Source: a virus. Taken from it: a stretch of DNA of 38,620 nucleotides. Location of the stretch: UHGV virus genome UHGV-1367834, one strand, 5' to 3'. The stretch's first letter is position 1; each line of letters begins with the position of its first letter. The position numbers were made by a program, and so were the translations under genes. This document shows positions 1 to 38,620 of this stretch, piece by piece. The notes under the pieces were generated by a model. That model worked only from the letters and a program-made list of their open reading frames with translations, made no database searches and was not told the origin of the DNA.

Positions 1-324
1 CGCTTAGTAGCAAAAGCATTCATTCCAAACCCAGAGAATAAACCACAAGTAAACCATATTGACGAAGATAAATCAAATAACATGGTTTCTAATTTAGAAT
101 GGGTAACAGCTAAAGAAAACTGTAATCATGGTAGTAGGAATATTAAAGTTAGCGCAAATAAACGCATTAGAATAAGATGTATTGAGAATAATACTGTATA
201 TAATAGTATGTCTGAATGTTGTAAAAGTTTAAACTTAAATATATCATGCCTTAGTTCAGTATTAAACGGGAAAAGTGAACACACTAAAGGTTTCACATTT
301 GAAAGGATTGAAGATAATGAATAA
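1..324 (+). CDS. HNH homing endonuclease, 5' truncated by the window edge
   Basis: Reading frame 1 from nt 1 gives [36 protein letters not shown], the same HNH_3-type motifs as the paralogs at 1848, 3126, 29979 and 38441. The C-terminal region resembles the DNA-binding tail of homing endonucleases. Confidence 0.8.
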
Positions 325-523
325 CGCTCATATGTTTAGAAAATTGTTCCCAAATGGTTGGCTTATTGATGTAAAGCACAATCCAAATGGGTTTGGTGAT
401 ATGTATAGTACAAATTATAACTATTCAGTAATGATGCAACATGTACCAAGTGGATTTGTTAGATTTGAAAATATTGAAACGGCGCAAGAAGTTTTTCAAC
501 TTATCGCAAAATATGCAAAATAA
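317..523 (+). CDS. hypothetical protein
   Basis: ORF in the six-frame track. An in-frame ATG at about 317 overlaps the upstream stop codon (ATGA). I recognise no motif. Confidence 0.45.
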
Positions 524-619
524 AAAAAGCCAACTCATACGAGTTAGCCTAAGATAGTCTAGGGTAGGAGGAAGTACCCTTGCTATAAATATATTATATC
601 ATAAAATAAAAGTTTTGTG

Positions 620-648
620 TTGACAAATAAACGTCAATATGATACAAT
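620..648 (+). promoter_or_regulatory. early sigma-A-type promoter P1 (TTGACA, 17-nt spacer, TACAAT)
   Basis: Consensus hexamers with a 17-nt spacer upstream of the gene at 679. Confidence 0.6.
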
Positions 649-678
649 TATAATTATAAAACATTAGGAGGAATTTAA

Positions 679-1140
679 ATGAAATTACATGATGGAATGT
701 TAGTAAAACGCAAAGATAATGGGGCTAAAGGTGTAGCACATAAACTTCAAGGTGGTATGTGGAAAGTCAAATATCATGACGGAACACACACATATACTAC
801 AGAGAGTGCTTTTAAAAACCTTTTTGTTATTCCTGAATTAGAAGTTAATTTTGAAGATTCAAAATGTGATGGTGTTGAACCTGATGTAGAAGTTTATTTT
901 GATGATTCAAAACATGATTCAGATTTGATTGACAATCAAATTCATTACACAGTTAACGGTATTCAACCAATTCAAATAATGAAAGCTAACATGACAAAAG
1001 AAGAATTCAGAGGTTTCCTAGAAGGAAATATTCTAAAATATCCATTACGTTATAAACACAAAAATGGACTAGAGGACCTTAAAAAAGCAAAAACATACCT
1101 AACTTGGCTGATTGAAGATATTGAAGAAAGAGGGTTGTAA
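679..1140 (+). CDS. hypothetical phage protein; the C-terminal part resembles DUF3310-type phage proteins
   Basis: Strong RBS (AGGAGGAATTTAAATG) and a consensus early promoter just upstream. The DUF3310 similarity is from memory of a YLTWL..KAK..L-type motif, not a search. Confidence 0.65.
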   Translation: MKLHDGMLVKRKDNGAKGVAHKLQGGMWKVKYHDGTHTYTTESAFKNLFVIPELEVNFEDSKCDGVEPDVEVYFDDSKHDSDLIDNQIHYTVNGIQPIQIMKANMTKEEFRGFLEGNILKYPLRYKHKNGLEDLKKAKTYLTWLIEDIEERGL

Positions 1141-1141
1141 T

Positions 1142-1360
1142 ATGGCTATGGAAAACGATTTAGTACGAGTATTCAAAAGAGATGTAGGAGATTATAAAAA
1201 GATTATGTTGTATTGCAATTCGTCATTAAGTGAACAAGAATATCTTGAAGTAACGCAGTACCCAGATGGAGATTGTGTTGTATATCTAAATAGTGAATAC
1301 AATGAAGAAATAACGTTAAGTAAAAAACAACTAGAAAAACTAATGGAGGAACTTAAATGA
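1142..1360 (+). CDS. hypothetical protein
   Basis: ORF in the track; the ATG at about 1142 directly follows the upstream stop codon, suggesting translational coupling. Confidence 0.5.
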   Translation: MAMENDLVRVFKRDVGDYKKIMLYCNSSLSEQEYLEVTQYPDGDCVVYLNSEYNEEITLSKKQLEKLMEELK

Positions 1361-1836
1361 TTGAAAAATTTGAACCATTGTTTGAACCGTATGAGAGATA
1401 CGCAGTTTCAAACATGGGATATGTGATTGACCGTGACACAGGTTTAACGGTATGGAACTCATATGATGACAACGGCAAACCATATGTAGTATTAGAAGGC
1501 TCACACAACAAGACACGTAAATTTTTTATTGCTAACTTAGTAGCTGAATCATTTGTACTAAACAAAGATAATCTAGGCTACCTATATTATAAAGATGGTG
1601 ATGTTAATAACACGCACTCCAACAACCTTGGGTGGGCTATTAACCCACAAGAAGGTAAACAACGCGTGGCACGCCCACTGCGCAAAAAAGTAGAAGGTAA
1701 ACGTCATAAATTAATTATTGAAATTAATAAAGCGATTGACAAAGATAAATGGGACACTGCTAAACGACTTGGTAAAGAGTTATGGGAATTAGAAGGTTTT
1801 AATTGGGAAGGGAGGAATACACCAGCTCAATATTAG
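1357..1836 (+). CDS. HNH-family endonuclease-like protein
   Basis: RBS GGAGGA about 6 nt upstream of the ATG. The sequence has a YAVSNMGYVIDRDTGL N-terminal motif followed by VAESFV...YKDGDVNNTHSNNLGW, which is HNH_3-like. Confidence 0.55.
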   Translation: MIEKFEPLFEPYERYAVSNMGYVIDRDTGLTVWNSYDDNGKPYVVLEGSHNKTRKFFIANLVAESFVLNKDNLGYLYYKDGDVNNTHSNNLGWAINPQEGKQRVARPLRKKVEGKRHKLIIEINKAIDKDKWDTAKRLGKELWELEGFNWEGRNTPAQY

Positions 1837-1847
1837 GTGTATATATT

Positions 1848-2384
1848 ATGATTGAAGAATGGAAAGATATTAAAGGATATGAAGGTTTATATCAGGTTAG
1901 CAACTTAGGTAGAGTTAAATCATTAGAGCGTATAACTAATATGAAAGACGGACGTATAAGAACTGAAAGGGAGAAGATATTAAAACCTATCAAAGACAAA
2001 CATGGTTACTATAAAGTAAGACTATACAAAAAAGATGGTAAGAAAGAGTTTAAGATACATTCACTTGTATTATTTACATTTGTAGGAATACGTAAGGATG
2101 GTATGGTTGTAAACCATATTGATGAAAATAAATCAAATAATTCACTATACAACTTAGAGTATATTACACAAAAAGAAAATATAAATCATGGTACAGGTAA
2201 TATCAGGAGAAGTAAAAACCAACCAAACAGTATAAGATTAAAAGCAATGAAAAATGGTATTTATTTAGAATTTAACTCTATAACACAATGTGCAAATAAT
2301 CTTAATTTAAACATTTGTCACATAAGTTCTTGTTTGAGTGGAAAAAGAAAAACGCACGGAGGTTGGCAATTTGAGCGCATTTAA
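1848..2384 (+). CDS. HNH homing endonuclease (NUMOD4/HNH_3 type)
   Basis: Motifs EEWKDIKGYEGLYQVSNLGRVKS...VNHIDENKSNN..NLEY...NINHG, with a C-terminal DNA-binding tail ending GGWQFERI. The first ATG preceded by a plausible RBS is at about 1848. Confidence 0.8.
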   Translation: MIEEWKDIKGYEGLYQVSNLGRVKSLERITNMKDGRIRTEREKILKPIKDKHGYYKVRLYKKDGKKEFKIHSLVLFTFVGIRKDGMVVNHIDENKSNNSLYNLEYITQKENINHGTGNIRRSKNQPNSIRLKAMKNGIYLEFNSITQCANNLNLNICHISSCLSGKRKTHGGWQFERI

Positions 2385-3153
2385 CTATGATATTCATTAC
2401 ACAGGTAGTAAAGGAAATTCAGTATCAATATATACTAATCAATTTAATATATTAGTTGATGCAGGTAAGCCTTACAAATTTATAGAGCCATTACTATATG
2501 AAAAACATTTTTTAATATTTACGCACAGACACGGTGACCATTTCAAACCAGCAGTATTTAGAAAAATACGTGAGAACTTCCCAAATATTAAAATTCTAGC
2601 AAATGAAGAAGTAAATAATTTAATGTTTGAAAAAACTAAAATGGGTGCAGATGTTGTTTTTAGTGATAACTTTCAATTTCAAATTGGTACAATGAAATTC
2701 ACAACTATTCAGAACTATCATGGTGCTGGTGAAGAATTAGTTGACTGTCATGGATTAATTATTGAAGATATTGAATCTGGTGAAGTATTATTATATGCAA
2801 CTGATTTAAGCACTACAATAGATTATCAGGAATATTTAGATAAAAACTCTTTACAAGTAGACTACTGTCTGTTAGAATCTAATTACAATCCTTTAGTAAT
2901 TGAATTTTATGAATTAACAAAAGCGCACACTGGTTTTGATATTTTTAGTAACGGTTCATATCGTCACTTAGCTTCAACTGAACATAAAGAATTTACAGAA
3001 AAGTATTGCAAAGCAGATTCAATTGTGGTACCATTACACCAAAGCGAAACATATTCAACTTTTGAAGGACTAATAAAACGTACTAAAAAATCAGATAACA
3101 AGATTACAGAGAAAGAGGTGAAAGCATGGTTGGAGAAAAAGAAACATATTTAG
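2338..3153 (+). CDS. metallo-beta-lactamase-fold hydrolase
   Basis: HxHxDH motif (FTHRHGDHF), with later His and Asp residues typical of the MBL fold. The start is uncertain: the ATG at 2338 overlaps the upstream gene, and a TTG at about 2368 with a GGAGG RBS is an alternative. Confidence 0.65.
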   Translation: MEKEKRTEVGNLSAFNYDIHYTGSKGNSVSIYTNQFNILVDAGKPYKFIEPLLYEKHFLIFTHRHGDHFKPAVFRKIRENFPNIKILANEEVNNLMFEKTKMGADVVFSDNFQFQIGTMKFTTIQNYHGAGEELVDCHGLIIEDIESGEVLLYATDLSTTIDYQEYLDKNSLQVDYCLLESNYNPLVIEFYELTKAHTGFDIFSNGSYRHLASTEHKEFTEKYCKADSIVVPLHQSETYSTFEGLIKRTKKSDNKITEKEVKAWLEKKKHI

Positions 3154-3650
3154 ATATAAAAGCTTATGAGGGATTATATCTAGTTAGTAATTTAGGTAGA
3201 GTTAAAAGAAAATATATTGATTCAGAAAGGATATTAAAAGGGTATGAAAACGAATGTGGATATATAGTTGTTTGTTTGTCTAAAAACGGCAAATCTAAGA
3301 ACTTTAAAGTTCACCGCTTAGTAGCAGAAGCTTTTATACTAAACCCAGAAAACAAACCAACCGTAAACCATATTGATGAAGATAAAACAAATAATAAAGC
3401 TGACAATTTAGAATGGGCTACAATGAAGGAACAGAATAACCATGGTACGAGGAATAAACGCTCATCAAAAACGCAAGGAATGAAAATAAAAGCAATAGAT
3501 ATTGCAAATGGTGAATATAATATCTACAACTCACAACAAGAATGCGCTAAGAGACTGAACATTATGCAATCAAGTATTAGTCAATGTATTAAAGGAAATA
3601 TGAAACAAACTGGAGGTTATATTTTTGAAAAAATCACAAATGAGTTATAA
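3126..3650 (+). CDS. HNH homing endonuclease (NUMOD4/HNH_3 type)
   Basis: Motifs KAYEGLYLVSNLGRVKR...[15 protein letters not shown]...NNHG, C-terminal tail GGYIFEKI. RBS AGAGGTG upstream. Confidence 0.8.
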   Translation: MVGEKETYLDIKAYEGLYLVSNLGRVKRKYIDSERILKGYENECGYIVVCLSKNGKSKNFKVHRLVAEAFILNPENKPTVNHIDEDKTNNKADNLEWATMKEQNNHGTRNKRSSKTQGMKIKAIDIANGEYNIYNSQQECAKRLNIMQSSISQCIKGNMKQTGGYIFEKITNEL

Positions 3651-3807
3651 AACGTTACTGATGTTAGATTATGGTTATACTGTAAATGACCTACTAAACA
3701 CATTAGAGGAACGAACAGACCTAATTAAAATGGGATTCACATTTAACGAGATTTTCAAAGCTAAGTGGTTACGATTGAAAGCGGAGGACGAACGCAATGG
3801 AATTTGA
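3625..3807 (+). CDS. hypothetical small protein
   Basis: ORF in the track with a TTG start and GGAGG 8 nt upstream. This is a weak call. Confidence 0.35.
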   Translation: MKKSQMSYKTLLMLDYGYTVNDLLNTLEERTDLIKMGFTFNEIFKAKWLRLKAEDERNGI

Positions 3808-4615
3808 AATTGCAATTAAAACCAATGGTGTTCAGTCAATCGAATTTGCAGACTACGAAAAAATACTAAATGACGCGCAGAAGTTGGCTGATAAAATGAA
3901 AGAGCAAGAAGTTACAGAAGAAACAATCAAAGAGAATAAAAAGTTAGTAGCTACAATCAATAAACGAATTAGAGAACTAGACACACAACGTAAACTAGTA
4001 AAAAGTGAAATCATGACACCTTATGACGAACTAAACGAAAAAATACAGACTTTAAAGGACGTACTAAAGGAAGGTATAGAACATGTTAATGTACAAATTA
4101 AAACATTCAACGAGCAAGAACAAAAAGAACGTACATTACAAATTGAAGAACTTTTCAATAAGTACCAAGCTTCATATAATGCGCCACAATGGCTATCTTT
4201 TGATAAGTTCATTGCAAAAAACAGAAGTTTAGTAACTAATAAAGCAACCTCACAAAAAACAATCACACAAGCAATTGTGATGTATTTTGAACTGTTTAAA
4301 CAAGACTATTCAGACTTGAAAGAACAGGTAACAGACAAAGATGACCGCATGGCAATACTTATTGCATATTCAAGAAATGGTTTCAATATGAATGAAGCTA
4401 TTGAAGAATTTAAAGAAATGAAGTCAGAACGTGAACGACTTGAAAAGGAACAACAACGAGTAAGAGAAACAAAAGTTCCTGACATTGTAATTTTAACAGG
4501 AAATGAAGATAAAGTTGTTGACAAACCAATTGAAGTGAGTTATACTAATATTAAGGTTAAGACATCAGACTTAACCAAACTAAAACAATTAGGAATTGAA
4601 TGGGAGGAAATTTAA
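3797..4615 (+). CDS. hypothetical coiled-coil protein, possibly of the DUF1351-like early-phage type
   Basis: RBS GGAGG upstream. The protein is long, Lys/Glu-rich and predicted coiled-coil. The family assignment is tentative. Confidence 0.6.
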   Translation: MEFEIAIKTNGVQSIEFADYEKILNDAQKLADKMKEQEVTEETIKENKKLVATINKRIRELDTQRKLVKSEIMTPYDELNEKIQTLKDVLKEGIEHVNVQIKTFNEQEQKERTLQIEELFNKYQASYNAPQWLSFDKFIAKNRSLVTNKATSQKTITQAIVMYFELFKQDYSDLKEQVTDKDDRMAILIAYSRNGFNMNEAIEEFKEMKSERERLEKEQQRVRETKVPDIVILTGNEDKVVDKPIEVSYTNIKVKTSDLTKLKQLGIEWEEI

Positions 4616-4906
4616 ATGATTATCAAAGAAGATGTATTGCGTTGCACGTATTTTCCAAAGGATTTAAAAGAAGGAAGTATCACATTTAAAAAACTGGTAG
4701 AGCGCAGAAATAAACACAATGCCCCAGAATTTGACTTTGATGGTACTACGTTTTATGTTGAAAGTATGGAAGTAGAATATGAAACAAATGAGTTCCACGT
4801 TATGAGGGCTATTATTGTAAAAGAAGCAAAAGGCGGACAGTCAATTGAGAAATTTAATCTTGAAGTGGATTATAACGCAAACACAATGACATTGGAGGAA
4901 ATTTAA
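4616..4906 (+). CDS. hypothetical protein
   Basis: RBS GGGAGGAAATTTAAATG; the start is coupled to the upstream stop codon. Confidence 0.6.
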   Translation: MIIKEDVLRCTYFPKDLKEGSITFKKLVERRNKHNAPEFDFDGTTFYVESMEVEYETNEFHVMRAIIVKEAKGGQSIEKFNLEVDYNANTMTLEEI

Positions 4907-5158
4907 ATGGCTGAATTACCATTATGGAAGTTACACACATTAGAAGGTAAAAAAGAAGTACTCTTTATTAATGGAATAGCAACATATGGTGAGAGTTATA
5001 TTATGATTGATAATGTACGTTTTGGATTTATTGAGTTTACAATGGTTAATAACTATGACGAGTACACTCTTAAAGGTACTGTATACGAAGCTGGTGATAT
5101 TGAATTAATTAATATCTTCATTAATTACAATCAACGTTATATTATTTTAGGAAAATAA
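4907..5158 (+). CDS. hypothetical protein
   Basis: RBS TGGAGGAAATTTAAATG, coupled to the upstream gene. Confidence 0.6.
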   Translation: MAELPLWKLHTLEGKKEVLFINGIATYGESYIMIDNVRFGFIEFTMVNNYDEYTLKGTVYEAGDIELINIFINYNQRYIILGK

Positions 5159-5241
5159 GGTACACAAGTTAGGGAAAGTATGTTATACTATTTAAGTAGT
5201 AAAAAAAAAAAATAAAAACAAATTATTGGAGGAATTTTATT

Positions 5242-5952
5242 ATGTCAGAAAAAACAAAATTAGTTATCGTGAGTGTAGAGGATTCAGAAATTTCAACTAA
5301 ATTACAAGTGGCAAAATTAGACTATTCAGAAATGTATGACGCAGTAGCATACAAACAACAATACAACAAAGATACTGAAAAATGGGAAGATTCAGAAGAA
5401 GCTATGAAAAAATATAATGAAGCACTAGAAGTTGCTGGCGGTTCATTTGAAGAAGATAATGAAATTGAACTATTTGTTGATGAACAATCAGGTAAAGCAT
5501 ACTTTACAGAAGGGTCTGGCTTTATCAAAATTGAGAAACCACTAGTTAGCTTAAAACGTATTAAGAAAGCACCAATTGTTGCAATTCAAGATTCGCCTAA
5601 GTGTCGTTCAGTAGTAATTGAACATAAAGGTAAACATTACGCATTTAACTTTAATACAGGTGTATGGTTAGAAAAGAAAAAACAATTTATTCCAAACAAA
5701 GCAAAAATTGCAAAAGCAAAAGTACGCTTCAACGAAGTATTTGAAGATGTGGGTGTGGATTGGGACAATGCAAAAGAAAAAGCAATTGGAATGGTTGTTG
5801 ACGTAACAGTTAAAAAAAATGAATTAGACACAACAAGCAACGTTGGTTGGTTAGAAGCGTTACCACTTGACCCAGATGACCAACCAGAACAAAAACCAGT
5901 TGAAGAAGTTTATCACTCAATTGACATTACAGCTGATGATTTACCATTCTAA
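5242..5952 (+). CDS. hypothetical acidic protein, possibly ssDNA-binding-like
   Basis: Strong RBS TTGGAGGAATT. The protein is acidic with an Asp/Glu-rich C-terminal tail (LDPDDQPEQKPVEEV) of the kind seen in SSB-like proteins. The functional call is speculative. Confidence 0.6.
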   Translation: MSEKTKLVIVSVEDSEISTKLQVAKLDYSEMYDAVAYKQQYNKDTEKWEDSEEAMKKYNEALEVAGGSFEEDNEIELFVDEQSGKAYFTEGSGFIKIEKPLVSLKRIKKAPIVAIQDSPKCRSVVIEHKGKHYAFNFNTGVWLEKKKQFIPNKAKIAKAKVRFNEVFEDVGVDWDNAKEKAIGMVVDVTVKKNELDTTSNVGWLEALPLDPDDQPEQKPVEEVYHSIDITADDLPF

Positions 5953-5980
5953 AATATTTAAAGAAAGTTGACTAAAACAG

Positions 5981-6009
5981 TTGACTTTCTTTTTTTCTCA
6001 TGATATACT
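5981..6009 (+). promoter_or_regulatory. early promoter P2 (TTGACT, 17-nt spacer, TATACT) inside a duplicated promoter module
   Basis: The segment 5959-6043 is nearly identical to 36384-36467 (AAAGAAAGTTGACTAAAACAGTTGACTTTCTTTTTTT...TATACTTA.TTCATAAG.TAA). An 8-bp stem AAAGAAAG/CTTTCTTT plus a T-run overlaps the -35. Confidence 0.65.
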
Positions 6010-6042
6010 TAGTTCATAAGATAAAGAGAGGAAGTAATACAA

Positions 6043-6201
6043 ATGACAATCAAACAAATTCAAGAATACGCTAACCAATACGGAAACACAGTAACAGAAC
6101 AAGAGATTAAACAATTTTTCGCAGAACACAACGGACAACCTAGCGCAATGGACTTAGCAATTTTCGTTGGCGCAATGAATGAAGATGGAACAAGAAATTA
6201 A
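6043..6201 (+). CDS. small hypothetical protein of 52 aa, not in the ORF track
   Basis: ATG preceded by AGAGAGGAAG, immediately downstream of consensus early promoter P2. The reading frame is MTIKQIQEYANQYGNTVTEQEIKQFFAEHNGQPSAMDLAIFVGAMNEDGTRN. Confidence 0.5.
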   Translation: MTIKQIQEYANQYGNTVTEQEIKQFFAEHNGQPSAMDLAIFVGAMNEDGTRN

Positions 6202-6226
6202 AATAAGAGTAAGAGAGGTAATGAGA

Positions 6227-6451
6227 ATGAAAAACAGATTCAAGATAGGACAATACGTAGAACTTAAAAATGACAATCACAATGGTATTGGTAGTAAAGG
6301 TGATAAGGTAGTTATACTAGCTAAACTATTTAAACTAGTAGATGGTGTAGATCTTATCTGTAGATTCTCTAATGGGTGTACAGAAGGTTTCTTACAACGT
6401 GAGTTGAAATTAGCAACAAAAACACTTGACAGAATCACATTAATAAAGTAG
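6227..6451 (+). CDS. hypothetical protein
   Basis: The track ORF runs 6179-6451. The ATG at about 6227 has the RBS AAGAGAGG at a proper spacing. Confidence 0.55.
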   Translation: MKNRFKIGQYVELKNDNHNGIGSKGDKVVILAKLFKLVDGVDLICRFSNGCTEGFLQRELKLATKTLDRITLIK

Positions 6452-6485
6452 AATAATAGTATAAACAAATTGGAGGAATTAACAC

Positions 6486-8777
6486 ATGAAAAATATTGCA
6501 GAATTTAAAAAGGCACCAGAACTAGCTGAAAAATTATTGGAGGTATTCAGTAATCTAAAAGGTAATTCACGAAGTCTTGACCCAATGAGAGCTGGTCAAC
6601 ATGATGTGGTTGTGATTGAATCTACCAAAAAGTTATCAGCAAAAGGAAAAGAAATGAAAGTAGTTAAAATGCGGTCATTAGAAGATGGTAGGGACGTTAT
6701 AAGCTACATCATGAAGTTTCGTAAATATGACTGGGACAAATGGAAAAATGTTGAAGTTGGTGACCGTTTATTAATTGATTTAAAATTTAGCAATGGTTTT
6801 GCTACAGTCAAACCTATTAGAAGTATTTCAAAAGGTAATGATACACCATTTAAACCAAGTGAAGCATTAACAAAACAAACCATTTTATTATTTGATATTG
6901 AGATTTTTAAACATGATAGTTTATTTATATTTCGTGATTACTTCACCAAAGAATGGTTTATCATTAATAATGACCTTGACGAATTACGCAAGTTTTATCT
7001 TGAATACCGTGATTCAATGTTTATTGGGTATAATAATGCGTCATATGATAACAATGTAATGCGTGGGTATTTACAAGGCAAAAATGCTTATCAGATGTCT
7101 AAGACAATTATTGAATCAGATAATAGAGGTCTAGTTTATAAGATGTTTGATAGCCATAAAACACCATTGTTTGGAATGGACCTGTACCAAGATAACAAAG
7201 GTTTTAGCTTAAAAGAGCATTCAGCATTCTTAGGTATCAACATTAAAGAAACAGAAGTAGATTTTGACATGGATAGACCATTGACAGATGAAGAAAAAGA
7301 GAAAAACGTTGCATACTGTATGAATGATGTATTAGCAACTGAAAAACGTTTTGAACAAAACATTGGTATGTTATTGGCTAAAGCAACCATTGCTTTAATG
7401 TTTGACATGGATAAGACAGACCTATTACAAACCAATGCTAATTTAACAGCTAAGTTACTTGGTGCAACTAAACAAGAAGTTAGACCAGACTTAACAGACC
7501 CATTAGAATTAGATAAACGATTAAACATTAATACAAAAGAAATTGCAGAAGCATATCTTAACCATGAGTTTGAACTAAATGAAGATGGTAAATTAAATGT
7601 GTCATTAGAGTACACGGACGAAGATGGATATACAATGATTTTTGGTAGTGGTGGTGTACATGGTGCTAAAGCCAGTTATATTCACATTGGAATGTTCCCA
7701 ATGCGTGACTGGGGTTCATTATACCCAAACACAATGGAACAATTCAACTTACTATCAAGAAATATTCCAAAGGATAAGATTCACCGTTATGGTGACTTGC
7801 TAAAACAACGTATGGACGCTAAGTATTCAGGTGAAGAAGTGGCAAACATTAAAGGTGTAGAAGTACCAACATATGTAATGATTAACGGTATCAAGTTACC
7901 ATTGAACACTAAGTTTGGTGCTACTGGTGCGCAGTTCAATGGTTTATATGACCCAAGAAACCAATTCTTGGTTTGTGCAACTGGTCAATTGATTATGACA
8001 AACATGTATGAATTAATTAAAGGTAAGGCACAGTTCATTCAATCAAATACAGATGCACACGCATATATTCCAAACAGTGAAGCAGATGACAAAGCTATTG
8101 ATGAAGCTTTAGATGAATTTGCTAACAAGATTGGGCTAACATTAGATAAGGATATGTTCCGTGAAATTTGGCAAAAAGATGTAAATAACTACATTGCAGT
8201 ACAACCAAATGGAAAAGTAAAAGTAAAAGGTGCTATTGGCTTAACAGGTGGCATGAAAGTGTCAAAAGCGATTGTATCTAATGCGTTCATTAATTACCTA
8301 GTAGCTGGTAAAGATTATAAAGACTTTATCAATGAATGTAATGAACTAAGACAGTTTCAAATTATTACTAAAACAGGTTGGACCTTTGATAGAACGGTTG
8401 CACGTGATAGTGAAGGTAATGAGTTCAACGCACAGAAGGTTAACCGTGTGTTTGCAGTAAAAGACAAAACTAATGCAGTAGAATTGTTTAAGGTCAAAGA
8501 AGGTCAATTATTAGATATTGAAGCTGATGAATTTAAGGATAACATTTCATATACAAAAGGACTGGCAAACGCACCAGAATACTACACAATCAGTAATGAA
8601 GCGATTGGCGAAGGTATTACAATTGATGAAGTTGACAAACAATACTATATTGACCAAGTAGAAGATACTCTTGAACTATGGTTTGGTGAAAATTGGAAAG
8701 AACGTATTGAACAAGCACATCATGAACGAGAATTACAAGGATTCAAACCAGTGGAAGTAAAAAATTATATTGACTAA
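6486..8777 (+). CDS. family B DNA polymerase with a 3'-5' exonuclease domain
   Basis: Exo I motif LLFDIE, Exo II motif YNNASYDNNV, Exo III motif YCMNDV. Polymerase motif A-like DWGSLYPNTM and motif C-like SNTDA. Strong RBS TTGGAGGAATT. Confidence 0.85.
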   Translation: MKNIAEFKKAPELAEKLLEVFSNLKGNSRSLDPMRAGQHDVVVIESTKKLSAKGKEMKVVKMRSLEDGRDVISYIMKFRKYDWDKWKNVEVGDRLLIDLKFSNGFATVKPIRSISKGNDTPFKPSEALTKQTILLFDIEIFKHDSLFIFRDYFTKEWFIINNDLDELRKFYLEYRDSMFIGYNNASYDNNVMRGYLQGKNAYQMSKTIIESDNRGLVYKMFDSHKTPLFGMDLYQDNKGFSLKEHSAFLGINIKETEVDFDMDRPLTDEEKEKNVAYCMNDVLATEKRFEQNIGMLLAKATIALMFDMDKTDLLQTNANLTAKLLGATKQEVRPDLTDPLELDKRLNINTKEIAEAYLNHEFELNEDGKLNVSLEYTDEDGYTMIFGSGGVHGAKASYIHIGMFPMRDWGSLYPNTMEQFNLLSRNIPKDKIHRYGDLLKQRMDAKYSGEEVANIKGVEVPTYVMINGIKLPLNTKFGATGAQFNGLYDPRNQFLVCATGQLIMTNMYELIKGKAQFIQSNTDAHAYIPNSEADDKAIDEALDEFANKIGLTLDKDMFREIWQKDVNNYIAVQPNGKVKVKGAIGLTGGMKVSKAIVSNAFINYLVAGKDYKDFINECNELRQFQIITKTGWTFDRTVARDSEGNEFNAQKVNRVFAVKDKTNAVELFKVKEGQLLDIEADEFKDNISYTKGLANAPEYYTISNEAIGEGITIDEVDKQYYIDQVEDTLELWFGENWKERIEQAHHERELQGFKPVEVKNYID

Positions 8778-8781
8778 AGTA

Positions 8782-8819
8782 TTGACAAACGATAGGTAAG
8801 GTGATATACTTTACCTATC
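8782..8819 (+). promoter_or_regulatory. early promoter P3 (TTGACA, 17-nt spacer, TATACT) with a 9-bp inverted repeat GATAGGTAA/TTACCTATC bracketing the -10
   Basis: Read directly; this is an operator-like palindrome. Confidence 0.6.
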
Positions 8820-8839
8820 AATAAATAGGAGGAATTTAA

Positions 8840-9438
8840 ATGAACGCACTTGAAGTTAAAAGTGTAAAAGAATATACTGTTTTACCAGTACCACGAAATG
8901 CAATTCGTGATTTTATTGAAGAATGGCACTACACACACACTCTATAAATGGTCTACAATCATCATACTGTTTTGGTCTATATTGTGGTAATGAATTAATT
9001 GGCGCTATGATATATGGTGGCTTAGGTATGGCAAATGTTTGGAAGAAATACGGTGAAACCAAGGAGGAAGTTTTGGAACTTCGTAGACTATGTTTGATTG
9101 ATGATACTAAACGTAATGCAGAATCGTACTTCATTGGTAAAACATTGAAATGGTTACGTATGAATACAACTGTAAAAACTATTGTAAGTTATGCAGACCC
9201 AAATCATGGGCATGAAGGTATCATTTATAAAGCAACAAACTTCACGTTAGTAGGAAAGACAACTAAAACTAAAGTTATAAAATACGGTGATAAGACATAT
9301 CATGATAAAGCAATCAGAACGAAATACAAAGGTAAACTGAAACCATTTGCGCAACGACTAGTTGATGCTTTAAACAGTGGTGAAGCTTATTATATTGAAC
9401 AAGAACCTAAAAATATTTATGTAAAGGAATTGATTTAA
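8840..9438 (+). CDS. hypothetical protein split by a frameshift at a (CA)5 tract; the ORFs are 8840-8947 and 8923-9438
   Basis: A strong RBS (TAGGAGGAATTTAAATG) precedes the ATG at 8840, but that frame stops after ...EEWHYTHTL. The reading continues in another frame as HTHSINGLQSSYCFGLYCGNELIGAMIYGG..., and that second ORF has no RBS of its own. The junction lies in the tract ACACACACAC at about 8931-8940. Confidence 0.5.
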
Positions 9439-9669
9439 ATGATTACAGTATATACTAAAAACAATTGCATGCCTTGCAAAATGACAAAACGTAAATTACA
9501 AGAGTTAGGAGTTACCTATAAAGAAATTAATGTAGATGAAAATTTGGAAGCATTAGAATTTTTAATGGAATACGGATTTCGTTCTTTACCAGTTGTGTTC
9601 AATGAAAATGGCGCACCTATGGTAACAGGTGGATATGCACCAAATATCTTAGAAACCATTGTTTCATAG
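9439..9669 (+). CDS. nrdH: NrdH-like glutaredoxin/thioredoxin-fold redoxin
   Basis: 76 aa with a CMPC active-site motif near the N-terminus, which is the size and layout of NrdH. Its start is coupled to the upstream gene. Confidence 0.75.
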   Translation: MITVYTKNNCMPCKMTKRKLQELGVTYKEINVDENLEALEFLMEYGFRSLPVVFNENGAPMVTGGYAPNILETIVS

Positions 9670-9673
9670 GTGC

Positions 9674-9755
9674 ATTCTAAGCACGTTTCAGATTCAAAGT
9701 AAGGTAATTATACATTAAAAAGCAAATAAAGACACCCTATATAGGGTGTCTTTTG
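9674..9755. repeat. copy A of the roughly 82-nt direct repeat flanking the lysis cassette
   Basis: ATTCTAAGCACGTTTCAGATTCAAAGTAAGGTAATTATACATTAAAAAGCAAATAAAGACACCCTATATAGGGTGTCTTTTG. Confidence 0.7.
9730..9755. terminator. bidirectional intrinsic terminator at the convergence of early (+) and late (-) transcription
   Basis: Perfect 11-bp stem AAAGACACCCT / AGGGTGTCTTT with loop ATAT, flanked by an A-run and a T-run. It sits between the nrdH-like stop and the endolysin stop. Confidence 0.7.
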
Positions 9756-9759
9756 TGTT

Positions 9760-10743
9760 TTATTGATATAATAAAGTGTTTTTGTTTTCAGTGAATAACC
9801 AAATGAACTCTTCTGGTAACTGTACATGAGATAATGTATAACCACCGTAAGGTGTTTGCTCTTGCACTACACCTACAGAATTAACTTGGAAATTGAAGTA
9901 ATCACCTACAGAAAGAACTTGGTCTTTGGTTGGTTGCCCAGTAGCTGGGTTTACTTTATCAACAACACTAACTGGAATACCGTTATCAGTCCAATTAAAG
10001 TCAATTTTACCTAAATGTTCGTTATAGATTTGCCACATTCCGTTTACATATTCCAACCCATCAACTCTATAGTTAAAACGTTGTTTTTGAGGTGTTACAC
10101 TTGGTTTAGATGGTTTGTTAGGTGTTGCTGGGTTTGACGGCTTAGAATCACCCTGAACACCATTTGCTAAGTCTTTAGCAAGTTGTGCTTTACTGATTCC
10201 CATTTCTGCTAAGTAACCATATGGGTCTGTGTGGTCACCCCATACATAATCTGATACCCATTTATGAGAGATAACACCTTTTTCCCAAACAGAAGAACCT
10301 TGGTCAAGTGTCATAGGAATACCAAACTTTTTACCCATGTCCCTTGTATAATCAATGTATGCTTTATAGTTCTTTTTGAACAATTCCTTATCATGTGTAT
10401 GTTGCAACTCAATTTGAATAGGTGCATATGGATTTGCATTACCAGCTCCCCATGAAATGTTGCCTTCTGGTGCAATCTTATAAACAATACCACCATCACC
10501 AACGATAGCTGTTGTATGTGCGTTAAACCAGTTATTTTTCATGTACGTTGCTTCATTTCTTCCTGTGGCACGTTCATTAGCAGTTTCATGTAAGATAATC
10601 TTATTAGGTACTGCAACCTGTCCTGAACCTTCCCAAGGACTTAAATTGAACTCGTTATTAACTTCATATGCGTTAGCTGTTTGCATTCCAGCAAATAAAC
10701 CAATGGTTGCTAATGCACCAAATAAAATACCTTTTAATTTCAT
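9760..10743 (-). CDS. endolysin: N-acetylmuramoyl-L-alanine amidase (amidase_2/PGRP-like) with an N-terminal signal peptide and a C-terminal cell-wall-binding region
   Basis: The N-terminus MKLKGILFGALATIGLFAGMQTANA looks like a Sec signal peptide. The amidase_2-like catalytic region follows, then a Pro/Ser/Lys linker (PSNPATPNKPSKPS) and a C-terminal domain. RBS GGAGGA. Confidence 0.8.
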   Translation of the reverse strand: MKLKGILFGALATIGLFAGMQTANAYEVNNEFNLSPWEGSGQVAVPNKIILHETANERATGRNEATYMKNNWFNAHTTAIVGDGGIVYKIAPEGNISWGAGNANPYAPIQIELQHTHDKELFKKNYKAYIDYTRDMGKKFGIPMTLDQGSSVWEKGVISHKWVSDYVWGDHTDPYGYLAEMGISKAQLAKDLANGVQGDSKPSNPATPNKPSKPSVTPQKQRFNYRVDGLEYVNGMWQIYNEHLGKIDFNWTDNGIPVSVVDKVNPATGQPTKDQVLSVGDYFNFQVNSVGVVQEQTPYGGYTLSHVQLPEEFIWLFTENKNTLLYQ

Positions 10744-10745
10744 AC

Positions 10746-10979
10746 TTATTTATCCTCCTTATTGTCTTTAATACCTTTTGTGGTTGGGTCTATAACTACT
10801 CCTAAAATACTTAACACAACGAATACCGCATTAACAACATCAATTAGTTGTTGGCTCAAACCAGTTAGGTTTGATAAGTCTAATCCAAAAATGTTTCCCA
10901 CAACTTGAATCAGAACAATTACTGCTGGAATTAAAGCAATCCAGAACGCTTTGTTTTTGATACGTGTTTTCCAATCCAT
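10746..10979 (-). CDS. holin
   Basis: The track ORF starts at a TTG at 11063. An internal ATG with RBS AAGGAGA gives a 77-aa protein (MDWKTRIKNKAFWIALIPAVIVLIQVVGNIFGL...) with two transmembrane segments and a charged C-terminus. This is the typical architecture of a small Gram-positive phage holin. Confidence 0.7.
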   Translation of the reverse strand: MDWKTRIKNKAFWIALIPAVIVLIQVVGNIFGLDLSNLTGLSQQLIDVVNAVFVVLSILGVVIDPTTKGIKDNKEDK

Positions 10980-10993
10980 TTTTAACACTCTCC

Positions 10994-11239
10994 TTATAAT
11001 ATAGTTATAATAGCACCAATAACAGCAACAATGATTGCCCCTGATACAGTGCGTGTTAGCCAAGTTAAACGGTCATTTATACTAGCAATATCTTTCTCAT
11101 TTTGAATTGAACGGTGATGGGTTTCACTCAATAAATTATTGTTTGCCTTTAATTCATTTTTCAAATCTGGAATACCTTCCAAGTTTGATTCAATTCTAGC
11201 TAGTTGCACTTTTATTTCCATAAAGTCCTTATCTTCCAT
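10994..11239 (-). CDS. XhlA-like lysis-associated membrane protein
   Basis: 81 aa with an N-terminal coiled-coil (LARIESNLEGIPDLKNELK) and a single C-terminal transmembrane segment (SGAIIVAVIGAIITIL), the layout of the XhlA family. It is adjacent to the holin and endolysin. Confidence 0.55.
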   Translation of the reverse strand: MEDKDFMEIKVQLARIESNLEGIPDLKNELKANNNLLSETHHRSIQNEKDIASINDRLTWLTRTVSGAIIVAVIGAIITIL

Positions 11240-11258
11240 GCCTACATCTCCCTATCTT

Positions 11259-11268
11259 ATTATAATCA
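11259..11268 (-). promoter_or_regulatory. -10 element (TGATTATAAT) upstream of the lysis cassette
   Basis: The reverse complement of ATTATAATCA reads TGATTATAAT, about 20 nt upstream of the XhlA-like ATG. There is a second TGCTATACT-like element at about 11285-11295. Confidence 0.4.
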
Positions 11269-11332
11269 CCGCCTTTCAGCTACTATTATAGTATAGCATT
11301 TAAATAAGGGAAATAGTGTGCTTCACAGGACG

Positions 11333-11415
11333 ATTCTAAGCGTTTTTCAGATTGAAAGTAAGGTGTTTGTACATTAAAATGCAAATAAAAACACCCCTGA
11401 AAAGAGGTGTTTTTA
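11333..11415. repeat. copy B of a roughly 82-nt direct repeat that includes a bidirectional terminator hairpin
   Basis: The sequence ATTCTAAGCGTTTTTCAGATTGAAAGTAAGGTGTTTGTACATTAAAATGCAAATAAAAACACCCCTGAAAAGAGGTGTTTTT aligns with 9674-9755 at roughly 80% over the first 55 nt. The hairpins differ in loop and stem sequence. Confidence 0.7.
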
Positions 11416-11416
11416 A

Positions 11417-11713
11417 CTATAGTAAATCGGAAAGTAACGCTTCTAATTTTGCTAGTCTTTCAGCCATTTCTTCCCTATTTGGTTCTGGTGGTTTATTGGC
11501 TTCTTCATCTAAAAACCTTTGGAAATCATTATTTGTATTTCTTGTCAATTCTTTACCATCATAATAATAATTATGGAAGTCAATCAACCCACCTTGCATT
11601 GATTTTGCGGTTGTAATATCAATGTCAACCGCAACTTGCCCTTCATTTGGTTCTGTTGAATAACCTGTTAAGAAACCAATTCTATCATTAATCCAAATTT
11701 TCAATTCTATCAT
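11417..11713 (-). CDS. hypothetical protein downstream of Tal
   Basis: The track ORF is 11417-11749. An internal ATG at about 11713 with a GAAAGG RBS lies just downstream of the Tal stop. I recognise no motif. Confidence 0.45.
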   Translation of the reverse strand: MIELKIWINDRIGFLTGYSTEPNEGQVAVDIDITTAKSMQGGLIDFHNYYYDGKELTRNTNNDFQRFLDEEANKPPEPNREEMAERLAKLEALLSDLL

Positions 11714-11718
11714 CCTTT

Positions 11719-13776
11719 CTACACTGAATATACACCTGTTAACACCCATTTTGCACCATTATTTTGTCCGTTATTTACAGTACCTCTGATAGTAGTTGTT
11801 GATACGTATACGTATTTAAATACAGTATCTGTTGCACCGCTACCAGTTCCAGCACCTTGTAACCTCATATTAATACCTTTTCCATTATTAAAGATTGCAT
11901 GAGCTTTAGGTACTAAGTAATATGTGTAATCCCATGCGTATGGTACACCTGCATTTGTGTCATATGGTTGCCACATGAATAACCATCCGACTGCTACTTC
12001 ATCCATACTCAATGTTGGTGTTATCACGTCAGTATTAGTTACCCATGAGTTACCACCGTACAACCTGCGTCCAGTATTTGCGAACTGCATTACTAATTCA
12101 GCAGTTAAGAAACCACTATTACCTTGTGTATCTAGTAATGACAACCCAGCTGGTGTAAGACTTGCATATTGGTTTACTGAACTGTCAGTATTTAGCACAC
12201 GTGTGTCAAAACCTTGTGAATATAACCTTGTTGAACCTGTTCTATTTGTTGTTAAGTTATTGTATTCAATTTCCATTTCACCGCCAGCAACTGTTGATAC
12301 GCCTTCTAATTGTTCGCCAGCTACTGTTGCTTTAAATGTATTCAAAAATTCAGAACCATTGATTGTAGAACCGTTCATTGTGATTGCGTTTAATGTTTCA
12401 ATGTTTAGCACAGCTTGGTCAATTGTTTGTTCAACCCATTCTGTTTTTAAATCGTCCCAAACTTTATAAGAAGTGATTTTTGGGTTATCTTTTACTTCAC
12501 GTGTTTCATAGTCACCTAGTCTTGCTATGGTTGGTTGCGGTACTGTTCCATCAACAACCCACCACATATCACCTTGTTTTGGGTTTACTGGCGGTTCTTC
12601 TTGTACAAATACACGTGGTATACTTCTAACCTTATTATTTATTTGGTCTGCTAACTTTCTTAAATCATCATTAATACCTGATTCTAAAACAACGAAATCA
12701 CTTAGTTGTGCTTCAACACTGTCTGTTGTATAATCATACTTCAATTCTTGAACACGTGATTTTAGATATAACTTTTCGTTTTCATCTACTAACTTAATAT
12801 AGTCACCTACTTGTAAATTGTAAGGTATATTGGCAATGTCAACTTCATATGCAACCAGTGGTTTTCCATAATCTTTTAGATGTTTAACTGCATAGTCACG
12901 CAACTTGTTTTGTGCTGTTGTTTCAAACTCTAATTGTTGTTGAAAATAGTTTGATTCGTTGTGCGTTCTTGACCAGTGCTTAACATTCTCTTTGTCGTAA
13001 ATATAGCCAGTTGCCTTATCTAAATAAAAGCGACCATTTGGGTCTACCCAATTATAACCAACTAAATCAACAGGTTCTTCTTTACCCTCTGGAATACCAC
13101 CAACTGGTTTTATTGCATTAACCAGTTGGTAAATATCTTCTTTAGTAGTTATTGAGTTAATATCTTTATTAACATAAAGTGTGTGTACTTCATCTGTACC
13201 ACGCTTCTTCTTAATATCAATATACCTACCTGTTAATTCATTACCTTTAAATGTAAACCTAAAATCAAGTTCTGCATTATCAAATTGCGTTGCTACTGAT
13301 TGAATACGTTCCAATGCTGTTGCTCCTGAATCCCATTCTAATGCTCTAGTTAGTCCAGATATTTCATTTATACCAACTTTGAAACCACTGCTTGATGTAA
13401 ATATTTCAATATAGTATTTGATGGGAAATGCTTTTGTTTCCTTGTGTTTACCAACATGTTGGTTTAAAAGGTCCAGTGAAGCATCTTCTAATTCCATACT
13501 GCGTGTTTGTGTCAATGGATTGTGTGTTGATTCTAAAATTGTCATCCATTCGTGCTTACCATTTAAGTCTTTATACAAAACATAGTTACCAACTTTGAAC
13601 ACATCTTTAGCAAGTGCGCTTGTTTCTGGTGTAAATGATATATCTAGGCTCATGCGTCTACTTGCAGTTGCTAAACTTATTGTATCCTCTGTTGATGTTA
13701 CTTTGAATTGAGTACCACCACTAGTTGATACAATATCTAGTAACTTAAATGTCCTATCTGTAATGTAAAAGTCCAT
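11719..13776 (-). CDS. tail-associated protein Tal (baseplate hub / tail fiber with probable receptor-binding C-terminus)
   Basis: 685 aa immediately after Dit. The N-terminal region is of the prophage-tail-endopeptidase/gp27-like type. RBS GGAGGTA. The position is canonical for a siphovirus. Confidence 0.65.
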   Translation of the reverse strand: MDFYITDRTFKLLDIVSTSGGTQFKVTSTEDTISLATASRRMSLDISFTPETSALAKDVFKVGNYVLYKDLNGKHEWMTILESTHNPLTQTRSMELEDASLDLLNQHVGKHKETKAFPIKYYIEIFTSSSGFKVGINEISGLTRALEWDSGATALERIQSVATQFDNAELDFRFTFKGNELTGRYIDIKKKRGTDEVHTLYVNKDINSITTKEDIYQLVNAIKPVGGIPEGKEEPVDLVGYNWVDPNGRFYLDKATGYIYDKENVKHWSRTHNESNYFQQQLEFETTAQNKLRDYAVKHLKDYGKPLVAYEVDIANIPYNLQVGDYIKLVDENEKLYLKSRVQELKYDYTTDSVEAQLSDFVVLESGINDDLRKLADQINNKVRSIPRVFVQEEPPVNPKQGDMWWVVDGTVPQPTIARLGDYETREVKDNPKITSYKVWDDLKTEWVEQTIDQAVLNIETLNAITMNGSTINGSEFLNTFKATVAGEQLEGVSTVAGGEMEIEYNNLTTNRTGSTRLYSQGFDTRVLNTDSSVNQYASLTPAGLSLLDTQGNSGFLTAELVMQFANTGRRLYGGNSWVTNTDVITPTLSMDEVAVGWLFMWQPYDTNAGVPYAWDYTYYLVPKAHAIFNNGKGINMRLQGAGTGSGATDTVFKYVYVSTTTIRGTVNNGQNNGAKWVLTGVYSV

Positions 13777-13805
13777 ACTATTACCTCCTAAATATTTATA
13801 TACTC

Positions 13806-13816
13806 ATTATAACACA
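13806..13816 (-). promoter_or_regulatory. extended -10 promoter (TGTGTTATAAT) for Tal
   Basis: The reverse complement of ATTATAACACA lies between the Dit terminator and the Tal RBS. Confidence 0.5.
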
Positions 13817-13842
13817 AAAACAAAGTGGTGTAAACCACTTTG
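13811..13842 (-). terminator. intrinsic terminator after Dit
   Basis: On the minus strand the hairpin CAAAGTGGTTTACACCACTTTG is followed by TTTTTGTGTT. It is preceded by three copies of AACATACCTA. Confidence 0.55.
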
Positions 13843-13857
13843 TATGTTGTAGGTATG

Positions 13858-15936
13858 TTATAGGTATGTTTGTTCTAAAATACAATTCACTTCTGGTTGT
13901 AGCGCCCATGATGAATAAAAAGGTAGTATCTCATGCTCACCAATTCCTAGTCTAAATGCCTCCCACTGGTTACCAACAACATTCAGTTCATTATTGATAG
14001 CCCCATTGATATATACGTTACGCGAGTATGTGTCTAACTCTACTAGGTCACCATCTTTATAATAGTTGCGTACATCTTGTATGTGTTTAACATTTAACCA
14101 TCTTAATTTAGCGTCTGTCACCATTAACTTATTTGCCATGAAATTACTATATTGTTTAAACCATATTCCAAATTTATCAAGAGGTGATTTATCAGAAACA
14201 TTATATGTGAATATATAGTTGTCACCAACAATACTATTGTCAGTTTTTGTATTAACACCTTTAATGCTTGCTAACCTCCATTTAATATAGGTTTCAGTGC
14301 GTTCTATATTTATTTCATATTTACCTGCGCCAAATTTCTTTTTGTCTAATGTATATTCGTGTACCTTTTTACCCATATACCAACATTCCATTATAGTGTA
14401 ATTTCCACGTTGCGTTGAATCTCTGAAAAGCGTGTTAATGACTGGATTTCCACTTGTGTCACTAATCATAAATTCTAAATGTGCCATTGCTGGATTTTCT
14501 TTGTAATTTAGAAATACAAAACGAATGTTAGCAATAAATGATGCTGTTCTATCGTTTGTTGATGGTGCAGTAATTGGTACAACCGCAGTTGGACCATGCC
14601 AAACATCTGTTTTTTCGCTGGTAAACTCTGGTAATAGTGAGTCAACGTCTTTTGTCATGTTTAATGTACCATCAATTAAGTTTGGTGTATCTGGGTTGTT
14701 TAGATAATTAGGATATATACTGATGAAACCAGTGTTCTGCACCATGTTTTCTGGTAGGTTTGGTCCCCAAAAGTCTAACCACTGCACTGTTTCTGTTCTT
14801 GTCTGTTCTGTATAGTCAACTTCTTCTGGATTACCAAATTGTAAAATATCACCATTCTTATTTAATAAACCCACCATGCCATTATCACCATTCATTTTAA
14901 ATGAAAAGCGCGGATAGGCTTTATATGTTCCTTTGTTTGAAATTAACAATTCTTTTCGTAATTCAATTAATGATTTTTGATAAGGTATTGGGTCGCCCAT
15001 ATTAAACATAGGTTCGCAAATATCACCACTCACATGGTCACCATACAAACCAAAGTTAATAGACAAACCAACCGTATCTGGGCTTTTGATTGTAACTGTT
15101 TTTACATACTCCGTCCAATCTTTCACTTCGTTAGGCATTTGAATAACATGTGTATATGTTTTTCTGATTGGATTGTCTGCCCACTCTATCAAGATTAGTT
15201 CTGCCGTTTTGTCTGGTCTTACTTCATTATCAACTACATTTATACGTATTTTAGCACTAAAGGTTACTTTATCACCTACATTTAAATCTAAATTCATACG
15301 TCTGTTATATGCGTCATAAAAAAACCATGCTTGGTGAGGTGTGCTGTTGTCTGTATAATAAGCTGGTATACCAGCGGTAAAATCACAACTCAAAACATTT
15401 TGCCCAAAGTGTTGTTCTGGCGATAGTTGCGCCCATGGTTTATAGTATTGGTCTTTGCGTTCAAAATTTGAATCTAATACCATGTTACTATTTTTAGTTG
15501 TTACATTATTAAAATTTGAAGCTTCTACTTGATGTGCTAAAGCGTCAGGAACATCAAAAGTTAGTGTAAATGGTGTATACTTTGTGTCTGTAGCGTCATA
15601 CTCTTCTGTCCCTGTGAATATTGCATTAAAATATCTATCTGGCATTTGGTTCAATATAAGTCGTTTTGGTTCGTCTGAATTGATAATTTTAACTAATTCA
15701 TCTTTAGTTTCTGATACAGTCATACCACTGTTGTCTGATATAATGAAACCATCAATTGATATTGCATATTCACCTAATCTAGTGTTTCTAAAATGTTTAC
15801 CATCAGTATTTCCAACTGTGTAAAAATCATTGTCTTTTGACAGAAAAGGTACATTTACTTTTGCTATCTGAAATAGGTGACTTGTTTCTTTACCGTCAAA
15901 TGTAAAACTTCTCAAAAAATCATAGTTTTGTGCCAT
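13858..15936 (-). CDS. distal tail protein (Dit), long form probably carrying carbohydrate-binding insertions
   Basis: 692 aa directly after the tape measure protein and before Tal. RBS AAGGAGAA. The call rests on position and size. Confidence 0.55.
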   Translation of the reverse strand: MAQNYDFLRSFTFDGKETSHLFQIAKVNVPFLSKDNDFYTVGNTDGKHFRNTRLGEYAISIDGFIISDNSGMTVSETKDELVKIINSDEPKRLILNQMPDRYFNAIFTGTEEYDATDTKYTPFTLTFDVPDALAHQVEASNFNNVTTKNSNMVLDSNFERKDQYYKPWAQLSPEQHFGQNVLSCDFTAGIPAYYTDNSTPHQAWFFYDAYNRRMNLDLNVGDKVTFSAKIRINVVDNEVRPDKTAELILIEWADNPIRKTYTHVIQMPNEVKDWTEYVKTVTIKSPDTVGLSINFGLYGDHVSGDICEPMFNMGDPIPYQKSLIELRKELLISNKGTYKAYPRFSFKMNGDNGMVGLLNKNGDILQFGNPEEVDYTEQTRTETVQWLDFWGPNLPENMVQNTGFISIYPNYLNNPDTPNLIDGTLNMTKDVDSLLPEFTSEKTDVWHGPTAVVPITAPSTNDRTASFIANIRFVFLNYKENPAMAHLEFMISDTSGNPVINTLFRDSTQRGNYTIMECWYMGKKVHEYTLDKKKFGAGKYEINIERTETYIKWRLASIKGVNTKTDNSIVGDNYIFTYNVSDKSPLDKFGIWFKQYSNFMANKLMVTDAKLRWLNVKHIQDVRNYYKDGDLVELDTYSRNVYINGAINNELNVVGNQWEAFRLGIGEHEILPFYSSWALQPEVNCILEQTYL

Positions 15937-15968
15937 TTTTATTCTCCTTTATAATTTACTATACTAGT

Positions 15969-15979
15969 ATTATAACACA
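15969..15979 (-). promoter_or_regulatory. extended -10 promoter (TGTGTTATAAT) for Dit
   Basis: The reverse complement of ATTATAACACA lies between a hairpin after the tape-measure stop and the Dit RBS. Confidence 0.5.
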
Positions 15980-16014
15980 AAAGACAACCATTGTAAAGGG
16001 GTTGCCTTAATGTT

Positions 16015-19000
16015 TTAAATGTAACCTAAATTACGTCTGTTGTTCCGTTGCTGTGTATTATTTAGGTTGTTAAGTTCCTTGTTAAGCTTCTTACCGTCCA
16101 ATAACACATCTGTATTTTTAGCTAAGATAGCTTGTAGCAATTCGTTCTGTTGTTGCATTAAAGCAACCACTGTTGCTAAGTCTGTTGATGTTCCTTGCTT
16201 AGGTGTGTTGCGTTCTTCCTTCACTCCTAATGCTTGTTTAGCTTGGTTAAGTAATGCCATTGCTCTTCCTCGTTTAGCTGGTTCAGTTGGAATGATAAAT
16301 TCTGGATAGCCATTTTCAGCAAGTTTTGCAATTTGTGGACCTTTTGCAATACCACCATTATAATAACCTCTAATGCGTCCACCAGATGGACCCCAACCAG
16401 ATTTACCATAAGGTAAGTCTTGACGCCAGTTAGTATTGTTGAAGAATGCTAGTAATTGGTCATAACCTGAATAAATGTTACCATGTCCTTTTACCTTGTA
16501 TGCGTCAAACGTTTGTGGGATATATTGAAGCAAACCACGGGCTGGGTTTCCGCTTGCGGTGTTGACATCCCATACTGCTGAACTTTGAACAATCTTTTCA
16601 TTACCACCTGATTCACGTTGAATCTGCGCTAAGATACCGTTGATTTCACTTTCACTAGCATTTGCTCCCATTTCTTTGGAAGCTTTGATGACTAATGCAC
16701 GCCAGTTACCATCTACAGGACCGCTAACACGTTCTTCCTCTTCTTTCTTTTTGAATAAGGCTTTCACCTTTTCAGCAAATGCAGTTGTTGCTTTTGTTCC
16801 TAAACCTTTTGCCATGTCTAATGCTACGTGTGTTAGACCTCCTAAGTCCATTGCACCCATAATTGCATTTCGTGCTAAGTCTAACGGATTGCCTACCCAG
16901 TCCATAATATCACCAATGGTCTGTTTTACCTTGTTAATACCATTACCAACAAATGACTTAGTATTGTCCCACATGTTGCGAACACCGTCCATGAAACCAG
17001 TTCCTTTTTTATAGAATGGAATGCGCCCTTTTTGTCCTAATACCATTGATGTTTCTTTGGCATTTAGCACTTGTGTTCCAGCTGGTGCATTCATCATAAC
17101 GTTTCTACCTTTTGGAATCATTGCTTGACCGTTTGGTGCGATTACCATTTCAGCACCACCGCCGTCATTTACAACCATAGGTCCGCCAATGTGTCCTTCA
17201 GTACCGTTTGCATACTGTGGTACGTCCCATTTAGGAATTTGAGGTGCGCCAAACTTTTCTAACACCCAGTTAGCACCGCCAATGATACCATTTACTGGAC
17301 CACCAATTGCACTCAATACCTTATTGAAAATACCTTTAAATGCACCAGTAACATGACCAGCGCCCTTAGCAATTGCGTCACCTAGACGTCCTGGCAACCC
17401 AGTGAACCACTTGATAATTGTATCAATACCACGGCTAAACACCCCTTTTATGTCACCCCAAAGGGTTTTCATAGTACCTGTAAGTCCACTTTTTAAGTTA
17501 CCGCCAATACCTGTAACCCTACTAAACCAGCGCCATACATCATCAATTATACCAGATATACCTTTTGAAAAGAAACCTTTGACTGCAGCCCACATTGTAG
17601 ACATACCTTCTTTAAATATGGTTCCAAACCCACCTGCACCTTTTAATATTTTACCAAAGAATGATAGGTTTATCCAGTTCCAAACAACTTGAATAGCCCC
17701 CCAGAATATTTTTTTAATACCTTCCCATATTCGGCTCCAATCTCCGTTGAATATACCTTCAAATACCTCAGTCAAGCCTTCAATAATATTGAAAAATCCA
17801 TCTACTAAACCAATAGCAGAGTCAACAAAACCAACCACAACCTCTATCGCTAATCCAAACAGTGGTGTTAGTTTTTCTAGCCAGAAACTAAGACCAGATA
17901 ATATGGTTTCACCATGTTCATCCCAGAACTTACTTATCTTATCAAATAATCCACCCAACTTATCTCCAAGTTCTTGAATCTTAGGCATTAGAATAGGTAT
18001 CAGTTCCTCGCTAACGTATTTAACAACTGTACTCATAATATCGCTAGCAATCTCAAAACTGGTGCTTAAATATCCACCTAGCTTTTCAAGAATAGGACCT
18101 GCATACTCCCACATTTTTTTTAATGCTGGCTCTATCTTTGGTAGAATTTTTTCTGTAAAGTTTGTAATAGCATCTGCCGCCTTACCAAACATTGGATTTA
18201 AGGAGATACCTATTTCATTCCCAACAGCCCTCAATGAGGACTTAAAGGCGTCCATTCCAGTTGTGTTACTCATTGCGTTGTTCATTGCGTCTTGTGCGCC
18301 TTCTACATTATCATATGCCATTGATGTGTTGTTTAATGACTTGATAACATTTAAGCTGTTATCTTCACCTAATGCGGACCAGATTGTACCAGCTTTATTC
18401 AGTGCTTCATATTGGTTTTCCATACCTCCAAAGTCACTAATCATTGAACGTATAACGTCCGCTTGTGTTGCTCCACCTTGTTGCCATTGTCTAAACAGTT
18501 CTTGTGTTTGACTGCTGAACATACCTATGTTGTCCTCAAAACGACCATCTGTTAATGAAATAGCCATTTCTTTGATTAAGTCATTGACTTTGTCTAAGTT
18601 GTATGCTCCACCATCTAAACCACTTTGTAACATGTCAAATGTTTGTTCTGCTGTGAAACCAGCTTGACCAAAAATCTGTGAGTATTCAGCCATGTTGTCG
18701 CCTAGTTCGTCTGTTTGGTCAAGTCCCATTTGTGCGCCACGTGCCATCAAGTCCCAAGCTTTGTCTGCGTCAATACCAAAGTTGGTCATCATTTTACCAA
18801 TACCACGAATGGTCTCGTTTACGTCTGCACCTGTATTTTTAGAAAATGCAATTGCATTACGTGTCATTCGTTGTAGCATGTCATCGTCCATGCCTTCCGC
18901 ACCCATTACATTTTGAACACGTATCATTGCTTCTGCTACTTCGTTGATGTCGTCTGAATAGCCTTCTGCAACTAATTGGTTAGCTAACCTTGAAACTGCT

Positions 19001-19902
19001 TGTGCGCTCTCTGCGTCCCAATCAAACGCACCTTTGAATTTGTCAACCGCTTCAATACCAGCATTAATATTTTCAACAACTTCTGTAACAGCGTCACTAA
19101 TCATATCAATTGCTTTAGTAGCTACCGCCATACCAACACCAGCAACTAAACCTTGTAGTCCTTTACTTGCTAATCCTAAACCTTCACTAGTTTCACCACT
19201 TGACTTACCTAATTCTTGCATGCCTTTAGATACTGAATCTAGTTCACTGTCTGTATTGTTTAATTGCTTTTTAAAACCTTGTAACTCTTGTTCAGCTTTG
19301 CTTACTTCTGTTGAATTTTTACCAAACTTTTGCGTTAATTGTTTGATTGCGTTTTCTTGACCAGCAATAGCCTGTTTAGTTAGGTCAGATTGACGTTTTA
19401 AACCAGCCTGTTTTGTTTCCAAAGCACCCATTTTGTCGCCAGCTTTATCCATTGCGTTGGCTTGTGTTTGGAAGTCTTTTGCGTTATCTTTGATTTCTTG
19501 ACCTAGTTTATCTAAACCATTCTCAAACTTGATAACGTCAGCTGTAGTTTTTTGCAAATCTTTTTGCATTCCGTTGTATTTGGCACTAGCATTGTTTAAC
19601 TGTGTTGTTAGTGTTTTAACTTGGTTTGATTCTTCACCATATTTTGCAATAGCATCTTGACGTTTCTTACTTAGTAATTCAACTTTCTTACCTTGTAAGT
19701 CAGTAGCTGTTGCCAAGTCTTTTTCTTTTTGTTGTAGCTTCTCAATGCTTTGTCCTGATTTATCAAACACTGATAAATTGGCTTTCATTGCTGATTCTTG
19801 CTGTTTAATTGACTTGTTTAATTTGTCTAATGTATTAATGGTCTGGTCTACACCGTCAACACCAATACCAAACTTCATATTGCCAATAACCTTATCTACC
19901 AT
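16015..19902 (-). CDS. tail tape measure protein with a C-terminal lytic transglycosylase (SLT) domain
   Basis: 1295 aa, coiled-coil and Ala/Gly-rich, with a hydrophobic middle section. The SLT catalytic motif ...IQRESGGNEKIVQSS...GLLQYIPQTF lies near the C-terminus. RBS AAAAGGAGAG. Confidence 0.85.
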   Translation of the reverse strand: MVDKVIGNMKFGIGVDGVDQTINTLDKLNKSIKQQESAMKANLSVFDKSGQSIEKLQQKEKDLATATDLQGKKVELLSKKRQDAIAKYGEESNQVKTLTTQLNNASAKYNGMQKDLQKTTADVIKFENGLDKLGQEIKDNAKDFQTQANAMDKAGDKMGALETKQAGLKRQSDLTKQAIAGQENAIKQLTQKFGKNSTEVSKAEQELQGFKKQLNNTDSELDSVSKGMQELGKSSGETSEGLGLASKGLQGLVAGVGMAVATKAIDMISDAVTEVVENINAGIEAVDKFKGAFDWDAESAQAVSRLANQLVAEGYSDDINEVAEAMIRVQNVMGAEGMDDDMLQRMTRNAIAFSKNTGADVNETIRGIGKMMTNFGIDADKAWDLMARGAQMGLDQTDELGDNMAEYSQIFGQAGFTAEQTFDMLQSGLDGGAYNLDKVNDLIKEMAISLTDGRFEDNIGMFSSQTQELFRQWQQGGATQADVIRSMISDFGGMENQYEALNKAGTIWSALGEDNSLNVIKSLNNTSMAYDNVEGAQDAMNNAMSNTTGMDAFKSSLRAVGNEIGISLNPMFGKAADAITNFTEKILPKIEPALKKMWEYAGPILEKLGGYLSTSFEIASDIMSTVVKYVSEELIPILMPKIQELGDKLGGLFDKISKFWDEHGETILSGLSFWLEKLTPLFGLAIEVVVGFVDSAIGLVDGFFNIIEGLTEVFEGIFNGDWSRIWEGIKKIFWGAIQVVWNWINLSFFGKILKGAGGFGTIFKEGMSTMWAAVKGFFSKGISGIIDDVWRWFSRVTGIGGNLKSGLTGTMKTLWGDIKGVFSRGIDTIIKWFTGLPGRLGDAIAKGAGHVTGAFKGIFNKVLSAIGGPVNGIIGGANWVLEKFGAPQIPKWDVPQYANGTEGHIGGPMVVNDGGGAEMVIAPNGQAMIPKGRNVMMNAPAGTQVLNAKETSMVLGQKGRIPFYKKGTGFMDGVRNMWDNTKSFVGNGINKVKQTIGDIMDWVGNPLDLARNAIMGAMDLGGLTHVALDMAKGLGTKATTAFAEKVKALFKKKEEEERVSGPVDGNWRALVIKASKEMGANASESEINGILAQIQRESGGNEKIVQSSAVWDVNTASGNPARGLLQYIPQTFDAYKVKGHGNIYSGYDQLLAFFNNTNWRQDLPYGKSGWGPSGGRIRGYYNGGIAKGPQIAKLAENGYPEFIIPTEPAKRGRAMALLNQAKQALGVKEERNTPKQGTSTDLATVVALMQQQNELLQAILAKNTDVLLDGKKLNKELNNLNNTQQRNNRRNLGYI

Positions 19903-20160
19903 TATTCAATCTCTCCTTTTGCTTTTGCTAGGTCTGTTGGTGATAGGACAGTGCCAAAAAATGCTAATGGGTCTTGTTTCTCTTCTTTTTTCTCTTTAGT
20001 ATTATCACTGAATAATTCCAATAAAAGAAGGTAGTCAGCTTCGCTAACATCATTAACGGTCCAACCACCTTCCATGTATGAATTATATAATTTGTTTAGT
20101 GATTCTAAAGATTCGTCCCAGTTAACTTCAACACCGTCCTCTAGGCTTCCTTTGAATCGT
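19903..20160 (-). other. -1-frame ORF linking the chaperone 3' end to the tape-measure start; putative gpT-like frameshift extension
   Basis: The -1 frame relative to the chaperone is open for about 80 codons from just before the chaperone stop to a TAA overlapping the tape-measure ATG. It has no RBS or start codon of its own. Confidence 0.35.
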
Positions 20161-20473
20161 CAACTCCCATAATAGTTCCTAAGATGTTTTCTAAAACGTC
20201 TACTAAGTCGTCAGATTCAATTGAATTTTCAATTGCTTCAAATGTAACTTCTGGGTGTTCAAAGATTTCAACTAATAAGACAATCATTGAATCTAACAAT
20301 TCTAATTGGTCAACTTCTACACCATTAGCCATGTCTTTTTGTACGTTTTCCATATCACGGTAATACTTCATAATACTACGCATTGTCTTAACTTTGACGC
20401 CTTTTTTTGTAATTTTGCGGTTTTTTCCGTCAATAATTAAGTTAATACTGAATGATTTTGTTTGTTTTGCCAT
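20141..20473 (-). CDS. tail assembly chaperone (gpG-like)
   Basis: 110-aa acidic protein between the major tail and tape measure genes. RBS GGAGGA. Confidence 0.6.
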   Translation of the reverse strand: MAKQTKSFSINLIIDGKNRKITKKGVKVKTMRSIMKYYRDMENVQKDMANGVEVDQLELLDSMIVLLVEIFEHPEVTFEAIENSIESDDLVDVLENILGTIMGVDDSKEA

Positions 20474-20508
20474 GTTTATTCCTCCAAATAATTTTATTTA
20501 CTATAGTT

Positions 20509-20517
20509 ATTATAGCA
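20509..20517 (-). promoter_or_regulatory. extended -10 promoter (TGCTATAAT) for the chaperone/tape-measure unit
   Basis: The reverse complement of ATTATAGCA lies downstream of the terminator that follows the major tail gene. Confidence 0.45.
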
Positions 20518-20559
20518 TTAAAAGCAATGGTTGTGGGTGTTGCTGAAACCAGTGAAATA

Positions 20560-20588
20560 AAAAAGAAGAGCTGTTACGCTCTTCTAAG
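20560..20588 (-). terminator. intrinsic terminator after the major tail gene and its conserved 3' element
   Basis: On the minus strand the hairpin AGAAGAGCGTAACAGCTCTTCT is followed by TTTTTTATTT. Confidence 0.55.
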
Positions 20589-20659
20589 TCAATTCAATTG
20601 ATACACTTGTATCTGCTGGTGTCACCTGTCCTACCACAGGTGGTGTACTAGGGCAATTG
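20589..20659 (-). repeat. copy 1 of a 71-nt conserved 3'-terminal element (last four codons of the major tail gene plus 59 nt)
   Basis: Identical to 23561-23631 at 70 of 71 positions by eye. On the mRNA it reads CAAUUGCCCUAGUACACCACCUGUGGUAGGACAGGUGACACCAGCAGAUACAAGUGUAUCAAUUGAAUUGA. Confidence 0.8.
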
Positions 20660-21223
20660 ATTAATATTGTTTACTTTATCAACAAACTTATCAAGTGTTA
20701 ATGTTTCGCTTGAAACAGCACTCATGTATGCAAAGCCACGTGAATCTGTTACAAATGAACCTTCAATTGTTTCTGTGTTTGGTTCAGTACCACCAGATTC
20801 AGTTGTGTTCAATGCGATTTCTGGGTGGCTGAAACGTCCTTTAACTAAACCAAAGTACATTTCTTTACCGTCTGCACCGTCTGCAACAAATACTGCTGAA
20901 ACGTAAGGTGCTTCTGTATCTTCACCAACGATTGCAATACCATCTTCACCACGTTTAATACCTAAAATTTTCTCATAAACGTTGTCTTTATACAAGTCAA
21001 ATACGTTTAATGAAGCTGTTAACTCTCCAACTCCTTTAGCTGATACCCAAATTGGAACGTTTGACGCATAAACGGTTGTTTGTTCTGCTGAAATTCCTTG
21101 AATTGACGCTTCAATAGTACCGCCACCGCTTTTATCAATTGTGTATTTATCAACGCCAGTTCCGCCTACTTTAGGTACACTAATGATTGCTTTTTTAAAT
21201 CCTACTACAGCTATGATAACCAC
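20648..21223 (-). CDS. major tail protein
   Basis: 191 aa, Gly/Thr/Ser-rich and beta-rich, positioned between the tail-completion genes and the chaperone. The start is non-canonical: a GTG with GAGGAG only 1-2 nt upstream. Confidence 0.7.
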   Translation of the reverse strand: MVIIAVVGFKKAIISVPKVGGTGVDKYTIDKSGGGTIEASIQGISAEQTTVYASNVPIWVSAKGVGELTASLNVFDLYKDNVYEKILGIKRGEDGIAIVGEDTEAPYVSAVFVADGADGKEMYFGLVKGRFSHPEIALNTTESGGTEPNTETIEGSFVTDSRGFAYMSAVSSETLTLDKFVDKVNNINQLP

Positions 21224-21255
21224 TCCTCAATATAGTTTATTTTGTTACTATAGTT

Positions 21256-21264
21256 ATTATAGCA
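21256..21264 (-). promoter_or_regulatory. extended -10 promoter (TGCTATAAT) for the major tail gene
   Basis: The reverse complement of ATTATAGCA lies immediately downstream of the GIY-YIG stop. Confidence 0.5.
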
Positions 21265-21286
21265 TACTATCATACTCTTGTGTGTG

Positions 21287-21841
21287 TTATGCGAATGTTA
21301 TTGAGAACCCCTTGTGTGTTTTTCGTTTACCTCGTAAGACTTTGTTAACATGTCCGCTATCACCATTGTGTTCTACACAGAACTCTCTAACTGTTCTATA
21401 ATAGAATGACTCTCCGTTGTTATTTGTACATATAATCCCATTAAATTTAAAACCATATATGGTGTCCATCTTTTTAAATTGTGACTCTTCTGGAAAAACT
21501 TGCTCTTTTCTCTTTTTTGATATATTATTTTTTGTAGTATCAGTATGATGTCTATTGTGCATTACACCATTACCACCAGCTGTTATATTATATCCATCAA
21601 CTGTAGTGTTGTATTTTTCTATTAACTTCATTTCTAGTTCGTTAGCTTCATCTTTTGTTAATCCTTCTCTTATTATAAAGTGGTTGAATCCATCCCATCC
21701 GTATTTTTGAATTGCATTGTAGAACTTGTGTGAACTACGATAGGTAGAACCGTTACCCCACCTAGTGTTTACTTTCTGCATAGTTTGACCAAAGTATTTT
21801 TTATTATTTTCTTTGTTTATATGCAAATATACTGTATACAT
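21287..21841 (-). CDS. GIY-YIG homing endonuclease
   Basis: N-terminus MYTVYLHINKENNKKYFGQT with an R/E/N catalytic block (RWGNG...YNAIQKYGWDGFNHFIIREGL...EANELEMKLI). The C-terminal region is DNA-binding-like. It is free-standing between the tail-terminator-like gene and the major tail gene. RBS GAGGTG. Confidence 0.85.
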   Translation of the reverse strand: MYTVYLHINKENNKKYFGQTMQKVNTRWGNGSTYRSSHKFYNAIQKYGWDGFNHFIIREGLTKDEANELEMKLIEKYNTTVDGYNITAGGNGVMHNRHHTDTTKNNISKKRKEQVFPEESQFKKMDTIYGFKFNGIICTNNNGESFYYRTVREFCVEHNGDSGHVNKVLRGKRKTHKGFSITFA

Positions 21842-21867
21842 TTAATCACCTCATGTATACAGTATAT
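21827..21867 (-). promoter_or_regulatory. perfect 15-bp inverted repeat enclosing the GIY-YIG RBS and start codon, with an embedded TGATATACT -10
   Basis: ATATACTGTATACAT (21827-21841) and ATGTATACAGTATAT (21853-21867) are exact reverse complements. The 11-nt spacer carries the SD sequence GAGGTG. The 3' arm on the mRNA begins with the AUG. Confidence 0.6.
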
Positions 21868-21882
21868 CATAATTTTTATGAT

Positions 21883-22248
21883 TTAGACAACTCTTTGTGT
21901 GATTACGTAACGTTTCACAATGCGACTGGCTCCCTCTAGGTCTGGTTCATATGTCTGTGTACTAAATGAACATTGTACGTTATCAGCACGCATTGTCTTA
22001 TCAATTGCTAGATAGTATTTATCCAACATTGTCAAATCTTCAACCCACAAATCAACTTGGATATAGGTTGTGTAATAATTTGGGTCTGCACTTGCGTATG
22101 CGTGATAGTCCATGTCTAACTCTGTGATTCTACCTACTGGCAACTTAGGAAGTGATACAAATTCATTTGGTACCTCGTTAGTAAACCAGTTGACTTCTGG
22201 GTGTGCTTCATTAAGTATCTGCGCCACTTGTAAAATAGGTAATGTCAT
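21883..22248 (-). CDS. tail completion / tail terminator-like protein
   Basis: 121 aa; the call rests on position upstream of the major tail gene. Confidence 0.45.
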   Translation of the reverse strand: MTLPILQVAQILNEAHPEVNWFTNEVPNEFVSLPKLPVGRITELDMDYHAYASADPNYYTTYIQVDLWVEDLTMLDKYYLAIDKTMRADNVQCSFSTQTYEPDLEGASRIVKRYVITQRVV

Positions 22249-22652
22249 TTTAGAAACGCCTCCTCCATTGCTTTTATAATTACCTTTTCTATTTCATCTT
22301 GAACTTCTTTGATGGTCTTTTCAATGAAATGTTGCGGTCTTTGTGTCATTGTTCCTAATTCTGTGAAGTGAACCCTCCACGAAACTTGGTCATTATACCC
22401 AATCAACACTTCGTGTTTACCTTTACTTGCTTTTGTCATTGCTGTATTTTTCTGCATATGTTCACGTTTATACATCTGGTCTTTTCTACTGTACTTTTTA
22501 CCGTTCCAATATGGTGTGCGTTTAGCAAGCTCTTGCTCTCCTATTTCTCCAGCTTTATTAAGTGCTTTTGCTGTGATACCATCTGCGTTTTTGCCAATCT
22601 TTATAAGTGCGTTGTATGCGTCTGAAAAGTCAGCATAATTCTGCTTACTCAT
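22245..22652 (-). CDS. HK97 gp10-like head-tail joining protein
   Basis: 135 aa, Lys-rich, in a connector gene cluster of overlapping coupled genes. Confidence 0.55.
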   Translation of the reverse strand: MSKQNYADFSDAYNALIKIGKNADGITAKALNKAGEIGEQELAKRTPYWNGKKYSRKDQMYKREHMQKNTAMTKASKGKHEVLIGYNDQVSWRVHFTELGTMTQRPQHFIEKTIKEVQDEIEKVIIKAMEEAFLK

Positions 22653-22981
22653 TTCTTAACCCTCTTACATACTAATGTTGTGAAGTCACGGTCATAGCTA
22701 CCTTCTAAAATGGATACTATTTCATAGTTAACACCTTTATATACAACACGCATATCATTTTGTAATTGGAAACGCTGTTCATAACGCACAACAAAATTAG
22801 TTGTATCTTCTAATGCAGTACCATATGTCTCTTTAAAATCTCTAAAATACTGCTGTTTTACGCTACACCATATACTTGCTTTGTCAACCCACGTTGTTAC
22901 CCATTCAAATTTATCGTTTTTAGCTGTTGTTTTCTCTTGAATAGTGATTTTTTGATTAAGATGTTGTGTTGGTATCGCCAT
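22649..22981 (-). CDS. head closure / head-tail adaptor protein (SPP1 gp16-like)
   Basis: 110 aa, with a C-terminal motif VYKGVNYEIVSI typical of head-tail joining proteins. Confidence 0.55.
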   Translation of the reverse strand: MAIPTQHLNQKITIQEKTTAKNDKFEWVTTWVDKASIWCSVKQQYFRDFKETYGTALEDTTNFVVRYEQRFQLQNDMRVVYKGVNYEIVSILEGSYDRDFTTLVCKRVKK

Positions 22982-23255
22982 CAGATAACCCCCTTAGTTG
23001 CCAAATAAATGCCTGAATAGTGAACGGTACATCTTGTTGAAGTGCGCTGGTTGCTGGAACACGGTTTTCATACCAAAGAGAAACCAACATGAACTGGCAA
23101 GTCTTAAAGCGTACATCATTTGGAACTGTTTTAACCTCAATAGCACCTAAGATAAACATTGAGCTTGTATCAATTAACGTCTGAATATAAACATCGTCTG
23201 AATCATAGTCTAAACGTAAATTGTTTTTTACCTCTTCTAATGTTAACATTATCAT
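22956..23255 (-). CDS. gp6-like head-tail connector protein
   Basis: 99 aa; MIMLTLEEVKNNLRLDYDSDD...LIDTSSMFI is characteristic of the gp6-like connector family. Confidence 0.6.
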   Translation of the reverse strand: MIMLTLEEVKNNLRLDYDSDDVYIQTLIDTSSMFILGAIEVKTVPNDVRFKTCQFMLVSLWYENRVPATSALQQDVPFTIQAFIWQLRGLSDGDTNTTS

Positions 23256-23290
23256 ACCTCCTTAGTTAAAAAGAGGGCTTAGCCCTCTTT

Positions 23291-23494
23291 TTATTTTCCA
23301 GCTGCTGCAGTTGTAGTGAATTGTGGTACATCTACTTTGCTAGATTCTGGCTTACCATCTTCAATTGCTGTTACTTGAAAATCACCTTTGCTATATAGTG
23401 TTTCTGCTGTTAAACCTGTGATTTTTACTGGTGACGGTTGTTCAGTCACAATCTTTTCACCTGTTTTCTTGTATACGTTAAATACTTTAGCCAT
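23291..23494 (-). CDS. hypothetical small structural-module protein
   Basis: 67 aa between the capsid and connector genes, with its own RBS, downstream of a terminator. Confidence 0.45.
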   Translation of the reverse strand: MAKVFNVYKKTGEKIVTEQPSPVKITGLTAETLYSKGDFQVTAIEDGKPESSKVDVPQFTTTAAAGK

Positions 23495-23520
23495 AATTTA
23501 CACTCTCCTTTTATATTTTA

Positions 23521-23550
23521 AAAAGAGGTAAGGCGAATGCCCCACCTCTT
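23521..23550 (-). terminator. intrinsic terminator after the capsid gene and its conserved 3' element
   Basis: On the minus strand the hairpin AAGAGGTGGGGCATTCGCCTTACCTCTT is followed by TTTTAAAATAT. Confidence 0.55.
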
Positions 23551-23560
23551 AGTGTTTAAC

Positions 23561-23631
23561 TCAATTCAATTGATACACTTGTATCTGCTGGTGTCACCTG
23601 CCCTACCACAGGTGGTGTACTAGGGCAATTG
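23561..23631 (-). repeat. copy 2 of the 71-nt conserved 3'-terminal element (last four codons of the capsid gene plus 59 nt)
   Basis: See copy 1. Both genes end in CAA-UUG-CCC-UAG (QLP, stop). Confidence 0.8.
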
Positions 23632-24852
23632 TGGTGTTAATGTAATGAATTTACCAGCGTTTTTGTCTACTACTTTAGCATCAAAACGCATGAAGATTGC
23701 TAAGTATTGACCGTAAATTTCGTGGTCAATCCAACGAGCAGTAGTTTCAGCACGATTGAAGAATGTTGCAAATGCTACTGGGTCGCCTAAGAATGCCACT
23801 TTATCACCTTTGTTACCTAACATTTCATCTTTCAACACTGTTACTGGAACACCAAACAATGATTTACCAGACTGTGCTGTAATGTCAGTTTGTAATAAGT
23901 AACGACCTTCACCGTCTTTCATGATGTCAACTGCGTTGTAGAATGATTGAGTAACAATTAATTCTAAACCGTAAGCTGGGTCGAAACCAGTGTTGATTTG
24001 AGTTTTGATATCATCTAATGATTTAGCTGTTACTGCTGTAGCTGTTTTTAACAAGTTAGCTAAAACAAAGTTAGTTGTGTTTAAGCCTTGACGTTGTACT
24101 GAATCAGCAATAATTCCAGCTAAGTCGTCCGCGGAATCATCTAATGATTCTTGTGATACAACAATTTGACCACGGTAAGTTGATACGTTGTAAGGTACTT
24201 CTTCAAATTCAGGTTTTGCCAATGCTGGGTTTTTTGCCAACTCTTCAACTGTCACCATTTTTGCAGTAGTTGATTTCAAGATTGGGTATTTACCGCCAGA
24301 AGTTTTTACTTTGATACTATTCACTTTATTACGTAAGTCAACAACTGTTTCTGGTAATTTACGTGCTTTTGTGATAATATCTTCTGGAATAATTGCTTCT
24401 GCGTCTGTTGATTTAACTTGTCCGTCACCAACCGCACGTGTTTCGTTAAATGATTTTACGCTAGTTGATTTTGAAGTTACGTAGTCTAAAAAGGCACGTT
24501 GTTCTGTTACTGGCTCTGCTAACTCTTTACCATTGATTTTTACTTTCTCCATGTCAATATCTTCTCCTTTTACGTTCTCTAGTGAACGTTTTTCTTTCTT
24601 TGGTTCTTCCTTTGGTTCTTCCTTTGGTTCGTCTTTGACTTCGTCCTTTGGTTCTTCTTTAGGTTCTTCTTTAGGTTCTTCCTTTTTGACCTCGTCTTTA
24701 GGTGCTTCTGCTTTATCTTTTGCACGTTCTTTGTTTTCAGCTGGTGTTTCATCTTTCAAAGCTTCTAACTGTTCAATAACTTTTTTAGCTTCGTCAAGTT
24801 TACCTTCTGCCAACAAAGATTTTGCTTGCGCTTCTAACTCTGCCTTATTCAT
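23620..24852 (-). CDS. major capsid protein (HK97 fold) with an N-terminal scaffold-like coiled-coil/delta region containing (EEPK)n repeats
   Basis: 410 aa. The N-terminal roughly 100 aa is a charged coiled-coil with PKEEPKEEPKDEVKDEPKEEPKEEPKKE. The remainder is of HK97 capsid type (...GQIVVSQESLDD..., ...FDAKVVD...). RBS AAGGAG. Confidence 0.8.
   Translation of the reverse strand: MNKAELEAQAKSLLAEGKLDEAKKVIEQLEALKDETPAENKERAKDKAEAPKDEVKKEEPKEEPKEEPKDEVKDEPKEEPKEEPKKEKRSLENVKGEDIDMEKVKINGKELAEPVTEQRAFLDYVTSKSTSVKSFNETRAVGDGQVKSTDAEAIIPEDIITKARKLPETVVDLRNKVNSIKVKTSGGKYPILKSTTAKMVTVEELAKNPALAKPEFEEVPYNVSTYRGQIVVSQESLDDSADDLAGIIADSVQRQGLNTTNFVLANLLKTATAVTAKSLDDIKTQINTGFDPAYGLELIVTQSFYNAVDIMKDGEGRYLLQTDITAQSGKSLFGVPVTVLKDEMLGNKGDKVAFLGDPVAFATFFNRAETTARWIDHEIYGQYLAIFMRFDAKVVDKNAGKFITLTPQLP
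24596..24705. repeat. imperfect 15-nt tandem repeats (GGTTCTTCCTTTGGT-like) encoding the capsid (EEPK)n region
   Basis: Visible reiteration of TTCTTCCTTTGGTTC and TTCTTCTTTAGGTTC units. Confidence 0.6.
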
Positions 24853-24891
24853 GCTGTAAACTCCTTTACATATTATTTTCTTACTAAAGAT

Positions 24892-24900
24892 AGTATATCA
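24892..24900 (-). promoter_or_regulatory. extended -10 promoter (TGATATACT) for the capsid gene
   Basis: The reverse complement of AGTATATCA lies about 40 nt upstream of the capsid ATG and after the protease stop. Confidence 0.45.
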
Positions 24901-24928
24901 TGAACAAGGTGAGTTGTGGGCGTTACTC

Positions 24929-25534
24929 TTACAAGGTTGCTAGTCGTAACTGTAATTCTAGTTTGCGTTTTTCCATTTCGTTTACTTCCATGTTTTCAAG
25001 TGAGCGTTTAGCCACTGCAACATCTGTGTCGTCGTATGCTGGGATTGAAACCAGTGATATTTCAGCTAGTGTATTGATTTTTTTGATAGTTCTAACTGGT
25101 TTACCGTCTCTCCGTTCCCACTCATCTTCCGCAACCGTAAAGCCAAATGAACATTGACTAAGGTCACCACGTTTTACAAGTTCCATAACATCATTTCCAA
25201 GTGTTGTATTTGGTAACTCACAACGGAATTTCAAACCTACTTCATCAACTGATAATTGAAGTGTACCACTCTTTGTTCTTCCAAGTAAGTTGCCTGAATC
25301 ATGGTTTAAAAATAATTTTACATCTTCCATATCAACACCGTCTAATGCTCTTGCGTCAATAGTCTCAATAAAACCACCTAGGTCTTTTGATGGTGTATTG
25401 AATTTTAATGCGTAACCTTCAACAATATTGTTGTCGTTTATGAACTCTTGCAGTTGTCTAATTTCCAGTTGCGTCTGTTTCATTCTCGTACACTTCCTTT
25501 TCTTCACTCTCTGTTTTAACTGTTGTTTCGCCAT
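24929..25534 (-). CDS. prohead maturation protease (HK97/S78 family)
   Basis: GYALKFNTPSKDLGGFIETIDARAL...LFLNHD..NLLG is the classic N-terminal signature of the prohead protease. The track ORF overlaps the portal gene; the true start may be the ATG about 17 codons in, at roughly 25483. Confidence 0.8.
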   Translation of the reverse strand: MAKQQLKQRVKKRKCTRMKQTQLEIRQLQEFINDNNIVEGYALKFNTPSKDLGGFIETIDARALDGVDMEDVKLFLNHDSGNLLGRTKSGTLQLSVDEVGLKFRCELPNTTLGNDVMELVKRGDLSQCSFGFTVAEDEWERRDGKPVRTIKKINTLAEISLVSIPAYDDTDVAVAKRSLENMEVNEMEKRKLELQLRLATL

Positions 25535-26636
25535 CTTCTAAAGGTTCATACCCATAATATGCACGAACTTCGTTTTCTTTGATAGTTGATAGTAGCTCTT
25601 TACTTGCTTTTCCACTAAATAATTGTTTGCGTCTGTCATCTAATGTATCGTTCATTAGACTTGAAAAGTCCATTTCTAAAACATTACCTGTTTTAATTGC
25701 GATTTCGTCACAGATTGCGGATTCATATTGACTAATTGTTGACGCAATATAGATGTCATTTTGTCCGCTATCAGTTGAGTTTACTAATTCCATACCAAAG
25801 CGGTTCAATGGAATACCTAATACTTTTGCGATTTGTTGCGTACTGAATTTATTTGATTGAATCAATTTCAAAATATCAGTATTCATTTTGTATTCTGTGA
25901 AGTCTGTTGCTTCATCTAAAACGATAACGCCATTACTGTTTGTGCTTCCACCGTTAGCTCTTTCAAAATCTTCACGAATTTTCTTTTTGGTTGCGTTGTC
26001 TACATAACCTTTTTTAAGTTTTAAGATTCCGCCACCGAAAACACCGTTAGCAAAGAACTTGGATAAAATCTTGTTGCCGTTTGTTTGCATTCCGATTTCA
26101 TCACGTAAAGACAATAAAGGACTACGACCAATGAAACCATCTACAACTGAAATTCTAAAGTGTAAGATGTCACGTGGTTCACACCGTAACATGTGGTTGC
26201 CATAATCTAACGTTACATCATAGCGCCATTCACCTGTTGTCATATCTTGAATTAGGTTCACTTGGTCTGCTGTTACAAACTCTAATGACTTAATTGGTGA
26301 GTTATAATCATTCTCTTTTTCTCTGTGAATGATTGCGTATGAGTTACCATAAAGAATCAGCTGTGCAACCGTTGCATACATGAATGTATAATGACTTTGT
26401 TTTTCATGTGGTCGCTTGTTGATTAGTTGTAAAAAGTTTTGGTCTGCGTGTTCGTCTGGAACTTTTCTAAATAGTGATTTACCAATGTCACCACCAATGA
26501 TATTTACACCTGTGAACACGTCTGAATTTTGTAATGCTCGTTCACCTGTCAAATATCCTAGGTTATCCATTCCGCTTTCAATATAATCAATGAAATTCTT
26601 CTCTGCTTTAGTCTGTGGTGCAATAAATACGCCCAT
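25458..26636 (-). CDS. portal protein (HK97 family)
   Basis: 392 aa located between terL and the protease gene. RBS AGGTGA. Confidence 0.75.
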   Translation of the reverse strand: MGVFIAPQTKAEKNFIDYIESGMDNLGYLTGERALQNSDVFTGVNIIGGDIGKSLFRKVPDEHADQNFLQLINKRPHEKQSHYTFMYATVAQLILYGNSYAIIHREKENDYNSPIKSLEFVTADQVNLIQDMTTGEWRYDVTLDYGNHMLRCEPRDILHFRISVVDGFIGRSPLLSLRDEIGMQTNGNKILSKFFANGVFGGGILKLKKGYVDNATKKKIREDFERANGGSTNSNGVIVLDEATDFTEYKMNTDILKLIQSNKFSTQQIAKVLGIPLNRFGMELVNSTDSGQNDIYIASTISQYESAICDEIAIKTGNVLEMDFSSLMNDTLDDRRKQLFSGKASKELLSTIKENEVRAYYGYEPLEDGETTVKTESEEKEVYENETDATGN

Positions 26637-26640
26637 TTAA

Positions 26641-26805
26641 CTATTCACCTTCTTTCAATTCTAGGTATAATACTACTGCTGGTACTAATAATGATAGCCC
26701 TAATGCTACTAAACCAGCTACAATGCTAACAAAAAACATGCTTGTTACAAGCGCTAATACTCCTAAAACGTAAAATAGCACTACATAAATTACTGGATTT
26801 TTCAT
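26641..26805 (-). CDS. small membrane protein
   Basis: The track ORF is 26641-26844. An internal ATG with RBS AGGAGGG gives about 54 aa with two transmembrane segments. Confidence 0.4.
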   Translation of the reverse strand: MKNPVIYVVLFYVLGVLALVTSMFFVSIVAGLVALGLSLLVPAVVLYLELKEGE

Positions 26806-26879
26806 ATTAAACCCTCCTATACACCTTATTTTAACACAAAACATATAAAAAAAGAGTGGTGTTTAGCCACTCTTTTAAT

Positions 26880-27146
26880 TTATGCTAATTTACGTAATGT
26901 TTTACCTTCATCATTTAATAGATATACACCATAAACTTTAAACCCTTCATAATTATCAAGGTTTTCAATCTCAATTTCAAACGTATTTTTTCGTACCACT
27001 AAAATTTGAGTACCATCTTTCTTGAAACATTTGATACCATCTGTAAATTGTTGAGTATGTGTAATCCCATCTACATAATCTACCAACGCGGAACACGGTT
27101 CTCCTTCTGGTAATTCCTTTACTACCTTGTTAATTTGTAATAACAT
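26880..27146 (-). CDS. hypothetical protein
   Basis: The track ORF is 26880-27209. An internal ATG at about 27146 has RBS AAAGGAAG and an upstream TGATATACT -10. Confidence 0.5.
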   Translation of the reverse strand: MLLQINKVVKELPEGEPCSALVDYVDGITHTQQFTDGIKCFKKDGTQILVVRKNTFEIEIENLDNYEGFKVYGVYLLNDEGKTLRKLA

Positions 27147-27199
27147 TTGAATCTTCCTTTCTATCTGTCTGTTTTTGTTACTATCTCTAGTACTTCTAT

Positions 27200-27208
27200 A
27201 GTATATCA
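27200..27208 (-). promoter_or_regulatory. extended -10 element (TGATATACT)
   Basis: The reverse complement of AGTATATCA lies just after the terL stop. Confidence 0.4.
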
Positions 27209-27234
27209 TATATCCCTTACCTTGTTGGTGTTAC

Positions 27235-28959
27235 TTAAATACCAAAGCCAAATGTACCTTGCTCTAACATGTTTTCAAAACTTGAATATCCAAAGTCATA
27301 ATACATTGCTTCACTCATTGCATTTATTAAAGCGTCCAATGAATCAATCTTGTTACGATTCATTTTCTTTTCAATTGCTATGTTGTCAGCAAACTCTTTC
27401 ATATACGCATTATATATCGCTGTATTGAGTAGTGGGTTGTTTTGATGTATTATATCACCTTTGTATATTGCGTCCCTTAGATACTTTGTAGGGGCGTTTA
27501 AATACTGTATCCGCTGTGGTACTTCAATTAGATAGCGTTCACCGAAAACTTCCGCTAGTCGCAAGACTGATTGTGAAGCTTGGTGACCATCATAGAAAAT
27601 ACCTTGTAGGTCCAAATCATATGTTTCAACAAAATCAACTATCCAGTCGCACATGTCCGCATGGTCAATCAATCCTGATTCTAACTTACTAATTGAAACG
27701 ATGCCTTCATTCTCATATTGGCGATATGGTATTTTGTCCTCTTGAATTTTCTTTTCAATACCTCCAATTGATGAAATGAAACCATGTGTATTTACGAGTA
27801 ACTTCTCTTCTTCTGCAATTGGTATAATCCAGCTAACCGCTGTTATATCTTTTGTACGTGATAAGTCCATTCCAATAAATACAGGACGTTTTCTAATATC
27901 ATATTCTTTTGTTGCTTTGATTGCGTCCCAACTTTCTTTATCCATAAAGCTATCTTGTGAAGCTTGTACCCAGAAATTCATTTCTTTAGTTAACCAACCA
28001 CTCATGTCACCTTTTGCTTTATACTCTGCCAATGAATTAACCTTATGTTCGTACATGGTTTCATACAATTGTGTATTCTCAAACAGTGGGTTTGATTTTA
28101 TCCAATTGGCTTGGTCATCAACTTCGCTGATACTATCCATTTCCCAACATAAAGCAAGGTATGCGTCTGCTTCAACCTCTTCATTTAATAGCTTAGTTAT
28201 AAATGGATATTCTATGCTGTGCATTGGTCCATTAAGATTTTTAGTTGTTGTACTAATAATCAAAATCAAACCTTGTGGTTGTTGTGATTGTGAACTTTCC
28301 AATACCTCAATTAATGCTGTGCTTTTTGCTTCTCCGTATTCATCTAATACACCGCAAAGTACGTCTAGTCCGTCTAAACTATCTGCGTCACTTGCTAAAG
28401 GTTTAACAGTTGATTCATCTTCTAAATGTTCAATGTCATATTTGTTTACCTTAGTAATTTTACGCACACTATCACTTGAATTTCTCAATGCTTTAAGCTG
28501 TGATTTTAACATACGGAATACAATTCCAGCTTGTTCTTTAGTATTTGCGCCAGCTACAATCTGTCTTGAAGCTTTTGGATATTGTCCTAAGATGAACTCA
28601 TACAATGAAATACCAGCAACCAGAATTGATTTACCGTTTTTACGTGCTAAACTGATATATACTTTTCTGAATCTACGCATTTTATTACTCTTTTTGCGCC
28701 AACCATAGATTAATGCTACAATAAACTTCTGGAACTTAGCTAGTTTATTTGTCTTTTTACTTTTTGGGTCTGGTAACATTTCAATAAATGCGACTGGTTC
28801 ATATGTTTCGCTTGGGTCGTAATAGTATGGATAAGCTGGGTCTTTTGATTTTTCTAGGTCCTTTTCATGTCGTCTAATCGCTTGCTTGATTTTATTACCT
28901 ATTGGTATTTGATTATCTCTTATATAATTAATATAATCAGCTACAAAGTCTTGATTCAT
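27235..28959 (-). CDS. terL: terminase large subunit
   Basis: The N-terminus from the ATG is MNQDFVADYINYIRDNQIPIGNKIKQAIRRH..., typical of TerL. The size is right, and the ATPase region (MDLSRTKDITAVS) and nuclease region are present. RBS AGGAGG. The track ORF starts 11 codons earlier at a TTG. Confidence 0.9.
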   Translation of the reverse strand: MNQDFVADYINYIRDNQIPIGNKIKQAIRRHEKDLEKSKDPAYPYYYDPSETYEPVAFIEMLPDPKSKKTNKLAKFQKFIVALIYGWRKKSNKMRRFRKVYISLARKNGKSILVAGISLYEFILGQYPKASRQIVAGANTKEQAGIVFRMLKSQLKALRNSSDSVRKITKVNKYDIEHLEDESTVKPLASDADSLDGLDVLCGVLDEYGEAKSTALIEVLESSQSQQPQGLILIISTTTKNLNGPMHSIEYPFITKLLNEEVEADAYLALCWEMDSISEVDDQANWIKSNPLFENTQLYETMYEHKVNSLAEYKAKGDMSGWLTKEMNFWVQASQDSFMDKESWDAIKATKEYDIRKRPVFIGMDLSRTKDITAVSWIIPIAEEEKLLVNTHGFISSIGGIEKKIQEDKIPYRQYENEGIVSISKLESGLIDHADMCDWIVDFVETYDLDLQGIFYDGHQASQSVLRLAEVFGERYLIEVPQRIQYLNAPTKYLRDAIYKGDIIHQNNPLLNTAIYNAYMKEFADNIAIEKKMNRNKIDSLDALINAMSEAMYYDFGYSSFENMLEQGTFGFGI

Positions 28960-28980
28960 TTTGTATACCTCCTCATATGT

Positions 28981-28991
28981 ATTATAGCACA
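28981..28991 (-). promoter_or_regulatory. extended -10 promoter (TGTGCTATAAT) for terL
   Basis: The reverse complement of ATTATAGCACA lies immediately after the terminator of the non-coding unit. Confidence 0.55.
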
Positions 28992-29048
28992 AATAAAAAG
29001 ACTTAGGTCATGAGTTTATCCAAAGGGGATAACAAACTTACCTAAGTC
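28991..29048 (-). terminator. intrinsic terminator ending the terS-terL intergenic transcript
   Basis: On the minus strand GACUUAGGU and ACCUAAGUC form a 9-bp stem (with extendable inner pairing) followed by UUUUUAUUUG. Confidence 0.6.
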
Positions 29049-29492
29049 AATTGGTCGCACGACAACCGTTCTTTATACTGCACCTCATGTGTACAGTTAA
29101 TGTTCAACCCTTATAGGTGGCTGGACACCATTCTTAAATGATTAAGTGTTGTTATGTGGTTGGCGGACCTTCCACATACGGACTGCCTCACAACACTTAA
29201 TAGAGTTTTGCTCACTTGGTTAAGGAGGTAAGAGCATTCCTTTTTGTGTTGATTGCTACCCATCTCATGATAGCCCTTCTGGTTAGGTTTTCACACCTAT
29301 GGTTGCGCTACTGTTAAGCATAGTAGTTGCTACTCCTAGTATTATTTTATACTTAGTTAAGCCCCTAGGCGGGAGCAAGCTGTCAACCATAGCCCGCTAA
29401 TATTTCCGCAACTTATACCAAAGTTGTGCCTGAATGATATCACCCACTATCATTCTAAAACCTACAAATAATCTGGAAGGCGTTTTCCATAA
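28995..29492 (-). ncRNA. candidate large structured non-coding RNA of about 500 nt, with its own promoter and terminator, between terS and terL
   Basis: No ORF of 60 aa or more on either strand. A TGTGTTATAAT -10 starts directly after the terS stop, and an intrinsic terminator ends the unit. The region is visibly richer in G+C than its surroundings and has many stems, for example TTAAGTGTTGT / ACAACACTTAA (11 bp), ATGTGG / CCACAT and GGCGGG / CCCGC. Confidence 0.5.
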
Positions 29493-29496
29493 ATAC

Positions 29497-29507
29497 ATTA
29501 TAACACA
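29497..29507 (-). promoter_or_regulatory. extended -10 promoter (TGTGTTATAAT) driving the intergenic non-coding transcript
   Basis: The reverse complement of ATTATAACACA starts within 10 nt of the terS stop codon. Confidence 0.5.
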
Positions 29508-29512
29508 AAATA

Positions 29513-29986
29513 TTAACCTTGTGTGCGCATTTTAAGCAATTGACCTAGTGGGTCTTTTGATTCATCTTCAACTTCTTTTGGTGCTACCAATTTTAATCTT
29601 GAATTGATAGTTAAACCTAGGTCATTTGTTGCACTTTTAATTTGCTTACTATAACCCATCATGGCGGTTACTTTGGGGTTCAGTTTTCCGTCCTCTGTCA
29701 CTTCACCCTCAATAGAGACCTCCTCTGCTAATTTACTATATAAGTAAACGTAGTTACAATAAGAAACCAGTGTTTGTGAATCTAACTCACTAAGCGGTAA
29801 TGACCCAGCAAAGTTACCAATTCTTTCCCATTCTGGATATGCACCCCTTAACAACCCCATTGGAAAATATGAAAAGTCTAAAGGTTCGTAATTATATAAC
29901 TTCTCCTCTTCTTTTTTCTTTTGAAATTGTTGTTCTTGTGTTAAATTACCCTGTTGTGCATTTAATAACTTACGTGGTCTACCCAT
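29513..29986 (-). CDS. terS: terminase small subunit (P27-like)
   Basis: 157 aa. The basic N-terminus MGRPRKLL, its size and its position directly upstream of terL resemble P27-family TerS. RBS AAGGAGGTG. Confidence 0.7.
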   Translation of the reverse strand: MGRPRKLLNAQQGNLTQEQQFQKKKEEEKLYNYEPLDFSYFPMGLLRGAYPEWERIGNFAGSLPLSELDSQTLVSYCNYVYLYSKLAEEVSIEGEVTEDGKLNPKVTAMMGYSKQIKSATNDLGLTINSRLKLVAPKEVEDESKDPLGQLLKMRTQG

Positions 29987-30479
29987 TATTTTTCACCTCC
30001 TTATATTTAAAGGTGTAACCTCCACATGTTTTGCGCTTACCTTTTAAAACTTTTACAATTGAACCATCATCAATTTTCAAATCTCTAGCGCAACCTCTAA
30101 TTGAATCATACTCAATTCCATTTGAACAAATTATTTGTTTTGATTTTTGTGTTTTCTGCTGTGTTTCAATTTGTCGTTTGGTTCTTGTTCCATGATTGAT
30201 ATTCTCTTTAGATGTTGACCATTCTAGGTTAGATACAAAATTATTTGTTTTGCATTCATCAATATGGTTTACCTGTGGTTTGTTATCTGGGTTTGGTATA
30301 AATGCTTCTGCAACTAAACGGTGTACCCTCCTAAAGTGTGCTTTATTATCTTTCCACAATGTAACTGTCTTATATCCATCTTTGTCAATATTTTGTTTTA
30401 ACCGTTTGACGTTGTTATATACATTACCATAGTTGTCAACGTAGTATCTACCTTTAAATTCTAATACATCTTTCTTCAT
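29979..30479 (-). CDS. HNH homing endonuclease (NUMOD4/HNH_3 type)
   Basis: Motifs [32 protein letters not shown]...NINHG, C-terminal tail GGYTFKYK. The likely start is the second ATG (MKKDVLEF...) with RBS AGGAGG. A TGTTATACT -10 lies about 25 nt upstream. Confidence 0.8.
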   Translation of the reverse strand: MKKDVLEFKGRYYVDNYGNVYNNVKRLKQNIDKDGYKTVTLWKDNKAHFRRVHRLVAEAFIPNPDNKPQVNHIDECKTNNFVSNLEWSTSKENINHGTRTKRQIETQQKTQKSKQIICSNGIEYDSIRGCARDLKIDDGSIVKVLKGKRKTCGGYTFKYKEVKNNG

Positions 30480-30504
30480 TGTATAACCTCCTATATAATA
30501 TTTA

Positions 30505-30517
30505 ATAGTATAACACA
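30505..30517 (-). promoter_or_regulatory. extended -10 (TGTGTTATACT) for the HNH gene upstream of terS
   Basis: Read on the minus strand just upstream of the HNH RBS. Confidence 0.4.
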
Positions 30518-30535
30518 TTATATAATAGGTGTAAA

Positions 30536-30727
30536 CTATACAACTTCAATAATTTCATAGTGGCGATTCTTACCACCTAGCTTAGTTTTGATGTCTTTAA
30601 AATAGCCAGATTTTTTACCATAAAATTTGTCTGCTTCTGTTTGCGATTTGAAGGCTCTTGTCTGCTGGGTTCGCAAATCTTTTACCATAATAGGTTTTGG
30701 AGCTGGAATAATAATCACACCTTTCAT
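30536..30727 (-). CDS. stand-alone homolog of the C-terminal DNA-binding domain of homing endonucleases (orphan domain, about 63 aa)
   Basis: KPIMVKDLRTQQTRAFKSQTEADKFYGKKSGYFKDIKTKLGGKNRHYEII matches the C-terminal tails of the HNH paralogs here (...GGYIFEKI, ...GGWQFERI). It has its own TGTGCTATAAT promoter at about 30765-30775. Confidence 0.45.
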   Translation of the reverse strand: MKGVIIIPAPKPIMVKDLRTQQTRAFKSQTEADKFYGKKSGYFKDIKTKLGGKNRHYEIIEVV

Positions 30728-30764
30728 TATATATTTTAGTTTAAAAGAAAAAGTCCCTAACAAT

Positions 30765-30775
30765 ATTATAGCACA
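30765..30775 (-). promoter_or_regulatory. extended -10 promoter (TGTGCTATAAT)
   Basis: The reverse complement of ATTATAGCACA. Confidence 0.45.
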
Positions 30776-30984
30776 AAAACTGTTGTTTGAGAAACCAGCT
30801 TTTGTGCTGTTTGTGAGGGAAGAAATTCGTATTAGTGAGATTATGAAACAATGTGTGAAACGTTTGATATTATTAAAAAGAAACCTGTTTTGAATCGTTT
30901 TTTACGAGGGAAAAAGGCTGTTTTGAAACTTCGTTTTTAGAATTTTGTGTGAAGAGAAGGAATCTCCGATTGTAGCCACCAAAA

Positions 30985-31050
30985 TATTGAGGGGGGGCAT
31001 TAAAATTTTCAGCTACCCTCCCCTCGCTTTTGGCGCTATCCCCCTTAAAA
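30985..31050. other. G/C homopolymer-tract hairpin region; candidate cos site and/or bidirectional terminator
   Basis: GAGGGGGGGCATTAAAATTTTCAGCTACCCTCCCCTCGCTTTTGGCGCTATCCCCCTT contains G7, CCCTCCCCTC and C5 tracts, which stand out in an AT-rich genome. It sits between the classic HNH gene and terS. Confidence 0.4.
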
Positions 31051-31446
31051 TTATTTATGGTTAGCCCTACCTGCATTTTTAAAGGAATGAGCGTGGTCCT
31101 CTTTATTGTGACAGGATTGACAAATTGATTCTAAATTATTAATATCTAAACGTTTTTCCCAACCAATTGGTGTACGTATTTCCTCCACATGGTGGACGAT
31201 AGTGGCAAGCGTCTTGGTGTGGTCATTGCGTTCACATACTTCACATAATGGATTGATACTTAACTTGTATTGTCTTAATCTTTTCCATTCACTTGACTGG
31301 TAGAACTCTGCATACCTTTTGTTCTGTGGATTAGTGCGCACATACTTATTGTATTGCGTGGCACTATTACCTTTGTGCTTAGCACAGTACACCTCTGGTT
31401 GCTTTACATATTCTCTACATAAAGCAAGCTTACATTTCTTATACAT
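31051..31446 (-). CDS. HNH endonuclease (classic zinc-finger HNH, terminase-associated type)
   Basis: CEVCERNDHTKTLATIVHHVEEI...NNLESICQSCHNKEDH carries the paired Cys and the H-N-H residues. The start is coupled to the upstream stop (TAATG). Confidence 0.8.
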   Translation of the reverse strand: MYKKCKLALCREYVKQPEVYCAKHKGNSATQYNKYVRTNPQNKRYAEFYQSSEWKRLRQYKLSINPLCEVCERNDHTKTLATIVHHVEEIRTPIGWEKRLDINNLESICQSCHNKEDHAHSFKNAGRANHK

Positions 31447-31661
31447 TAGAATGAGTACATGTCTTTCTTAGTTACAGTATCACTAAAGGTATATGATGTC
31501 AAGTGGTGTGGTGCTGTTTGGTCTGTGCATTTCGTTGTGTCAGTATCCTTGTTACCTTGTTCTGTTAACACTCCCTCTAGTGTTCTGATGTATGCCACTA
31601 GGTCCACCTTGTTACTCTTTAGTAACTGCTTATCTGTCTTATTATATAGTTCATGTTCCAT
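31446..31661 (-). CDS. hypothetical protein
   Basis: 71 aa, coupled between the membrane ORF and the HNH gene. Confidence 0.45.
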   Translation of the reverse strand: MEHELYNKTDKQLLKSNKVDLVAYIRTLEGVLTEQGNKDTDTTKCTDQTAPHHLTSYTFSDTVTKKDMYSF

Positions 31662-31861
31662 TAGTCGTTACCTCGTTTAGTTGCTTTGAATAGTACAGTG
31701 AATACAATGTTAACAATAACTAACCATGCGATTAGTGTGTGACCTGTTGCAAACAATACACCTACAATTACCCATATGATATAGATGTTAAGTGCTAACA
31801 AACCGAGTACCAAGATACTTGCTAATACAATCCCAATGATGTTTCCTGCTTCTTTATTCAT
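31661..31861 (-). CDS. small membrane protein with two transmembrane segments
   Basis: 66 aa, strongly hydrophobic. RBS AGGAGG; a TGCTATAAT promoter lies upstream. Confidence 0.5.
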   Translation of the reverse strand: MNKEAGNIIGIVLASILVLGLLALNIYIIWVIVGVLFATGHTLIAWLVIVNIVFTVLFKATKRGND

Positions 31862-31888
31862 AATTAATTCCTCCTAATATGTTTTACT

Positions 31889-31898
31889 TTACTTCTAT
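31889..31898 (-). promoter_or_regulatory. extended -10 promoter (TGCTATAAT) at the start of the minus-strand block
   Basis: The reverse complement of ATTATAGCA lies about 25 nt upstream of the RBS of the 31861 ORF. Confidence 0.5.
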
Positions 31899-31956
31899 AT
31901 TATAGCATACCTATTTGTGCTTTAGGGAGTAGATTAATCATTGATAACCAATGAAA

Positions 31957-32105
31957 TGTTCTTCATGTGTTCTTCATGTGTTCTTGATGTTCTCGATGTG
32001 TTCTCTGTTTAAGTAACCAATTGTCGCAATGAGGAACACCTATAAACGTTGATAAACCAACATTCTTAGCCTATTTTATTATAAGTGTTCTCTGTGTTCT
32101 CTGTA
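31957..32105. repeat. iteron array of direct repeats (TGTTCTTCATG x2, TGTTCTTGATG, TCTCGATG, TGTTCTCTG x3)
   Basis: Read directly from the sequence. The core hexamer TGTTCT is reiterated in tandem at 31957-32007 and 32086-32103. Confidence 0.7.
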
Positions 32106-32245
32106 TATTCTACTCCATCTGTAGAAAAATATATAATAGAAGATAAGTATATATATAGAATGAGTTAAAACAATGAGGAACACAAAGACCATGTAGAACA
32201 AGCCTACTCTCCCAAGGTATTCAGACGTTCTTTGTACGATTTCAA

Positions 32246-32280
32246 CAGAGAACAAACAGAGAACAGATGAAGAACATTTC
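32246..32280. repeat. inverted copies of the iterons (CAGAGAACAAACAGAGAACAGATGAAGAACATTTC)
   Basis: Its reverse complement, GAAATGTTCTTCATCTGTTCTCTGTTTGTTCTCTG, matches the units of the left array. An AT-rich stretch at 32118-32165 lies between the two sets. Confidence 0.7.
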
Positions 32281-32320
32281 AACTGGTTTCATTATTTTTA
32301 AATTAATTTGAACAAAAGTG

Positions 32321-32351
32321 TTGACAACTACTATAGCACATGTTATAGTAG
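32321..32351 (+). promoter_or_regulatory. early promoter P4 (TTGACA, 17-nt spacer, TATAGT) with the inverted repeat CTACTATA-N8-TATAGTAG
   Basis: First + promoter of the right-hand early block. The palindrome spans the spacer and the -10. Confidence 0.6.
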
Positions 32352-32390
32352 GTACATAAGATAACAACAAACAAATTGGAGGAATTAAAA

Positions 32391-32525
32391 ATGACAAAAG
32401 AACAAATCAATGCAGAAGTGAAATTACAAGAAATGTTAGGTAACAAATTAGAAGTGATTCAATTAGGTAATGACATTTACATGTATCTTAATGGTGAATC
32501 ATACAAAACAGCTGAATTAATTTAA
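32391..32525 (+). CDS. small hypothetical protein of about 44 aa, not in the ORF track
   Basis: Strong RBS AATTGGAGGAATTAAAAATG downstream of promoter P4. The reading frame is MTKEQINAEVKLQEMLGNKLEVIQLGNDIYMYLNGESYKTAELI. Confidence 0.5.
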   Translation: MTKEQINAEVKLQEMLGNKLEVIQLGNDIYMYLNGESYKTAELI

Positions 32526-32539
32526 TAAAAATCAGAAAA

Positions 32540-32572
32540 GGGGTTGACAAGTTCAGCCCCAACTGATATACT
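32540..32572 (+). promoter_or_regulatory. early promoter P5 (TTGACA, 17-nt spacer, TATACT) with its -35 embedded in the GGGGTTGA/TCAGCCCC hairpin
   Basis: Duplicated module: 32530-32585 matches 36655-36710. Confidence 0.6.
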
Positions 32573-32601
32573 AAATATATAAATTAAAGGGAGGATATAA
32601 A

Positions 32602-33321
32602 ATGTTAGTATCAAAGAAAAAGCATGATTTATTGATTAAGAACTACAATGAGTTAGTAGATGATAGGGATAGATGGCAAGGAAGATGTATTCACCACGCA
32701 AACAACCTTGACAGAGCATACGAGGAGATAAACGAGTTAAGAGAAATGATTAGAGAGATTAAGAGAGAAAAGAATAGAGATATAAACAACCTAACATTTG
32801 AACGTGACACATATAAGGAAAAATACAAAGAATGGTTTCAAAACTTTATTAAAACAAAAGCAGAACTAGAAAAAGTTGACAAAATTGTTTTACAATATGA
32901 ACAACGAATTAATGAATTGGAGGAAAAAGAAATGACAAAATATGCTAAAATTACAAAATATTTAGGACCACATAACATTGACAAAAGACTTGGTTTAGAA
33001 ATTGGTAAAACATATAAAATTGTAGAATATAAGAGTCCTTTAACTGATAATTGCTATATTTATTTAAATGATGAATATCCATACTATTTCATTTCAGAAA
33101 GACAATATGAATTAGTAGAAAAAGAAGAAAAAGAAGAAACACCAACTTTTAAAACAACTATAGACTTGAAGTCTAGTGTACAAGCTAAAATTGACTCACT
33201 AACAACGGAAGCAGAACACTTATTCAAAAAGCGTGACCGCTTGGAGCAACAGGCAATTAACTTAAGCAAAAAGGCACGCAAACTTAACAAACTGATTGAA
33301 ACTATCAAAGAATTTGAATAA
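32602..33321 (+). CDS. hypothetical coiled-coil protein
   Basis: 239 aa, Glu/Lys-rich. RBS AAGGGAGGA downstream of P5. Confidence 0.6.
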   Translation: MLVSKKKHDLLIKNYNELVDDRDRWQGRCIHHANNLDRAYEEINELREMIREIKREKNRDINNLTFERDTYKEKYKEWFQNFIKTKAELEKVDKIVLQYEQRINELEEKEMTKYAKITKYLGPHNIDKRLGLEIGKTYKIVEYKSPLTDNCYIYLNDEYPYYFISERQYELVEKEEKEETPTFKTTIDLKSSVQAKIDSLTTEAEHLFKKRDRLEQQAINLSKKARKLNKLIETIKEFE

Positions 33322-33326
33322 AACAC

Positions 33327-33361
33327 TTGACACCTACTATATCTGATGGTATAGTAGGTGT
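33327..33361 (+). promoter_or_regulatory. early promoter P6 (TTGACA, 17-nt spacer, TATAGT) with the perfect 12-bp inverted repeat ACACCTACTATA/TATAGTAGGTGT
   Basis: The palindrome is related to the one in P4 (CTACTATA...TATAGTAG). Confidence 0.6.
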
Positions 33362-33387
33362 ATAAGATAACTAAGGAGGAAAACAAC

Positions 33388-33465
33388 ATGGCAGTATTTG
33401 GTTTATTATTTGTAACAATTGGAATCTGGGGAACTTACAACATTATCAAGTATATTGAGGACTAG
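33388..33465 (+). CDS. 25-aa hydrophobic micropeptide
   Basis: Strong RBS AAGGAGGAAAACAACATG downstream of P6. The reading frame is MAVFGLLFVTIGIWGTYNIIKYIED. Confidence 0.35.
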   Translation: MAVFGLLFVTIGIWGTYNIIKYIED

Positions 33466-33476
33466 GAGGAACAAGA

Positions 33477-33617
33477 ATGATAGGAGATTTTATATTATGG
33501 TGTAAAGAGGTATTACGTGAAAACTTTTGTATACATGAGTACGAACCATTTGGCATTTACAAATCATATAATTTAGGCGCACATGAAAAATGCAAAAAAT
33601 GTGGGAGGTTAAAATGA
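33477..33617 (+). CDS. small Cys-rich protein (C-x8-C...C-x2-C, zinc-ribbon-like)
   Basis: RBS AGGAGGAACAAGAATG. The reading frame is MIGDFILWCKEVLRENFCIHEYEPFGIYKSYNLGAHEKCKKCGRLK. Confidence 0.4.
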   Translation: MIGDFILWCKEVLRENFCIHEYEPFGIYKSYNLGAHEKCKKCGRLK

Positions 33618-33841
33618 TGACAACCAAAACGAATTATCATATTTGCCTAACAAATAATGAGGTTTTCAACTTATACACAGAAGAACCAATCCTTGTAATG
33701 TATGAACAAGCGGTTGAAAATGATGAAAAGTTATTGAAATTGGAAAAACCAGAAGGAATTGAAATTGATGGCGAAATGCAATCCACATTTATCACTATTC
33801 CACTTGATTCAATCTTATATGTATTGGAGGATGCTAAATAG
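33614..33841 (+). CDS. hypothetical protein
   Basis: RBS GGGAGG; the ATG at about 33614 lies within the track ORF 33590-33841. Confidence 0.5.
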   Translation: MMTTKTNYHICLTNNEVFNLYTEEPILVMYEQAVENDEKLLKLEKPEGIEIDGEMQSTFITIPLDSILYVLEDAK

Positions 33842-34059
33842 TGTCTGATTCAGTAAAGGTTATAGGTTCAATTTGGGCGTCAACTGATGGTCTAAATATC
33901 TACAGAATTGACCATATAGACAGACGTGGGTATTTTATCACATTATTAGACAATGAAATAAACATGGTTTCTAAAACATGGATACACAAGCAAGCCACCA
34001 TGTGTGACACAAAAGCAACCAAAGAACAGAAACAACAATTTGAGGAGGAAACAAAATGA
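33841..34059 (+). CDS. hypothetical protein
   Basis: Track ORF with a GTG start, coupled to the upstream gene. Confidence 0.45.
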   Translation: MSDSVKVIGSIWASTDGLNIYRIDHIDRRGYFITLLDNEINMVSKTWIHKQATMCDTKATKEQKQQFEEETK

Positions 34060-34271
34060 GTAGAATGAGTAATATCAGTGCAATTGAACAAGTGTTAGAA
34101 ATGATTGAAGGTTATGACGAAAACGCAGAACACAACCACGCTGGCATGAAATTTATCCAAGGTGTAATTTTAGGACTTAGCATGGGTGATGTCATCACTA
34201 TGGAACAATCCAGTGAATTACGTGAACGATTACATGATGTTTATAAATTGCATAAGGAGGAAACAAAATGA
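34056..34271 (+). CDS. hypothetical protein
   Basis: RBS GAGGAGGAAACAAAATG, coupled. Confidence 0.55.
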   Translation: MSRMSNISAIEQVLEMIEGYDENAEHNHAGMKFIQGVILGLSMGDVITMEQSSELRERLHDVYKLHKEETK

Positions 34272-34507
34272 GAGTTGACATGTACACAGAACGTTACTAT
34301 AAATTTGAAGAACCATACAACGGTGCTACAGTAACCATTGTATTAAAAAACGGTGTACCACAAATGTATGAATATGAATATAAAGATGTACACAACACTT
34401 TAGCATATAAATTCACTTGGCTATACAATGTTAAGTATATTGGTGATATTGTAAATGTATGGAATGAAAAACGTTTATTAAAAAAACTAGATGAGGTGGA
34501 AAAATGA
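34268..34507 (+). CDS. hypothetical protein
   Basis: RBS AAGGAGGAAACAAAATG, coupled. Confidence 0.55.
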   Translation: MRVDMYTERYYKFEEPYNGATVTIVLKNGVPQMYEYEYKDVHNTLAYKFTWLYNVKYIGDIVNVWNEKRLLKKLDEVEK

Positions 34508-34701
34508 GTAAATTAGATGCATTATTAGTGGCACTTGTATTGGTAGGGACAGCAAGTGGAATAGTGATTTCAGCAATGATTGTAATTTCAGTTCTAATGG
34601 TATTGAAACCAATGGCATGGCTTGTACTTGGATTAGGTGCAATGGTAACTATACTGATTACAATTGGTATATACCAATTTGACAAACATTATCTAAATTA
34701 A
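34504..34701 (+). CDS. small membrane protein with two transmembrane segments
   Basis: RBS GAGGTGGAAAAATG; the protein is strongly hydrophobic (LLVALVLVGTASGIVISAMIVISVLMVL...). Confidence 0.55.
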   Translation: MSKLDALLVALVLVGTASGIVISAMIVISVLMVLKPMAWLVLGLGAMVTILITIGIYQFDKHYLN

Positions 34702-34727
34702 ATATGCTATGATAAGGGAGAAAGTTA

Positions 34728-34756
34728 AATAAAACAGTTGACTTTCTCTTTTTTAG
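34728..34756 (+). promoter_or_regulatory. early promoter P7 (TTGACT, 17-nt spacer, TATAGT) upstream of the primase-helicase gene
   Basis: A third, partial copy of the AAACAGTTGACTTTCT module, followed by CATAAGATAT. Confidence 0.6.
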
Positions 34757-34796
34757 ATGATATAGTAATGTCATAAGATATTTAGGAGGAATAAGA

Positions 34797-36377
34797 ATGT
34801 TAAATGAATTACAAAAAGTTGAATATGACCAACCAGTTGAATTAAGGTTTATCAGCACGCTTGAAAAGACTTTGACGCCAAGTAAGCAATATATCAAGGC
34901 ATTATCAGAATATGAGAAGGACCACAAAGAGTGGGAAGTTGACTTTAAAAATGGTGATGCGGCTAAAAATGCAGAGCCACAACGACCAGAACCAAGTTAT
35001 GACGGTTTAAACGCAGAAGCCTTGGCAGTTCACATGGCTAAGGTATTACCAGTGCATGCCAGCTCCACAATCGGTTTACCAGTGGTTTACAATCATGACA
35101 CAAAAATCTATGAGGTTTCAGAAGACAACCTAGAAGCTCGTTTATGGCAAAAGCTTTACAATGAGTTTATGATGGTATACACACCACACTATGCAGAAAA
35201 TGCAAAGGTTGCTAACCAATTTAGAAATGCAGTCCAAAGAATGGCAAAAAATGCGCTTGCTTCTGGTGCTAACTTACCATTTAATGACAGAATGGACCCA
35301 AATAAAATTGCCTTTAAAAACGGAACATATCGCTTTAAAGAGGACACACTAAAACCAACTGTAAAAGAGGACTACCAAACAACAAGGATTGAATATGATT
35401 ATATTGATAACCCTAAACACAATATAGTTGCTGAATGGATTGAGTACATTTTAGAAGAGGACGCAAAAACACTGTTTCAATTGATTGGACGTATTTTTTA
35501 CCGCAACCAAGACCCGCAAGCAATGGTATTTGCAACTGGTGAAGGTAGTAACGGTAAATCTCACGTTATGGCATTTATTGAGGACCTAGTAGGTAAATCA
35601 AACACAAGTCATGCAACACTCGCTAGCTTGTCAGGTAATAACGATAAATTCGCAAGCTCTCAATTATTTGGTAAAATGGTAAACATTGAAACAGATATGC
35701 CAGCACAGCATATTAAACAAACAGGTACACTGAAAACATTATCAGGTAATGACGTTATGAGTGCAGAGTACAAAGGTATTAACAAGTTCACATTTACGAA
35801 CTACGCACTAATGATTTTCACAACTAATAACATGCCTACATTTTCAGACACTTCACATGGTTTTTTGCGCCGTATTATCACATTACCATTTAACAAGACT
35901 ATGGGAAGAGATAACCCAACAGATTCAATGTGGCTGGAACGTTCAAAGAATTTCACATATGAAGAAAAATCAGAGTTTATCAGCTACTGTTTACAACAAT
36001 ATAGAAATGTACTATTTGGACTAAATGGAGAAACCAAAGGACACTTCTGGACCAGTGATAATGCAAATAAATTGCGTGATGCCTTTATCCAAGGAAATGA
36101 CACAATGGCAAACTTTATTGACATGAACGAAATTGAGTTCGTGGAAGATGAAAACTCATTTATCCCAACAAACGAATTATTAGAAGCATATAACGATATG
36201 TTAGTTAATGAAGGACTAATGACCGTTTCAGCTCGCAAGTTTGTGCCAGAACTACAACGTAAATCGCAGAACATTGTATTAAACAGAGTTAAAAAACGAG
36301 TTAATGGTAGACCACAGTATGTGTTAACCAATATTAAATGGGCTAACAACTTTACTGAAACAGATAATATTTTTTAA
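34797..36377 (+). CDS. DNA primase/helicase (D5 N-terminal-like region plus P4-type SF3 helicase C-terminal domain)
   Basis: Walker A motif GEGSNGKSH and Walker B-like motif ALMIFTTN, with the P4/D5 primase-helicase C-terminal layout (...KFASSQLFGKMVNIETDMP...TLSGNDVMSAEYKG...). Confidence 0.8.
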   Translation: MLNELQKVEYDQPVELRFISTLEKTLTPSKQYIKALSEYEKDHKEWEVDFKNGDAAKNAEPQRPEPSYDGLNAEALAVHMAKVLPVHASSTIGLPVVYNHDTKIYEVSEDNLEARLWQKLYNEFMMVYTPHYAENAKVANQFRNAVQRMAKNALASGANLPFNDRMDPNKIAFKNGTYRFKEDTLKPTVKEDYQTTRIEYDYIDNPKHNIVAEWIEYILEEDAKTLFQLIGRIFYRNQDPQAMVFATGEGSNGKSHVMAFIEDLVGKSNTSHATLASLSGNNDKFASSQLFGKMVNIETDMPAQHIKQTGTLKTLSGNDVMSAEYKGINKFTFTNYALMIFTTNNMPTFSDTSHGFLRRIITLPFNKTMGRDNPTDSMWLERSKNFTYEEKSEFISYCLQQYRNVLFGLNGETKGHFWTSDNANKLRDAFIQGNDTMANFIDMNEIEFVEDENSFIPTNELLEAYNDMLVNEGLMTVSARKFVPELQRKSQNIVLNRVKKRVNGRPQYVLTNIKWANNFTETDNIF

Positions 36378-36407
36378 AAATAATTTAAAGAAAGTTGACT
36401 AAAACAG

Positions 36408-36436
36408 TTGACTTTCTTTTTTTCACATGCTATACT
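36408..36436 (+). promoter_or_regulatory. early promoter P8 (TTGACT, 17-nt spacer, TATACT); duplicate of the P2 module
   Basis: See P2. Confidence 0.65.
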
Positions 36437-36467
36437 TAATTCATAAGTTAAGAGGAGGAATTAGACA

Positions 36468-36656
36468 ATGACAACTAAAGAAAAATACGAAAACAAATTA
36501 AAAAGATTAAATGAAAGATTTGACAAATTAAAATCAGAAATGATTGAAGCATACGACAAAGGAGATAACGAAAAAGGACATAGCTTGAACGACAAACTAG
36601 AAAACATATTAGATGTAATTCTACTAACTGAAACAGTATTAGAAAATTTAAAATAA
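36468..36656 (+). CDS. hypothetical small coiled-coil protein
   Basis: RBS AGAGGAGGAATT downstream of P8. Confidence 0.5.
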   Translation: MTTKEKYENKLKRLNERFDKLKSEMIEAYDKGDNEKGHSLNDKLENILDVILLTETVLENLK

Positions 36657-36671
36657 AAATCAGAAAAGGGG

Positions 36672-36700
36672 TTGACAAGTTCAACCCCAACTAATATACT
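36672..36700 (+). promoter_or_regulatory. early promoter P9 (TTGACA, 17-nt spacer, TATACT) inside the perfect hairpin GGGGTTGACAAGTTCAACCCC; duplicate of the P5 module
   Basis: See P5. Confidence 0.6.
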
Positions 36701-36730
36701 AAGTACATAAGTTAAAAGGAGGAAAACAAA

Positions 36731-37174
36731 ATGGACTTTCAAATTGGAACAGTAAAGAAAACACAAGGACAAGTAAAGAAACACGCTTCACAGTTTACAC
36801 ATAAGGAAGAAGAACAAGTATACAACGCACGAGAGCGTGTAAAAGACTTATGGTTAAAGCGTGGTATTAAGATTGGTTTTCACTTACAAGATAAAATCAG
36901 AAATGGTGAAACTAAATTTTCATATGAAATGACAATGAAAACCATGTTGAGTAGTACAATTGTAGAGTATAACGAAACAGGCGCAGACAAGCGTATTTTA
37001 CTACGTTCACACTATTCAAAAAACAAAGAAGTACAGTGTATTGTTGTGTCACTATTAAGTGGTAAAGTAATTACAAGCTATCTAAACAAAGTAGAGGACG
37101 TTCACAAGACACTTGACCCAAGACGGTATGACAAAAATTTAAAAATTAATTTACCAAAACACTTGACAAAGTAA
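36731..37174 (+). CDS. hypothetical protein
   Basis: RBS AAAGGAGGAAAACAAAATG downstream of P9. Confidence 0.55.
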   Translation: MDFQIGTVKKTQGQVKKHASQFTHKEEEQVYNARERVKDLWLKRGIKIGFHLQDKIRNGETKFSYEMTMKTMLSSTIVEYNETGADKRILLRSHYSKNKEVQCIVVSLLSGKVITSYLNKVEDVHKTLDPRRYDKNLKINLPKHLTK

Positions 37175-37192
37175 AAACAATCATTTATACTA
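37164..37192 (+). promoter_or_regulatory. early promoter P10 (TTGACA, 17-nt spacer, TATACT)
   Basis: Consensus hexamers with a 17-nt spacer; the -35 overlaps the 3' end of the upstream ORF. Confidence 0.55.
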
Positions 37193-37222
37193 AGTATATA
37201 ATCAATTAGGAGGAATAAGTAA

Positions 37223-37495
37223 ATGAAACATAAAGGATTAATTATTGGATTGGCAGTAGGATTAAGTTTTTCAGGAAGTACAGCAATGTTGGCAAACAAC
37301 TTAAACAAGCAGAAATTGAATGAAGCTAAACAAGAATTACACTTATACAAAGAATTGAACGAACGTCAACAAGATATTATTTTAGAATATAAAGTTGTAT
37401 CAGGAATTGAAGTATCAAGTATCACTCAATCATTAGATAATGAACAATTAATTAACGAATTAGAAAAACGAATTAACAAATTGGAGGATAAATAA
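37223..37495 (+). CDS. membrane-anchored or secreted coiled-coil protein
   Basis: N-terminal signal or transmembrane segment (MKHKGLIIGLAVGLSFSGSTAMLA) followed by a coiled-coil. RBS TTAGGAGGAATAAG downstream of P10. Confidence 0.5.
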   Translation: MKHKGLIIGLAVGLSFSGSTAMLANNLNKQKLNEAKQELHLYKELNERQQDIILEYKVVSGIEVSSITQSLDNEQLINELEKRINKLEDK

Positions 37496-37497
37496 AA

Positions 37498-37659
37498 TGA
37501 ATGAAAATATGGAAGTTTTAACGGCAATTTTAGTGGCAAATTTAGTAGGTATTTTAACAATTGTATTCACAACGTCAAGTGACGCTGGTTTAGTATCTTG
37601 GTTAGTATCATTCGCATTAACATTCTTAGCAATTCAAACATTTACGGAGGTTGAATAAC
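37498..37659 (+). CDS. small membrane protein of about 53 aa, not in the ORF track
   Basis: The ATG directly follows the upstream stop. It has two hydrophobic segments (MNENMEVLTAILVANLVGILTIVF...LVSWLVSFALTFLAIQTF). Confidence 0.4.
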
Positions 37660-37869
37660 ATGAATTTATTACAAGCATATGAAGTGGTCGACAGTCATTT
37701 TTTAGTAGTGAAAGAATCAAATGGTATGACTGCACTAGTAATTGACACAACAAGTGATAAGTCAGTAGCACGATTATTTAATAAGTATAATGAGTTGACA
37801 AAGGTATTAAATATCAGTTACAACGAATCATGGGGCGGAATTGAATTAGTGATTGGAGAGGAAGAATAA
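37660..37869 (+). CDS. hypothetical protein
   Basis: ATG with RBS ACGGAGG; the track ORF begins at an upstream TTG at 37651. Confidence 0.5.
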   Translation: MNLLQAYEVVDSHFLVVKESNGMTALVIDTTSDKSVARLFNKYNELTKVLNISYNESWGGIELVIGEEE

Positions 37870-37871
37870 AA

Positions 37872-38105
37872 ATGAAAACAGAACGCATTATTGCAATTGA
37901 TAATATTTTGAGTGAAATGGAAAATAATTTCAGAACTAAAGGTATTACACAGGAAGAGATGGAAAAATATTTAACATATGGTACGTTAGCAATGTTAGGA
38001 CTATTCAGCCAACAAGGAATTGACGTAGAAGAAGGTATTGAACTTATAACAAATATGTTACAAGGTAATAAAAAAGGTGGTTCAGTACGTGAAACAAGAA
38101 GCTAA
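37872..38105 (+). CDS. hypothetical protein
   Basis: RBS GGAGAGGAAGAATAAAAATG, coupled. Confidence 0.5.
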   Translation: MKTERIIAIDNILSEMENNFRTKGITQEEMEKYLTYGTLAMLGLFSQQGIDVEEGIELITNMLQGNKKGGSVRETRS

Positions 38106-38448
38106 ATTCAGTAGAAAAGTTGTAGATTATTTGGAATCTAAAGGTGCAGTAGTAAACGTCAATACGGCAACCATATATGACCGTGTTGGTCGCTCTGATG
38201 TTGAAGCGTGTTACGAAGGTCACTATATCGCGTTAGAACTCAAAACAGGTAACTACCAACCTGATAAATTACAGATTAGATATTTACAAGATGTTAGGAA
38301 TGCTGGTGGGTATGGACTATTATTAAGAGACAAGTTAGATGATTTGATTGAATTATTAAATTATTTAGATAATTGGGATGAGGTAGACTATATTGAGCCT
38401 GATTTACCAGAAATAAATTATGACGAATTGGAGATTGACTATGATTGA
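38077..38448 (+). CDS. VRR-NUC domain nuclease (PD-(D/E)xK superfamily)
   Basis: GRSDVEACYEGHYIALELKTGNYQPDKLQIRYLQDVRNAGGY fits the VRR-NUC pattern D-x(n)-E-x-K followed by a conserved Q. Confidence 0.65.
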   Translation: MVQYVKQEAKFSRKVVDYLESKGAVVNVNTATIYDRVGRSDVEACYEGHYIALELKTGNYQPDKLQIRYLQDVRNAGGYGLLLRDKLDDLIELLNYLDNWDEVDYIEPDLPEINYDELEIDYD

Positions 38449-38620
38449 AGAATGGAAGGATATTAAAGATTATGAAGGTTTATATAAGGTAAGTAACTTA
38501 GGTAGAGTTAAAAGTAACTATAAAGGACTAGAACGACTATTGAAACCACTTTCTAAGAATAACGGTTATTTATTTGTAATTTTATATAAAGATACCAAAC
38601 CTACAAAATATTATGTCCAC
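38441..38620 (+). CDS. HNH homing endonuclease, 3' truncated by the window edge
   Basis: MIEEWKDIKDYEGLYKVSNLGRVKS has the same N-terminal motif as the other NUMOD4/HNH_3 paralogs. Its start overlaps the VRR-NUC stop codon. Confidence 0.75.
   Translation, partial: MIEEWKDIKDYEGLYKVSNLGRVKSNYKGLERLLKPLSKNNGYLFVILYKDTKPTKYYVH

What the first reader, a model, noticed from the sequence alone, without database searches (positions are those of the whole stretch)
8840..9438. Early gene split by a frameshift exactly at a (CA)5 dinucleotide tract; possible slipped-strand phase switch, pseudogene or sequencing error
A gene with a strong RBS starts at 8840, but its frame ends after ...FIEEWHYTHTL. A second frame, with no RBS of its own, continues through the rest of a protein of about 200 aa (HTHSINGLQSSYCFGLYCGNELIGAMIYGG...VSYADPNHGHEGIIYKATNF...). 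The switch point is the tract CACTACACACACACTC at about 8927-8942. Loss of one CA unit would fuse the two frames into a single ORF. Dinucleotide tracts are classic slipped-strand mispairing sites, so the gene may exist in ON and OFF states within the phage population, or it may be translated by ribosomal frameshifting. An assembly error is the mundane alternative. The gene lies between the DNA polymerase gene and nrdH, so it is expressed with the replication genes.
Basis: seen in the sequence. Interest (0 to 1): 0.55.

Follow-up and report, generated by a model that had tools for sequence, protein, structure and literature searches.

The report
Frameshifted Mom-like gene, Enterococcus phage
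An Enterococcus phage gene for a DNA-modifying, anti-restriction enzyme (Mom-like) is broken by one extra AC unit in a short repeat; this is a real and recurrent knock-out mutation of a dispensable gene, and nothing shows it to be an evolved on/off switch.

Summary
A 35-codon ORF (8840-8947) and a 171-codon ORF in another frame (8923-9438) meet at T(AC)5T (8931-8940). Deleting one AC gives a single 198-aa protein. That protein is a clear Mom-family DNA modification enzyme (Pfam PF25680, 130.9 bits).

The window is an Enterococcus faecalis siphophage of genus Efquatrovirus. Every intact ortholog examined has an 8-nt tract and one ORF: 23 GenBank phage records, 8 IMG/VR contigs and 3 metagenome contigs.

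The extra AC is not an assembly error. The same split allele, in sequence 100% identical to the window, occurs in independent ENA, JGI and Logan assemblies (53-55 contigs).

A second, differently diverged allele also carries (AC)5, and its intact form sits on 26 contigs. The tract is therefore a slippage hot spot. Three other lineages lost the gene in other ways: two nonsense mutations and one +G insertion.

The tract is short, no longer than base composition predicts, and synonymously interrupted in 4 of 15 intact alleles. It encodes Y31-T32-H33, and Y31 belongs to the invariant H30-Y31 motif. No slippery heptamer or stimulatory structure is present.

Best reading: a recent slipped-strand loss-of-function mutation in an accessory anti-restriction gene. 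It is reversible in principle, but there is no sign of a programmed switch.

The parts
6486..8777 (+). Family-B DNA polymerase gene (763 aa), upstream neighbour
   Evidence: ORF. Orthologs are annotated as DNA polymerase.
8782..8810 (+). Near-consensus sigma-70 promoter, TTGACA-17 nt-TATACT with TG extended -10, in front of the Mom-like gene
   Evidence: 11 of 12 matches and TG present. It is a consensus match only; function is inferred.
8791..8819 (.). Inverted repeat GATAGGTAAGGT / ACTTTACCTATC flanking the -10 hexamer. Possibly an operator, or a hairpin in read-through RNA.
   Evidence: 12-nt arms, 92% complementary, 5 nt between them. Conserved in orthologs in alignment A1. The role is inferred.
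8827..8832 (+). Shine-Dalgarno AGGAGG, 7 nt before ATG 8840
   Evidence: Sequence. Invariant in alignment A1.
8840..8947 (+). 5' fragment of the Mom-like gene (35 codons). It carries invariant R19, F25, E27, H30 and Y31, then runs out of frame to TAA.
   Evidence: This exact 35-aa product is called on 55 public contigs.
8931..8940 (+). (AC)5 tract, the site of the +2-nt insertion. Intact orthologs have 8 nt here (ACACACAC or an interrupted version), coding Y31-T32-H33.
8920..9438 (+). 3' part of the Mom-like gene in the +2/-1 frame. It is open from 8920, has its first ATG at 8923, and codes for 171 aa. It holds the equivalents of Mu Mom R111, S124, D149 and Y159 (R82, S95, D119, Y129).
   Evidence: Precomputed Pfam Mom hit on the 171-aa product.
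9439..9669 (+). Glutaredoxin/NrdH-like gene (76 aa). Its ATG starts directly after the Mom-like gene's TAA stop codon (TAAATG).
   Evidence: PF00462. Annotations.
9728..9753 (.). Bidirectional intrinsic terminator between the convergent nrdH and endolysin genes. It marks the end of the Mom-like/nrdH transcription unit.
   Evidence: 11-bp stem, T-runs on both strands. The corresponding site is annotated as a terminator in phage Max.

Best explanation
The region is the Mom-like DNA modification gene of an Enterococcus faecalis Efquatrovirus phage. Mom is a GNAT-fold enzyme that in phage Mu uses glycyl-tRNA to hypermodify adenine, which blocks restriction of the phage DNA.

In this phage lineage, replication slippage added one AC unit to a 4-unit tract (TAC ACA CAC, coding Y31-T32-H33). 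The reading frame now stops after 35 codons.

The break falls right after the invariant H30-Y31 pair, which aligns with Mu Mom H58/Y59. It separates that pair from the other conserved catalytic-site residues: R82, S95, D119 and Y129, the equivalents of Mu R111, S124, D149 and Y159. The downstream part has no ribosome-binding site. Most likely no active enzyme is made, and the phage DNA goes unmodified.

The gene is accessory. It sits in a swap site that in related phages is empty or holds a methylase. Losing it is therefore tolerated, and the mutation is fixed in this clone.

The tract is a local indel hot spot, since the same change happened twice, and the lesion could revert by the reverse slip. 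That follows from which codons happen to encode the motif. It is not a designed switch.

Shown: the lesion, its reproducibility, the intact orthologs, family membership, and recurrence. Inferred: loss of activity, slippage as the cause, and tolerance of the loss.
For: Lesion and orthologs:
- The 2-nt gap falls exactly in the tract against 11 orthologs.
- All 23 Enterococcus phage records with at least 90% identity give a single full-length tblastn piece.
- 8 IMG/VR and 3 metagenome orthologs all have 8-nt tracts.

Family:
- Pfam Mom PF25680, 130.9 bits against a 27.1 cut-off. PHROG 1384, E=2.9e-65.
- Mu Mom crystal structure 8bv8, E=5e-12, with H30/Y31, R82, S95, D119 and Y129 aligned to H58/Y59, R111, S124, D149 and Y159.
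- All of these positions are invariant in 14 diverse homologs.
- In Mu Mom, R111A and S124A lacked activity (the paper calls both residues essential for catalysis), and D149A was reported earlier to greatly reduce it. H58A, Y59A and Y159A drastically reduce it. An N-terminal 20-residue deletion reduces it (PMC13219725).

Real, not an artefact:
- The exact 171-aa and 35-aa products are on 53 and 55 contigs.
- Contigs from ENA ERZ652162 (coverage 955), ENA ERZ28649919, JGI 3300045988 and Logan SRR8090928 carry (AC)5. Three of them are 100% identical to the window over 6.5-19 kb.
- No other real gene in the window is frameshifted relative to three relatives.

Recent event:
- Window-specific substitutions in the gene are 5 synonymous to 1 non-synonymous.
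- All carriers compared over 6.5-19 kb are identical.

Hot spot, dispensable gene:
- A phiSHEF2-like allele (4 nt from phiSHEF2, 46 nt from the window allele) also has (AC)5 in two runs.
- Other lineages carry GAA>TAA at E94, GAA>TAA near codon 51, and a +G near codon 14.
- The polB-nrdH site is empty or holds other genes in many relatives.
Against: - No reads were available, so a minority of (AC)4 genomes within the population cannot be excluded.
- The 5:1 excess of synonymous changes would also fit a gene that is still under selection because some full-length protein is made. A +2 slip of peptidyl-tRNA from ACA 8933-8935 to ACA 8935-8937, or from CAC to CAC, would re-pair perfectly and restore the wild-type sequence.
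- The same change in two lineages, with ON and OFF forms of one allele in public data, is also what a crude phase switch would look like.
- All carriers of the window allele are identical in sequence. The many contigs may therefore be one clone sampled repeatedly, not a long-lived lineage.
- The activity of this subfamily has never been tested, and the residue aligned to essential Mu R151 is N121.
Confidence: 0.72

Rival explanations
1. The AC tract is a working phase switch. Slippage toggles the Mom-like gene between ON (4 units) and OFF (5 units) at a useful rate. Phage populations would then always contain both modified and unmodified genomes, for example to escape modification-dependent (type IV) restriction or to avoid Mom toxicity.
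For: - The same +AC arose in two independent alleles.
- For the second allele the intact form is on 26 contigs and the split form on 2.
- The lesion is exactly one repeat unit, so it can revert.
- The gene is repeatedly knocked out in nature, at least 5 independent events. This suggests OFF is sometimes favoured.
- Phase variation of phage genes through simple repeats has a precedent: polyG tracts in Campylobacter phages (Sorensen et al. 2021, cited in PMC11868660).
Against: - The tract has only 4-5 units and is no longer than composition predicts. The review names 'repeat numbers not expected from genome composition' as the critical criterion.
- The repeat is interrupted by point changes in 4 of 15 distinct intact alleles. 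Three of these keep the protein sequence and one changes H33 to Q. Wider homologs have no repeat, because they carry S where this clade has T32.
- Only lengths 4 and 5 occur.
- Three of five knock-outs use other routes.
- The intact form of the window allele is absent from the 15-billion-protein collection, while the split form is on 53 contigs.
Confidence: 0.14
2. The split gene is still expressed as a full-length enzyme through recoding. The ribosome would shift +2 (or -1) on the AC repeat, or RNA polymerase would slip on it, so the (AC)5 allele is a low-expression variant and not a null.
For: - Read directly from the sequence: ACA 8933-8935 and ACA 8935-8937, and CAC 8936-8938 and CAC 8938-8940, are identical codons 2 nt apart. 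A +2 slip would therefore re-pair perfectly and give exactly the wild-type sequence ...WHYTHSING...
- The downstream ORF has no further defect.
- Lineage-specific changes are mostly synonymous.
Against: - No ortholog keeps a split architecture.
- No X XXY YYZ heptamer and no Shine-Dalgarno-like stimulator lies in the 28-nt overlap 8920-8947.
- The downstream RNA folds no better than shuffles (z 0.01 and 0.14).
- From my own knowledge, not tested here: +2 shifts are rare and inefficient, and transcriptional slippage needs long homopolymer runs.
Confidence: 0.05
3. The extra AC is a sequencing, PCR or assembly artefact, and the real phage has an intact gene.
For: - Indels in short repeats are a known error class.
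- Every intact ortholog has 8 nt at this position.
Against: - The same (AC)5, in sequence identical to the window wherever compared over 6.5-19 kb, appears in separate assemblies made with different pipelines and samples: ENA ERZ652162 at about 955x, ENA ERZ28649919, JGI 3300045988 and Logan SRR8090928. The index lists 75-78 blocks.
- The window shows no other frameshifted real gene.
- From my own knowledge: a 2-nt insertion in a 10-nt tract is not a typical systematic error of short-read platforms.
Confidence: 0.03
4. The 171-aa downstream product, or the 35-aa and 171-aa pieces together, still forms an active enzyme. It would be translated by re-initiation at ATG 8923 after termination at 8945-8947.
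For: - ATG 8923 lies 22 nt upstream of the stop of the first ORF, so a terminating ribosome could in principle re-initiate there (inference).
- The C-terminal piece keeps R82, S95, D119 and Y129.
Against: - The piece lacks residues 1-28 and replaces W29-H30-Y31 with A-L-H.
- H30/Y31 are invariant. In Mu Mom, H58A and Y59A drastically reduce activity, and a 20-residue N-terminal truncation already reduces it.
- There is no Shine-Dalgarno motif in front of 8923.
Confidence: 0.03

Closest known systems
Mom of bacteriophage Mu (Pfam PF25680; PDB 8bv8), a tRNA-dependent adenine hypermodification enzyme
   Same: - A strong Pfam and PHROG match, and a direct sequence match to the Mu Mom crystal structure.
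- The equivalents of H58, Y59, R111, S124, D149 and Y159 are conserved.
- A phage-encoded, dispensable anti-restriction function.
   Different: - Only about 200 aa against 231 in Mu.
- Mu's essential R151 aligns to N121.
- It lies in the replication module with its own sigma-70-like promoter. From my own knowledge, Mu mom is instead a late gene with Dam/OxyR/Com control.
- Activity and product are untested for this subfamily.
- In this window the gene is frameshifted.
Mom-like DNA modification genes of other Efquatrovirus phages (phiSHEF2 gp23, Stockyards gp26, PMBT2, Ef6.1 and others)
   Same: Same position between polB and nrdH, and the same promoter, RBS and stop context.
   Different: All of those are single intact 198-199-aa ORFs with an 8-nt tract. 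The window has one extra AC, giving two ORFs.
Simple-sequence-repeat contingency loci (e.g. polyG tracts in Campylobacter phage genes; phase-variable restriction-modification genes)
   Same: A frame change by one repeat unit in a gene involved in DNA modification and host-defence conflict. The same change recurs independently, and it is reversible in principle.
   Different: The tract is far shorter than recognised hypermutable tracts and is not conserved as a repeat. It is not over-represented and shows no range of lengths. Other knock-out routes are used as often (criterion from PMC11868660).
Programmed frameshifts of phage genes (e.g. tail assembly chaperone G/GT)
   Same: Two overlapping ORFs that could be joined by a frame change.
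   Different: No conservation of the split, no slippery heptamer and no stimulatory structure. For comparison, the relative Stockyards has a joined (two-piece) CDS annotated elsewhere in its genome, the tape measure gene. That shows annotators do mark joined CDSs in this genus, but never at this gene.

Membership tests
Mom protein family (Pfam PF25680 / PHROG 1384) | Score above the curated Pfam gathering threshold | tested here: met
   Repaired 198-aa protein: 130.9 bits against a cut-off of 27.1, E=6.5e-38. PHROG 1384 E=2.9e-65. The 171-aa fragment also carries a precomputed PF25680 hit.
Mom protein family (Pfam PF25680 / PHROG 1384) | Conservation of the residues shown to matter for Mu Mom activity (H58, Y59, R111, S124, D149, Y159) | tested here: met
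   The phmmer alignment to 8bv8 maps them to H30, Y31, R82, S95, D119 and Y129. All are invariant in 14 homologs. The list of residues comes from PMC13219725.
Mom protein family (Pfam PF25680 / PHROG 1384) | Conservation of Mu Mom R151 (R151A had no detectable activity) | tested here: not met
   R151 aligns to N121 (SYADPNHGH against SFADERCGR). This position is variable across the subfamily. The chemistry may differ in detail.
Mom protein family (Pfam PF25680 / PHROG 1384) | HTH-like insertion in the GNAT fold (Mu residues ~175-209), required for activity | not tested
   The sequence alignment to 8bv8 ends at chain position 179. No structure was predicted.
Mom protein family (Pfam PF25680 / PHROG 1384) | Transfers glycine from Gly-tRNA to N6 of adenine in dsDNA, protecting the DNA from restriction | not testable with these tools
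   Biochemistry is known only for Mu Mom and two metagenomic homologs (PMC13219725).
Functional gene (as opposed to pseudogene) | One uninterrupted reading frame covering all conserved residues | tested here: not met
   TAA at 8945-8947 follows codon 35, and the rest is in another frame.
SSR-mediated phase-variable (contingency) locus | Repeat number higher than expected from genome composition | tested here: not met
   5 tracts of at least 4 units against 6.6 expected. P(at least one tract of at least 5 units)=0.40.
SSR-mediated phase-variable (contingency) locus | The repeat is conserved as a repeat among orthologs | tested here: not met
   4 of 15 distinct intact alleles have an interrupted tract (ATACACAC twice, ACACACAT, ACACACAG), and ACACTCAC occurs in L017. 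Distant homologs lack the repeat.
SSR-mediated phase-variable (contingency) locus | Tract-length polymorphism, with ON and OFF forms of the same allele | tested here: inconclusive
   phiSHEF2-like allele: ON on 26 contigs, OFF on 2. Window allele: OFF on 53 contigs, ON form absent. Only lengths 4 and 5 are seen. No within-sample read data were available.
SSR-mediated phase-variable (contingency) locus | Switching rate 100-10,000 times the basal mutation rate | not testable with these tools
   This needs fluctuation assays or deep amplicon sequencing. The criterion is from PMC11868660.
Programmed ribosomal frameshift | Split two-ORF architecture conserved among orthologs | tested here: not met
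   Every intact ortholog encodes a single ORF: 23 GenBank phage records, and 8 IMG/VR plus 3 metagenome loci with an 8-nt tract.
Programmed ribosomal frameshift | Slippery site plus a stimulatory element (downstream structure or upstream SD-like sequence) | tested here: not met
   No X XXY YYZ heptamer in 8920-8947. Downstream folds have z 0.01 and 0.14. The only relevant feature is identical ACA/CAC codons 2 nt apart.

The most novel reading that the evidence does not exclude
The codons for the motif Y31-T32-H33 in Efquatrovirus Mom-like genes form a short AC repeat. That repeat may act as a recurrent, reversible OFF/ON toggle for DNA hypermodification. The repeated independent loss of the gene (5 events, 2 of them at the tract) would then reflect selection against Mom-type modification in E. 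faecalis hosts that carry modification-dependent defences, or a cost of Mom itself. It would be a natural example of a phage tuning its own anti-restriction modification through a minimal repeat.
Probability: 0.12. Interest if true: 0.55.

Novelty: new member of a known kind. Interest (0 to 1): 0.27.

Why it matters
In practical terms, annotators should label 8840-9438 as a frameshifted Mom-like pseudogene, not as two hypothetical proteins. This phage's DNA is probably unmodified, unlike that of close relatives. That could change its host range on restricting E. faecalis strains, which is relevant because Efquatrovirus phages are candidates for therapy.

In biological terms, the Mom-like gene in this genus turns out to be an accessory cassette that is lost again and again: two slips at the same tract, two nonsense mutations, and one single-base insertion. 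This hints that carrying Mom-type modification is sometimes neutral or costly. It is a modest observation, not a new mechanism.

Tried and rejected
- Assembly error. Rejected after exact-protein look-ups found the same split allele in independent assemblies. A whole-window scan against three relatives found no other broken real gene. The pairs it flagged were antisense or spurious ORFs, and the scan was insensitive to fragments under about 35 aa.
- Programmed frameshift. Looked for a slippery heptamer, an SD-like stimulator and downstream structure, and found none.
- Search for tract lengths other than 4 or 5 units. IMG/VR and JGI metagenome pattern scans with a variable gap gave only 8-nt tracts in true orthologs. 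The 10-nt and other matches were unrelated chance hits.
- P0002 (143 aa) was considered as a sixth broken allele. It is merely cut by a contig end.
- The hairpin at 8892-8909, flagged as terminator-like, is weakened in most orthologs and was not pursued.
- Recombination as the source of the second (AC)5 allele. This would need a conversion patch under about 45 nt, between differing sites at gene positions 89 and 134. It is judged less likely than independent slippage, but it is not excluded.
- Literature searches for Mom-like genes in Enterococcus phages or Efquatrovirus found nothing specific.

Full report
**What is in the sequence.** AGGAGG (8827-8832) lies 7 nt before ATG 8840. That ORF reads MNALEVKSVKEYTVLPVPRNAIRDFIEEWHYTHTL and stops at TAA 8945-8947. 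A second frame, +2/-1 relative to the first, is open from 8920. It has its first ATG at 8923 with no Shine-Dalgarno motif, and it runs to its stop codon at 9436-9438, giving 171 aa. The two frames overlap across T(AC)5T at 8931-8940. Deleting one AC gives a clean 597-nt ORF of 198 aa.

As a repeat the tract is unremarkable. The window has 5 dinucleotide tracts of at least 4 units against 6.6 expected. Two tracts of at least 5 units are found against 0.5 expected, with P(at least 1)=0.40.

**What the gene and the genome are.** The window is an Enterococcus faecalis siphophage of genus Efquatrovirus. Its closest GenBank record is phage G01, at 91.5% identity over 87% of a 25-kb query, and the phage itself is not in the phage collection.

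The repaired protein is a Mom-family enzyme:
- Pfam PF25680, 130.9 bits against a cut-off of 27.1.
- PHROG 1384 'Mom-like DNA modification protein', E=2.9e-65.
- The crystal structure of Mu Mom (8bv8), E=5e-12.

Mu Mom is a GNAT-fold enzyme. It transfers glycine from Gly-tRNA(Gly) to N6 of adenine in double-stranded DNA, and this protects the phage DNA from restriction (PMC13219725).

The alignment maps Mu H58/Y59, R111, S124, D149 and Y159 onto H30/Y31, R82, S95, D119 and Y129. The numbering was checked through the S124A substitution visible in the crystal chain. All of these residues are invariant in 14 diverse homologs. Mu's essential R151 aligns with N121, which is not conserved in this subfamily. 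So the family assignment is firm, but identical chemistry is not established.

**Where the break falls.** The tract codons TAC ACA CAC encode Y31-T32-H33. The frameshift therefore separates the H30-Y31 pair, in the 35-aa fragment, from R82/S95/D119/Y129 in the 171-aa fragment. In Mu Mom, H58A and Y59A drastically reduce activity, and a 20-residue N-terminal deletion already reduces it. A fragment lacking residues 1-28 and reading A-L-H in place of W-H-Y is therefore most likely inactive. This last step is an inference.

**Comparison with relatives.**
- In an alignment with 11 orthologs the only indel is a 2-nt gap inside the tract.
- All 23 Enterococcus phage records at 90% identity or more give a single full-length tblastn piece and are annotated as one 198-199-aa gene.
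- Eight IMG/VR contigs and three metagenome contigs also have 8-nt tracts.
- Among 15 distinct intact alleles the tract is ACACACAC in 11. The others are ATACACAC (2), ACACACAT (1) and ACACACAG (1). ACACTCAC occurs once more.
- In the wider family position 32 is usually serine, so no AC repeat exists there.

The repeat is a by-product of codon choice in one clade and is not maintained as a repeat.

**Not an assembly error.** The exact 171-aa and 35-aa products are recorded on 53 and 55 public contigs, and the index lists 75-78 blocks. Four independent sources carry (AC)5:
- ENA ERZ652162, at about 955x coverage.
- ENA ERZ28649919, a 41,490-nt scaffold from sample SAMN05827046.
- JGI metagenome 3300045988.
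- Logan SRR8090928.

The ENA and JGI contigs are 100% identical to the window over 6.5-19 kb. The Logan contig carries the same allele and tract. A scan of the whole window against three relatives found no other frameshifted real gene. The mutation is therefore real and fixed in this clone. Because all carriers compared are identical, they amount to one clone seen many times, and the event looks recent. Consistent with that, the window-specific substitutions in the gene are 5 synonymous to 1 non-synonymous (K107M).

**Recurrence.** The protein cluster also holds other truncated members. Their DNA shows four further independent lesions:
- (i) Logan ERR5083877 and ERR5083840 carry a phiSHEF2-like allele with (AC)5. 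It is 4 nt from phiSHEF2 and 46 nt from the window allele. Its intact form (P0140) is on 26 contigs.
- (ii) Five runs carry GAA>TAA at E94.
- (iii) Three samples carry a +G insertion near codon 14.
- (iv) One run carries GAA>TAA near codon 51.

So the gene has been knocked out at least five times, twice by the identical slip. The tract is a local indel hot spot, and the gene is dispensable. This fits its location. The polB-nrdH junction is empty in many relatives and holds a DNA methylase or other small genes in others.

**Weighing the interpretations.** A programmed frameshift is unsupported:
- The split is not conserved in any ortholog.
- The 28-nt overlap holds no X XXY YYZ heptamer.
- There is no stimulatory structure (z 0.01 and 0.14).

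One sequence feature could allow leaky expression. Identical ACA and CAC codons lie 2 nt apart, so a rare +2 slip would restore the wild-type protein. This is a possibility only.

An evolved phase switch is also poorly supported:
- The tract is short and is not enriched.
- It is not conserved as a repeat and shows only two lengths.
- It is not the preferred knock-out route.
- The intact version of the window allele is absent from about 15 billion proteins.

The recurrence, and the coexistence of ON and OFF forms of the second allele across samples, keep a weak version of the switch idea alive. Read-level data would settle it.

**Context.** The gene has its own near-consensus promoter, TTGACA-17-TATACT with TG, at 8782-8810. 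A 12-nt inverted repeat (8791-8802 / 8808-8819) lies around the -10 hexamer. The gene is followed directly by nrdH (9439-9669) and a bidirectional terminator (9728-9753). Expression timing was not tested.

**Verdict.** This is a genuine, recent slipped-strand frameshift that inactivates an accessory Mom-like anti-restriction gene in one Efquatrovirus clone. It is an ordinary kind of event in a known gene. The mildly interesting extra is that the same gene is lost repeatedly in nature and that the AC tract is one recurrent route.

Noticed in passing
window 8778-9438 (polB-nrdH junction); compare L023 21299-21868: This junction is a swap site in Efquatrovirus. 23 GenBank records hold the Mom-like gene. 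Many have only about 300 bp there (phiSHEF5, VP15, EfaCPT1, IME-EF4). phiSHEF4/11 hold a DNA methyltransferase, and G01, Q69/159 and SANTOR1 hold other small hypothetical genes. L037 has an extra 87-aa gene between polB and the Mom-like gene.
   Followed up: partly
window 8782-8819: A near-consensus extended -10 promoter (11 of 12 matches plus TG) has a 12-nt inverted repeat, GATAGGTAAGGT/ACTTTACCTATC, around its -10 hexamer. The repeat is conserved in relatives. It could be an operator controlling a potentially toxic DNA-modifying enzyme.
   Followed up: partly
window 9200-9205 (codons 120-122 of the repaired gene): The residue aligned to Mu Mom R151 is N121 here, and this position varies across this large Mom subfamily. 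R151A had no detectable activity in Mu. All other residues important for Mu Mom activity are invariant. The subfamily may differ in mechanism or product.
   Followed up: partly
L030-L038 (public contigs of related phages): Independent knock-outs of the same gene occur in other lineages: GAA>TAA at E94 (5 runs), +G near codon 14 (3 samples), and GAA>TAA near codon 51 (1 run).
   Followed up: yes
window about 1-324, 1803-2384, 3126-3650 (from the L043 gene table, offset 1161): Three I-HmuI-like HNH/NUMOD4 homing endonuclease genes are interspersed in the replication module of this phage. That is more than the relatives Stockyards and G01 have annotated at those places.
   Followed up: no
window 9728-9753: A perfect 11-bp-stem bidirectional terminator lies between the convergent nrdH and endolysin genes.
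   Followed up: no
window 9760-10743 (- strand): The endolysin here is the 327-aa Amidase_2 + ZoocinA_TRD type. Stockyards and others have a 365-aa Amidase_2 + SH3_5 type, so the cell-wall-binding domain is swapped between close relatives.
   Followed up: no
JGI metagenome 3300045988 (L013, L016, L018, L020-L022, L027, L042): One metagenome holds at least seven different Efquatrovirus contigs. They include intact (AC)4 alleles, interrupted-tract alleles and the window's (AC)5 allele, so several strains co-occur in one sample.
   Followed up: no

What the first reader, a model, noticed from the sequence alone, without database searches (positions are those of the whole stretch)
20589..20659. 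A 71-nt element, identical but for one position, at the 3' ends of both the major capsid and major tail genes; candidate +1 frameshift or readthrough at a CCC-UAG shifty stop
Two unrelated structural genes, the capsid gene (stop at 23620) and the major tail gene (stop at 20648), both end with the codons CAA-UUG-CCC-UAG (Q-L-P-stop). Each is followed by the same 59 nt, with 70 of 71 positions identical including the last four codons. Homology stops abruptly on both sides, and each copy is followed by a different, unrelated intrinsic terminator, so the shared segment is not simply a terminator. Nucleotide-level conservation between paralogous 3' ends of two abundant virion proteins is what a cis-acting recoding signal predicts. 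In Listeria phages PSA and A118, both Cps and Tsh are made in normal and C-terminally extended forms by programmed +1 frameshifting at a proline codon next to the stop, with a downstream structure. Here a +1 slip of tRNA-Pro from CCC to CCU would bypass UAG and append the same roughly 21-residue tail (STPPVVGQVTPADTSVSIEL plus S or T) to both proteins before an in-frame stop. The UAG lies within the 5' arm of a local stem (CCUAGUACA...UGUGGUAGG). Further helices follow (CACCUG...CAGGUG; GAUAC...GUAUC).
Basis: partly seen in the sequence, partly recalled or inferred. Interest (0 to 1): 0.8.

Follow-up and report, generated by a model that had tools for sequence, protein, structure and literature searches.

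The report
Frameshift tail docks split FN3 domain
In this Enterococcus phage the capsid and tail-tube genes both end in a rare-proline "shifty stop", which most likely lets some ribosomes slip +1 and add the same 21-residue tail; that tail is the first two strands of a fibronectin-III domain whose other five strands are made by a separate 67-aa gene, so one small protein could plug onto both head and tail.

Summary
The capsid (23620-24852, -) and tail (20648-21223, -) genes both end CAA-TTG-CCC-TAG, followed by near-identical sequence (70/71 nt). The window is an Efquatrovirus; about 100 sequenced relatives carry the cassette at both genes.

The +1 reading is strongly supported by comparison:
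- The +1 ORF is open and exactly 21 codons long in 34/34 copies.
- pN/pS is 0.31 in the +1 frame, against 1.6 and 3.4 in the other frames.
- CCC is the last sense codon in 33/34 copies, yet only 2% of proline codons.
- No tRNA gene is present, and the readthrough frame is not conserved.

New finding: the 21-aa tail is homologous to strands A-B of FN3 repeats, and the 67-aa ORF after the capsid gene (23291-23494, -) supplies strands C-G. Joined, they model as a complete FN3 (pLDDT 95).

The same split recurs elsewhere, reached by -1 shifts (Aramis-like phages, a prophage), by +1 (phiSLT) or in frame (phiEf11, Kayvirus G1). Relatives lacking the small gene also lack the extension.

The CCC-stop +1 mechanism is known (SPP1, Listeria phages, lactococcal 936 phages). 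The split-domain docking appears undescribed. Frameshifting and docking are inferred, not shown; the RNA helices are unproven.

The parts
23620..24852 (-). Major capsid protein gene (410 aa), 0-frame product ends ...TLTPQLP
   Evidence: ORF; Pfam Phage_capsid 6.6e-25 and phrog_10 6.7e-58; annotated major capsid protein in relatives
23620..23625 (-). Capsid shift site CCC_UAG (CCC 23625-23623, TAG 23622-23620); proposed +1 slip of peptidyl-tRNA-Pro from CCC to CCU
   Evidence: Sequence. CCC is 6/305 Pro codons in window ORFs, and the only two CCC codons in the structural genes are these two sites. CCC in 33/34 and TAG in 33/34 copies, while the preceding codon varies. The +1 frame is open only 2-6 codons upstream.
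23556..23621 (-). Capsid +1-frame extension, 21 sense codons STPPVVGQVTPADTSVSIELS (23621-23559) plus TAA (23558-23556) = FN3 strands A and B
   Evidence: Open and 21 codons long in 34/34 copies; pN/pS 0.34 for capsid copies; homology to the A-B segment of complete FN3 repeats; strands E5-11 and E15-21 at pLDDT 95-97 in the model
23595..23614 (-). Candidate stimulatory hairpin CCACCUG-GGUAGG-GCAGGUG, starting 5 nt after the UAG (unproven)
   Evidence: Fold of the sequence downstream of the stop (z = -1.0); 100% paired but invariant across 19 distinct sequences; analogous hairpins 1-3 nt after the stop in Aramis-like phages and in prophage L026
23530..23548 (-). Intrinsic-terminator-like hairpin after the capsid extension
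23291..23494 (-). 67-aa gene encoding an N-terminally truncated FN3 domain (strands C-C'-E-F-G); proposed partner of the extension
   Evidence: ORF with its own RBS and an in-frame TAA two codons upstream of the ATG. phrog_341 9e-19, positions 1-64 of 154. Profile search finds 484 homologues, including true fn3 repeats. Homologue detected by MS in vB_EfaS-271 lysate at 94% coverage (PMC7503890). Absent where the extension is absent.
20648..21223 (-). Major tail (tube) protein gene (191 aa), 0-frame product ends ...VNNINQLP
   Evidence: Phage_TTP_1 8.1e-9, phrog_88 6e-41; annotated major tail protein in relatives
20648..20653 (-). Tail shift site CCC_UAG (CCC 20653-20651, TAG 20650-20648)
   Evidence: same statistics as the capsid site
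20584..20649 (-). Tail +1-frame extension STPPVVGQVTPADTSVSIELT (20649-20587) plus TAG (20586-20584)
   Evidence: Tail copies alone give pN/pS 0.26; 13 distinct nucleotide sequences give 4 peptides in the +1 frame versus 12 in each other frame.
20623..20642 (-). Candidate hairpin CCACCUG-GGUAGG-ACAGGUG, 5 nt after the UAG (unproven)
   Evidence: (z = -1.4)
20564..20585 (-). Intrinsic-terminator-like hairpin after the tail extension

Best explanation
This is a programmed +1 ribosomal frameshift cassette present twice, coupled to a split fibronectin-III (FN3) domain. When a ribosome reaches the last sense codon of the capsid or tail gene, the rare CCC sits in the P site and UAG in the A site. 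Slow termination lets peptidyl-tRNA-Pro re-pair with the overlapping CCU, so a fraction of ribosomes continue in the +1 frame for 21 codons (inferred by analogy with SPP1 CCCUAA and lactococcal CCC.UAG). The products are a long capsid form (431 aa) and a long tail form (212 aa), each with the C-terminal peptide STPPVVGQVTPADTSVSIEL(S/T). That peptide is not a domain. It is the A-B beta-hairpin of an FN3 fold. The remaining five strands (C, C', E, F, G) are encoded by the separate 67-aa gene just downstream of the capsid gene, and the split lies in the BC loop. The proposed function is fragment complementation: the free 67-aa protein docks on the displayed hairpins to complete an FN3 domain on the outside of both head and tail. 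The frameshift efficiency would set how many subunits carry it. Shown here: the repeat, its conservation at both genes, the frame-specific purifying selection, the anomalous CCC usage, the homology of the extension and the 67-aa protein to the two parts of contiguous FN3 repeats, and co-occurrence of the two parts across lineages. Inferred: that the ribosome actually shifts, at what efficiency, and that the two pieces physically assemble on virions.
For: 1. Conservation: the element occurs at two places per genome in 101 phage records.
2. Coding signature in the +1 frame only: pN/pS 0.31 (bootstrap CI 0.10-0.76) versus 1.63 and 3.42. 25 distinct nucleotide sequences give 9 peptides, versus 22 and 24 in the other frames. 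The result holds separately for capsid (0.34) and tail (0.26) copies. There are two Ser codon-family switches (AGT<->TCA; AGT<->TCG/TCT) and TTG/TTA/CTG Leu changes. The +1 ORF is open and 21 codons long in 34/34 copies, while both other frames contain stops in 34/34.
3. Shift site: CCC is 2% of Pro codons and, within the structural genes, occurs only at these two positions. CCC is kept in 33/34 copies although the preceding codon varies. The +1 frame is closed 2-6 codons upstream, which confines the shift to the gene end.
4. No tRNA gene in the window and no Rfam family on the element.
5. Split FN3: the 67-aa profile hits fn3 repeats (P0073 fn3 1.4e-35) and 56 proteins that begin at their own N-terminus with the same truncated module. 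A combined extension+67-aa profile aligns collinearly to complete repeats of P0070 (8e-18) and P0109, with the only gap in the BC loop at the junction. An extension-only profile scores 13.5 bits exactly 8 aa upstream of a 67-like module, versus a maximum of 9.0 in 100 column shuffles. AlphaFold2 of extension+67-aa with natural repeats as alignment gives pLDDT 95.0 and pTM 0.83, with strands A and B in the extension. Foldseek top hits are all FN3.
6. Natural experiments: KEN18, Bp29 and IME-EFm1 lack both parts. Aramis, IME-EFm5, dArtagnan and EF36P3 have the small gene plus a homologous 22-codon extension in the -1 frame at G_GAG_UAA / A_AAG_UAA. Prophage L026, with unrelated capsid and tail families, has -1 extensions on both genes plus truncated-FN3 genes. 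phiSLT has a +1 extension plus a truncated-FN3 gene, and phiEf11 has the hairpin in frame at the tail protein C-terminus, followed by a truncated-FN3 gene. Kayvirus G1 chains three genes this way.
7. Precedent for the mechanism: SPP1 CCCUAA +1 with an 87-aa FN3 extension at a 3:1 ratio (PMC6316719); PhiC0139 CCC.UAG (PMC4759559); Listeria tsh CCC_UGA (PMC5009743). 21 + 67 = 88 aa, almost the size of the SPP1 extension.
Against: No protein-level evidence exists. The only proteomics paper on a close relative searched annotated ORFs, and its held supplements contain no peptide sequences. Pfam itself gives no fn3 hit for the 67-aa protein or for the joined sequence; the FN3 assignment rests on homologues of homologues and on a model. 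That model used an alignment of FN3 repeats, so it shows compatibility rather than independent proof, and the single-sequence model was poor (pLDDT 58). No complex prediction could be run. The downstream hairpin in the window is not statistically distinctive (z = -1.0 to -1.4) and shows no covariation. One metagenomic copy has GCC-TAG (L008 tail), which should not slip. Another (L004 tail) has CCC AGC TAA, with no stop in the A site at the slip position. Frameshift efficiency is unknown.
Confidence: 0.72

Rival explanations
1. The +1 extension is made, but it acts on its own (for example as a flexible adhesive tail, an assembly or stability tag, or a strand added to a neighbouring capsid or tail subunit). 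The 67-aa protein would then be an independent virion protein that does not dock on it.
For: All the evidence for translation of the +1 frame applies equally. Physical association of the two pieces is not shown. The tail copy has no adjacent small gene.
Against: The extension aligns specifically to the A-B strands that precede the 67-like module in contiguous FN3 repeats. The two parts are gained and lost together. The gene boundary falls in the BC loop in Enterococcus, Staphylococcus and prophage examples. A five-strand FN3 lacking A and B would expose its core.
Confidence: 0.12
2. The shared segment is an evolutionary relic. A once-complete frameshift-appended FN3 domain was broken by insertion of a stop and terminator, and the fragment persists and is homogenised between the two genes by gene conversion, without present function.
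For: Within-genome identity between the capsid and tail copies (0.928) is slightly higher than between genomes (0.906-0.915), which is compatible with some gene conversion. L008 has a probably inactive GCC-TAG site.
Against: A relic would not show frame-specific purifying selection at both loci across about 100 genomes. It would not retain a 2%-usage CCC codon in 33/34 copies. The same split design would not recur in unrelated capsid and tail families with different shift types.
Confidence: 0.05
3. The element is an untranslated cis-acting RNA signal shared by two highly expressed late genes, such as a 3'-end processing, stability or termination-control element.
For: It lies between the stop codon and a terminator at both genes. 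A local hairpin is fully conserved. Synonymous divergence within the element (pS 0.21) is lower than in the last 20 codons of the genes (about 0.44).
Against: Substitutions follow the +1 codon phase, including serine codon-family switches. Two of the three proposed helices fail conservation or control tests. There is no Rfam match. The sequence is homologous, at protein level, to part of a protein domain. phiEf11 encodes the same peptide in frame.
Confidence: 0.03
4. UAG is read through (suppression) rather than bypassed by a frameshift, giving a 0-frame extension.
For: UAG is the stop in 33/34 copies.
Against: The 0 frame after UAG has pN/pS 1.63, 22 distinct peptides from 23 nucleotide sequences, and a stop within the element in all copies. 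No suppressor tRNA is encoded.
Confidence: 0.01

Closest known systems
Bacillus phage SPP1 gp17.1 / gp17.1* (+1 frameshift at CCCUAA)
   Same: The tail tube protein is of a related type. A rare CCC overlaps a frequent CCU directly before the stop. The +1 product carries FN3 sequence at its C-terminus, displayed on a fraction of subunits (3:1), and is non-essential (PMC6316719, PMC8718954).
   Different: SPP1 appends a complete 87-aa FN3 domain, and only to the tail protein. Here only 21 aa (strands A-B) are appended, the same cassette is on the capsid gene as well, and the other 67 aa come from a separate gene.
Listeria phages PSA / A118 / A500 Cps-L and Tsh-L
   Same: Both the major capsid and major tail proteins of one phage are made in short and frameshift-extended forms. 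tsh shifts +1 at CCC_UGA, in a low-GC host where CCC is about 5% of Pro codons (PMC5009743).
   Different: In those phages the capsid and tail sites differ from each other (PSA cps: ACA_CCC_UCC plus a pseudoknot; A118/A500 cps: -1), and the extensions are different, longer sequences. Here the two sites and the two extensions are essentially the same DNA.
Lactococcal 936-group phage PhiC0139 MTP-TpeX
   Same: The shifty stop is identical (CCC.UAG) at the end of the major tail protein gene, with +1 fusion to the downstream frame supported by Western blot (PMC4759559).
   Different: That fusion adds a 22.6-kDa carbohydrate-binding protein that forms tail decorations. There is no split domain and no capsid copy.
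Frameshift-appended Ig-like domains on phage structural proteins (Fraser et al. 2006 concept; T3 10B, Lactobacillus phage A2), as summarised in PMC5009743
   Same: Ig-like/FN3 modules are added to capsid or tail proteins by +1, -1 or in-frame decoding, with apparent indifference to which. The same indifference is seen here (+1 in Efquatrovirus and phiSLT; -1 in Aramis-like phages and L026; in frame in phiEf11).
   Different: The known cases add whole domains in cis. Here the domain is divided between two polypeptides.
Donor-strand complementation in chaperone-usher pili, and engineered split Ig-like or GFP systems such as SpyTag/SpyCatcher (from general knowledge, not tested here)
   Same: An incomplete beta-sandwich is completed by strand(s) supplied by another polypeptide. 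The chained examples (G1 ORF059 -> ORF080 -> ORF189; P0145, P0111) resemble head-to-tail pilus assembly.
   Different: Pilins lack the C-terminal G strand and receive one N-terminal strand. Here strands A and B are missing and a C-terminal two-strand hairpin is donated. No chaperone or usher is evident. The assembly itself is not demonstrated.

Membership tests
CCC-stop programmed +1 frameshift of Firmicute siphophage structural genes (SPP1, PSA/A118 tsh, 936 MTP-TpeX) | A rare CCC proline codon immediately 5' of the 0-frame stop, overlapping CCU in the +1 frame | tested here: met
   CCC_TAG at both genes. CCC is 6/305 Pro codons overall and 2/84 in the structural genes, both at these sites. 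CCC is conserved in 33/34 copies.
CCC-stop programmed +1 frameshift of Firmicute siphophage structural genes | A +1 ORF continuous with the shift site and conserved as coding sequence in relatives | tested here: met
   34/34 copies open and of identical length; pN/pS 0.31 versus 1.63 and 3.42
CCC-stop programmed +1 frameshift of Firmicute siphophage structural genes | Two protein products (short and extended) detectable in virions or infected cells | not testable with these tools
   The only proteomics on a relative used annotated ORFs; nothing retrievable from its supplements
CCC-stop programmed +1 frameshift of Firmicute siphophage structural genes | The extension encodes a complete accessory (Ig-like/FN3/carbohydrate-binding) domain | tested here: not met
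   The extension is 21 aa, corresponding to strands A-B only. This is the main departure from the family.
CCC-stop programmed +1 frameshift of Firmicute siphophage structural genes | A downstream stimulatory RNA structure (present in some members, e.g. the PSA cps pseudoknot) | tested here: inconclusive
   A hairpin 5 nt after the UAG is 100% paired but invariant, with z = -1.0 to -1.4. Hairpins at the same place in the independent -1 systems reach z = -3.3.
prfB (RF2)-type autoregulatory +1 frameshift | A Shine-Dalgarno-like stimulator a few nt upstream of a CUU_UGA site | tested here: not met
   The upstream sequence is unconserved (the preceding codon is TTG, GCA, ACA, GCT, TTA or AAA) and not SD-like. 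The site is CCC_UAG.
Stop-codon readthrough extension | A conserved 0-frame coding sequence after the stop | tested here: not met
   Stop within the element in 34/34 copies; pN/pS 1.63; no tRNA genes
Fibronectin type III domain (Pfam PF00041) for extension + 67-aa protein | Sequence match to the family profile | tested here: not met
   No Pfam hit at E<=1 for the 67-aa protein or the joined 88-aa sequence
Fibronectin type III domain (Pfam PF00041) for extension + 67-aa protein | Homology to bona fide fn3 repeats and a seven-strand FN3 fold | tested here: met
   The profile of the 67-aa family hits repeats inside proteins scoring fn3 1.4e-35. The joined model has pLDDT 95 with strands A, B, C, C', E, F, G. 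Foldseek PDB hits are all FN3, TM up to 0.69. Caveat: the model was built with an FN3 alignment.
Split-domain (fragment/strand complementation) assembly | Two separately encoded polypeptides that each carry a non-autonomous part of one fold, with conserved co-occurrence | tested here: met
   Separate cistrons with a stop, terminator and RBS between them. The split is at the BC loop in Efquatrovirus, Aramis-like phages, L026, phiSLT, phiEf11 and G1. Both parts are absent together in KEN18, Bp29 and IME-EFm1.
Split-domain (fragment/strand complementation) assembly | Physical complementation of the two pieces | not testable with these tools
   Only single-chain prediction was available. This needs AlphaFold-Multimer, binding assays or cryo-EM.

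The most novel reading that the evidence does not exclude
Many phages of Enterococcus, Staphylococcus and related Firmicutes use a previously undescribed plug-and-socket system built from a split FN3 domain. Structural proteins (major capsid, major tail and others) present a two-strand A-B hairpin at their C-terminus, often only on the fraction of subunits made by a +1 or -1 frameshift. Separate proteins that begin at strand C complete the domain. This would let a single decoration or adhesin protein be mounted on both head and tail after assembly, at a dose set by recoding efficiency. Where the incoming protein ends in its own hairpin (Kayvirus G1 ORF059 -> ORF080 -> ORF189; P0145; P0111), the units could daisy-chain like pilus subunits.
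Probability: 0.6. Interest if true: 0.85.

Novelty: new variant of a known kind. Interest (0 to 1): 0.78.

Why it matters
Frameshift-appended Ig-like domains on phage heads and tails are a textbook example of recoding, but every described case adds a whole domain in cis. If this reading is right, recoding here adds only a docking hairpin, and a separate gene supplies the rest of the fold.

- **Annotation.** It explains a class of puzzling small "major tail protein 2" / "Ig-like" ORFs found in at least 491 sequenced phage genomes. It also identifies unannotated recoding sites in about 100 Enterococcus therapeutic-candidate phages, and it shows why gene boundaries in this family are shifted relative to domain boundaries.
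- **Evolution.** It gives a natural example of protein-fragment complementation used for virion decoration. The same design is reached through +1, -1 or in-frame decoding, which makes it a clean system for studying how recoding sites evolve.
- **Engineering.** A 21-aa tag and 67-aa catcher pair that already works on both capsid and tail would be an obvious handle for phage display, or for retargeting Enterococcus and Staphylococcus phages.
- **Proteomics.** Searches of these phages should include the junction peptides.

Tried and rejected
- **Readthrough of UAG:** rejected on frame statistics, and there is no tRNA gene.
- **Known RNA family:** none on the element. Two sub-threshold Rfam hits elsewhere (sraA 28.7 bits versus a gathering score of 56; Ysr35 19.8 versus 428) are chance.
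- **GAUAC/GUAUC helix:** not conserved.
no better than shuffles, and it would be melted by a ribosome sitting on the site anyway.
- **H-type pseudoknot between CCCUA and the hairpin loop:** considered, then dropped because loop 3 would be 0 nt (my own reasoning from the sequence).
- **Translational bypass from the extension into the 67-aa ORF:** considered and rejected. There are no matching take-off and landing codons, the last extension codon varies (AGT, TCG, TCT, ACT, ACC), the ATG is out of frame with further stops between, the small ORF has its own RBS, and the tail copy has no downstream partner.
- **Transcriptional slippage:** unlikely, since CCC is too short a run (general knowledge).
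- **Small ORFs after the capsid genes of Staphylococcus phage 6ec and Listeria phage PLM26:** not homologous to the 67-aa protein. The 6ec tail gene's CCC_TAA with a 17-codon +1 ORF was not pursued.
- **Pfam scan of the joined sequence:** no hit.
- **Single-sequence AlphaFold model:** uninformative (pLDDT 58).
- **The search for related loci with the capsid protein:** returned only 8 close viral contigs.
- **Literature searches for a prior description of the split**: nothing found. The library lacks most subscription-journal papers, so absence is not proof.
Full report
**1. Observation**

The structural genes of this window lie on the minus strand. The repeat finder reports 20585-20659 and 23557-23631 as a 75-nt direct repeat at 97% identity. 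On the minus strand both the 410-aa capsid gene (23620-24852) and the 191-aa tail gene (20648-21223) end CAA TTG CCC TAG. Pfam and PHROGs confirm their identities (Phage_capsid 6.6e-25; Phage_TTP_1 8.1e-9). Skipping the U of UAG opens a 21-codon frame, STPPVVGQVTPADTSVSIEL followed by S (capsid) or T (tail). Each copy is then followed by a different terminator-like hairpin.

**2. Identity and spread**

The window is an Enterococcus faecalis siphophage of the genus Efquatrovirus, 96-98% identical to phages TwoStep, vB_EfaS_159 and Q69 over the capsid-tail block. The 78-nt element matches 101 phage records at 200 places, essentially always one at the capsid gene and one at the tail gene. No record annotates recoding there. 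The one proteomics paper on a close relative searched annotated ORFs only (PMC7503890).

**3. Is the +1 frame translated?**

I extracted both copies from 16 related loci plus the window, giving 34 copies.

- The +1 ORF is open and exactly 21 sense codons long in 34/34 copies. Both other frames contain a stop in 34/34.
- pN/pS is 0.31 in the +1 frame (bootstrap CI 0.10-0.76), against 1.63 in the readthrough frame and 3.42 in the third frame.
- 25 distinct nucleotide sequences encode 9 peptides in the +1 frame, but 22 and 24 in the other frames.
- The result holds separately for capsid copies (0.34) and tail copies (0.26).
- Substitutions include two serine codon-family switches and TTG/TTA/CTG leucine changes.

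The shift site is equally telling. CCC makes up 6 of 305 proline codons in the window's ORFs, and within the structural genes it occurs only at these two positions. It is retained in 33/34 copies while the codon before it varies freely. The +1 frame is closed 2-6 codons upstream, so entry must occur at the very end of the gene. There is no tRNA gene in the window and no Rfam family on the element.

Two metagenomic variants are exceptions. L008's tail copy reads GCC-TAG, which is probably inactive. L004's tail copy reads CCC AGC TAA, which keeps the +1 register.

**4. RNA structure**

Three helices were tested on 19 distinct sequences.

- GAUAC/GUAUC is broken in about half of them (71.6% of cells paired).
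- CCACCUG/CAGGUG, which starts 5 nt after the UAG, is paired in 100% of cells, but six of its seven pairs never vary, so it can be neither supported nor refuted. Its folding energy is unremarkable (z = -1.0 to -1.4).

Hairpins at the equivalent place occur in the independent systems described below and are significant there (L026: z = -3.2 and -3.3), with a C-G to G-C exchange between the capsid and tail copies (the exchange read from the sequences). A stimulatory hairpin is therefore plausible but unproven for this window.

**5. What the 21 residues are**

A 21-aa tail is far too short to be one of the Ig-like domains that frameshifts normally append. The gene immediately downstream of the capsid gene (23291-23494, 67 aa) has no Pfam hit, but it matches the first ~64 positions of PHROG "major tail protein" families.

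An exhaustive profile search with its family found 484 homologues. These include repeats inside giant proteins that score strongly as fn3 (P0073, 1.4e-35). There are 157 internal repeats preceded by canonical A-B strands, and 56 proteins that, like this one, start with the module at their own N-terminus.

In relatives with complete repeats, the ~21 residues preceding the 67-like part read PPTVESVTPTDTTASIEMNS (P0109) and PPEVESVVPTDTTATITMIS (P0070). The window's extension reads PPVVGQVTPADTSVSIELS.

- A profile of extension plus 67-aa protein aligns collinearly to those repeats (8e-18). The only gap is a 5-residue BC-loop insertion exactly at the junction.
- An extension-only profile scores 13.5 bits, 8 residues upstream of a 67-like module. 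The maximum in 100 column-shuffled controls was 9.0 bits.
- AlphaFold2 of the joined 88 residues, with 54 natural repeats as alignment, gives pLDDT 95.0 and pTM 0.83. Strands A (residues 5-11) and B (15-21) lie in the extension, and C, C', E, F, G lie in the 67-aa part.
- All top Foldseek hits in the PDB are FN3 domains.

The model leans on an FN3 alignment, so it shows compatibility rather than independent proof. The single-sequence model was poor.

The conclusion is that the extension is strands A-B and the 67-aa protein is strands C-G of one FN3 domain, split in the BC loop. For comparison, the SPP1 frameshift extension is a complete FN3 of 87 aa (PMC6316719), and here 21 + 67 = 88.

**6. 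Natural experiments**

- **Both parts absent.** The E. faecium phages KEN18, Bp29 and IME-EFm1 have related capsid and tail genes but neither the small gene nor any extension. Several others match only the capsid 3' end.
- **-1 shift, capsid only.** Aramis, IME-EFm5, dArtagnan and EF36P3 have a homologue of the small gene (hhalign 99.1%). Each has a 22-codon ORF after the capsid stop, VT[TA]P[GS][SN]VATQDVTATGVTITAV, in the -1 frame next to G_GAG_UAA or A_AAG_UAA. Their tail genes have none.
- **-1 shift, capsid and tail.** A prophage (L026) has unrelated capsid (Phage_cap_E) and tail (Phage_tail_2) families. Both genes end CCG GGG GAG TAR and are followed by -1 extensions, VTPPSVEDVTPTADGAIITLS and VDPPSVDDVTPTADGAIINLS. 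Two truncated-FN3 genes follow.
- **+1 shift.** S. aureus phage phiSLT ends its tail gene TTA CCC AGC TAA TCC, the same 15 nt as the L004 variant. It has a +1 A-B-like ORF and then a gene beginning with a truncated FN3.
- **In frame.** E. faecalis phage phiEf11 encodes the hairpin in frame at the tail protein C-terminus (...SVESVTPTFDGASTELS*). A truncated-FN3 gene follows 15 nt later.
- **Chained.** Kayvirus G1 has three consecutive cistrons, and every gene boundary splits an FN3 in the BC loop. Small proteins such as P0145, P0080 and P0111 likewise end in a hairpin of their own.

The truncated-FN3 gene occurs in 491 phage records: 364 Staphylococcus, 117 Enterococcus and 8 Lactobacillus.

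**7. Mechanism proposed**

The steps for which the sequence evidence is direct are the cassette itself, the coding signature, the shift-site anomaly, the homology of the two parts, and their co-occurrence.

The inferred steps are these. Peptidyl-tRNA-Pro slips from CCC to CCU while UAG awaits release factor, as in SPP1 (CCCUAA), PhiC0139 (CCC.UAG) and Listeria tsh (CCC_UGA) (PMC6316719, PMC4759559, PMC5009743). A minority of capsid and tail subunits then carry the hairpin. The free 67-aa protein, detected by MS at 94% coverage in a relative's lysate, completes the fold on those subunits. The result would be an FN3 domain displayed on head and tail.

A split offers several possible advantages: one gene serves two structures, decoration can follow assembly, and larger adhesin modules can be swapped in, as in phiSLT ORF151 and phiEf11 gp16.

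**8. Comparison and novelty**

The recoding mechanism is a new member of a well-known kind. Three things appear new. The appended piece is a non-autonomous fragment of a domain. Its complement is a separate gene. The same cassette serves both capsid and tail, a design that recurs across lineages whatever the decoding mode. Eight literature searches and a decoration-protein review turned up no description of this. The searchable library lacks most subscription-journal papers, so prior description cannot be excluded.

**9. Verdict**

The +1 reading is supported, with about 0.85-0.9 confidence that the frame is translated by a shift at CCC_UAG. The split-FN3 docking model is the best explanation, at about 0.7. 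The joint statement is rated 0.72.

Noticed in passing
window 21287-21841 (-): A 184-aa ORF beginning MYTVYLHINKENNKKYFGQT (GIY-YIG-like by eye) sits between the tail-terminator gene and the major tail gene. TwoStep and KEN07 annotate a homing endonuclease at this position, while AL3, phiSHEF2, IME-EF4 and others have none. It is a presence/absence polymorphism next to one of the two cassette copies.
   Followed up: partly
window 1-142, 1847-1919, 2109-2202, 3134-3456, 30190-30326, 38440-38512: Several diverged direct and inverted repeats (families D3, D4, D5, I1, I2; 71-92% identity) encode motifs such as EWKDIKGYEGLYQVSNLGRVK. This suggests multiple paralogous free-standing homing-endonuclease genes scattered on both strands.
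   Followed up: no
window 5951-6036, 6416-6495, 32291-32376, 32524-32615, 34708-34793, 36378-36463, 36652-36743, 37153-37232: Families of 80-92-nt repeats containing TTGACT/TTGACA ... TATACT/TATAGT followed by an RBS and ATG (D2, D6, D7, D9). They look like a reiterated early or middle promoter-leader cassette.
   Followed up: no
window 19902-20075 and 20141-20473 (-): Two small ORFs between the tail gene and the tape-measure gene, in the position of the tail-assembly chaperone pair. EfaCPT1 annotates a programmed -1 frameshift joining the homologous pair. This would be a third recoding event in the same module, and it is not annotated in most relatives.
   Followed up: no
window 24580-24696 (-; capsid N-terminal region): Seven tandem 12-nt repeats (D1) encode a (K/E)EEPK-type repeat in the N-terminal ~100 residues of the capsid protein, presumably the scaffolding or delta region. 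Capsid length differs among relatives.
   Followed up: no
L004 10152-10260 (tail copy) and L028 (phiSLT) 1395-1415: One Efquatrovirus metagenomic contig has CCC AGC TAA instead of CCC TAG at the tail site. It shares the 15 nt TTACCCAGCTAATCC with S. aureus phage phiSLT, where a +1 A-B-like ORF also follows. This may be a second type of +1 site, with a slip at CCC_A and a sense codon in the A site, or a case of horizontal exchange.
   Followed up: partly
L008 ~8828 (tail copy): The shift codon is GCC instead of CCC (GCC TAG) while the extension is intact. This is either a recent inactivation of the tail site or an assembly error.
   Followed up: no
L030 (Kayvirus G1, NC_007066.1 70128-71537): Three consecutive cistrons (ORF059, ORF080, ORF189) each split an FN3 at the BC loop. 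They lie next to sigma-factor and recombinase genes rather than in the capsid/tail block, which suggests a three-protein chain assembled by hairpin donation in a myophage.
   Followed up: partly
L021 (Staphylococcus phage 6ec) 5140-5225: The major tail gene ends ACT CCC TAA, followed by a 17-codon +1 ORF (KNVSVSARTDSAIVDAE*). This is another possible short CCC-stop extension. The small ORF after its capsid gene is not homologous to the 67-aa protein.
   Followed up: partly
L029 (phiEf11) 1483-1503: The 15 nt between the tail protein stop (TAA) and the truncated-FN3 gene contain no further stop, and the downstream ORF is in the same frame. Rare readthrough would therefore yield a contiguous FN3. 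This may be coincidence.
   Followed up: no

Follow-up and report, generated by a model that had tools for sequence, protein, structure and literature searches.

The logic of a hairpin gate, by which the hairpin forms on early and middle read-through transcripts while transcripts from a late promoter are translatable, has been established experimentally for I-TevI, the GIY-YIG homing endonuclease of the td intron of bacteriophage T4 (PMC2988022). Similar arrangements have been described for I-TevII, I-TevIII, T4 segB, and Aeh1 mobE, and the T4 late genes e (lysozyme), soc, 39, 25, and 26 have hairpins that sequester the ribosome-binding site (RBS) on long early/middle transcripts (PMC2988022). 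T4 segG, which carries the promoters of gene 32, exemplifies a free-standing endonuclease gene with embedded downstream promoters (PMC2988022). A literature search returned no description of a promoter-in-hairpin endonuclease gate for Enterococcus phages. Here, we analyzed a GIY-YIG endonuclease locus in the virus genome UHGV-1367834, the complete 38,620-nt stretch of which is referred to as the window. On balance, we consider it probable that the locus is a mobile GIY-YIG homing endonuclease gene (HEG) with its own promoter-in-hairpin gate that locks the start codon on read-through RNA. The gate is of a type known from phage homing endonucleases, and the cassette is a further example, in an Enterococcus phage. 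The original prediction had invoked the I-TevI precedent with its temporal order inverted, assuming that late transcripts sequester the RBS; in T4, the early and middle messages are closed and the late ones open (PMC2988022).

The source phage is an Efquatrovirus-type Enterococcus siphophage that shares 98% identity with phage TwoStep across the region examined. Its HEG is an intact, free-standing ORF of 184 aa on the minus strand (21287..21841), with the tail-terminator gene (21883..22248, minus strand, phrog_78) upstream and the major tail gene (20648-21223, minus strand, Phage_TTP_1) downstream. The protein matches the Pfam GIY-YIG family PF01541 over residues 1-85 (E = 2.9e-8, above the gathering score) and, in its C-terminal DNA-binding module, the I-HmuI NUMOD-like family PF22083 over residues 140-180 (E = 4.3e-8). 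Homing endonucleases are its best PHROG families (PHROG 314/7168), and none of Y2/Y5, Y16, R27, E70, and N85 varies in an alignment of 14 HEG family sequences; a sequence search against the PDB gave no match at E <= 0.01. In the close relatives MSF2 and vB_EfaS_159, the slot is occupied by a 78-nt intergenic region without HEG, which, along with the domain matches, bears out the original assignment of a free-standing GIY-YIG endonuclease gene between the tail-terminator and major tail genes. Alignments with these two HEG-free phages place the inserted cassette at approximately 21265..21882 (minus strand), the alignment with the empty allele ending exactly at the tail-terminator stop codon and picking up again near the major-tail promoter. 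Most relatives are without HEG, the carriers among those listed being TwoStep, KEN07, and KEN02 only, and the copies of TwoStep and KEN07 each have one extra A in a poly-A run that splits the ORF. In the metagenomic phage L018, the HEG ORF is cleanly deleted between ATTTGCATA and ATTCGCATA, with promoters and hairpin kept; the flanks of the deletion are near-identical, and the event looks recent. Empty sites, frameshifted copies, and precise deletion make up the life cycle typical of free-standing homing endonucleases.

At the 5' end of the HEG, nucleotides 21827-21841 (ATATACTGTATACAT) and 21853-21867 (ATGTATACAGTATAT) are exact 15-nt reverse complements with an 11-nt spacer, just as originally noted, with the gene and its signals on the minus strand. 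The minus-strand RNA accordingly reads AUAUACUGUAUACAU-GAGGUGAUUAA-AUGUAUACAGUAUAU (5' arm, loop, 3' arm). The first 7 nt of the 5' arm AUAUACUGUAUACAU (21853..21867, minus strand) are an A plus the -10 hexamer, the remainder representing the discriminator region. The loop GAGGUGAUUAA (21842..21852, minus strand; 11 nt) contains the Shine-Dalgarno (SD) sequence GAGGUG at 21852-21847, and the 3' arm (21827..21841, minus strand) starts with the AUG and continues with codons 2-5 (AUG UAU ACA GUA UAU, encoding MYTVY), the start of the GIY motif. All other perfect inverted repeats in the window are shorter than this 15-bp repeat; perfect inverted repeats of at least 15 bp with loops of 3-60 nt occurred in 3 out of 300 first-order Markov simulations of the window (~1%). 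Each arm is nearly palindromic (TATAC-N-GTATA), making the arms near-direct repeats as well, and this property makes it easier for an inverted repeat to arise.

The isolated hairpin folds at -16.9 kcal/mol, and a 101-nt segment containing it at -19.3 kcal/mol (z = -3.55). The SD is predicted to be unpaired in the loop (P unpaired ~0.9), whereas the helix comprises the AUG and the next 12 nt. The earlier proposal that both RBS and AUG are occluded in the helix thus holds for the AUG, which is paired together with codons 2-5, but not for the SD. Repression would accordingly have to operate through occlusion of the AUG alone, the SD being exposed in the loop. Reading the hairpin as an intrinsic terminator was rejected, as it has no U-tract, contains only two G-C pairs, and went undetected in a terminator scan. 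Translational coupling from the tail-terminator gene was rejected as well, its stop codon lying 15 nt ahead of the helix, at a distance from which a terminating ribosome could not open the helix. In lineage L182, the upstream stop codon precedes the helix by merely 5 nt; given stop-to-helix distances of 5 nt in this lineage and 15 nt in the window, coupling is not a conserved feature.

The extended -10 element TGATATACT (21861..21869, minus strand) has its hexamer inside the 5' arm and its TG outside the helix. A -35-like TTGTCT (21885..21890, minus strand) is found 18 nt from the -10 and overlaps the tail-terminator stop codon. The original prediction of an extended -10 in the upstream arm gained considerably from a genome-wide view, since TGATATACT is one of a class of motifs that occur in this genome in strong excess and at promoter positions. 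The consensus TGNTATA[AC]T is enriched 3-4.5 fold, with TGNTATACT occurring 11 times (2.45 expected) and TGNTATAAT 14 times (4.2 expected), counts that were reached in 0/100 shuffles in either case. About 19 of the 25 extended -10 sites lie between genes or inside the first codons of an ORF that was called too long, and these same sites are co-oriented with, and 20-50 nt upstream of, an SD and start codon. Sites in the early region are preceded by TTGACA/TTGACT at 17 nt, and several in the structural region by CCCACA/CACACA at 17 nt, the latter sharing the leader motif TAGTAA[G/C]AAAA. The TG of the HEG element is invariant in 12/12 aligned lineages, with varying bases in front of it, and lineages L008, L011, L012, and L013 have TTGTYT 17 nt from the -10 despite a scrambled spacer sequence. 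The HEG thus likely possesses a private promoter. Transcripts of the cassette are predicted to start at 21853..21856 (minus strand), which is 5-8 nt past the -10 and corresponds to the usual sigma-A spacing; with this start, the cassette RNA would retain no more than 4 nt of the 5' arm. Most relatives lack the second free-standing endonuclease of the window (HNH, 29979-30479), which also has an extended -10 of its own inside an inverted repeat; this repeat pairs with the SD of the gene, and its fold is not statistically distinctive.

From the capsid promoter at 24892 down to 21869, the minus strand contains no further extended -10 site, and the stretch from the connector genes to the HEG is free of terminator-like sites; terminator-like hairpins are present farther upstream (23548-23530 and 23267-23293). 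With neither type of site intervening, RNA of the essential connector and tail-terminator genes would have to run into the hairpin. Our model for the gate is as follows. The cassette would bring a host-type (sigma-A, extended -10) promoter of its own, the -10 hexamer of which, along with the bases just after it, would pair with the AUG and codons 2-5 of the gene itself. Every transcript started upstream, the obvious source being the structural-operon message for the connector and tail-terminator genes, would hold both arms and form a helix of 13-15 bp that locks the AUG, such that ribosomes could reach the SD in the loop but could not load the AUG. RNA from the cassette's own promoter would start with roughly the final bases of the 5' arm, could not form the helix, and would be translatable. 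Synthesis of the endonuclease would then track its own promoter alone and be shielded from host-operon transcription. The analysis shows the anatomy of the module, its conservation, the statistics of the promoter motif, and the folding energetics; the transcription start, the existence and abundance of the read-through RNA, the translational effect, and the timing are what we infer in this model.

The energetics of folding are in line with such a switch. We calculated the cost of making positions -18..+13 single-stranded, either on a long RNA including 80 nt of upstream sequence or on a short RNA beginning 7 nt past the -10. In 10/10 lineages tested, the opening cost was 13.1-19.5 kcal/mol on the long RNA versus 3.8-6.8 kcal/mol on the promoter-initiated RNA. 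The earlier expectation that long transcripts are closed and promoter-initiated ones open is thus what folding predicts for every lineage examined. The HEG of the window has an opening cost of 17 kcal/mol and ranks third of 45 genes, and its long-minus-short difference (10.5 kcal/mol) is the largest among the promoter-proximal genes of the window, followed by that of the capsid gene (9.5 kcal/mol), with the remaining ones at <=5.6 kcal/mol. At the major capsid gene of the window, the TGATATACT region is predicted to pair with the capsid AUG and first codons; this architecture is also seen in other Efquatroviruses, with different pairing partners and N-terminal coding sequence.

Compared with T4 I-TevI, the locus has several features in common: its GIY-YIG endonuclease gene presumably sits within a longer transcript of the host genes, only transcripts started upstream are predicted to form a stable hairpin over the initiation region, and a putative promoter immediately upstream of or within the hairpin would give rise to transcripts too short to contain it. 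The genes segB and mobE are free-standing, as is the HEG of the Enterococcus phage. The differences are equally evident. The HEG promoter is a host-type extended -10 (TGATATACT) rather than a T4 late promoter. The HEG helix extends over the AUG and codons 2-5 and leaves the SD in the loop, in contrast to the T4 structures, which sequester the RBS. Unlike in I-TevI, the 3' arm consists of codons for the GIY catalytic motif and the 5' arm of the -10 hexamer itself. The host phage is a Gram-positive siphophage, and the read-through RNA would stem from a structural, presumably late, operon, so that the temporal sense may be opposite to that in T4. Operator-like resemblance, as known for I-TevI, is not seen at the HEG, and the HEG gate is a prediction from sequence. 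With the T4 genes e, soc, 39, 25, and 26, the HEG would share the principle that the 5' end of the transcript decides whether the start site is open, a principle that the capsid gene of this phage group also appears to follow; the T4 genes are, however, ordinary phage genes with T4-specific late promoters, in contrast to a mobile HEG cassette.

Protein and pattern searches yielded homologs in the same slot (tail terminator/HEG/major tail) on many ~40-kb phage contigs. At least 11 distinct same-slot lineages keep the module at HEG protein identities of 39-98%, and TGATATACT and the 3' arm ATGTATACAGTATAT are unchanged in all of them. The inverted repeat is thus conserved in related endonuclease cassettes rather than absent or unconserved, which had been named as an outcome speaking against the original prediction. 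The helix is 15 bp long in L008, L013, and the window type; L012 has 14 bp, as do the L023 type, there with a U.G pair, and L182, there with a G.U pair; and L011 and L024/L183 have 13 bp. The two most distant same-slot lineages each have one internal mismatch (A.C in L103 and U.U in L187), so that the helix is not strictly maintained. Within the 5' arm, positions 1-7 are invariant and variation occurs at positions 8 and 11-15, with a G.U pair kept in two variant types. The loop varies in sequence and length among relatives (11-16 nt) and always contains an SD. The stretch from the upstream stop codon to the motif, the loop, and the codons following the arm diverge across lineages.

The coding sequence of the 3' arm bears a signature of its own. 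We considered the 40 codons within positions 1-88 that are degenerate and specify an invariant amino acid across 11 lineages: the four arm codons in this set are all without synonymous change, versus 4/36 elsewhere (Fisher p = 0.00077). Homologs that start with MYTVY and have no 5' arm use ACG/ACT/ACC, GTT/GTG, and TAC; coding constraint therefore does not explain the 3' arm, as arm-less homologs encode the same residues with other codons. By the same token, promoter constraint does not explain conservation after the -10, because the corresponding bases differ freely at the other 24 sites. The -10 and the helix each bear a signature for which the other does not account, since the TG outside the helix is invariant and the discriminator outside the -10 is largely conserved. 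Beyond the slot, phage Bp29 carries a 56%-identical HEG upstream of a helicase gene, with TGATATACT and a 10-11 bp helix onto the AUG. Here, codon 3 is AUA instead of ACA, the C->U exchange being the sole 3'-arm substitution anywhere, and position 8 of the 5' arm is A instead of G, such that the change is compensated. The hairpin-promoter module thus travels with the HEG. In the HEG of LG62 (32% identical, one slot upstream), TGATATACTATACA persists and ~6 bp of pairing are left.

Significant covariation was not detected, neither with 10 nor with 12 distinct lineages: the number of compensatory pairs was 0 in the former and 1 in the latter set, and 71/500 shuffles reached 1. In terms of pairs, 9-10 never vary, 2 show wobble changes only, and 1 is compensated. 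The synonymous changes ACA->ACG and GUA->GUG, which would keep a wobble pair, were never seen among the lineages, and this could reflect a constraint on the sequence itself rather than on pairing. As judged from these comparisons, the helix is backed by conservation and not by covariation. The two G.U variants favor a role of the sense-strand RNA; there are two mismatch variants too, and the numbers are too small to carry much weight. We also considered whether start-site sequestration might be a family-wide trait and rejected this: 39 distant GIY-YIG homologs had a median opening cost of 7.8 kcal/mol versus 9.6 kcal/mol for 362 neighboring genes (one-sided p = 0.99). The start-codon gate is specific to this HEG lineage.

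A rival explanation operates at the DNA level, with the inverted repeat acting as an operator over the cassette promoter, the endonuclease as the candidate binder, and the RNA helix as an incidental feature. Both arms are almost sequence-invariant without compensatory turnover, wobble-compatible synonymous changes are unused, and a repressor would be expected to act at the -10, which the repeat overlaps; moreover, I-TevI autorepresses via an operator over its own promoter (PMC2988022). We nevertheless regard an operator as unlikely. The arm motif is unique in the genome, its two arms being the sole matches and matches with two mismatches occurring at chance level, by which we also dismissed the arm motif as a repeated genomic operator. 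The I-TevI operator matches its own homing site at 15/20 positions. At the HEG, the best 20-mer against the empty site and flanks scored 14/20, a value equaled by 187/300 shuffles; an I-TevI-like operator mimicking the homing site was thus rejected for lack of resemblance to the empty site, which is a weak negative. Furthermore, the motif has remained fixed in a clade whose proteins differ strongly in their C-terminal DNA-binding halves, GIY-YIG enzymes such as I-TevI bind asymmetric sites as monomers, half-sites centered 26 bp apart would be unusual, and two 5'-arm variants break the DNA symmetry but keep a G.U pair in the sense RNA. With a motif that is unique, unlike the empty site, and fixed in the face of diverging DNA-binding halves, an operator at the DNA level is disfavored. 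Similarly, we doubt that the repeat is devoid of a dedicated function, i.e., that a good -10 (TATACT) simply came to lie beside the near-palindromic TAT ACA GTA TAT (YTVY) under promoter and coding constraint, perhaps by a small local duplication. Such an origin would be in line with the TATAC-N-GTATA sequence of each arm and the arms being near-direct repeats, with independent constraints on the -10 half and the amino-acid sequence, and with covariation that is not significant. It leaves unaccounted for, however, that the third positions of codons 2-5 are invariant (p = 0.00077) and differ in hairpin-less homologs, that positions 8-11 past the -10 are conserved yet free at the other 24 extended -10 sites, and that the one change in the 3' arm has a complementary change in the 5' arm.

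A stable perfect helix at an intercistronic position in a long operon might alternatively serve the structural operon in RNA processing or stability, for instance as an RNase III-type site or as a protective stem at the 3' end of the connector message. Persistence of the hairpin in L018 after natural deletion of the endonuclease ORF could be taken to mean just this; yet the deletion looks recent, and phages without HEG do without the hairpin at the tail-terminator/major-tail junction. In Bp29, the hairpin moves with the endonuclease gene into the replication module. The helix is also AU-rich and, with 13-15 bp, shorter than typical RNase III substrates, has no U-tract, and was not called as a terminator, so that we consider this role quite improbable. 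We give still less credence to a stimulatory role, according to which the SD in the loop would serve as a ribosome standby site on polycistronic RNA. The SD is indeed always in the loop and unpaired across lineages, but a helix of ~-17 kcal/mol over AUG..+15 would have to melt before initiation, opening at 13-19 kcal/mol is among the costliest in the genome, and structures of this stability in the initiation region are strongly inhibitory according to established work; a standby function is thus highly improbable.

The promoter-in-hairpin gate, the reading we favor, would extend a control principle of T-even coliphages to a Gram-positive siphophage with host-type promoters. The arrangement would be an unusually compact triple overlap: the same 15 nt serve as -10 and discriminator, and their complement is both the helix partner and the code for the GIY catalytic motif. 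Natural variants within the clade make the gate testable, as they include full, wobble-containing, and mismatched helices as well as relocated, deleted, and frameshifted copies. With its similar architecture, the capsid gene hints that translational control in Efquatrovirus-type phages may have a broader layer that has so far escaped study. Together with the HNH endonuclease, it suggests that promoter-embedded start-site locks may be a general device of this phage group, in which the -10 region of a host-type extended -10 promoter pairs with the start region of the gene under its control. That such start-codon locks are a native regulatory grammar of Efquatrovirus-type Enterococcus phages which mobile endonucleases have adopted is a tentative idea that we would at present rather doubt than endorse. 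If true, this grammar would be a general route by which Gram-positive phages with host sigma-A as their sole sigma factor could let the promoter of origin of an RNA determine its translation. For the genomics of phage therapy, the analysis flags, among the structural genes of Enterococcus phages, a mobile cassette that encodes a nuclease and carries a promoter of its own.

A second extended -10, TGCTATAAT, with a late-type leader (21256..21264, minus strand) is located downstream of the HEG and serves the major tail gene. The HEG clade resembles T4 segG in keeping an extended -10 and leader for the downstream gene; unlike in segG, the major-tail promoter of the window sits just past the HEG ORF and not inside it. 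The major-tail extended -10 with its late-type leader was found at the HEG 3' end in every clade member, and in L012/L013 this -10 overlaps the HEG stop codon.

The leader of the major capsid gene (24852-24930, minus strand) has the same design as the 15-bp hairpin at 21827-21867 that forms the proposed gate of the homing endonuclease gene (HEG), in the window as well as in the related genomes L193 and L194 (alignment A7). In the window, CCUUGUUCAUG, which adjoins the TG of the capsid extended -10 element TGATATACT (24900-24892, minus strand), is predicted to pair with CAUGAAUAAGG, a segment that includes the capsid AUG; in other Efquatroviruses, which differ in their capsid N-terminal codons, the -10 region UCGUGAUAUAC is predicted to pair with GUAUGUCACG instead. 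These leader folds amount to -28 to -29 kcal/mol (z = -3.1 to -3.7), and the predicted opening cost for the window capsid leader is 18.8 kcal/mol in the long RNA that reads through from upstream versus 9.3 kcal/mol in the short RNA started at the gene's own promoter. The window also harbors, in the region 29979-30530 (minus strand), a second free-standing endonuclease gene (29979-30479), missing in most relatives, that encodes an HNH protein (phrog_59) with a NUMOD-like C-terminus and has its true start at the ATG at 30479 (minus strand). Its extended -10 element TGTTATACT (30515-30507, minus strand) is located within an inverted repeat (30486-30530), and the SD of this gene, GGAGG, lies in the 3' arm of that repeat. 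Here, the predicted long fold of -18.5 kcal/mol was not significant (z = -1.4), and the short fold was -1.2 kcal/mol.

Promoters of the structural region (window minus-strand sites 24892, 21256, 20509, 27200, and 31899, and the HEG-free intergenic region of L004 and L005) have in common a CCCACA/CACACA element 17 nt 5' of the -10 as well as, about 8-20 nt past it, the conserved leader motif TAGTAA[G/C]AAAA. The two features, both lacking at the HEG promoter, may mark a separate late promoter class. Upstream of the HEG, a perfect 13-bp inverted repeat (23267-23293; AAAAAGAGGGCT / AGCCCTCTTTTT) with runs of A and T on either side resembles a bidirectional terminator. Since it separates the connector genes from the small gene that follows the capsid gene, read-through RNA covering the connector genes and the HEG would be attenuated at this site.

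In most HEG-carrying phages (the window, L001-L003, L012, L013, L182-L184, and L187), the start region of the major tail gene (21223-21240, minus strand) has ATA or ATC in place of the canonical ATG, leaving as sole in-frame start a GTG directly adjoining the SD (GAGGA-GTG or AAAGGAC-GTG). In relatives devoid of the HEG, the arrangement is a normal SD-N10-ATG. The replacement may represent an allele that resists cleavage and was co-converted together with the endonuclease; alternatively, it may reflect the use of an unusual start codon. In L012 and L013, the HEG stop codon and the extended -10 element that serves the major tail gene (TGATATAAT) overlap, such that loss of the HEG would take the promoter of an essential gene as well. 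Promoter overlap as a retention device has been described for the T4 seg and mob genes.

In L018 (IMG/VR UViG_3300045988_020245, 6390-6480), the HEG ORF has been lost through a natural, precise deletion bounded by the near-repeats ATTTGCATA and ATTCGCATA, with both promoters and the intact 15-bp hairpin remaining as a footprint. In the GenBank phages TwoStep (L001) and KEN07 (L002), an A6 or A7 run (aligned to approximately 21450-21480 of the window) contains one additional A that splits the ORF. Decay, slippage, or an error in sequencing could account for this; the ORF is intact in the window and in KEN02.

Four distant GIY-YIG homologues (L033, L037, L045, and L055) carry TGnTATAAT only 6 nt 5' of the ATG and no SD, an arrangement that suggests leaderless endonuclease mRNAs. 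Another homologue (L186, 1440-1500; 41% identical), located 3' of an endolysin gene, is devoid of the hairpin-promoter motif. Its SD AAGGAGGA is predicted to pair with UCCUCCUU, forming a hairpin of 16 bp that precedes a U-run, and would therefore be sequestered by the terminator-like stem of the upstream gene.

Follow-up and report, generated by a model that had tools for sequence, protein, structure and literature searches.

A structured, modular non-coding RNA unit between the terminase genes of an Enterococcus siphophage and its possible role as a decoy

The window, that is, the whole 38,620-nt stretch of virus genome UHGV-1367834 that was analyzed, carries terS (Pfam Terminase_4; 29513-29986, minus strand) and terL (TerL_ATPase and TerL_nuclease domains; start ATG at 28959, minus strand) on either side of a long intergenic region. 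An earlier note, made without database searches, had read 28991-29512 as an independent transcription unit, running on the coding (minus) strand from its own promoter to its own terminator and yielding a structured non-coding RNA. It had placed terS and terL at its flanks, no ORF of at least 60 aa between them, an extended -10 element within 10 nt of the terS stop codon, an intrinsic terminator ahead of a separate terL promoter and AGGAGG RBS, and a G+C content above that of the flanks. Each of these elements was recovered, and the predicted unit is supported by our analysis. The longest ORF in the intergenic region, on either strand, has 50 codons. No intergenic ORF is kept in the relatives, the closest of which (with identical module order) has 26 aa in the 50-aa frame, and the overlooked short gene that the note had considered was not found conserved among them. 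In GenBank records of Efquatrovirus phages, the stretch is unannotated or small "hypothetical proteins" are called in it, and our literature search found no paper on an Efquatrovirus transcriptome or on the RNA of this locus. The features of the locus are as follows.

29497-29507, minus strand: promoter P, extended -10 element TGTGTTATAAT, 5 nt past the terS stop codon
28991-29490, minus strand: predicted non-coding RNA of ~500 nt, called from promoter and terminator, covariation, and G-U versus A-C strand counts
29475-29488, minus strand: module A, small hairpin GGAA-aacgcc-UUCC
29432-29456, minus strand: module B, hairpin (alignment A2, 98.3% of cells paired, double changes in 2 of 6 pairs)
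29407-29429, minus strand: module C, hairpin (alignment A2, 97.5% paired, double changes in 5 of 8 pairs)
29284-29397, minus strand: module D, four helices (Da 29375-29397, Db 29335-29369, Dc 29308-29326, Dd 29284-29299)
29255-29274, minus strand: module E, hairpin GCUAUC/GGUAGC (46 of 46 cells paired, one compensatory pair, seven G-U and no A-C)
29203-29242, minus strand: module F, hairpin (29222-29242) followed by a conserved linker and a small hairpin GAG-caaaa-CUC
29142-29200, minus strand: module G, 11-bp outer stem, internal loop, 7-bp inner stem, and conserved loop AGGUCCGCCAA
29053-29129, minus strand: modules H1 (29099-29129), H2 (29078-29096), and I (29053-29067), three G-U-rich hairpins
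28991-29048, minus strand: terminator T, two-tier hairpin (29000-29048) and U tract UUUUUAUUU (28991-28999)
28981-28991, minus strand: promoter Q, TGTGCTATAAT, terL's own, outside the RNA
28957-28974, minus strand: terL RBS GAGGAGG (28968-28974) and ATG (28957-28959), 3' of promoter Q

Transcription of the unit would start at promoter P and end at the two-tier terminator, with terL transcription restarting from promoter Q. The 5' end of the RNA was placed at the A 7 nt past the -10 element and the 3' end at the U tract. Promoter P is present in most of 41 aligned relatives and missing in L005, L011, and Ef6.1. The window contains its consensus, TGnTATAATR, 12 times where 2.2 would be expected (none of 100 shuffles reached 12), mostly ahead of minus-strand late genes and directly 3' of terminators. 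A promoter and an RBS of its own precede terL in every genome, including those lacking the unit, and in L011 promoter Q lies directly 3' of terS. This junction allows the unit to sit between terS and terL without cutting off terL. The terminator stem, GACUUAGGU...ACCUAAGUC, was present with its U tract and was also recovered in the predicted fold. A consensus terminator scanner missed it because the 31-nt "loop" itself forms a hairpin. In the alignments, all 141 terminator cells are paired, with double changes in 4 of 16 pairs, the copy in the distantly related Enterococcus cecorum phage A40 included.

G+C content was 0.42-0.43 inside the unit and 0.31-0.36 in its flanks (40.8% for the predicted RNA versus 34.1% for the whole window). 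Both strands folded better than shuffled sequence, with z-scores of -2.75 for the minus strand and -3.23 for the plus strand. We analyzed covariation in 43 distinct versions of the terS-terL intergenic region; the counts are of sequences, not independent events, and significance was judged by shuffle controls. This comparison of relatives, which the note had proposed as a check, found compensatory changes in at least seven hairpins (B, C, D, E, F, G, and T). Read in the coding sense, the helices contained 76 G-U pairs versus 4 A-C mismatches, an excess that indicates strand-specific selection for pairing. Compensatory changes and wobble asymmetry together argue for a transcribed, structured RNA rather than a pac/cos site, an intron, or a peptide gene.

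In module G (alignment A3), 98.2% of cells are paired and 10 of 23 pairs show double changes, a value reached by none of 500 shuffles. In module D (alignment A4), 99.2% are paired, three pairs show double changes, one pair is invariably G-U, and again 0 of 500 shuffles reached the covariation score; a candidate pseudoknot, GGUUG/CAACC, never varies in the alignment. Module F has an invariant loop core, GCUCUUA, and its fifth stem pair covaries from A-U to C-G. Modules H1, H2, and I are 97-100% paired with 35 G-U and no A-C, and have few variants and no double changes. Of the helices named in the earlier note, TTAAGTGTTGT/ACAACACTTAA with the enclosed ATGTGG/CCACAT is supported by covariation, as is CTACT/AGTAG; GCGGG/CCCGC is not the pairing that covariation favors, which is GCGGGC with GCUUGC. 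None of the modules is a copy of another, the intergenic region contains no family of direct repeats 30 nt or longer, and a search for paralogues elsewhere in the window returned promoter matches only. Two by-eye resemblances were set aside: GUUUUAGAAUG, taken to resemble the type II-A CRISPR repeat of E. faecalis, belongs to a covarying stem and is not conserved, and CAUG palindromes, considered as kissing loops, are not enriched.

We conclude that the locus very probably is an autonomous accessory gene for a ~500-nt non-coding RNA in the direction of terS and terL. Transcription would proceed from an extended -10 promoter of host type to a two-tier terminator; the RNA would form at least 12 independently folding hairpins rather than a single compact fold, and the locus is hypervariable.

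No Rfam family accounted for it. The covariance-model search that the note had suggested (ROOL, GOLLD, HEARO, and introns) found no Rfam family at the gathering threshold anywhere in the window. At E ≤ 10, five chance-level matches were obtained on 28800-29700, none of them ROOL (RF03087), GOLLD (RF01998), HEARO, or a group I or II intron. The statement that the unit is not an intron was borne out. The suggested likeness to ROOL and GOLLD was not: besides the lack of an Rfam match, there are no nearby tRNA genes (a tRNA/tmRNA scan of the window found none), and the unit consists of removable modules, not one ornate architecture.

The position between the terminase genes, together with the folding of both strands, would also suit a site acting at the DNA level, such as a region recognized as pac or cos, or a single-strand origin. 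We consider such a site extremely improbable, because wobble pairs are strand-asymmetric, viable isolates lack the unit, and related phages have 9-nt 3' cohesive ends (PMC4445525), with cos likely elsewhere. A cos-type HNH gene (PF01844) and a G-rich non-coding stretch ~1.5 kb upstream, in a P27-type terS layout, point to cos near 30780-31050, and the start of the phiSHEF2 record aligns at ~30948 of the window. The placement relies on gene order and this record start; the cos sequences published for IME-EF4 and for IME-EFm1 did not turn up in the window. The note's preference for an RNA product over a pac site agrees with these observations.

The stretch is matched by 106 phage records, and the terS-terL interval varies from 47 to 612 nt among relatives. 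Modules are collinear among Efquatrovirus phages and are individually lost, swapped, or replaced. None except the terminator is universal, so a single shared function of the RNA body cannot be assumed. The unit is missing in isolates L011 and Ef6.1; in the latter, hairpin I and a minimal T, without promoter P, form the terS terminator. The terminator itself exists as variants T, T1, and minimal T. Mean identity among relatives is 94% for modules F-G and 99.7% for T (Efquatrovirus copies), versus 77% for the adjoining terS 3' end and 86% for the terL 5' end; the high values could reflect recent recombinational spread instead of purifying selection. In A40, where terS and terL overlap each other, a promoter, the RNA, and the covarying terminator lie among early genes, with a nucleotide kinase gene on one side and small early ORFs on the other. 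Identity of 87% is kept, and apart from the endolysin gene the unit is the only long nucleotide similarity between A40 and the window. Genome comparison shows a unit that phages can do without, that is mosaic in makeup, and that moves horizontally. In IMG/VR, exact matches to motifs of modules D, F, and G were confined to Efquatrovirus contigs. A degenerate module G pattern gave chance matches without a hairpin, a metagenome scan added close relatives and chance matches, and a genome scan gave a single match, in a contig labelled as a Cyclobacteriaceae MAG. BLAST of the window RNA, modules B to I included, against a plasmid collection returned no match even at E ≤ 10.

Such extreme presence/absence variation, the terminator variants, and the two T-rich TGTGYTATAAT promoter copies flanking the unit might suggest a non-functional recombination scar, in which the terminator-promoter repeats that recur throughout the genome drive duplication and deletion and the hairpins are decaying terminator copies. 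The compensatory changes in at least seven hairpins, the 76:4 ratio, and the maintenance of the unit through transfer to A40 make this highly unlikely.

The unit lies immediately upstream of terL, and it might instead act in cis as a leader or insulator of the late operon, by RNase III processing, 5' or 3' stabilization, processive antitermination through T and downstream terminators, or uncoupling of terS from terL. Ef6.1 (hairpin I and minimal T) and L005, both without promoter P, indicate that parts of the array can be 3' UTR. Modules G and T form interrupted helices of ~20 bp, presumably similar to the RNase III sites of phages. By eye, the F loop GCUCUUA looks like lambda boxA, CGCUCUUA; we take it to be of the E. 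coli rather than the Firmicutes rRNA-leader type, and boxA-like antitermination was retained just as a weak variant. A cis-acting role is nonetheless unlikely: no module is universal, terL has its own promoter and RBS even where the unit is absent, and the A40 copy is far from the terminase genes and is followed by a convergent terminator and then by genes with their own promoters.

Conservation of loops and linkers (GCUCUUA, AGGUCCGCCAA, and UUAACCAAGUGAGCAAAACUC) while stems covary, and the C-rich or CCUCC-type sequences in F and the T apex, would fit a precursor of small RNAs that regulate translation by base pairing to mRNAs of the host or the phage, for instance at their Shine-Dalgarno regions. 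We regard this as quite unlikely. In 38 kb, chance alone is expected to yield complementary stretches 9 to 12 nt long, and an anti-Shine-Dalgarno role for the CCUCC of F was dropped because it belongs to a covarying stem.

A lead on function came from the first (5') module of sister phages. This module has a 6-bp outer stem, a 3-bp inner stem, an 11-nt loop, CUCUUAACAAU, and, on the 3' side, an internal loop of 5-6 nt; the abiF motif is defined by 6-bp and 3-bp stems, an 11-nt loop CUCU(C/U)AAC(G/A)AU, and a 3' internal loop. The Rfam abiF model (RF03085) matched two versions of the module, X2 and X3, at 32.6 and 31.1 bits (E = 0.025-0.13), below the 37-bit gathering cut-off. Phage phiSHEF4 carries the X3 version. 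BLAST with X3 led to sequences on Legionella and Metabacillus plasmids that immediately precede Abi_2 genes, and these plasmid motifs score 42.0 and 39.6 bits with the abiF model, above the cut-off of 37. Conversely, a model built from the phage hairpins only, R1, scored the two plasmid motifs at 37.7-37.8 bits and X1, a loop-expanded version, at 20-22 bits. Phage hairpins and genuine motifs upstream of Abi_2 genes thus recognize each other reciprocally. Covariation is seen in 7 of 9 pairs of the phage hairpins, whose loop is invariant. By predicted structure and these matches, the sister phages carry an orphan abiF RNA motif as their first module (X2, X3, and X1). Experiments have shown the abiF RNA to be the antitoxin of the AbiF (Abi_2) abortive-infection toxin in a type III-like toxin-antitoxin system; it binds the toxin directly and neutralizes it in trans (PMC12373285).

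The window copy lacks the abiF-type hairpin architecture. No abiF match was obtained in it with Rfam at E ≤ 10, none in its intergenic region with R1 and filters off, and none of the 26 scanned window ORFs contains an Abi_2 domain. Nothing supports reading module A as a decayed abiF hairpin: its alignment with the leader of E. faecium AbiF gives z = 0.7, and R1 does not match it. It is probably a remnant of the 5' half of X1. The E. faecium leader matches R1 weakly (11.9 bits, E = 0.48), and BLAST with it found no phage match of note. X1 shows local similarity to module D2 (z = 4.8, 0 of 1,000 shuffles), which suggests shared ancestry of the two, though D2 folds differently.

In Enterococcus phage dArtagnan, a promoter, an abiF-type hairpin, an unrelated structured body, a terminator, a promoter, and terL follow one another. 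Staphylococcal phages produce ~400-nt hairpin-rich RNAs without shared sequence from terS, terL, or their boundary; these cabRNAs are defined by activation of the CdnE cyclase, and longer forms evade the CBASS cyclase (PMC10686824). The unit might accordingly specify a cabRNA-like or packaging-linked RNA, possibly sensed by host cyclases (CBASS), its variability being escape from sensing. Position, predicted size, and hairpin content agree with this, as does the unrelated structured RNA at the dArtagnan terS-terL junction. We rate it very unlikely, since cabRNAs lie within coding sequence and the window unit is separate and intergenic. A packaging role is unlikely also because the unit is absent in some isolates and relocated in A40.

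We hold the chances about even that the unit is an accessory decoy-RNA locus. Because one hairpin of the sister phages copies the AbiF antitoxin, the terS-terL locus is probably an RNA-based counter-defense kit. More tentatively, we infer that the RNA may work in trans, its hairpins serving as decoys to which RNA-binding defense proteins of the host attach. This mechanism is proposed because the sister-phage first module is an orphan abiF motif and AbiF-family genes are often found on plasmids of Enterococcus (of 440 plasmid records with an Abi_2 homologue, 56 come from Enterococcus, more than from any other genus). In sister phages, the antitoxin RNA would be made without a toxin and would keep AbiF silent. 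The window copy retains only the remnant A in place of an AbiF-type hairpin, so modules B to I would have other partners. A broader and more doubtful proposal is that the terS-terL locus of Enterococcus siphophages is an RNA-only anti-defense island in which each exchangeable hairpin mimics the RNA of a different immune system (antitoxin, guide, or sensor ligand), the AbiF-type hairpin being the first recognizable one. If so, modules B to I would point to Enterococcus defense proteins with undescribed RNA partners. The tRNA island of Bacillus phiNIT1/SBSphiJ-type phages contains a comparable ORF-free stretch.

Efquatrovirus phages are therapy candidates against E. faecalis and E. faecium. If these are decoy RNAs, module content could help predict which strains a phage overcomes, for example carriers of plasmid-borne AbiF, and a protein-free, modular counter-defense would join the few known RNA-based cases. 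Look-alikes of the hairpins in host genomes would offer a route to undescribed RNA-dependent defense systems. A decoy role would also suggest a function for some large phage non-coding regions, a question that extends to ROOL, GOLLD, and cabRNA.

Like ROOL and GOLLD, the predicted window RNA is a large non-coding phage RNA, and all occur in phages of Lactobacillales and relatives; ROOL and GOLLD have a conserved multi-pseudoknot architecture and form cages (PMC12286853). The window RNA, in contrast, is a string of dispensable hairpins away from tRNA genes. Closer to the sister-phage hairpin is RCd22, the abiF RNA of the Clostridioides difficile phi027 prophage: the hairpin begins ~7-10 nt from the predicted RNA start, as it does in RCd22, and each is served by a sigma-A-type promoter and an intrinsic terminator. 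Unlike the abiF RNA, the sister hairpin is joined to a long series of other hairpins, and what comes after it is the remainder of the RNA and then terL, with no abiF gene adjacent. With cabRNA the unit would share a ~400-500-nt hairpin-rich RNA, here predicted from sequence, at the terS/terL boundary of Firmicutes siphophages, and a lack of sequence conservation between phage groups; cabRNA is not known to have a promoter and terminator of its own. ToxI-like type III antitoxin arrays consist of tandem ~36-nt direct repeats, which the unit lacks. Pseudo-ToxI of phage PhiTE, directed against ToxIN, and RNA anti-CRISPRs are phage copies of a defense RNA component that switch the system off, and the same principle is proposed for the terS-terL RNA. 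They consist of tandem repeats or solitary CRISPR repeats, whereas here a single hairpin lies within a mosaic RNA. Finally, the phage morons described by Hendrix and colleagues are promoter-gene-terminator cassettes inserted in the late operon. The unit resembles them in having its own promoter and terminator, in lying between adjacent late genes, and in being variably present (absent in L011 and Ef6.1) and transferable (at another location in A40); it differs in that its cargo is RNA, not protein, and its host phage is virulent.

The window belongs to a virulent siphophage of Enterococcus (genus Efquatrovirus), and its terS-terL intergenic stretch matched 106 phage records, all from Enterococcus, with phage heks at the top (92% identity). 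The relevant features were as follows.

31051-31446: cos-type HNH gene (Pfam)
30780-31050, minus strand: G-rich non-coding stretch, downstream of the HNH gene
29979-30518: I-HmuI-type homing endonuclease gene (Pfam), adjoining terS on its upstream side
29513-29986, minus strand: terS (Pfam Terminase_4)
28991-29512, minus strand: predicted RNA unit
ATG at 28959, minus strand: terL (Pfam ATPase and nuclease domains)
Farther along the minus strand: portal, protease, capsid, tail tube and tail genes (Pfam)

The earlier note had described the terS-terL stretch as a structured promoter-to-terminator unit, and all of its elements were found in the sequence. No ORF longer than 50 aa lies between the two genes. 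The extended -10 of the unit's promoter P (TGTGTTATAAT) is located 5 nt beyond the terS stop, and the two-tier intrinsic terminator T has a 9-bp outer stem and a U tract. terL's own promoter Q follows, with a second copy of TGTGCTATAAT, and leads to the RBS GAGGAGG and the terL ATG. The G+C fraction was 0.42-0.43 inside the stretch versus 0.31-0.36 outside, and both strands folded better than shuffled sequence (z = -2.75 and -3.23). A simple signal scanner missed both promoter and terminator, because it accepts no promoter that lacks a -35 element and no loop above 8 nt. Promoter P belongs to the phage's own promoter class: the window holds 12 copies of TGnTATAATR (2.2 expected), nearly all of which precede minus-strand late genes, each directly after a terminator.

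Plus-strand early genes have a different, repeated -35/-10 promoter. It forms promoter-plus-RBS cassettes with a TTGACx -35 and a TATACT/TATAGT-type -10, distinct from the extended -10 class of the minus-strand late genes, and several have short matches in A40, a distant E. cecorum phage. Also in the early region, the ORF at 8923-9438 (plus strand) matches the Mom protein family (PF25680, 2.2e-31), which suggests a DNA-modification function.

5951-6036, 32291-32376, 34708-34793, 36378-36463: early promoter-plus-RBS cassettes
32524-32615, 36652-36743; 6416-6495, 37153-37232: early promoter-plus-RBS cassettes

To compare relatives, 41 distinct versions of the terS-terL interval were gathered from IMG/VR, metagenomes, and GenBank phages, and two were added later. 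They share a collinear order of hairpin modules (A to I) with alternative 5' modules (X1 to X3), namely P - [X1 / X2 / X3] - A - B - C - D - E - F - G - H - I - [T1-S] - T - Q. Each of them can be absent, a few are confined to single phages, and no fold common to all relatives was seen. Interval length ranged from 47 nt to 612 nt; in the 47-nt version (L011) the terL promoter comes straight after the terS stop and a small terminator, and Ef6.1 retains hairpin I and a minimal terminator only, promoter P being missing. Among the relatives sampled, the exact module order of the window was found only in heks. Identity among relatives was 94% for modules F-G and 99.7% for T, compared with 77% in the 300 nt of terS that adjoin the interval and 86% in those of terL. 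The earlier note's likening of the unit to ROOL/GOLLD RNAs was not borne out on comparison with published examples (PMC12286853): there was no Rfam model match, there were no tRNA genes, and modules are separately missing in relatives, which argues against a compact RNA of that type and for independent hairpin units. X1 and module D2 are locally similar (z = 4.8), a hint that modules may have arisen from one another by duplication, although the fold of D2 is different.

Covariation among related phages, which the earlier note had proposed as the test of a structured RNA, was present as compensatory changes in B, C, D, E, F, G, and T. In hairpins B and C, 97.9% of cells were paired, with double-sided changes in 7 of 14 pairs; in hairpin G the figures were 98.2% and 10 of 23. 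The four helices of module D were 99.2% paired and included three compensatory pairs (for example, GCGGGC/GCUUGC to GUGGGC/GCUCAC). The covariation score of B and C was matched by none of 500 shuffles, a control that is blind to relatedness among sequences of which many are close. Sturdier evidence came from the slide control, in which shifted partners reduced pairing in B and C to 24-56%, and from the 76 G-U pairs versus four A-C mismatches counted on the coding-sense strand over these helices. Selection therefore acts on the minus-strand transcript and not on duplex DNA. An overlooked conserved short ORF is disfavoured, no reading frame being kept across relatives.

A packaging (pac) site, also raised by the earlier note, would place the function of the stretch in its DNA. 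The window has the order usual for such phages, HNH gene, G-rich non-coding stretch, and P27-type terS, with the HNH gene on one side of 30780-31050 and a small ORF, the homing endonuclease gene, and terS on the other. The start of the phiSHEF2 record aligns at window position ~30948, and 30780-31050 is the probable cos region. This cos-type layout, together with viable isolates that do not have the unit, makes it very unlikely that the RNA unit is the packaging site. Cohesive ends of Efquatroviruses are 9-nt 3' extensions (PMC4445525); the window contains the published end sequences of neither IME-EF4 nor IME-EFm1.

The window encodes three or more HNH homing endonuclease paralogues of the I-HmuI type (NUMOD4, HNH_3, and I-HmuI NUMOD-like domains), and its structural module contains a GIY-YIG endonuclease. 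Homing-linked gene conversion could contribute to the mosaicism near terS. Two late genes share a 75-nt direct repeat (97% identity between copies, minus-strand reading) that begins ~10 nt ahead of the TAG stop of each and extends ~60 nt past it, with the hairpin CACCUGU-GGUAGG-(G/A)CAGGUG directly after the stop. If the stop were read through in frame, the capsid and tail tube proteins would both gain the same 17-aa extension. The repeat may be a signal for stop-codon read-through or a 3' UTR element common to both genes.

1803-2384, 3126-3650, 29979-30518, 21287-21841: homing endonuclease genes (I-HmuI-type paralogues and GIY-YIG)
49-142, 2109-2202, 3363-3456, 1847-1919, 3134-3206, 38440-38512: repeats listed with them
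20585-20659, 23557-23631: copies of the 75-nt repeat
23620-24852: major capsid gene (Phage_capsid), ending in the repeat
20648-21223: tail tube gene (Phage_TTP_1), ending in the repeat

Phage A40 carries the unit elsewhere. Its proteins are mostly 30-60% identical to those of the window, and besides the RNA unit only the endolysin gene shows a long stretch of nucleotide similarity. In A40, terS and terL overlap without a gap, and modules X2-D-H2-E-F-G (87% identity) are flanked by a nucleotide kinase gene and by small early ORFs, with their own TGATATAAT promoter and a homologous terminator bearing compensatory stem changes. The mobile unit is therefore a promoter-RNA-terminator cassette with no need of a neighbouring terL, and this independence weakens all cis-regulatory readings. 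The feature is real and constitutes a new RNA family, with a narrow distribution that covers Efquatrovirus and one transfer; on these sequence comparisons it is very probably an autonomous non-coding RNA gene.

Sister loci were searched against Rfam at a relaxed threshold. The only recurrent match was the 37-nt abiF RNA motif (RF03085), at 32.6 bits in A40 module X2 and 31.1 bits in module X3 of RioGrande and phiSHEF4 (E = 0.025-0.13; gathering score 37). BLAST of X3 against plasmids gave matches in Legionella and Metabacillus, directly upstream of genes annotated 'Abi family protein'; the Metabacillus protein matches Pfam Abi_2 (1.4e-53). These plasmid motifs scored 42.0 and 39.6 bits with the abiF model, and both share the core CGCCUCUUAACAAUGCG with X3. 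Seven abiF-type phage hairpins had compensatory changes in seven of nine pairs and an invariant loop. R1, a covariance model made from such phage hairpins only, recovered both genuine plasmid motifs (37.7-37.8 bits), a Bacillus phage copy (31.7 bits), and module X1 (20-22 bits), whose scaffold is the same apart from an enlarged loop. The proposed target does occur in the host genus: Abi_2 homologues were present on 440 plasmid records, most commonly from Enterococcus (56). The leader of one E. faecium Abi_2 gene shares the layout but for a longer loop, and it is as similar to X1 (z = 5.3) and X3 (z = 5.6) as to a genuine motif (z = 6.0); its match to R1 is weak (11.9 bits).

Related features were seen at other loci. 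A different Enterococcus phage, dArtagnan (LR991625, 1380-1990), repeats the layout around another RNA body: its terS-terL gap of ~600 nt has two extended -10 promoters and an abiF-type hairpin at the RNA start (AUGGGG-G-CGC-CUCUUAACAAU-GCG-UACCA-CCCCAU), followed by a G+C-rich body unrelated in sequence to that of the window, a terminator, a promoter, and terL. The Bacillus phage copy lies at 1995-2030 of phiNIT1 (AP013029), in a 1.2-kb ORF-free stretch (1827-3064) inside a tRNA island that also contains a skipping-rope RNA (RF02924, 46.8 bits, 2992-3062); a short BLAST match to this hairpin recurs in ~30 records of Bacillus phages, those of the SBSphiJ group among them. E. faecium plasmid pFac90-54 has a truncated, sub-threshold drum RNA match (RF02958, 38.5 bits, cut-off 43) at 1-91, ~470 nt upstream of an Abi family gene.

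In published work (PMC12373285), the AbiF toxin has the abiF-motif RNA (RCd22) as its antitoxin, which binds the protein directly and acts in trans. In the sister phages the abiF-type hairpin is followed by more RNA and no toxin gene, and no Abi_2 domain was found in 26 window ORFs scanned. The simplest reading of such an orphan antitoxin RNA, carried by a virulent phage, would be a decoy against host AbiF. In the window's own copy, no abiF match was obtained with Rfam at E<=10 or with R1 on the intergenic region with filters off, and none of the features of abiF membership was found. Module A resembles the first half of X1 only, and its similarity to an AbiF leader was not significant (z = 0.7). 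We consider it unlikely that this particular copy neutralises AbiF. Modules B to I may also be decoys, as we infer from the behaviour of the locus: an accessory, hypervariable stretch that is exchanged horizontally, it has strong structure, and its covarying stems bear conserved loops. A general role as a decoy against RNA-binding defence proteins is a tentative proposal, to which we give somewhat less than even weight.

The proposed action is comparable to that of pseudo-ToxI or RNA anti-CRISPRs. The locus is partly related to abiF RNA, the sister copies being orphan, sub-threshold variants. Staphylococcal cabRNAs (PMC10686824) resemble the unit in position, predicted size, and hairpin richness, but unlike them the window RNA is a separate intergenic gene. 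The mosaic design is unusual, and the unit formally fits a moron-type cassette, except that its cargo is RNA.

Follow-up and report, generated by a model that had tools for sequence, protein, structure and literature searches.

What does a short block of G and C homopolymers do between the terminase-associated HNH gene and the terminase genes of an AT-rich phage genome? In the window, by which we mean the whole stretch of 38,620 nucleotides that was analysed, such a block lies at 30985-31050, and an earlier note on this DNA had taken it for a hairpin that could itself be the cos site. Indexing the sequence, we found the three tracts exactly where they had been noted: the G7 run at 30991-30997, the tract CCCTCCCCTC and the C5 tract. 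The G7 run is the sole run of at least five G in the window, and CCCTCCCCTC is its one 10-nt pyrimidine stretch with at least eight C; runs of at least five C number three, the C5 tract among them. The GC content of the 66-nt interval was 48%, compared to a window mean of 34%, and the interval ranks in the top 1.2% of 66-nt segments. G/C tracts such as these in a 66-nt interval are far from chance. The reading that we favour, with a probability of roughly 0.55, is that the 66 bp make up the HNH-side flank of cos, with the predicted cut 22 bp to the left of G7, and that the G-run would act as a sub-site of cos.

The window is the circularly closed genome of an Efquatrovirus (IME-EF4-like) Enterococcus siphophage with an HK97-type packaging module. 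Its cos region matched more than 100 Enterococcus phage records at ~77-96% identity. All genes around the G/C element are located on the minus strand (Table 1), and TerL is followed by the portal (PF04860), the S78 prohead protease (PF04586) and the HK97-fold capsid protein (PF05065). The likeness to an HK97-like cos module, proposed from the letters alone, was borne out by matches for the HNH endonuclease, the P27-family TerS, the HK97-type TerL, the portal, the S78 protease and the capsid; since the packaging and head module of the HK97 type is present, the gene-order reasoning behind the proposal was sound. The order HNH, G/C element, terS also holds along the sequence, but the element does not sit directly between the two genes: the gap between it and terS contains ~290 nt of conserved non-coding DNA, a 75-codon ORF and a homing endonuclease gene. 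The HNH ORF, whose stop codon occupies 31051-31053, was found at the same position in every annotated relative inspected; its product is 60% identical to the HNH protein of IME-EF4 and 54% identical to that of IME-EFm1, and the window TerS is 57% identical to the TerS of IME-EFm1. A 67-codon ORF (30873-31076) was rejected as a gene: it had no Pfam match, crosses cos and is unconserved.

We observed that the last 180 nt of the window (38441-38620) and its first 324 nt join in frame (...KYYVH/RLVAKAF...). The joined product is an intact 167-aa homing endonuclease of the NUMOD4/HNH_3/I-HmuI type, 45% identical to the one encoded at 29979-30518. Therefore, the window is a circularly closed assembly that was opened inside a gene. 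A circular permutation spanning the junction had been suspected correctly, while the truncated HNH paralogs thought to stand at both edges turned out to be the two halves of one homing endonuclease gene.

Table 1. Features at and around the G/C tracts, in window coordinates; a slash within a sequence marks a nick.
Feature	Position	Strand	Remarks
Conserved cos-flank motif GAGGGGGGG	30989-30997	+	CCCCCCCTC on the coding strand; 5' hairpin arm on the plus strand
A4T4 tract AAAATTTT	31002-31009	.	Hairpin loop, just past the G-run
Pairing partner of the G-run, CCCTCCCCTC	31016-31025	+	Efquatrovirus-specific; from inverted-repeat pair I21 and folds
C5 tract	31040-31044	+	Decayed second C-rich repeat copy; 6 nt from the HNH stop codon
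Extended imperfect stem-loop	30973-31038	-	Arms 30973-30984 (TAGCCACCAAAA) and 31028-31038 (TTTTGGCGCTA); possible terminator of the HNH transcript
ATT triplet (AAT on the coding strand) right after the nick	30969-30971	+	AAT/CG in 14 of 15 representatives; GAT in one
Predicted cohesive end (cosN), 9-nt 3' overhang GAATCTCCG	30960-30968	+	Predicted by homology to the IME-EF4 cos
Conserved non-coding block, cosB position	30780-30959	-	terS side of the nick
Promoter-like site TTCTCA-17 nt-TGcTATAAT	30765-30793	-	From a scan; faces the 75-codon ORF, terS and terL; ~170 nt past cos
Terminase-associated HNH endonuclease	31051-31446	-	Pfam PF01844, E = 4.4e-9; last gene before cos
75-codon ORF	30536-30763	-	
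NUMOD4/HNH_3 homing endonuclease	29979-30518	-	
Small terminase TerS, P27 family	29513-29986	-	PF05119, E = 1e-11
Large terminase TerL, HK97-type	27235-28992	-	PF03354 and PF20441

The position of cos can be predicted from a close relative. In Zhang et al. 2015 (PMC4445525), the experimentally mapped termini of IME-EF4 are given as ...GAGATTCGTTTAAGCGAAAG/TCATCACCG/ATTAGTTTC..., with a 9-nt 3' overhang and the terminus context ...GCGAAAG/TCATCACCG/ATTAG.... IME-EF4 and the window phage share the genus, the order HNH-cos-terS, an alignable core ..TC.CCG/ATT and the position of the overhang, as well as a G-run 22 nt from the overhang. Across the predicted cos the window reads ...GTGTGAAGAGAAG/GAATCTCCG/ATTGTAGCC..., with the nicks predicted at 30968/30969 on the plus strand and at 30959/30960 on the minus strand. 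The two overhangs, TCATCACCG as mapped and GAATCTCCG as predicted, are identical at 6 of 9 positions. Beyond the core the two phages diverge: the spacer and the outer stem differ, and IME-EF4 carries two full C-rich repeats whereas the window has one repeat and the decayed C5 tract.

The cos alignment that we used consists of 18 unique Efquatrovirus sequences, and the core ..TC.CCG/ATT is gapless in it; in the window, the core motif TCNCCGATT has a single occurrence (30963-30971). The predicted cos falls in non-coding DNA with the terminase-associated HNH gene on one side and terS on the other, a layout that annotated relatives share; from the overhang it is 16 bp to the flagged interval and 22 bp to G7.

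Sequences of several relatives end at the predicted nicks or a few bases away. For example, the IMG/VR contig 3300045988_019201 (40,462 bp) has the exact ends ...GAAAAGAAG and ...GGAATCAAT and lacks the 9-nt overhang; such a loss is what end repair of 3' overhangs would be expected to leave. The GenBank record of LY0322 stops at the nick (...GCGAAAG) and continues into an Illumina adapter, the records of IME-EFm1 and of two IME-EFm1-like contigs (L189 and L196) end exactly at ...GAATTAAT, and the record of Ef6.4 (96% identity to the window) was opened at a point 3 nt from the nick. For the overhang type of the window, GAATCTCCG, the sequence support is indirect, consisting of the Ef6.4 junction, one fold-back artefact of a contig ending at ...CCG and another contig end 3 nt short. 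PhageTerm reports list Abitsa and LOK1 with defined cos ends and give HK97-like 3' overhangs for Abitsa. A few relatives have ends inside the G/C tracts; these ends coincide with a Nextera adapter or a homopolymer stop and are thus artefacts. A scan of viral contigs for ATTGTAGCCACNAAAA returned mainly chance matches and no further contig ends, and the many chance matches of a loose regular expression for the nick core were removed by eye.

We consider the predicted placement of cos at 30960-30968 very probable. The genome ends would then map to the intergenic region between HNH and terS, as the earlier note had proposed, a prediction that follows from the homology to IME-EF4 and from the record and contig ends of relatives. 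Another part of that proposal did not stand: the G/C tracts are not the cohesive end, since the mapped IME-EF4 overhang aligns to 30960-30968, beyond the flagged interval. The predicted overhang GAATCTCCG is not especially GC-rich. The cos of Efquatrovirus is already known, and the window phage adds to it a variant overhang sequence. By this comparison, the ends of the window genome can be placed to the base (30959/30960 and 30968/30969) without wet-lab work.

If the cut is where we predict it, what are the G/C tracts for? On the coding strand the G-run is a C7 run at -23 to -29 from the nick. All 18 Efquatrovirus sequences have a run of G5 to G8, then a stretch rich in AAAA(T/A)TTTT and then a C-rich tract, with a spacer of 22-25 nt between the G-run and the overhang. 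The AAAATTTT tract is invariant, or nearly so, in Efquatrovirus, and the partner tract CCCTCCCCTC was present in 18 of 18 sequences.

To cover a wider range, loci were anchored on the HNH protein, and 15 representatives were stacked without gaps at the nick: seven Efquatrovirus subclades, three IME-EFm1-like E. faecium phages, one metagenomic phage (L186), three prophages of the Listeria / E. durans group and one E. hailinensis prophage. Outside the genus, HNH identity to the window was ~52-61%. In this stack, which spans at least five lineages, positions -29 to -24 were C in 80-100% of the representatives, reading CCCCCC or sometimes CCCGCC, usually followed by T. This C block is the sole conserved block upstream of the AAT/CG junction; from -22 to -4 the stack showed no consensus. 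The A/T tract is partly kept across lineages (aAAA.tttta). In the prophage lineages the nick was assigned by motif similarity alone, and the fixed spacing observed in the prophages is therefore not independent. A BLAST search with the cos region of the prophage lineage returned two unannotated Listeria phage records only, and a scan of genome contigs with the HNH alignment returned two prophages only.

The hairpin does not accompany the run everywhere. We found no partner tract of the G-run in the IME-EFm1-like phages, L186 and the prophage lineages, and in the minimum free energy folds of the prophage lineage, of one IME-EFm1-like phage and of L186 the C-run was unpaired. An initial impression that IME-EFm1 lacked the G/C tract was dropped, as relatives of IME-EFm1 carry ACCCCCCTACC at the same spacing. 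The hairpin is thus no general property of such cos regions: related lineages keep the G/C run alone, at the same distance from the nick, without a complementary tract. That the G-run is kept at a fixed distance from the cut with or without a hairpin speaks for the packaging machinery recognising it as duplex DNA. Taken together with its place, sequence conservation makes G7 a candidate cos sub-site in the cosQ position, a view that we hold with slightly better than even confidence. The lineages share ancestry, and the conservation of the G-run could in part be inherited.

The rival explanation that survives best takes the element for a plain intrinsic terminator of the HNH operon, possibly a bidirectional one, with no packaging role; the proximity to cos would then simply reflect the end of a transcription unit. 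We consider this unlikely as the whole explanation, and its evidence deserves a closer look. The tracts do pair into a hairpin, as had been claimed, and the inverted-repeat search returned GAGGGGGGG/CCTCCCCTC (pair I21). Like Rho-independent terminators, the element has a GC-rich stem and a U-rich tail at a gene end, with U/T-rich stretches on both strands and A/T tracts on both sides, as if bidirectional. As minus-strand RNA, the extended stem-loop of the window folds strongly (-30.9 kcal/mol, z = -3.6), and the fold is weaker as plus-strand DNA (z = -1.4). All 18 Efquatrovirus sequences can fold, and several subclades keep the outer stem with different sequences: TAGC...GCTA in the window, AGTAAGAA/TTCTTACT in IME196, TGAT/ATCA in Nonaheksakonda and ACCAAAA/TTTTGGT in BUCT824 and SHEF4. 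The EF4-type clade has good tails, CCCCCCCTCATTTTTTT on the minus strand and CTCCCTCCCATTTTATTTT on the plus strand. Even IME-EFm1 can form another hairpin with a T-run before cos, provided that part of the HNH coding sequence is included. A conserved promoter-like site just downstream of cos also counts in favour of a terminator.

On the other hand, the details of the stem-loop depart from what such terminators look like. Its arms are homopolymers with either an A bulge or a G-U pair, and its loop measures 18 nt; in both respects it is unlike the canonical terminators of the same genome, which have perfect stems of 10-13 bp and tetraloops (e.g. 9728-9753 and 26850-26876). The U-tail of the window, UCAAUAUUUUGG, is short and interrupted, compared to UCAUUUUUUU in the EF4-type clade and none in the prophage lineages. 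T-runs flanking a GC-rich hairpin in both orientations had been reported for the window; flanking T's are indeed there, but as mere T4 stretches. A simple terminator scan of the window did not call the G/C stem-loop, and the sole terminator that TransTermHP yielded in the passages seen of the Sigurd paper is at the convergence of two gene arms. For the EF4-type hairpins as minus-strand RNA, we found no more stability than in shuffled sequences (z about 0 to -0.8), and RNAalifold found next to no consensus structure in the alignment of the 18 sequences (4 pairs, -0.06 kcal/mol), a result that we attribute to homopolymer slippage and to indels between the arms, which defeat the alignment. Both results weaken the terminator layer.

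Ordinary terminator stems flip polarity freely. This stem, however, keeps one polarity throughout, G on the plus strand and C on the coding strand. Lineages with neither a complementary tract nor a T-run still have the C-run, equally far from the nick. The fallback offered in the earlier note, a plain bidirectional terminator, therefore remains a live partial explanation for the stem-loop of the genus but leaves the conservation of the run across lineages unexplained. For a terminator as an added layer within Efquatrovirus, we put the chances just short of even.

A search for still other structures at the locus gave little. A G-quadruplex was rejected for the window phage: four G3 tracts exist in the EF4-type clade only. 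Searched against Rfam with a permissive threshold, 30500-31200 gave nothing but a chance snoRNA hit (E = 0.9).

The tracts may also have no specific function, being a slippage-prone homopolymer with inherited flanking repeats kept by descent. The variation in the length of the G-run among relatives, from G5 to G8, would agree with that, as would the fate of the second C-tract copy. EF4-type relatives have a full second copy, CTCCCTCCCAyTTTTT, at the position of the C5 tract; it has decayed to TATCCCCC in the window, is decaying in the clade of the window at large and is deleted in Ec-ZZ2. We still regard this explanation as improbable, because the spacing is fixed despite HNH and TerS identities of ~52-61% and spacers that cannot be aligned, and because the rest of these AT-rich genomes hardly ever contains such runs.

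Somewhat less probable again is an RNA-level regulator in which the C-run would sequester Shine-Dalgarno-like tracts and so control translation or stability at the 3' end of the HNH mRNA. GGGGGA and GAGGGGAGGG on the coding strand do resemble Shine-Dalgarno sequences and could pair with C7; yet downstream of the tracts there is no conserved ORF or start codon, the 67-codon ORF having no Pfam match, no Rfam family matched, and the partner tracts are missing in the other lineages. Finally, the idea that the G/C-tract hairpin is itself the site of cos cleavage, with the tracts forming the cohesive ends, is scarcely credible: the order HNH, element, terS/terL as in HK97 and the tracts being the most unusual sequence of the region had suggested it, but the IME-EF4 overhang aligns 22 bp from G7, and the contigs and records of relatives end at the predicted nicks rather than in the G/C tracts.

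The favoured reading, a cos flank with the G-run as a sub-site, also takes in the terS side of the nick. The conserved block there includes an A-tract block at 30920-30946 (+14 to +40) and repeated units ~90 bp apart, AGAAACCWG at 30790 and 30879 and GAGGGAANNA at 30815 and 30906. The block is kept in 114 phage records and in IME-EFm1, a phage of another genus. The hexamers of the promoter-like site at its far end are conserved in the Efquatrovirus alignment, and a counterpart was seen at an equal distance in an IME-EFm1-like phage. In the prophage lineage, the promoter-like site was not found, and the complementary tract and the T-run are absent as well; the joint absence of promoter and hairpin in prophages is a small-sample correlation that fits a reading in two layers.

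The first layer would be the C-run as an element of cos common to all lineages. In the second layer, lytic Enterococcus phages would have turned the C-run into the 3' arm of a stem-loop that carries a U-rich tail. On the HNH mRNA, C7 might pair with GAGGGGAGGG to give a terminator, which is the weaker part of the scheme, and the Efquatrovirus G-run could pair with the C5 tract as well, to which it is also complementary. The stem-loop would probably end the HNH operon before cos and so insulate it from the promoter-driven late operon of packaging and structural genes.

In the packaging reaction itself, by homology, TerS would bind the region of repeats and A-tracts to the left of the nick, and TerL, together with HNH, would make the staggered nicks that leave the 9-nt 3' overhangs; the adjacent HNH nuclease probably aids cutting by the terminase. 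Packaging would run towards terS/terL and stop once the motor, coming from the HNH side, reaches the next cos, a direction that we infer from the positions of terS and of the cosB-like block. The G-run would then be on the genome end that is packaged last, most likely read as duplex DNA. At ~2.5 helical turns before the cut, the G:C run would be in or at the motor, and it may arrest or position the complex of terminase and HNH.

How does this arrangement compare to known systems? We take the HK97 packaging module to consist of TerS (gp1), TerL (gp2) and the HNH protein (gp74); work by Kala et al. from 2014 is said to be a source on the HK97 cos and packaging module. The window shares with HK97 an HNH gene as the last gene before cos, the P27/HK97-type terminase, the portal, the S78 protease and the capsid, and 3' overhangs, which are 10 nt long in HK97 compared to the 9 nt predicted here. 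According to Chechik et al. 2024 (PMC11331095), the binding site of HK97 TerS covers +15 to +29, towards terS from the cut, and gp74 stimulates cos cleavage by the terminase (cited in PMC11331095). The TerS-binding side is downstream of the cut and rich in A-tracts in HK97, with 30920-30946 as the counterpart in the window. In the passages available from the literature on HK97-type phages, we found no sequence upstream of the nick that had been tied experimentally to packaging, and the TerS site of HK97 lies across the cut. In the IME-EF4 paper (PMC4445525), the passages retrieved with keywords contain nothing on a flanking G/C element; more broadly, those retrieved from Efquatrovirus and HK97 papers describe neither a flanking G/C run nor its conservation across genera. 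Together, the run and its conservation across genera amount to a modest new lead rather than a new kind of system.

The closest parallel for a sub-site upstream of the nick comes from phage lambda, on whose cosQ-cosN-cosB architecture Cue and Feiss reportedly wrote in 1998. In the 15 representatives, a conserved block keeps a fixed spacing to cosN, upstream of it and on the end that would be packaged last, which is what a cosQ-like element should look like. The three-part layout is the same as that of lambda (PMC4856287): a sub-site upstream on the last-packaged end, the nick, and terminase-binding repeats on the terS side. Lambda differs in that its 5' overhangs are 12 nt long, its terminase lacks an HNH partner and the terminase-binding domain is unrelated, and the function of its cosQ was shown genetically, whereas here position and conservation suggest the function.

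A broader claim is that HK97-type cos regions, those with HNH assistance and 3' overhangs, have in general a sub-site that had not been described before: a homopolymeric G:C block fixed 2-3 helical turns upstream of the nick, as the functional counterpart of cosQ. We state it tentatively and find it rather doubtful. If true, a translocating complex of terminase and HNH would read this sub-site so as to halt and carry out the terminal cut, and the sub-site would extend over Enterococcus and Listeria phages and might be echoed in HK97. To our knowledge, almost nothing is known about the DNA signals, on the last-packaged side of the cut, at which HK97-type terminases stop. For such a stop signal, a rare G:C run with fixed spacing, present across genera, would be a concrete candidate, and one that can be mutated.

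HK97 has a G9 run on the HNH side (39682-39690), one of two runs of at least six G in a genome of 50% GC. With the record end taken as the end of the 10-nt overhang, this run is 32 nt from the inner nick. Two differences were observed: G9 is on the coding strand, where the phages described here have C, and it is ~10 bp, or one helical turn, further from the nick. The passages seen of the HK97 literature assign no role to it. No sequence similarity was established, and we treat G9 as a lead and not as evidence of homology.

For practical use, AAT/CG combined with a C-run at -23 to -29 can be applied as a rule that locates cos in relatives where PhageTerm failed, such as Sigurd.

On the terS side of cos, two short sequences, AGAAACCWG and GAGGGAANNA, each occur twice, and the two copies of either one are spaced by approximately 90 bp (coordinates are given in the table below). 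Both repeats are kept across the genus Efquatrovirus as well as in IME-EFm1, a phage of another genus, and we consider them candidate cosB-like repeats for the binding of TerS. On the same side of cos, and about 170 nt beyond it, we observed a conserved promoter-like site directed at the 75-codon ORF, terS and terL. An IME-EFm1-like phage (locus L193, 2148-2176) has a counterpart of this site at an equal distance; a counterpart was looked for in the prophage lineage and was not found there.

Features of the window discussed in this part, with window positions
Feature	Position	Strand	Remarks
AGAAACCWG repeat, two copies	30790-30798, 30879-30887		terS side of cos
GAGGGAANNA repeat, two copies	30815-30824, 30906-30915		terS side of cos
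Promoter-like site	30765-30793	minus	TTCTCA-17 nt-TGcTATAAT; conserved
Perfect bidirectional terminator, AAAGACACCCTATATAGGGTGTCTTT	9728-9753		strong; at the convergence of two gene arms
Two near-consensus promoters	32321-32572	plus	TTGACA-17 nt-TATAGT and TTGACA-17 nt-TATACT; TG in both
Second homing endonuclease	29979-30518	minus	inserted between cos and terS

Elsewhere in the window, the terminator listed in the table shows what the canonical terminators of this genome look like. The two near-consensus promoters occupy the point of divergence between the minus-strand arm, which includes the HNH gene, and the plus-strand replication arm.

In the region that corresponds by homology to window positions 31010-31050, the EF4-type relatives within the genus (loci L017-L024 and L004) carry a tandem duplication of CTCCCTCCCAyTTTTAwwTT, by which the coding strand comes to have two copies of GGGAGGGA, or four G3 tracts. 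These tracts make a potential G-quadruplex in that clade. The window itself has a single copy of the C-rich sequence together with a decayed C5, and Ec-ZZ2 has lost one copy.

A G run near a cohesive end was also observed in HK97 (L236, AF069529), where a G9 at 39682-39690, at a distance of 42 nt from the end of the record, separates gp74 (HNH) from the cohesive end on the right. It is one of only two runs of at least six G in the HK97 genome, which has no run of at least six C. The HK97 run differs from that of the Enterococcus phages in both strand and spacing.

The public record of LY0322 (L001, MH193369; 3009-3029) has the Illumina adapter AGATCGGAAGAGCACACGTCT immediately after the cos nick, at the record end, and two IMG/VR contigs (L172 and L194) terminate in the Nextera adapter CTGTCTCTTATACACATCT; these adapters are contaminants. 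In another contig (L027, the same as L012; IMGVR_UViG_3300045988_009230), the end is a 32-nt fold-back that repeats the terminal sequence in inverted form, with the inversion point exactly at ...GAATCTCCG-3'. The fold-back is an assembly or library artefact; for the overhang type of the window itself, it shows where the overhang has its 3' end.

Positions 38441-38620 and 1-324 of the window fuse in frame into a single intact 167-aa homing endonuclease (NUMOD4/HNH_3/I-HmuI-like); therefore, the window is a circularly closed genome opened within this gene. The second homing endonuclease shares 45% identity with this enzyme of the window edges. The slot between cos and terS carries no endonuclease in the relatives Nonaheksakonda, SHEF4 and AUEF3, and holds a different small endonuclease in IME_EF3 and ZAT1. 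This slot appears to be a mobile-nuclease hotspot.

Follow-up and report, generated by a model that had tools for sequence, protein, structure and literature searches.

The alpha protein of phage P4 binds octamer iterons, TGTTCACC, via a C-terminal winged-helix origin-binding domain. In the lambdoid phages, the iterons and the DNA-binding domain of the O protein are exchanged together, and several replicon specificities are found in one group. The Rep proteins of the SaPI islands also have a C-terminal winged-helix domain, which recognises penta- or hexanucleotide iterons, and deletion of this domain abolishes origin binding (PMC9371898). In their origins, 6-12 iterons are arranged about an AT-rich centre, and no fewer than two of them lie on each side, in opposite directions. 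The SaPI helicases are thought to load themselves on the DNA, one hexamer per side, and the match of Rep to its cognate ori is particular to each element (PMC9371898).

An origin of this kind has also been proposed for an Enterococcus phage, Abitsa (PMC13517437, Viruses, August 2026). That paper describes seven iterons of 10 bp that surround an AT-rich region, at the locus to which the GC skew points near a genome end, and names a PriRep5-like helicase as the likely initiator. Abitsa belongs to the same genus as the phage studied here and has a helicase of the same family; its origin is given there as an in silico prediction for one genome. Compared by description alone, the predicted origin of Abitsa fits the locus of the present work. 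The results reported for Abitsa do not include a link between the iteron sequence and the C-terminal part of the helicase that would vary in step (PMC13517437).

Both the kind of system and its mechanism are already known, and an origin has been proposed in silico for this genus before. What is new here is an exclusive co-variation of the repeat type with the tail of the helicase, at the level of a single domain and over at least seven types, as read from the sequences of related loci.

The divergent region and its repeats

The window, i.e., the whole stretch of DNA that was analysed, has 38,620 nt, and the region studied is the 529-bp gap (31862-32390) between its two divergent arms. The plus-strand arm, with the early and replication genes, runs from 32391 past the end of the window and on to 9669. 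The minus-strand arm goes from 31861 down to 9760 and contains the packaging, head, tail, and lysis genes. About 1.5 kb of sequence surrounding the region matched 115 phage records, 113 of which are named Enterococcus phage, and the intergenic region by itself matched 147 records. The relatives belong to the genus Efquatrovirus (e.g., IME-EF4, phiSHEF2/4/5, EFA1, and Stockyards). Efquatroviruses are among the phages most frequently recovered as candidates for the therapy of Enterococcus faecalis infections, and we know of no experimental study of their replication so far.

The most evident property of the region is the accumulation of the hexamer TGTTCT, of which it contains 11 exact copies (out of 42 in the 38.6-kb window) in addition to three or four degenerate ones. 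A 12th copy lies at 32399, 9 nt inside the first early gene. The clustering is highly significant (binomial P for at least 12 copies, 3e-13): the densest other 529-bp stretch has four copies, no stretch has more than that, and a second iteron cluster was not found in the window. The orientation of the hexamers flips at the AT minimum, with seven forward and no reverse copies on the left, and one forward and four reverse copies on the right; this switch coincides with the 40-bp stretch of lowest GC content (0.12) of the region, whose centre is near 32141. Seven forward copies on the left and four reverse copies on the right of an AT-rich centre correspond to the arrangement of iterons that defines the SaPI origins.

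The five units of the left array are spaced by 11/11/9/11 nt, i.e., about one helical turn, which would place them on one face of the DNA. Their GTTCT cores are kept in every relative with the same repeat type (type A, see below), in which the spacers are variable. The left and right arrays together constitute a 33-nt inverted repeat with 85% complementarity. Besides the arrays, a near-palindrome lies between the left array and the core and is found in the origins of every iteron type. As a single strand, it is not predicted to fold into a significant hairpin (z = -0.86). Two direct repeats are likewise present, in relatives of every type, at the place that corresponds to 32086/32095. The coordinates of all the features are collected in Table 1.

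Table 1. Elements of the divergent region and of the helicase gene, with their positions in the window.
Feature	Position	Strand	Remarks
Leftward extended -10	31899-31907	-	TGCTATAAT; at the head of the packaging/structural minus-strand block
Left iteron array	31957-32007	+	five direct TGTTCTY(S)ATG units: 31957, 31968, 31979, 31988, 31999
Inverted degenerate iteron	32027-32039	-	CAATGAGGAACAC; core GGAACA, AGAACA in relatives
Near-palindrome	32043-32066		TAAACGTTGATAAACCAACATT; family consensus TAAACGTTGATA-TATCAACGTTTA
Two direct iterons and degenerate TATTCT	32086-32110	+	TGTTCTCTG at 32086 and 32095; abut the AT-rich core
AT-rich core, presumed DNA unwinding element	32118-32170		14% GC in 32125-32174
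Two inverted iterons right of the core	32171-32200	-	CAATGAGGAACAC at 32171-32183; AGAACA at 32195-32200
Right iteron array	32246-32281	-	three inverted AGAACA: 32249, 32260, 32271; 11 nt apart
Rightward early promoter	32321-32349	+	TTGACA-17-TATAGT; 11/12 consensus matches, TG before the -10
SF3 (D5/P4-alpha family) helicase, proposed initiator	34797-36377	+	526 residues; Pfam D5_N, DUF5906
Helicase C-terminal domain, proposed iteron-recognition module	36117-36374	+	residues 441-526

A preliminary description of this DNA had listed the TGTTCT repeats with their inverted copies, the AT-rich stretch that follows the left repeats, and the rightward promoter at 32321; every one of the repeats is present where it had been placed, and the AT-rich stretch and the promoter were found as described. 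It had also noted a 13-bp repeat, CAATGAGGAACAC. This sequence does occur twice, at 32027 and 32171, and does not constitute an element of its own: it is an inverted TGTTCT iteron in which one A is replaced by G, and the relatives have CAATGAAGAACAC or ATCGAGAACAC, and also AAGAACAC or GAGAACAC, at that place. The ORF predicted on the minus strand across the repeats (32079-32282) had been taken as spurious, in agreement with its TTG start and with the indels and segment replacements that are found there among close relatives. Searches of Rfam at E up to 1 gave no family in 31400-32800.

The repeats are flanked by two promoters. The motif of the leftward one, TGCTATAAT, is real, and the position given to it before, 31889, has to be corrected by ten bases to 31899-31907. 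The window has five copies of it (20509, 21256, 28981, 30765, and 31899), against an expectation of 0.79; all five lie in the late arm and on the minus strand, and, therefore, we consider it a genuine promoter class of that arm. A 19-mer around it is conserved in 17 related loci, irrespective of their repeat type. A TTGACA promoter is also kept in the relatives at the place equivalent to that of the rightward early promoter.

Repeat types among the relatives

The homologous region was obtained from 26 loci, which comprise IMG/VR contigs found with the helicase, GenBank phages, and metagenome contigs with more distant helicases. A comparison of iteron conservation with relatives had been proposed as a check in the preliminary description: the two promoters and the overall layout are kept in all 26 loci, whereas the sequence of the repeats is replaced wholesale. 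The shared layout consists, from left to right, of a direct array, the near-palindrome, two direct copies, the AT-rich core, inverted copies, and the early promoter. The centre of the region is not equally AT-rich in all loci of type A, and in several of them it is also shorter, as well as less rich in AT, than in the window.

Type A, with the repeat TGTTCTY, comprises the window and 16 other loci, and the remaining types have one to three loci each. Type B (GTAACGCTT or GTAACACTT), of which the origin of EF326P1 is an example, is found in three loci (L018, L019, and L025), type B' (GTTATGCTT) in one (L021), and type C (GTTCCACTT or GTTACACTT) in two (L022 and L026). Types D (GTAACACTT, L028), E (GTGACCA, L029), F (GGAACAY-type, L027), and G (TGGGACYGAT, L030) are represented by one locus each.

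The helicase and its C-terminal domain

The proposed initiator is encoded in the early arm, and the iteron cluster lies 2.4 kb upstream of its gene and not immediately downstream of it. This SF3 helicase scores 142.9 bits over residues 170-482 against TIGR01613, the P4-family model, for which the cut-off is 108.7. In a phmmer search, residues 167-440 match PDB 7OLA, the primase-helicase PriRep5 of SaPI5, with E = 3.7e-14. An AlphaFold model of the protein, obtained with 66 homologues and having a mean pLDDT of 85, was compared with known structures by Foldseek. The best match was again 7OLA (E = 3.6e-22, target-normalised TM 0.73), and the top-ranked 7OLA chains were those that include the C-terminal domain.

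The tail of the AlphaFold model, with pLDDT values of about 75-90, consists of a helix at residues 436-443, two short strands, helices at 458-471 and 479-489, and three strands at 496-515. The predicted topology is winged-helix-like. The residues by which types B and B' differ from each other are at the beginning of the third helix and in the first wing strand. A profile of the C-terminal domain alone gave nothing credible against solved structures, the best hit (E = 0.11) being an unrelated immunity protein. A fused primase was also looked for, and neither Pfam nor NCBIfam gave any Prim-Pol or Toprim match to the helicase. The relatives encode a separate Prim-Pol/PriCT_1 protein.

A SaPI-like origin downstream of the helicase gene was considered as well. 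The stretch 36378-36730 contains no TGTTCT, and the tandem repeats that TRF detects in it are part of a promoter pair and of a small conserved ORF; this candidate was rejected.

Co-variation of the repeats with the helicase tail

The type of repeat and the type of helicase C-terminal domain agree in all 26 loci. When this domain is at least 92% identical to that of the window, the locus has 8-12 copies of GTTCTY and lacks the other motifs that were counted (17 loci out of 17). When it is at most 78% identical, GTTCTY is absent and there are 5-15 copies of another motif (nine out of nine); the other motifs counted were GTAACRC, GTTATGC, GTTCCAC, GTGACCA, TGGGAC, and GGAACAY.

The differences between the helicases are confined to their tails. 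Those of types A and B share about 99% identity in residues 1-440, and the 35 fixed differences between them are, without exception, in residues 442-522. As a control, all plus-strand ORFs of the loci were clustered, and the columns separating the types were counted for each family common to A and B/B'. Among the 23 shared early protein families, the helicase has 36 fixed differences, the next family has three, and the others have none or one. The three minus-strand genes that adjoin the region show no fixed differences between types. Other minus-strand families that seemed to co-vary were discarded, as they are antisense frames of plus-strand genes, including that of the helicase tail, and do not correspond to real genes.

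It might be thought that the origin is fired by a host initiator or by another phage protein, and that the match between repeats and tail reflects co-inheritance instead of binding. Only a few loci represent the repeat types B to G, and another, conserved factor might bind the palindrome at 32043-32066, which is kept unchanged whatever the repeat type. Nevertheless, simple linkage should drag the neighbouring genes along. The distance between origin and helicase tail is 2.4-5.7 kb, and the mosaic genes that separate the two show no co-variation; therefore, the pairing of repeat and tail is better explained by function than by linkage. In addition, a search for DnaA boxes (TTATCCACA) found none with up to one mismatch within 31862-32390, and for the SaPI proteins the C-terminal domain is required, as truncated PriRep5 loses the binding to ori5 (PMC9371898). 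Altogether, we think that an initiator other than the helicase is decidedly improbable. Judged indirectly, by the co-variation, each helicase would have a cognate specificity for its own origin.

One locus indicates that this recognition may not be easy to decipher. In L030, the C-terminal domain is 78% identical to that of the window, and the third helix, which is the predicted recognition helix, is nearly identical, yet the repeat is TGGGAC. This mismatch implies that the specificity code is not simple or depends on few residues, or else that some of the repeats have another binder.

The co-variation also bears on the other role that had been suggested for the arrays, that of operators only, at which a phage regulator would switch between the early promoter and that of the late block, with replication starting elsewhere. 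Two genuine divergent promoters do enclose the repeats, only a few tens of bp separate the end of each array from the promoter that follows it, and repeat arrays are typical of operators too. However, both promoters stay constant while the repeats are wholly replaced, and the sole protein that co-varies with them is the C-terminal domain of the helicase and no small DNA-binding protein. A switch of the CI/Cro type is further disfavoured because the arrays flank the two promoters without overlapping either, and no adjacent regulator matches the repeat type. According to the Abitsa paper, the phage group is without repressor and integrase genes (PMC13517437). Finally, no other candidate combining iterons with an AT-rich element was seen, neither downstream of the helicase gene nor in other 529-bp stretches of the window, given their TGTTCT counts. 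We consider it decidedly improbable that the arrays are operators only. The initiator-bound origin, which was the first choice of the preliminary description, is favoured by the co-variation of repeat type with the C-terminal domain and by the homology of the helicase to the SaPI Rep initiators.

A third reading regards the repeats as sites recognised by the terminase for packaging, within a cos region. The cos sites that Efquatroviruses use for packaging have 9-nt 3' overhangs (PMC4445525), and many GenBank records have been opened in or beside this intergenic region. Against it, the experimentally mapped cos end of IME-EF4 (PMC4445525) is the start of its record, and three genes, or about 950 bp, separate it from the homologous intergenic region (957-1581). 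By position, the cos of the window would be expected near 30780-31050. Moreover, the repeats track the helicase, and this is not a protein of packaging. We consider this reading extremely improbable. A cos inside the region was searched for with the IME-EF4 overhang, TCATCACCG, and was rejected: the overhang and both of its 20-nt flanks are absent from the window.

A candidate origin with a presumed self-loading helicase

From the comparison of sequences, we think that the region is quite probably the place at which bidirectional replication of the phage starts, and that this origin is of the type with a self-loading SF3 helicase, as in the SaPI islands and phage P4. In such an origin, the early promoter at 32321 would drive the expression of the helicase gene, and the C-terminal domain of the helicase, a predicted winged helix, would recognise the iterons of about 10 bp built on TGTTCTY. 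Since the iterons point to the AT-rich core from both sides (seven on the left and four or five on the right), the helicase assemblies would load on the flanks in opposite orientation. They would then melt 32118-32170 and move apart, generating two forks that would be co-directional with the divergent transcription blocks. Divergent transcription from the flanking promoters might also introduce negative supercoiling in the core and aid its opening. The cumulative GC skew of the window has its minimum at about 32000, which agrees with this picture of the origin, although it is confounded with the switch of coding strand at the same place. It is possible that binding of the helicase secondarily affects the two flanking promoters.

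The candidate origin of the window would work like the SaPI origin and the ori of P4, and it is a strict member of neither, because it is not downstream of the helicase gene, the helicase has no fused primase, and there is no second cis site. The likeness to SaPI1, SaPIbov1, and SaPI5 is in the SF3 helicase that doubles as initiator via a C-terminal winged-helix domain, which for the window is a proposal drawn from the predicted structure, and in the short iterons split by an AT-rich centre and placed in opposite directions. Set against what has been published on the SaPI origins themselves, the region agrees in all points except its location. The differences between the two systems concern several points. 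The SaPI ori is immediately downstream of rep, whereas that of the window is upstream of its helicase gene, between divergent promoters. PriRep5 of SaPI5 is a primase-helicase, unlike the helicase of the window. The iterons of the window are units of about 10 bp with a 6-bp core, in comparison with the penta- or hexanucleotides of SaPI. Moreover, the carrier is a lytic phage and not a satellite island.

With the alpha protein of P4, the helicase of the window shares that it passes the curated cut-off of TIGR01613. P4 alpha carries an N-terminal primase, whereas none was found in the window's helicase, and P4 needs a second cis site, crr, whereas the window has no second iteron cluster. The lambdoid O/ori families offer a parallel of another kind, as in them, too, iterons are swapped together with the DNA-binding module of the initiator. 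However, lambda O is not a helicase and recruits host DnaB via P, its origin lies inside the O gene, and the proteins are unrelated to those of the window.

A more speculative idea, which we put forward tentatively and consider rather doubtful, is that the origin and the helicase C-terminal domain constitute a two-part specificity cassette that Efquatroviruses exchange by recombination despite the kilobases in between. A helicase motor that hardly varies would then serve seven or more classes of replicon specificity, and this diversification could be driven by phages that compete in a co-infected cell, or by satellites or defences that take advantage of the initiator. Because the loading sites flank the promoters of the early and late blocks, the occupancy of the initiator could also time the switch from early to late transcription.

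A located origin with its initiator represents a concrete replicon, which could serve for phage engineering, for origin-based vectors, and for the study of interference in co-infection. In addition, the matched swaps of iteron and tail amount to seven or more naturally occurring variants of DNA recognition on a single, predicted winged-helix scaffold, with which the reading of origins by self-loading SF3 helicases could be decoded.

Variations on the layout

Some relatives depart from the layout of the window in particular aspects. The origins of the IME-EF4 type contain, besides type A iterons, seven GTCTACAC repeats and one ORF that is unique to them, from which it follows that such origins can accommodate a further family of repeats, with a binder of its own. 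In L031, a 7-kb contig with a 65%-identical helicase, the arrangement is different, with a repeat and (TA)n region downstream of an early promoter; this contig is too incomplete for a type to be assigned. The same plan is still recognisable in L032, in which the helicase is only 31% identical and the repeats are GTGTCAC, situated directly upstream of the helicase gene. In both L027 and L032, the iteron cluster directly abuts the 5' end of that gene.

Other Repeated Motifs in the Proposed Origin and Their Possible Binders

Besides the iterons, the proposed replication origin contains a near-palindrome (see the table), one or two copies of which are conserved in the origins of all iteron types. 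Being present in origins of every type, it does not vary with the helicase tail (the C-terminal domain of the SF3 helicase, which co-varies with iteron type). The copy in the window gave no significant hairpin, and our guess is that the element is bound by a conserved dimeric protein of either phage or host.

A second repeat family was found in the origins of the IME-EF4 type, in which seven additional GTCTACAC(TTTT) repeats, in both orientations, are interspersed among the type A iterons (TGTTCTY). Of their ORFs, the first early gene alone is confined to these loci; it encodes a protein of 181 aa (L010 1695-2240; IME-EF4 gp04), whose C-terminus is, by eye, similar to the helicase tail. This protein is a candidate for a second origin-binding or regulatory protein.

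Several GenBank records (Nonaheksakonda and several PV5441xx) start inside or at the edge of the origin region; that of Nonaheksakonda (MK125140.1; L026 1-30) begins midway through the AT-rich core, the presumed unwinding element. The origin is then divided between the record ends and is missed by simple scans.

Coordinates of the features discussed, in the window unless a locus is named
Feature	Position	Remarks
Near-palindrome TAAACGTTGATAAACCAACATT	32043-32066	Inside origin; family consensus TAAACGTTGATATATCAACGTTTA
25-nt cassette GGGGTTGACAAGTTCARCCCCAACT	32540-32564; 36668-36692	Both upstream of early genes
Extended -10 motif TGCTATAAT	20509; 21256; 28981; 30765; 31899	Minus strand
IME-EF4-type origins	L001 957-1581 (IME-EF4)	Also L010, L014, L016
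Non-coding stretch, ~290 bp	about 30780-31050	Downstream of HNH gene (31051-31446)
Homing-endonuclease regions	1357-3650; 29979-30518; 38441-315	Last at window junction
Homing-endonuclease tblastn matches	1854-2372; 3141-3629; 29997-30494	Also window junction

Promoter-Associated Motifs and Putative cos Region

The 25-nt cassette, an inverted repeat overlapping the -35 element TTGACA of a promoter, has TATACT after it and occurs twice where zero matches are expected by chance. The extended -10 motif was found five times, against 0.8 expected, always on the minus strand and within the late arm, which suggests a promoter class common to this arm in which the -35 element is weak or absent. The non-coding stretch carries the G/C-rich tracts GAGGGGGGGCA and CCCTCCCCTCGC and is the positional equivalent of the cos region mapped in IME-EF4, the cos sequence of that phage itself being absent from it.

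Window Ends and Homing Endonucleases

The window starts and ends within NUMOD4/HNH_3 homing-endonuclease coding sequence, the N-terminal part lying at the end (38441-38620) and the C-terminal part at the start (1-315). In relatives, the genes for the VRR-NUC endonuclease and nucleotide kinase are separated by ~2.2 kb encoding an SNF2 helicase and a Prim-Pol/PriCT_1 primase, neither of which was detected by tblastn in the window. There are two explanations: breakage or collapse of the contig at the repeated homing-endonuclease genes, or a natural deletion that removed the primase and second helicase from this phage. For one 38.6-kb genome, at least four or five HNH/NUMOD4 genes (PHROG 59/959 and tblastn matches) are unusually many; they likely drive the mosaicism observed among relatives.
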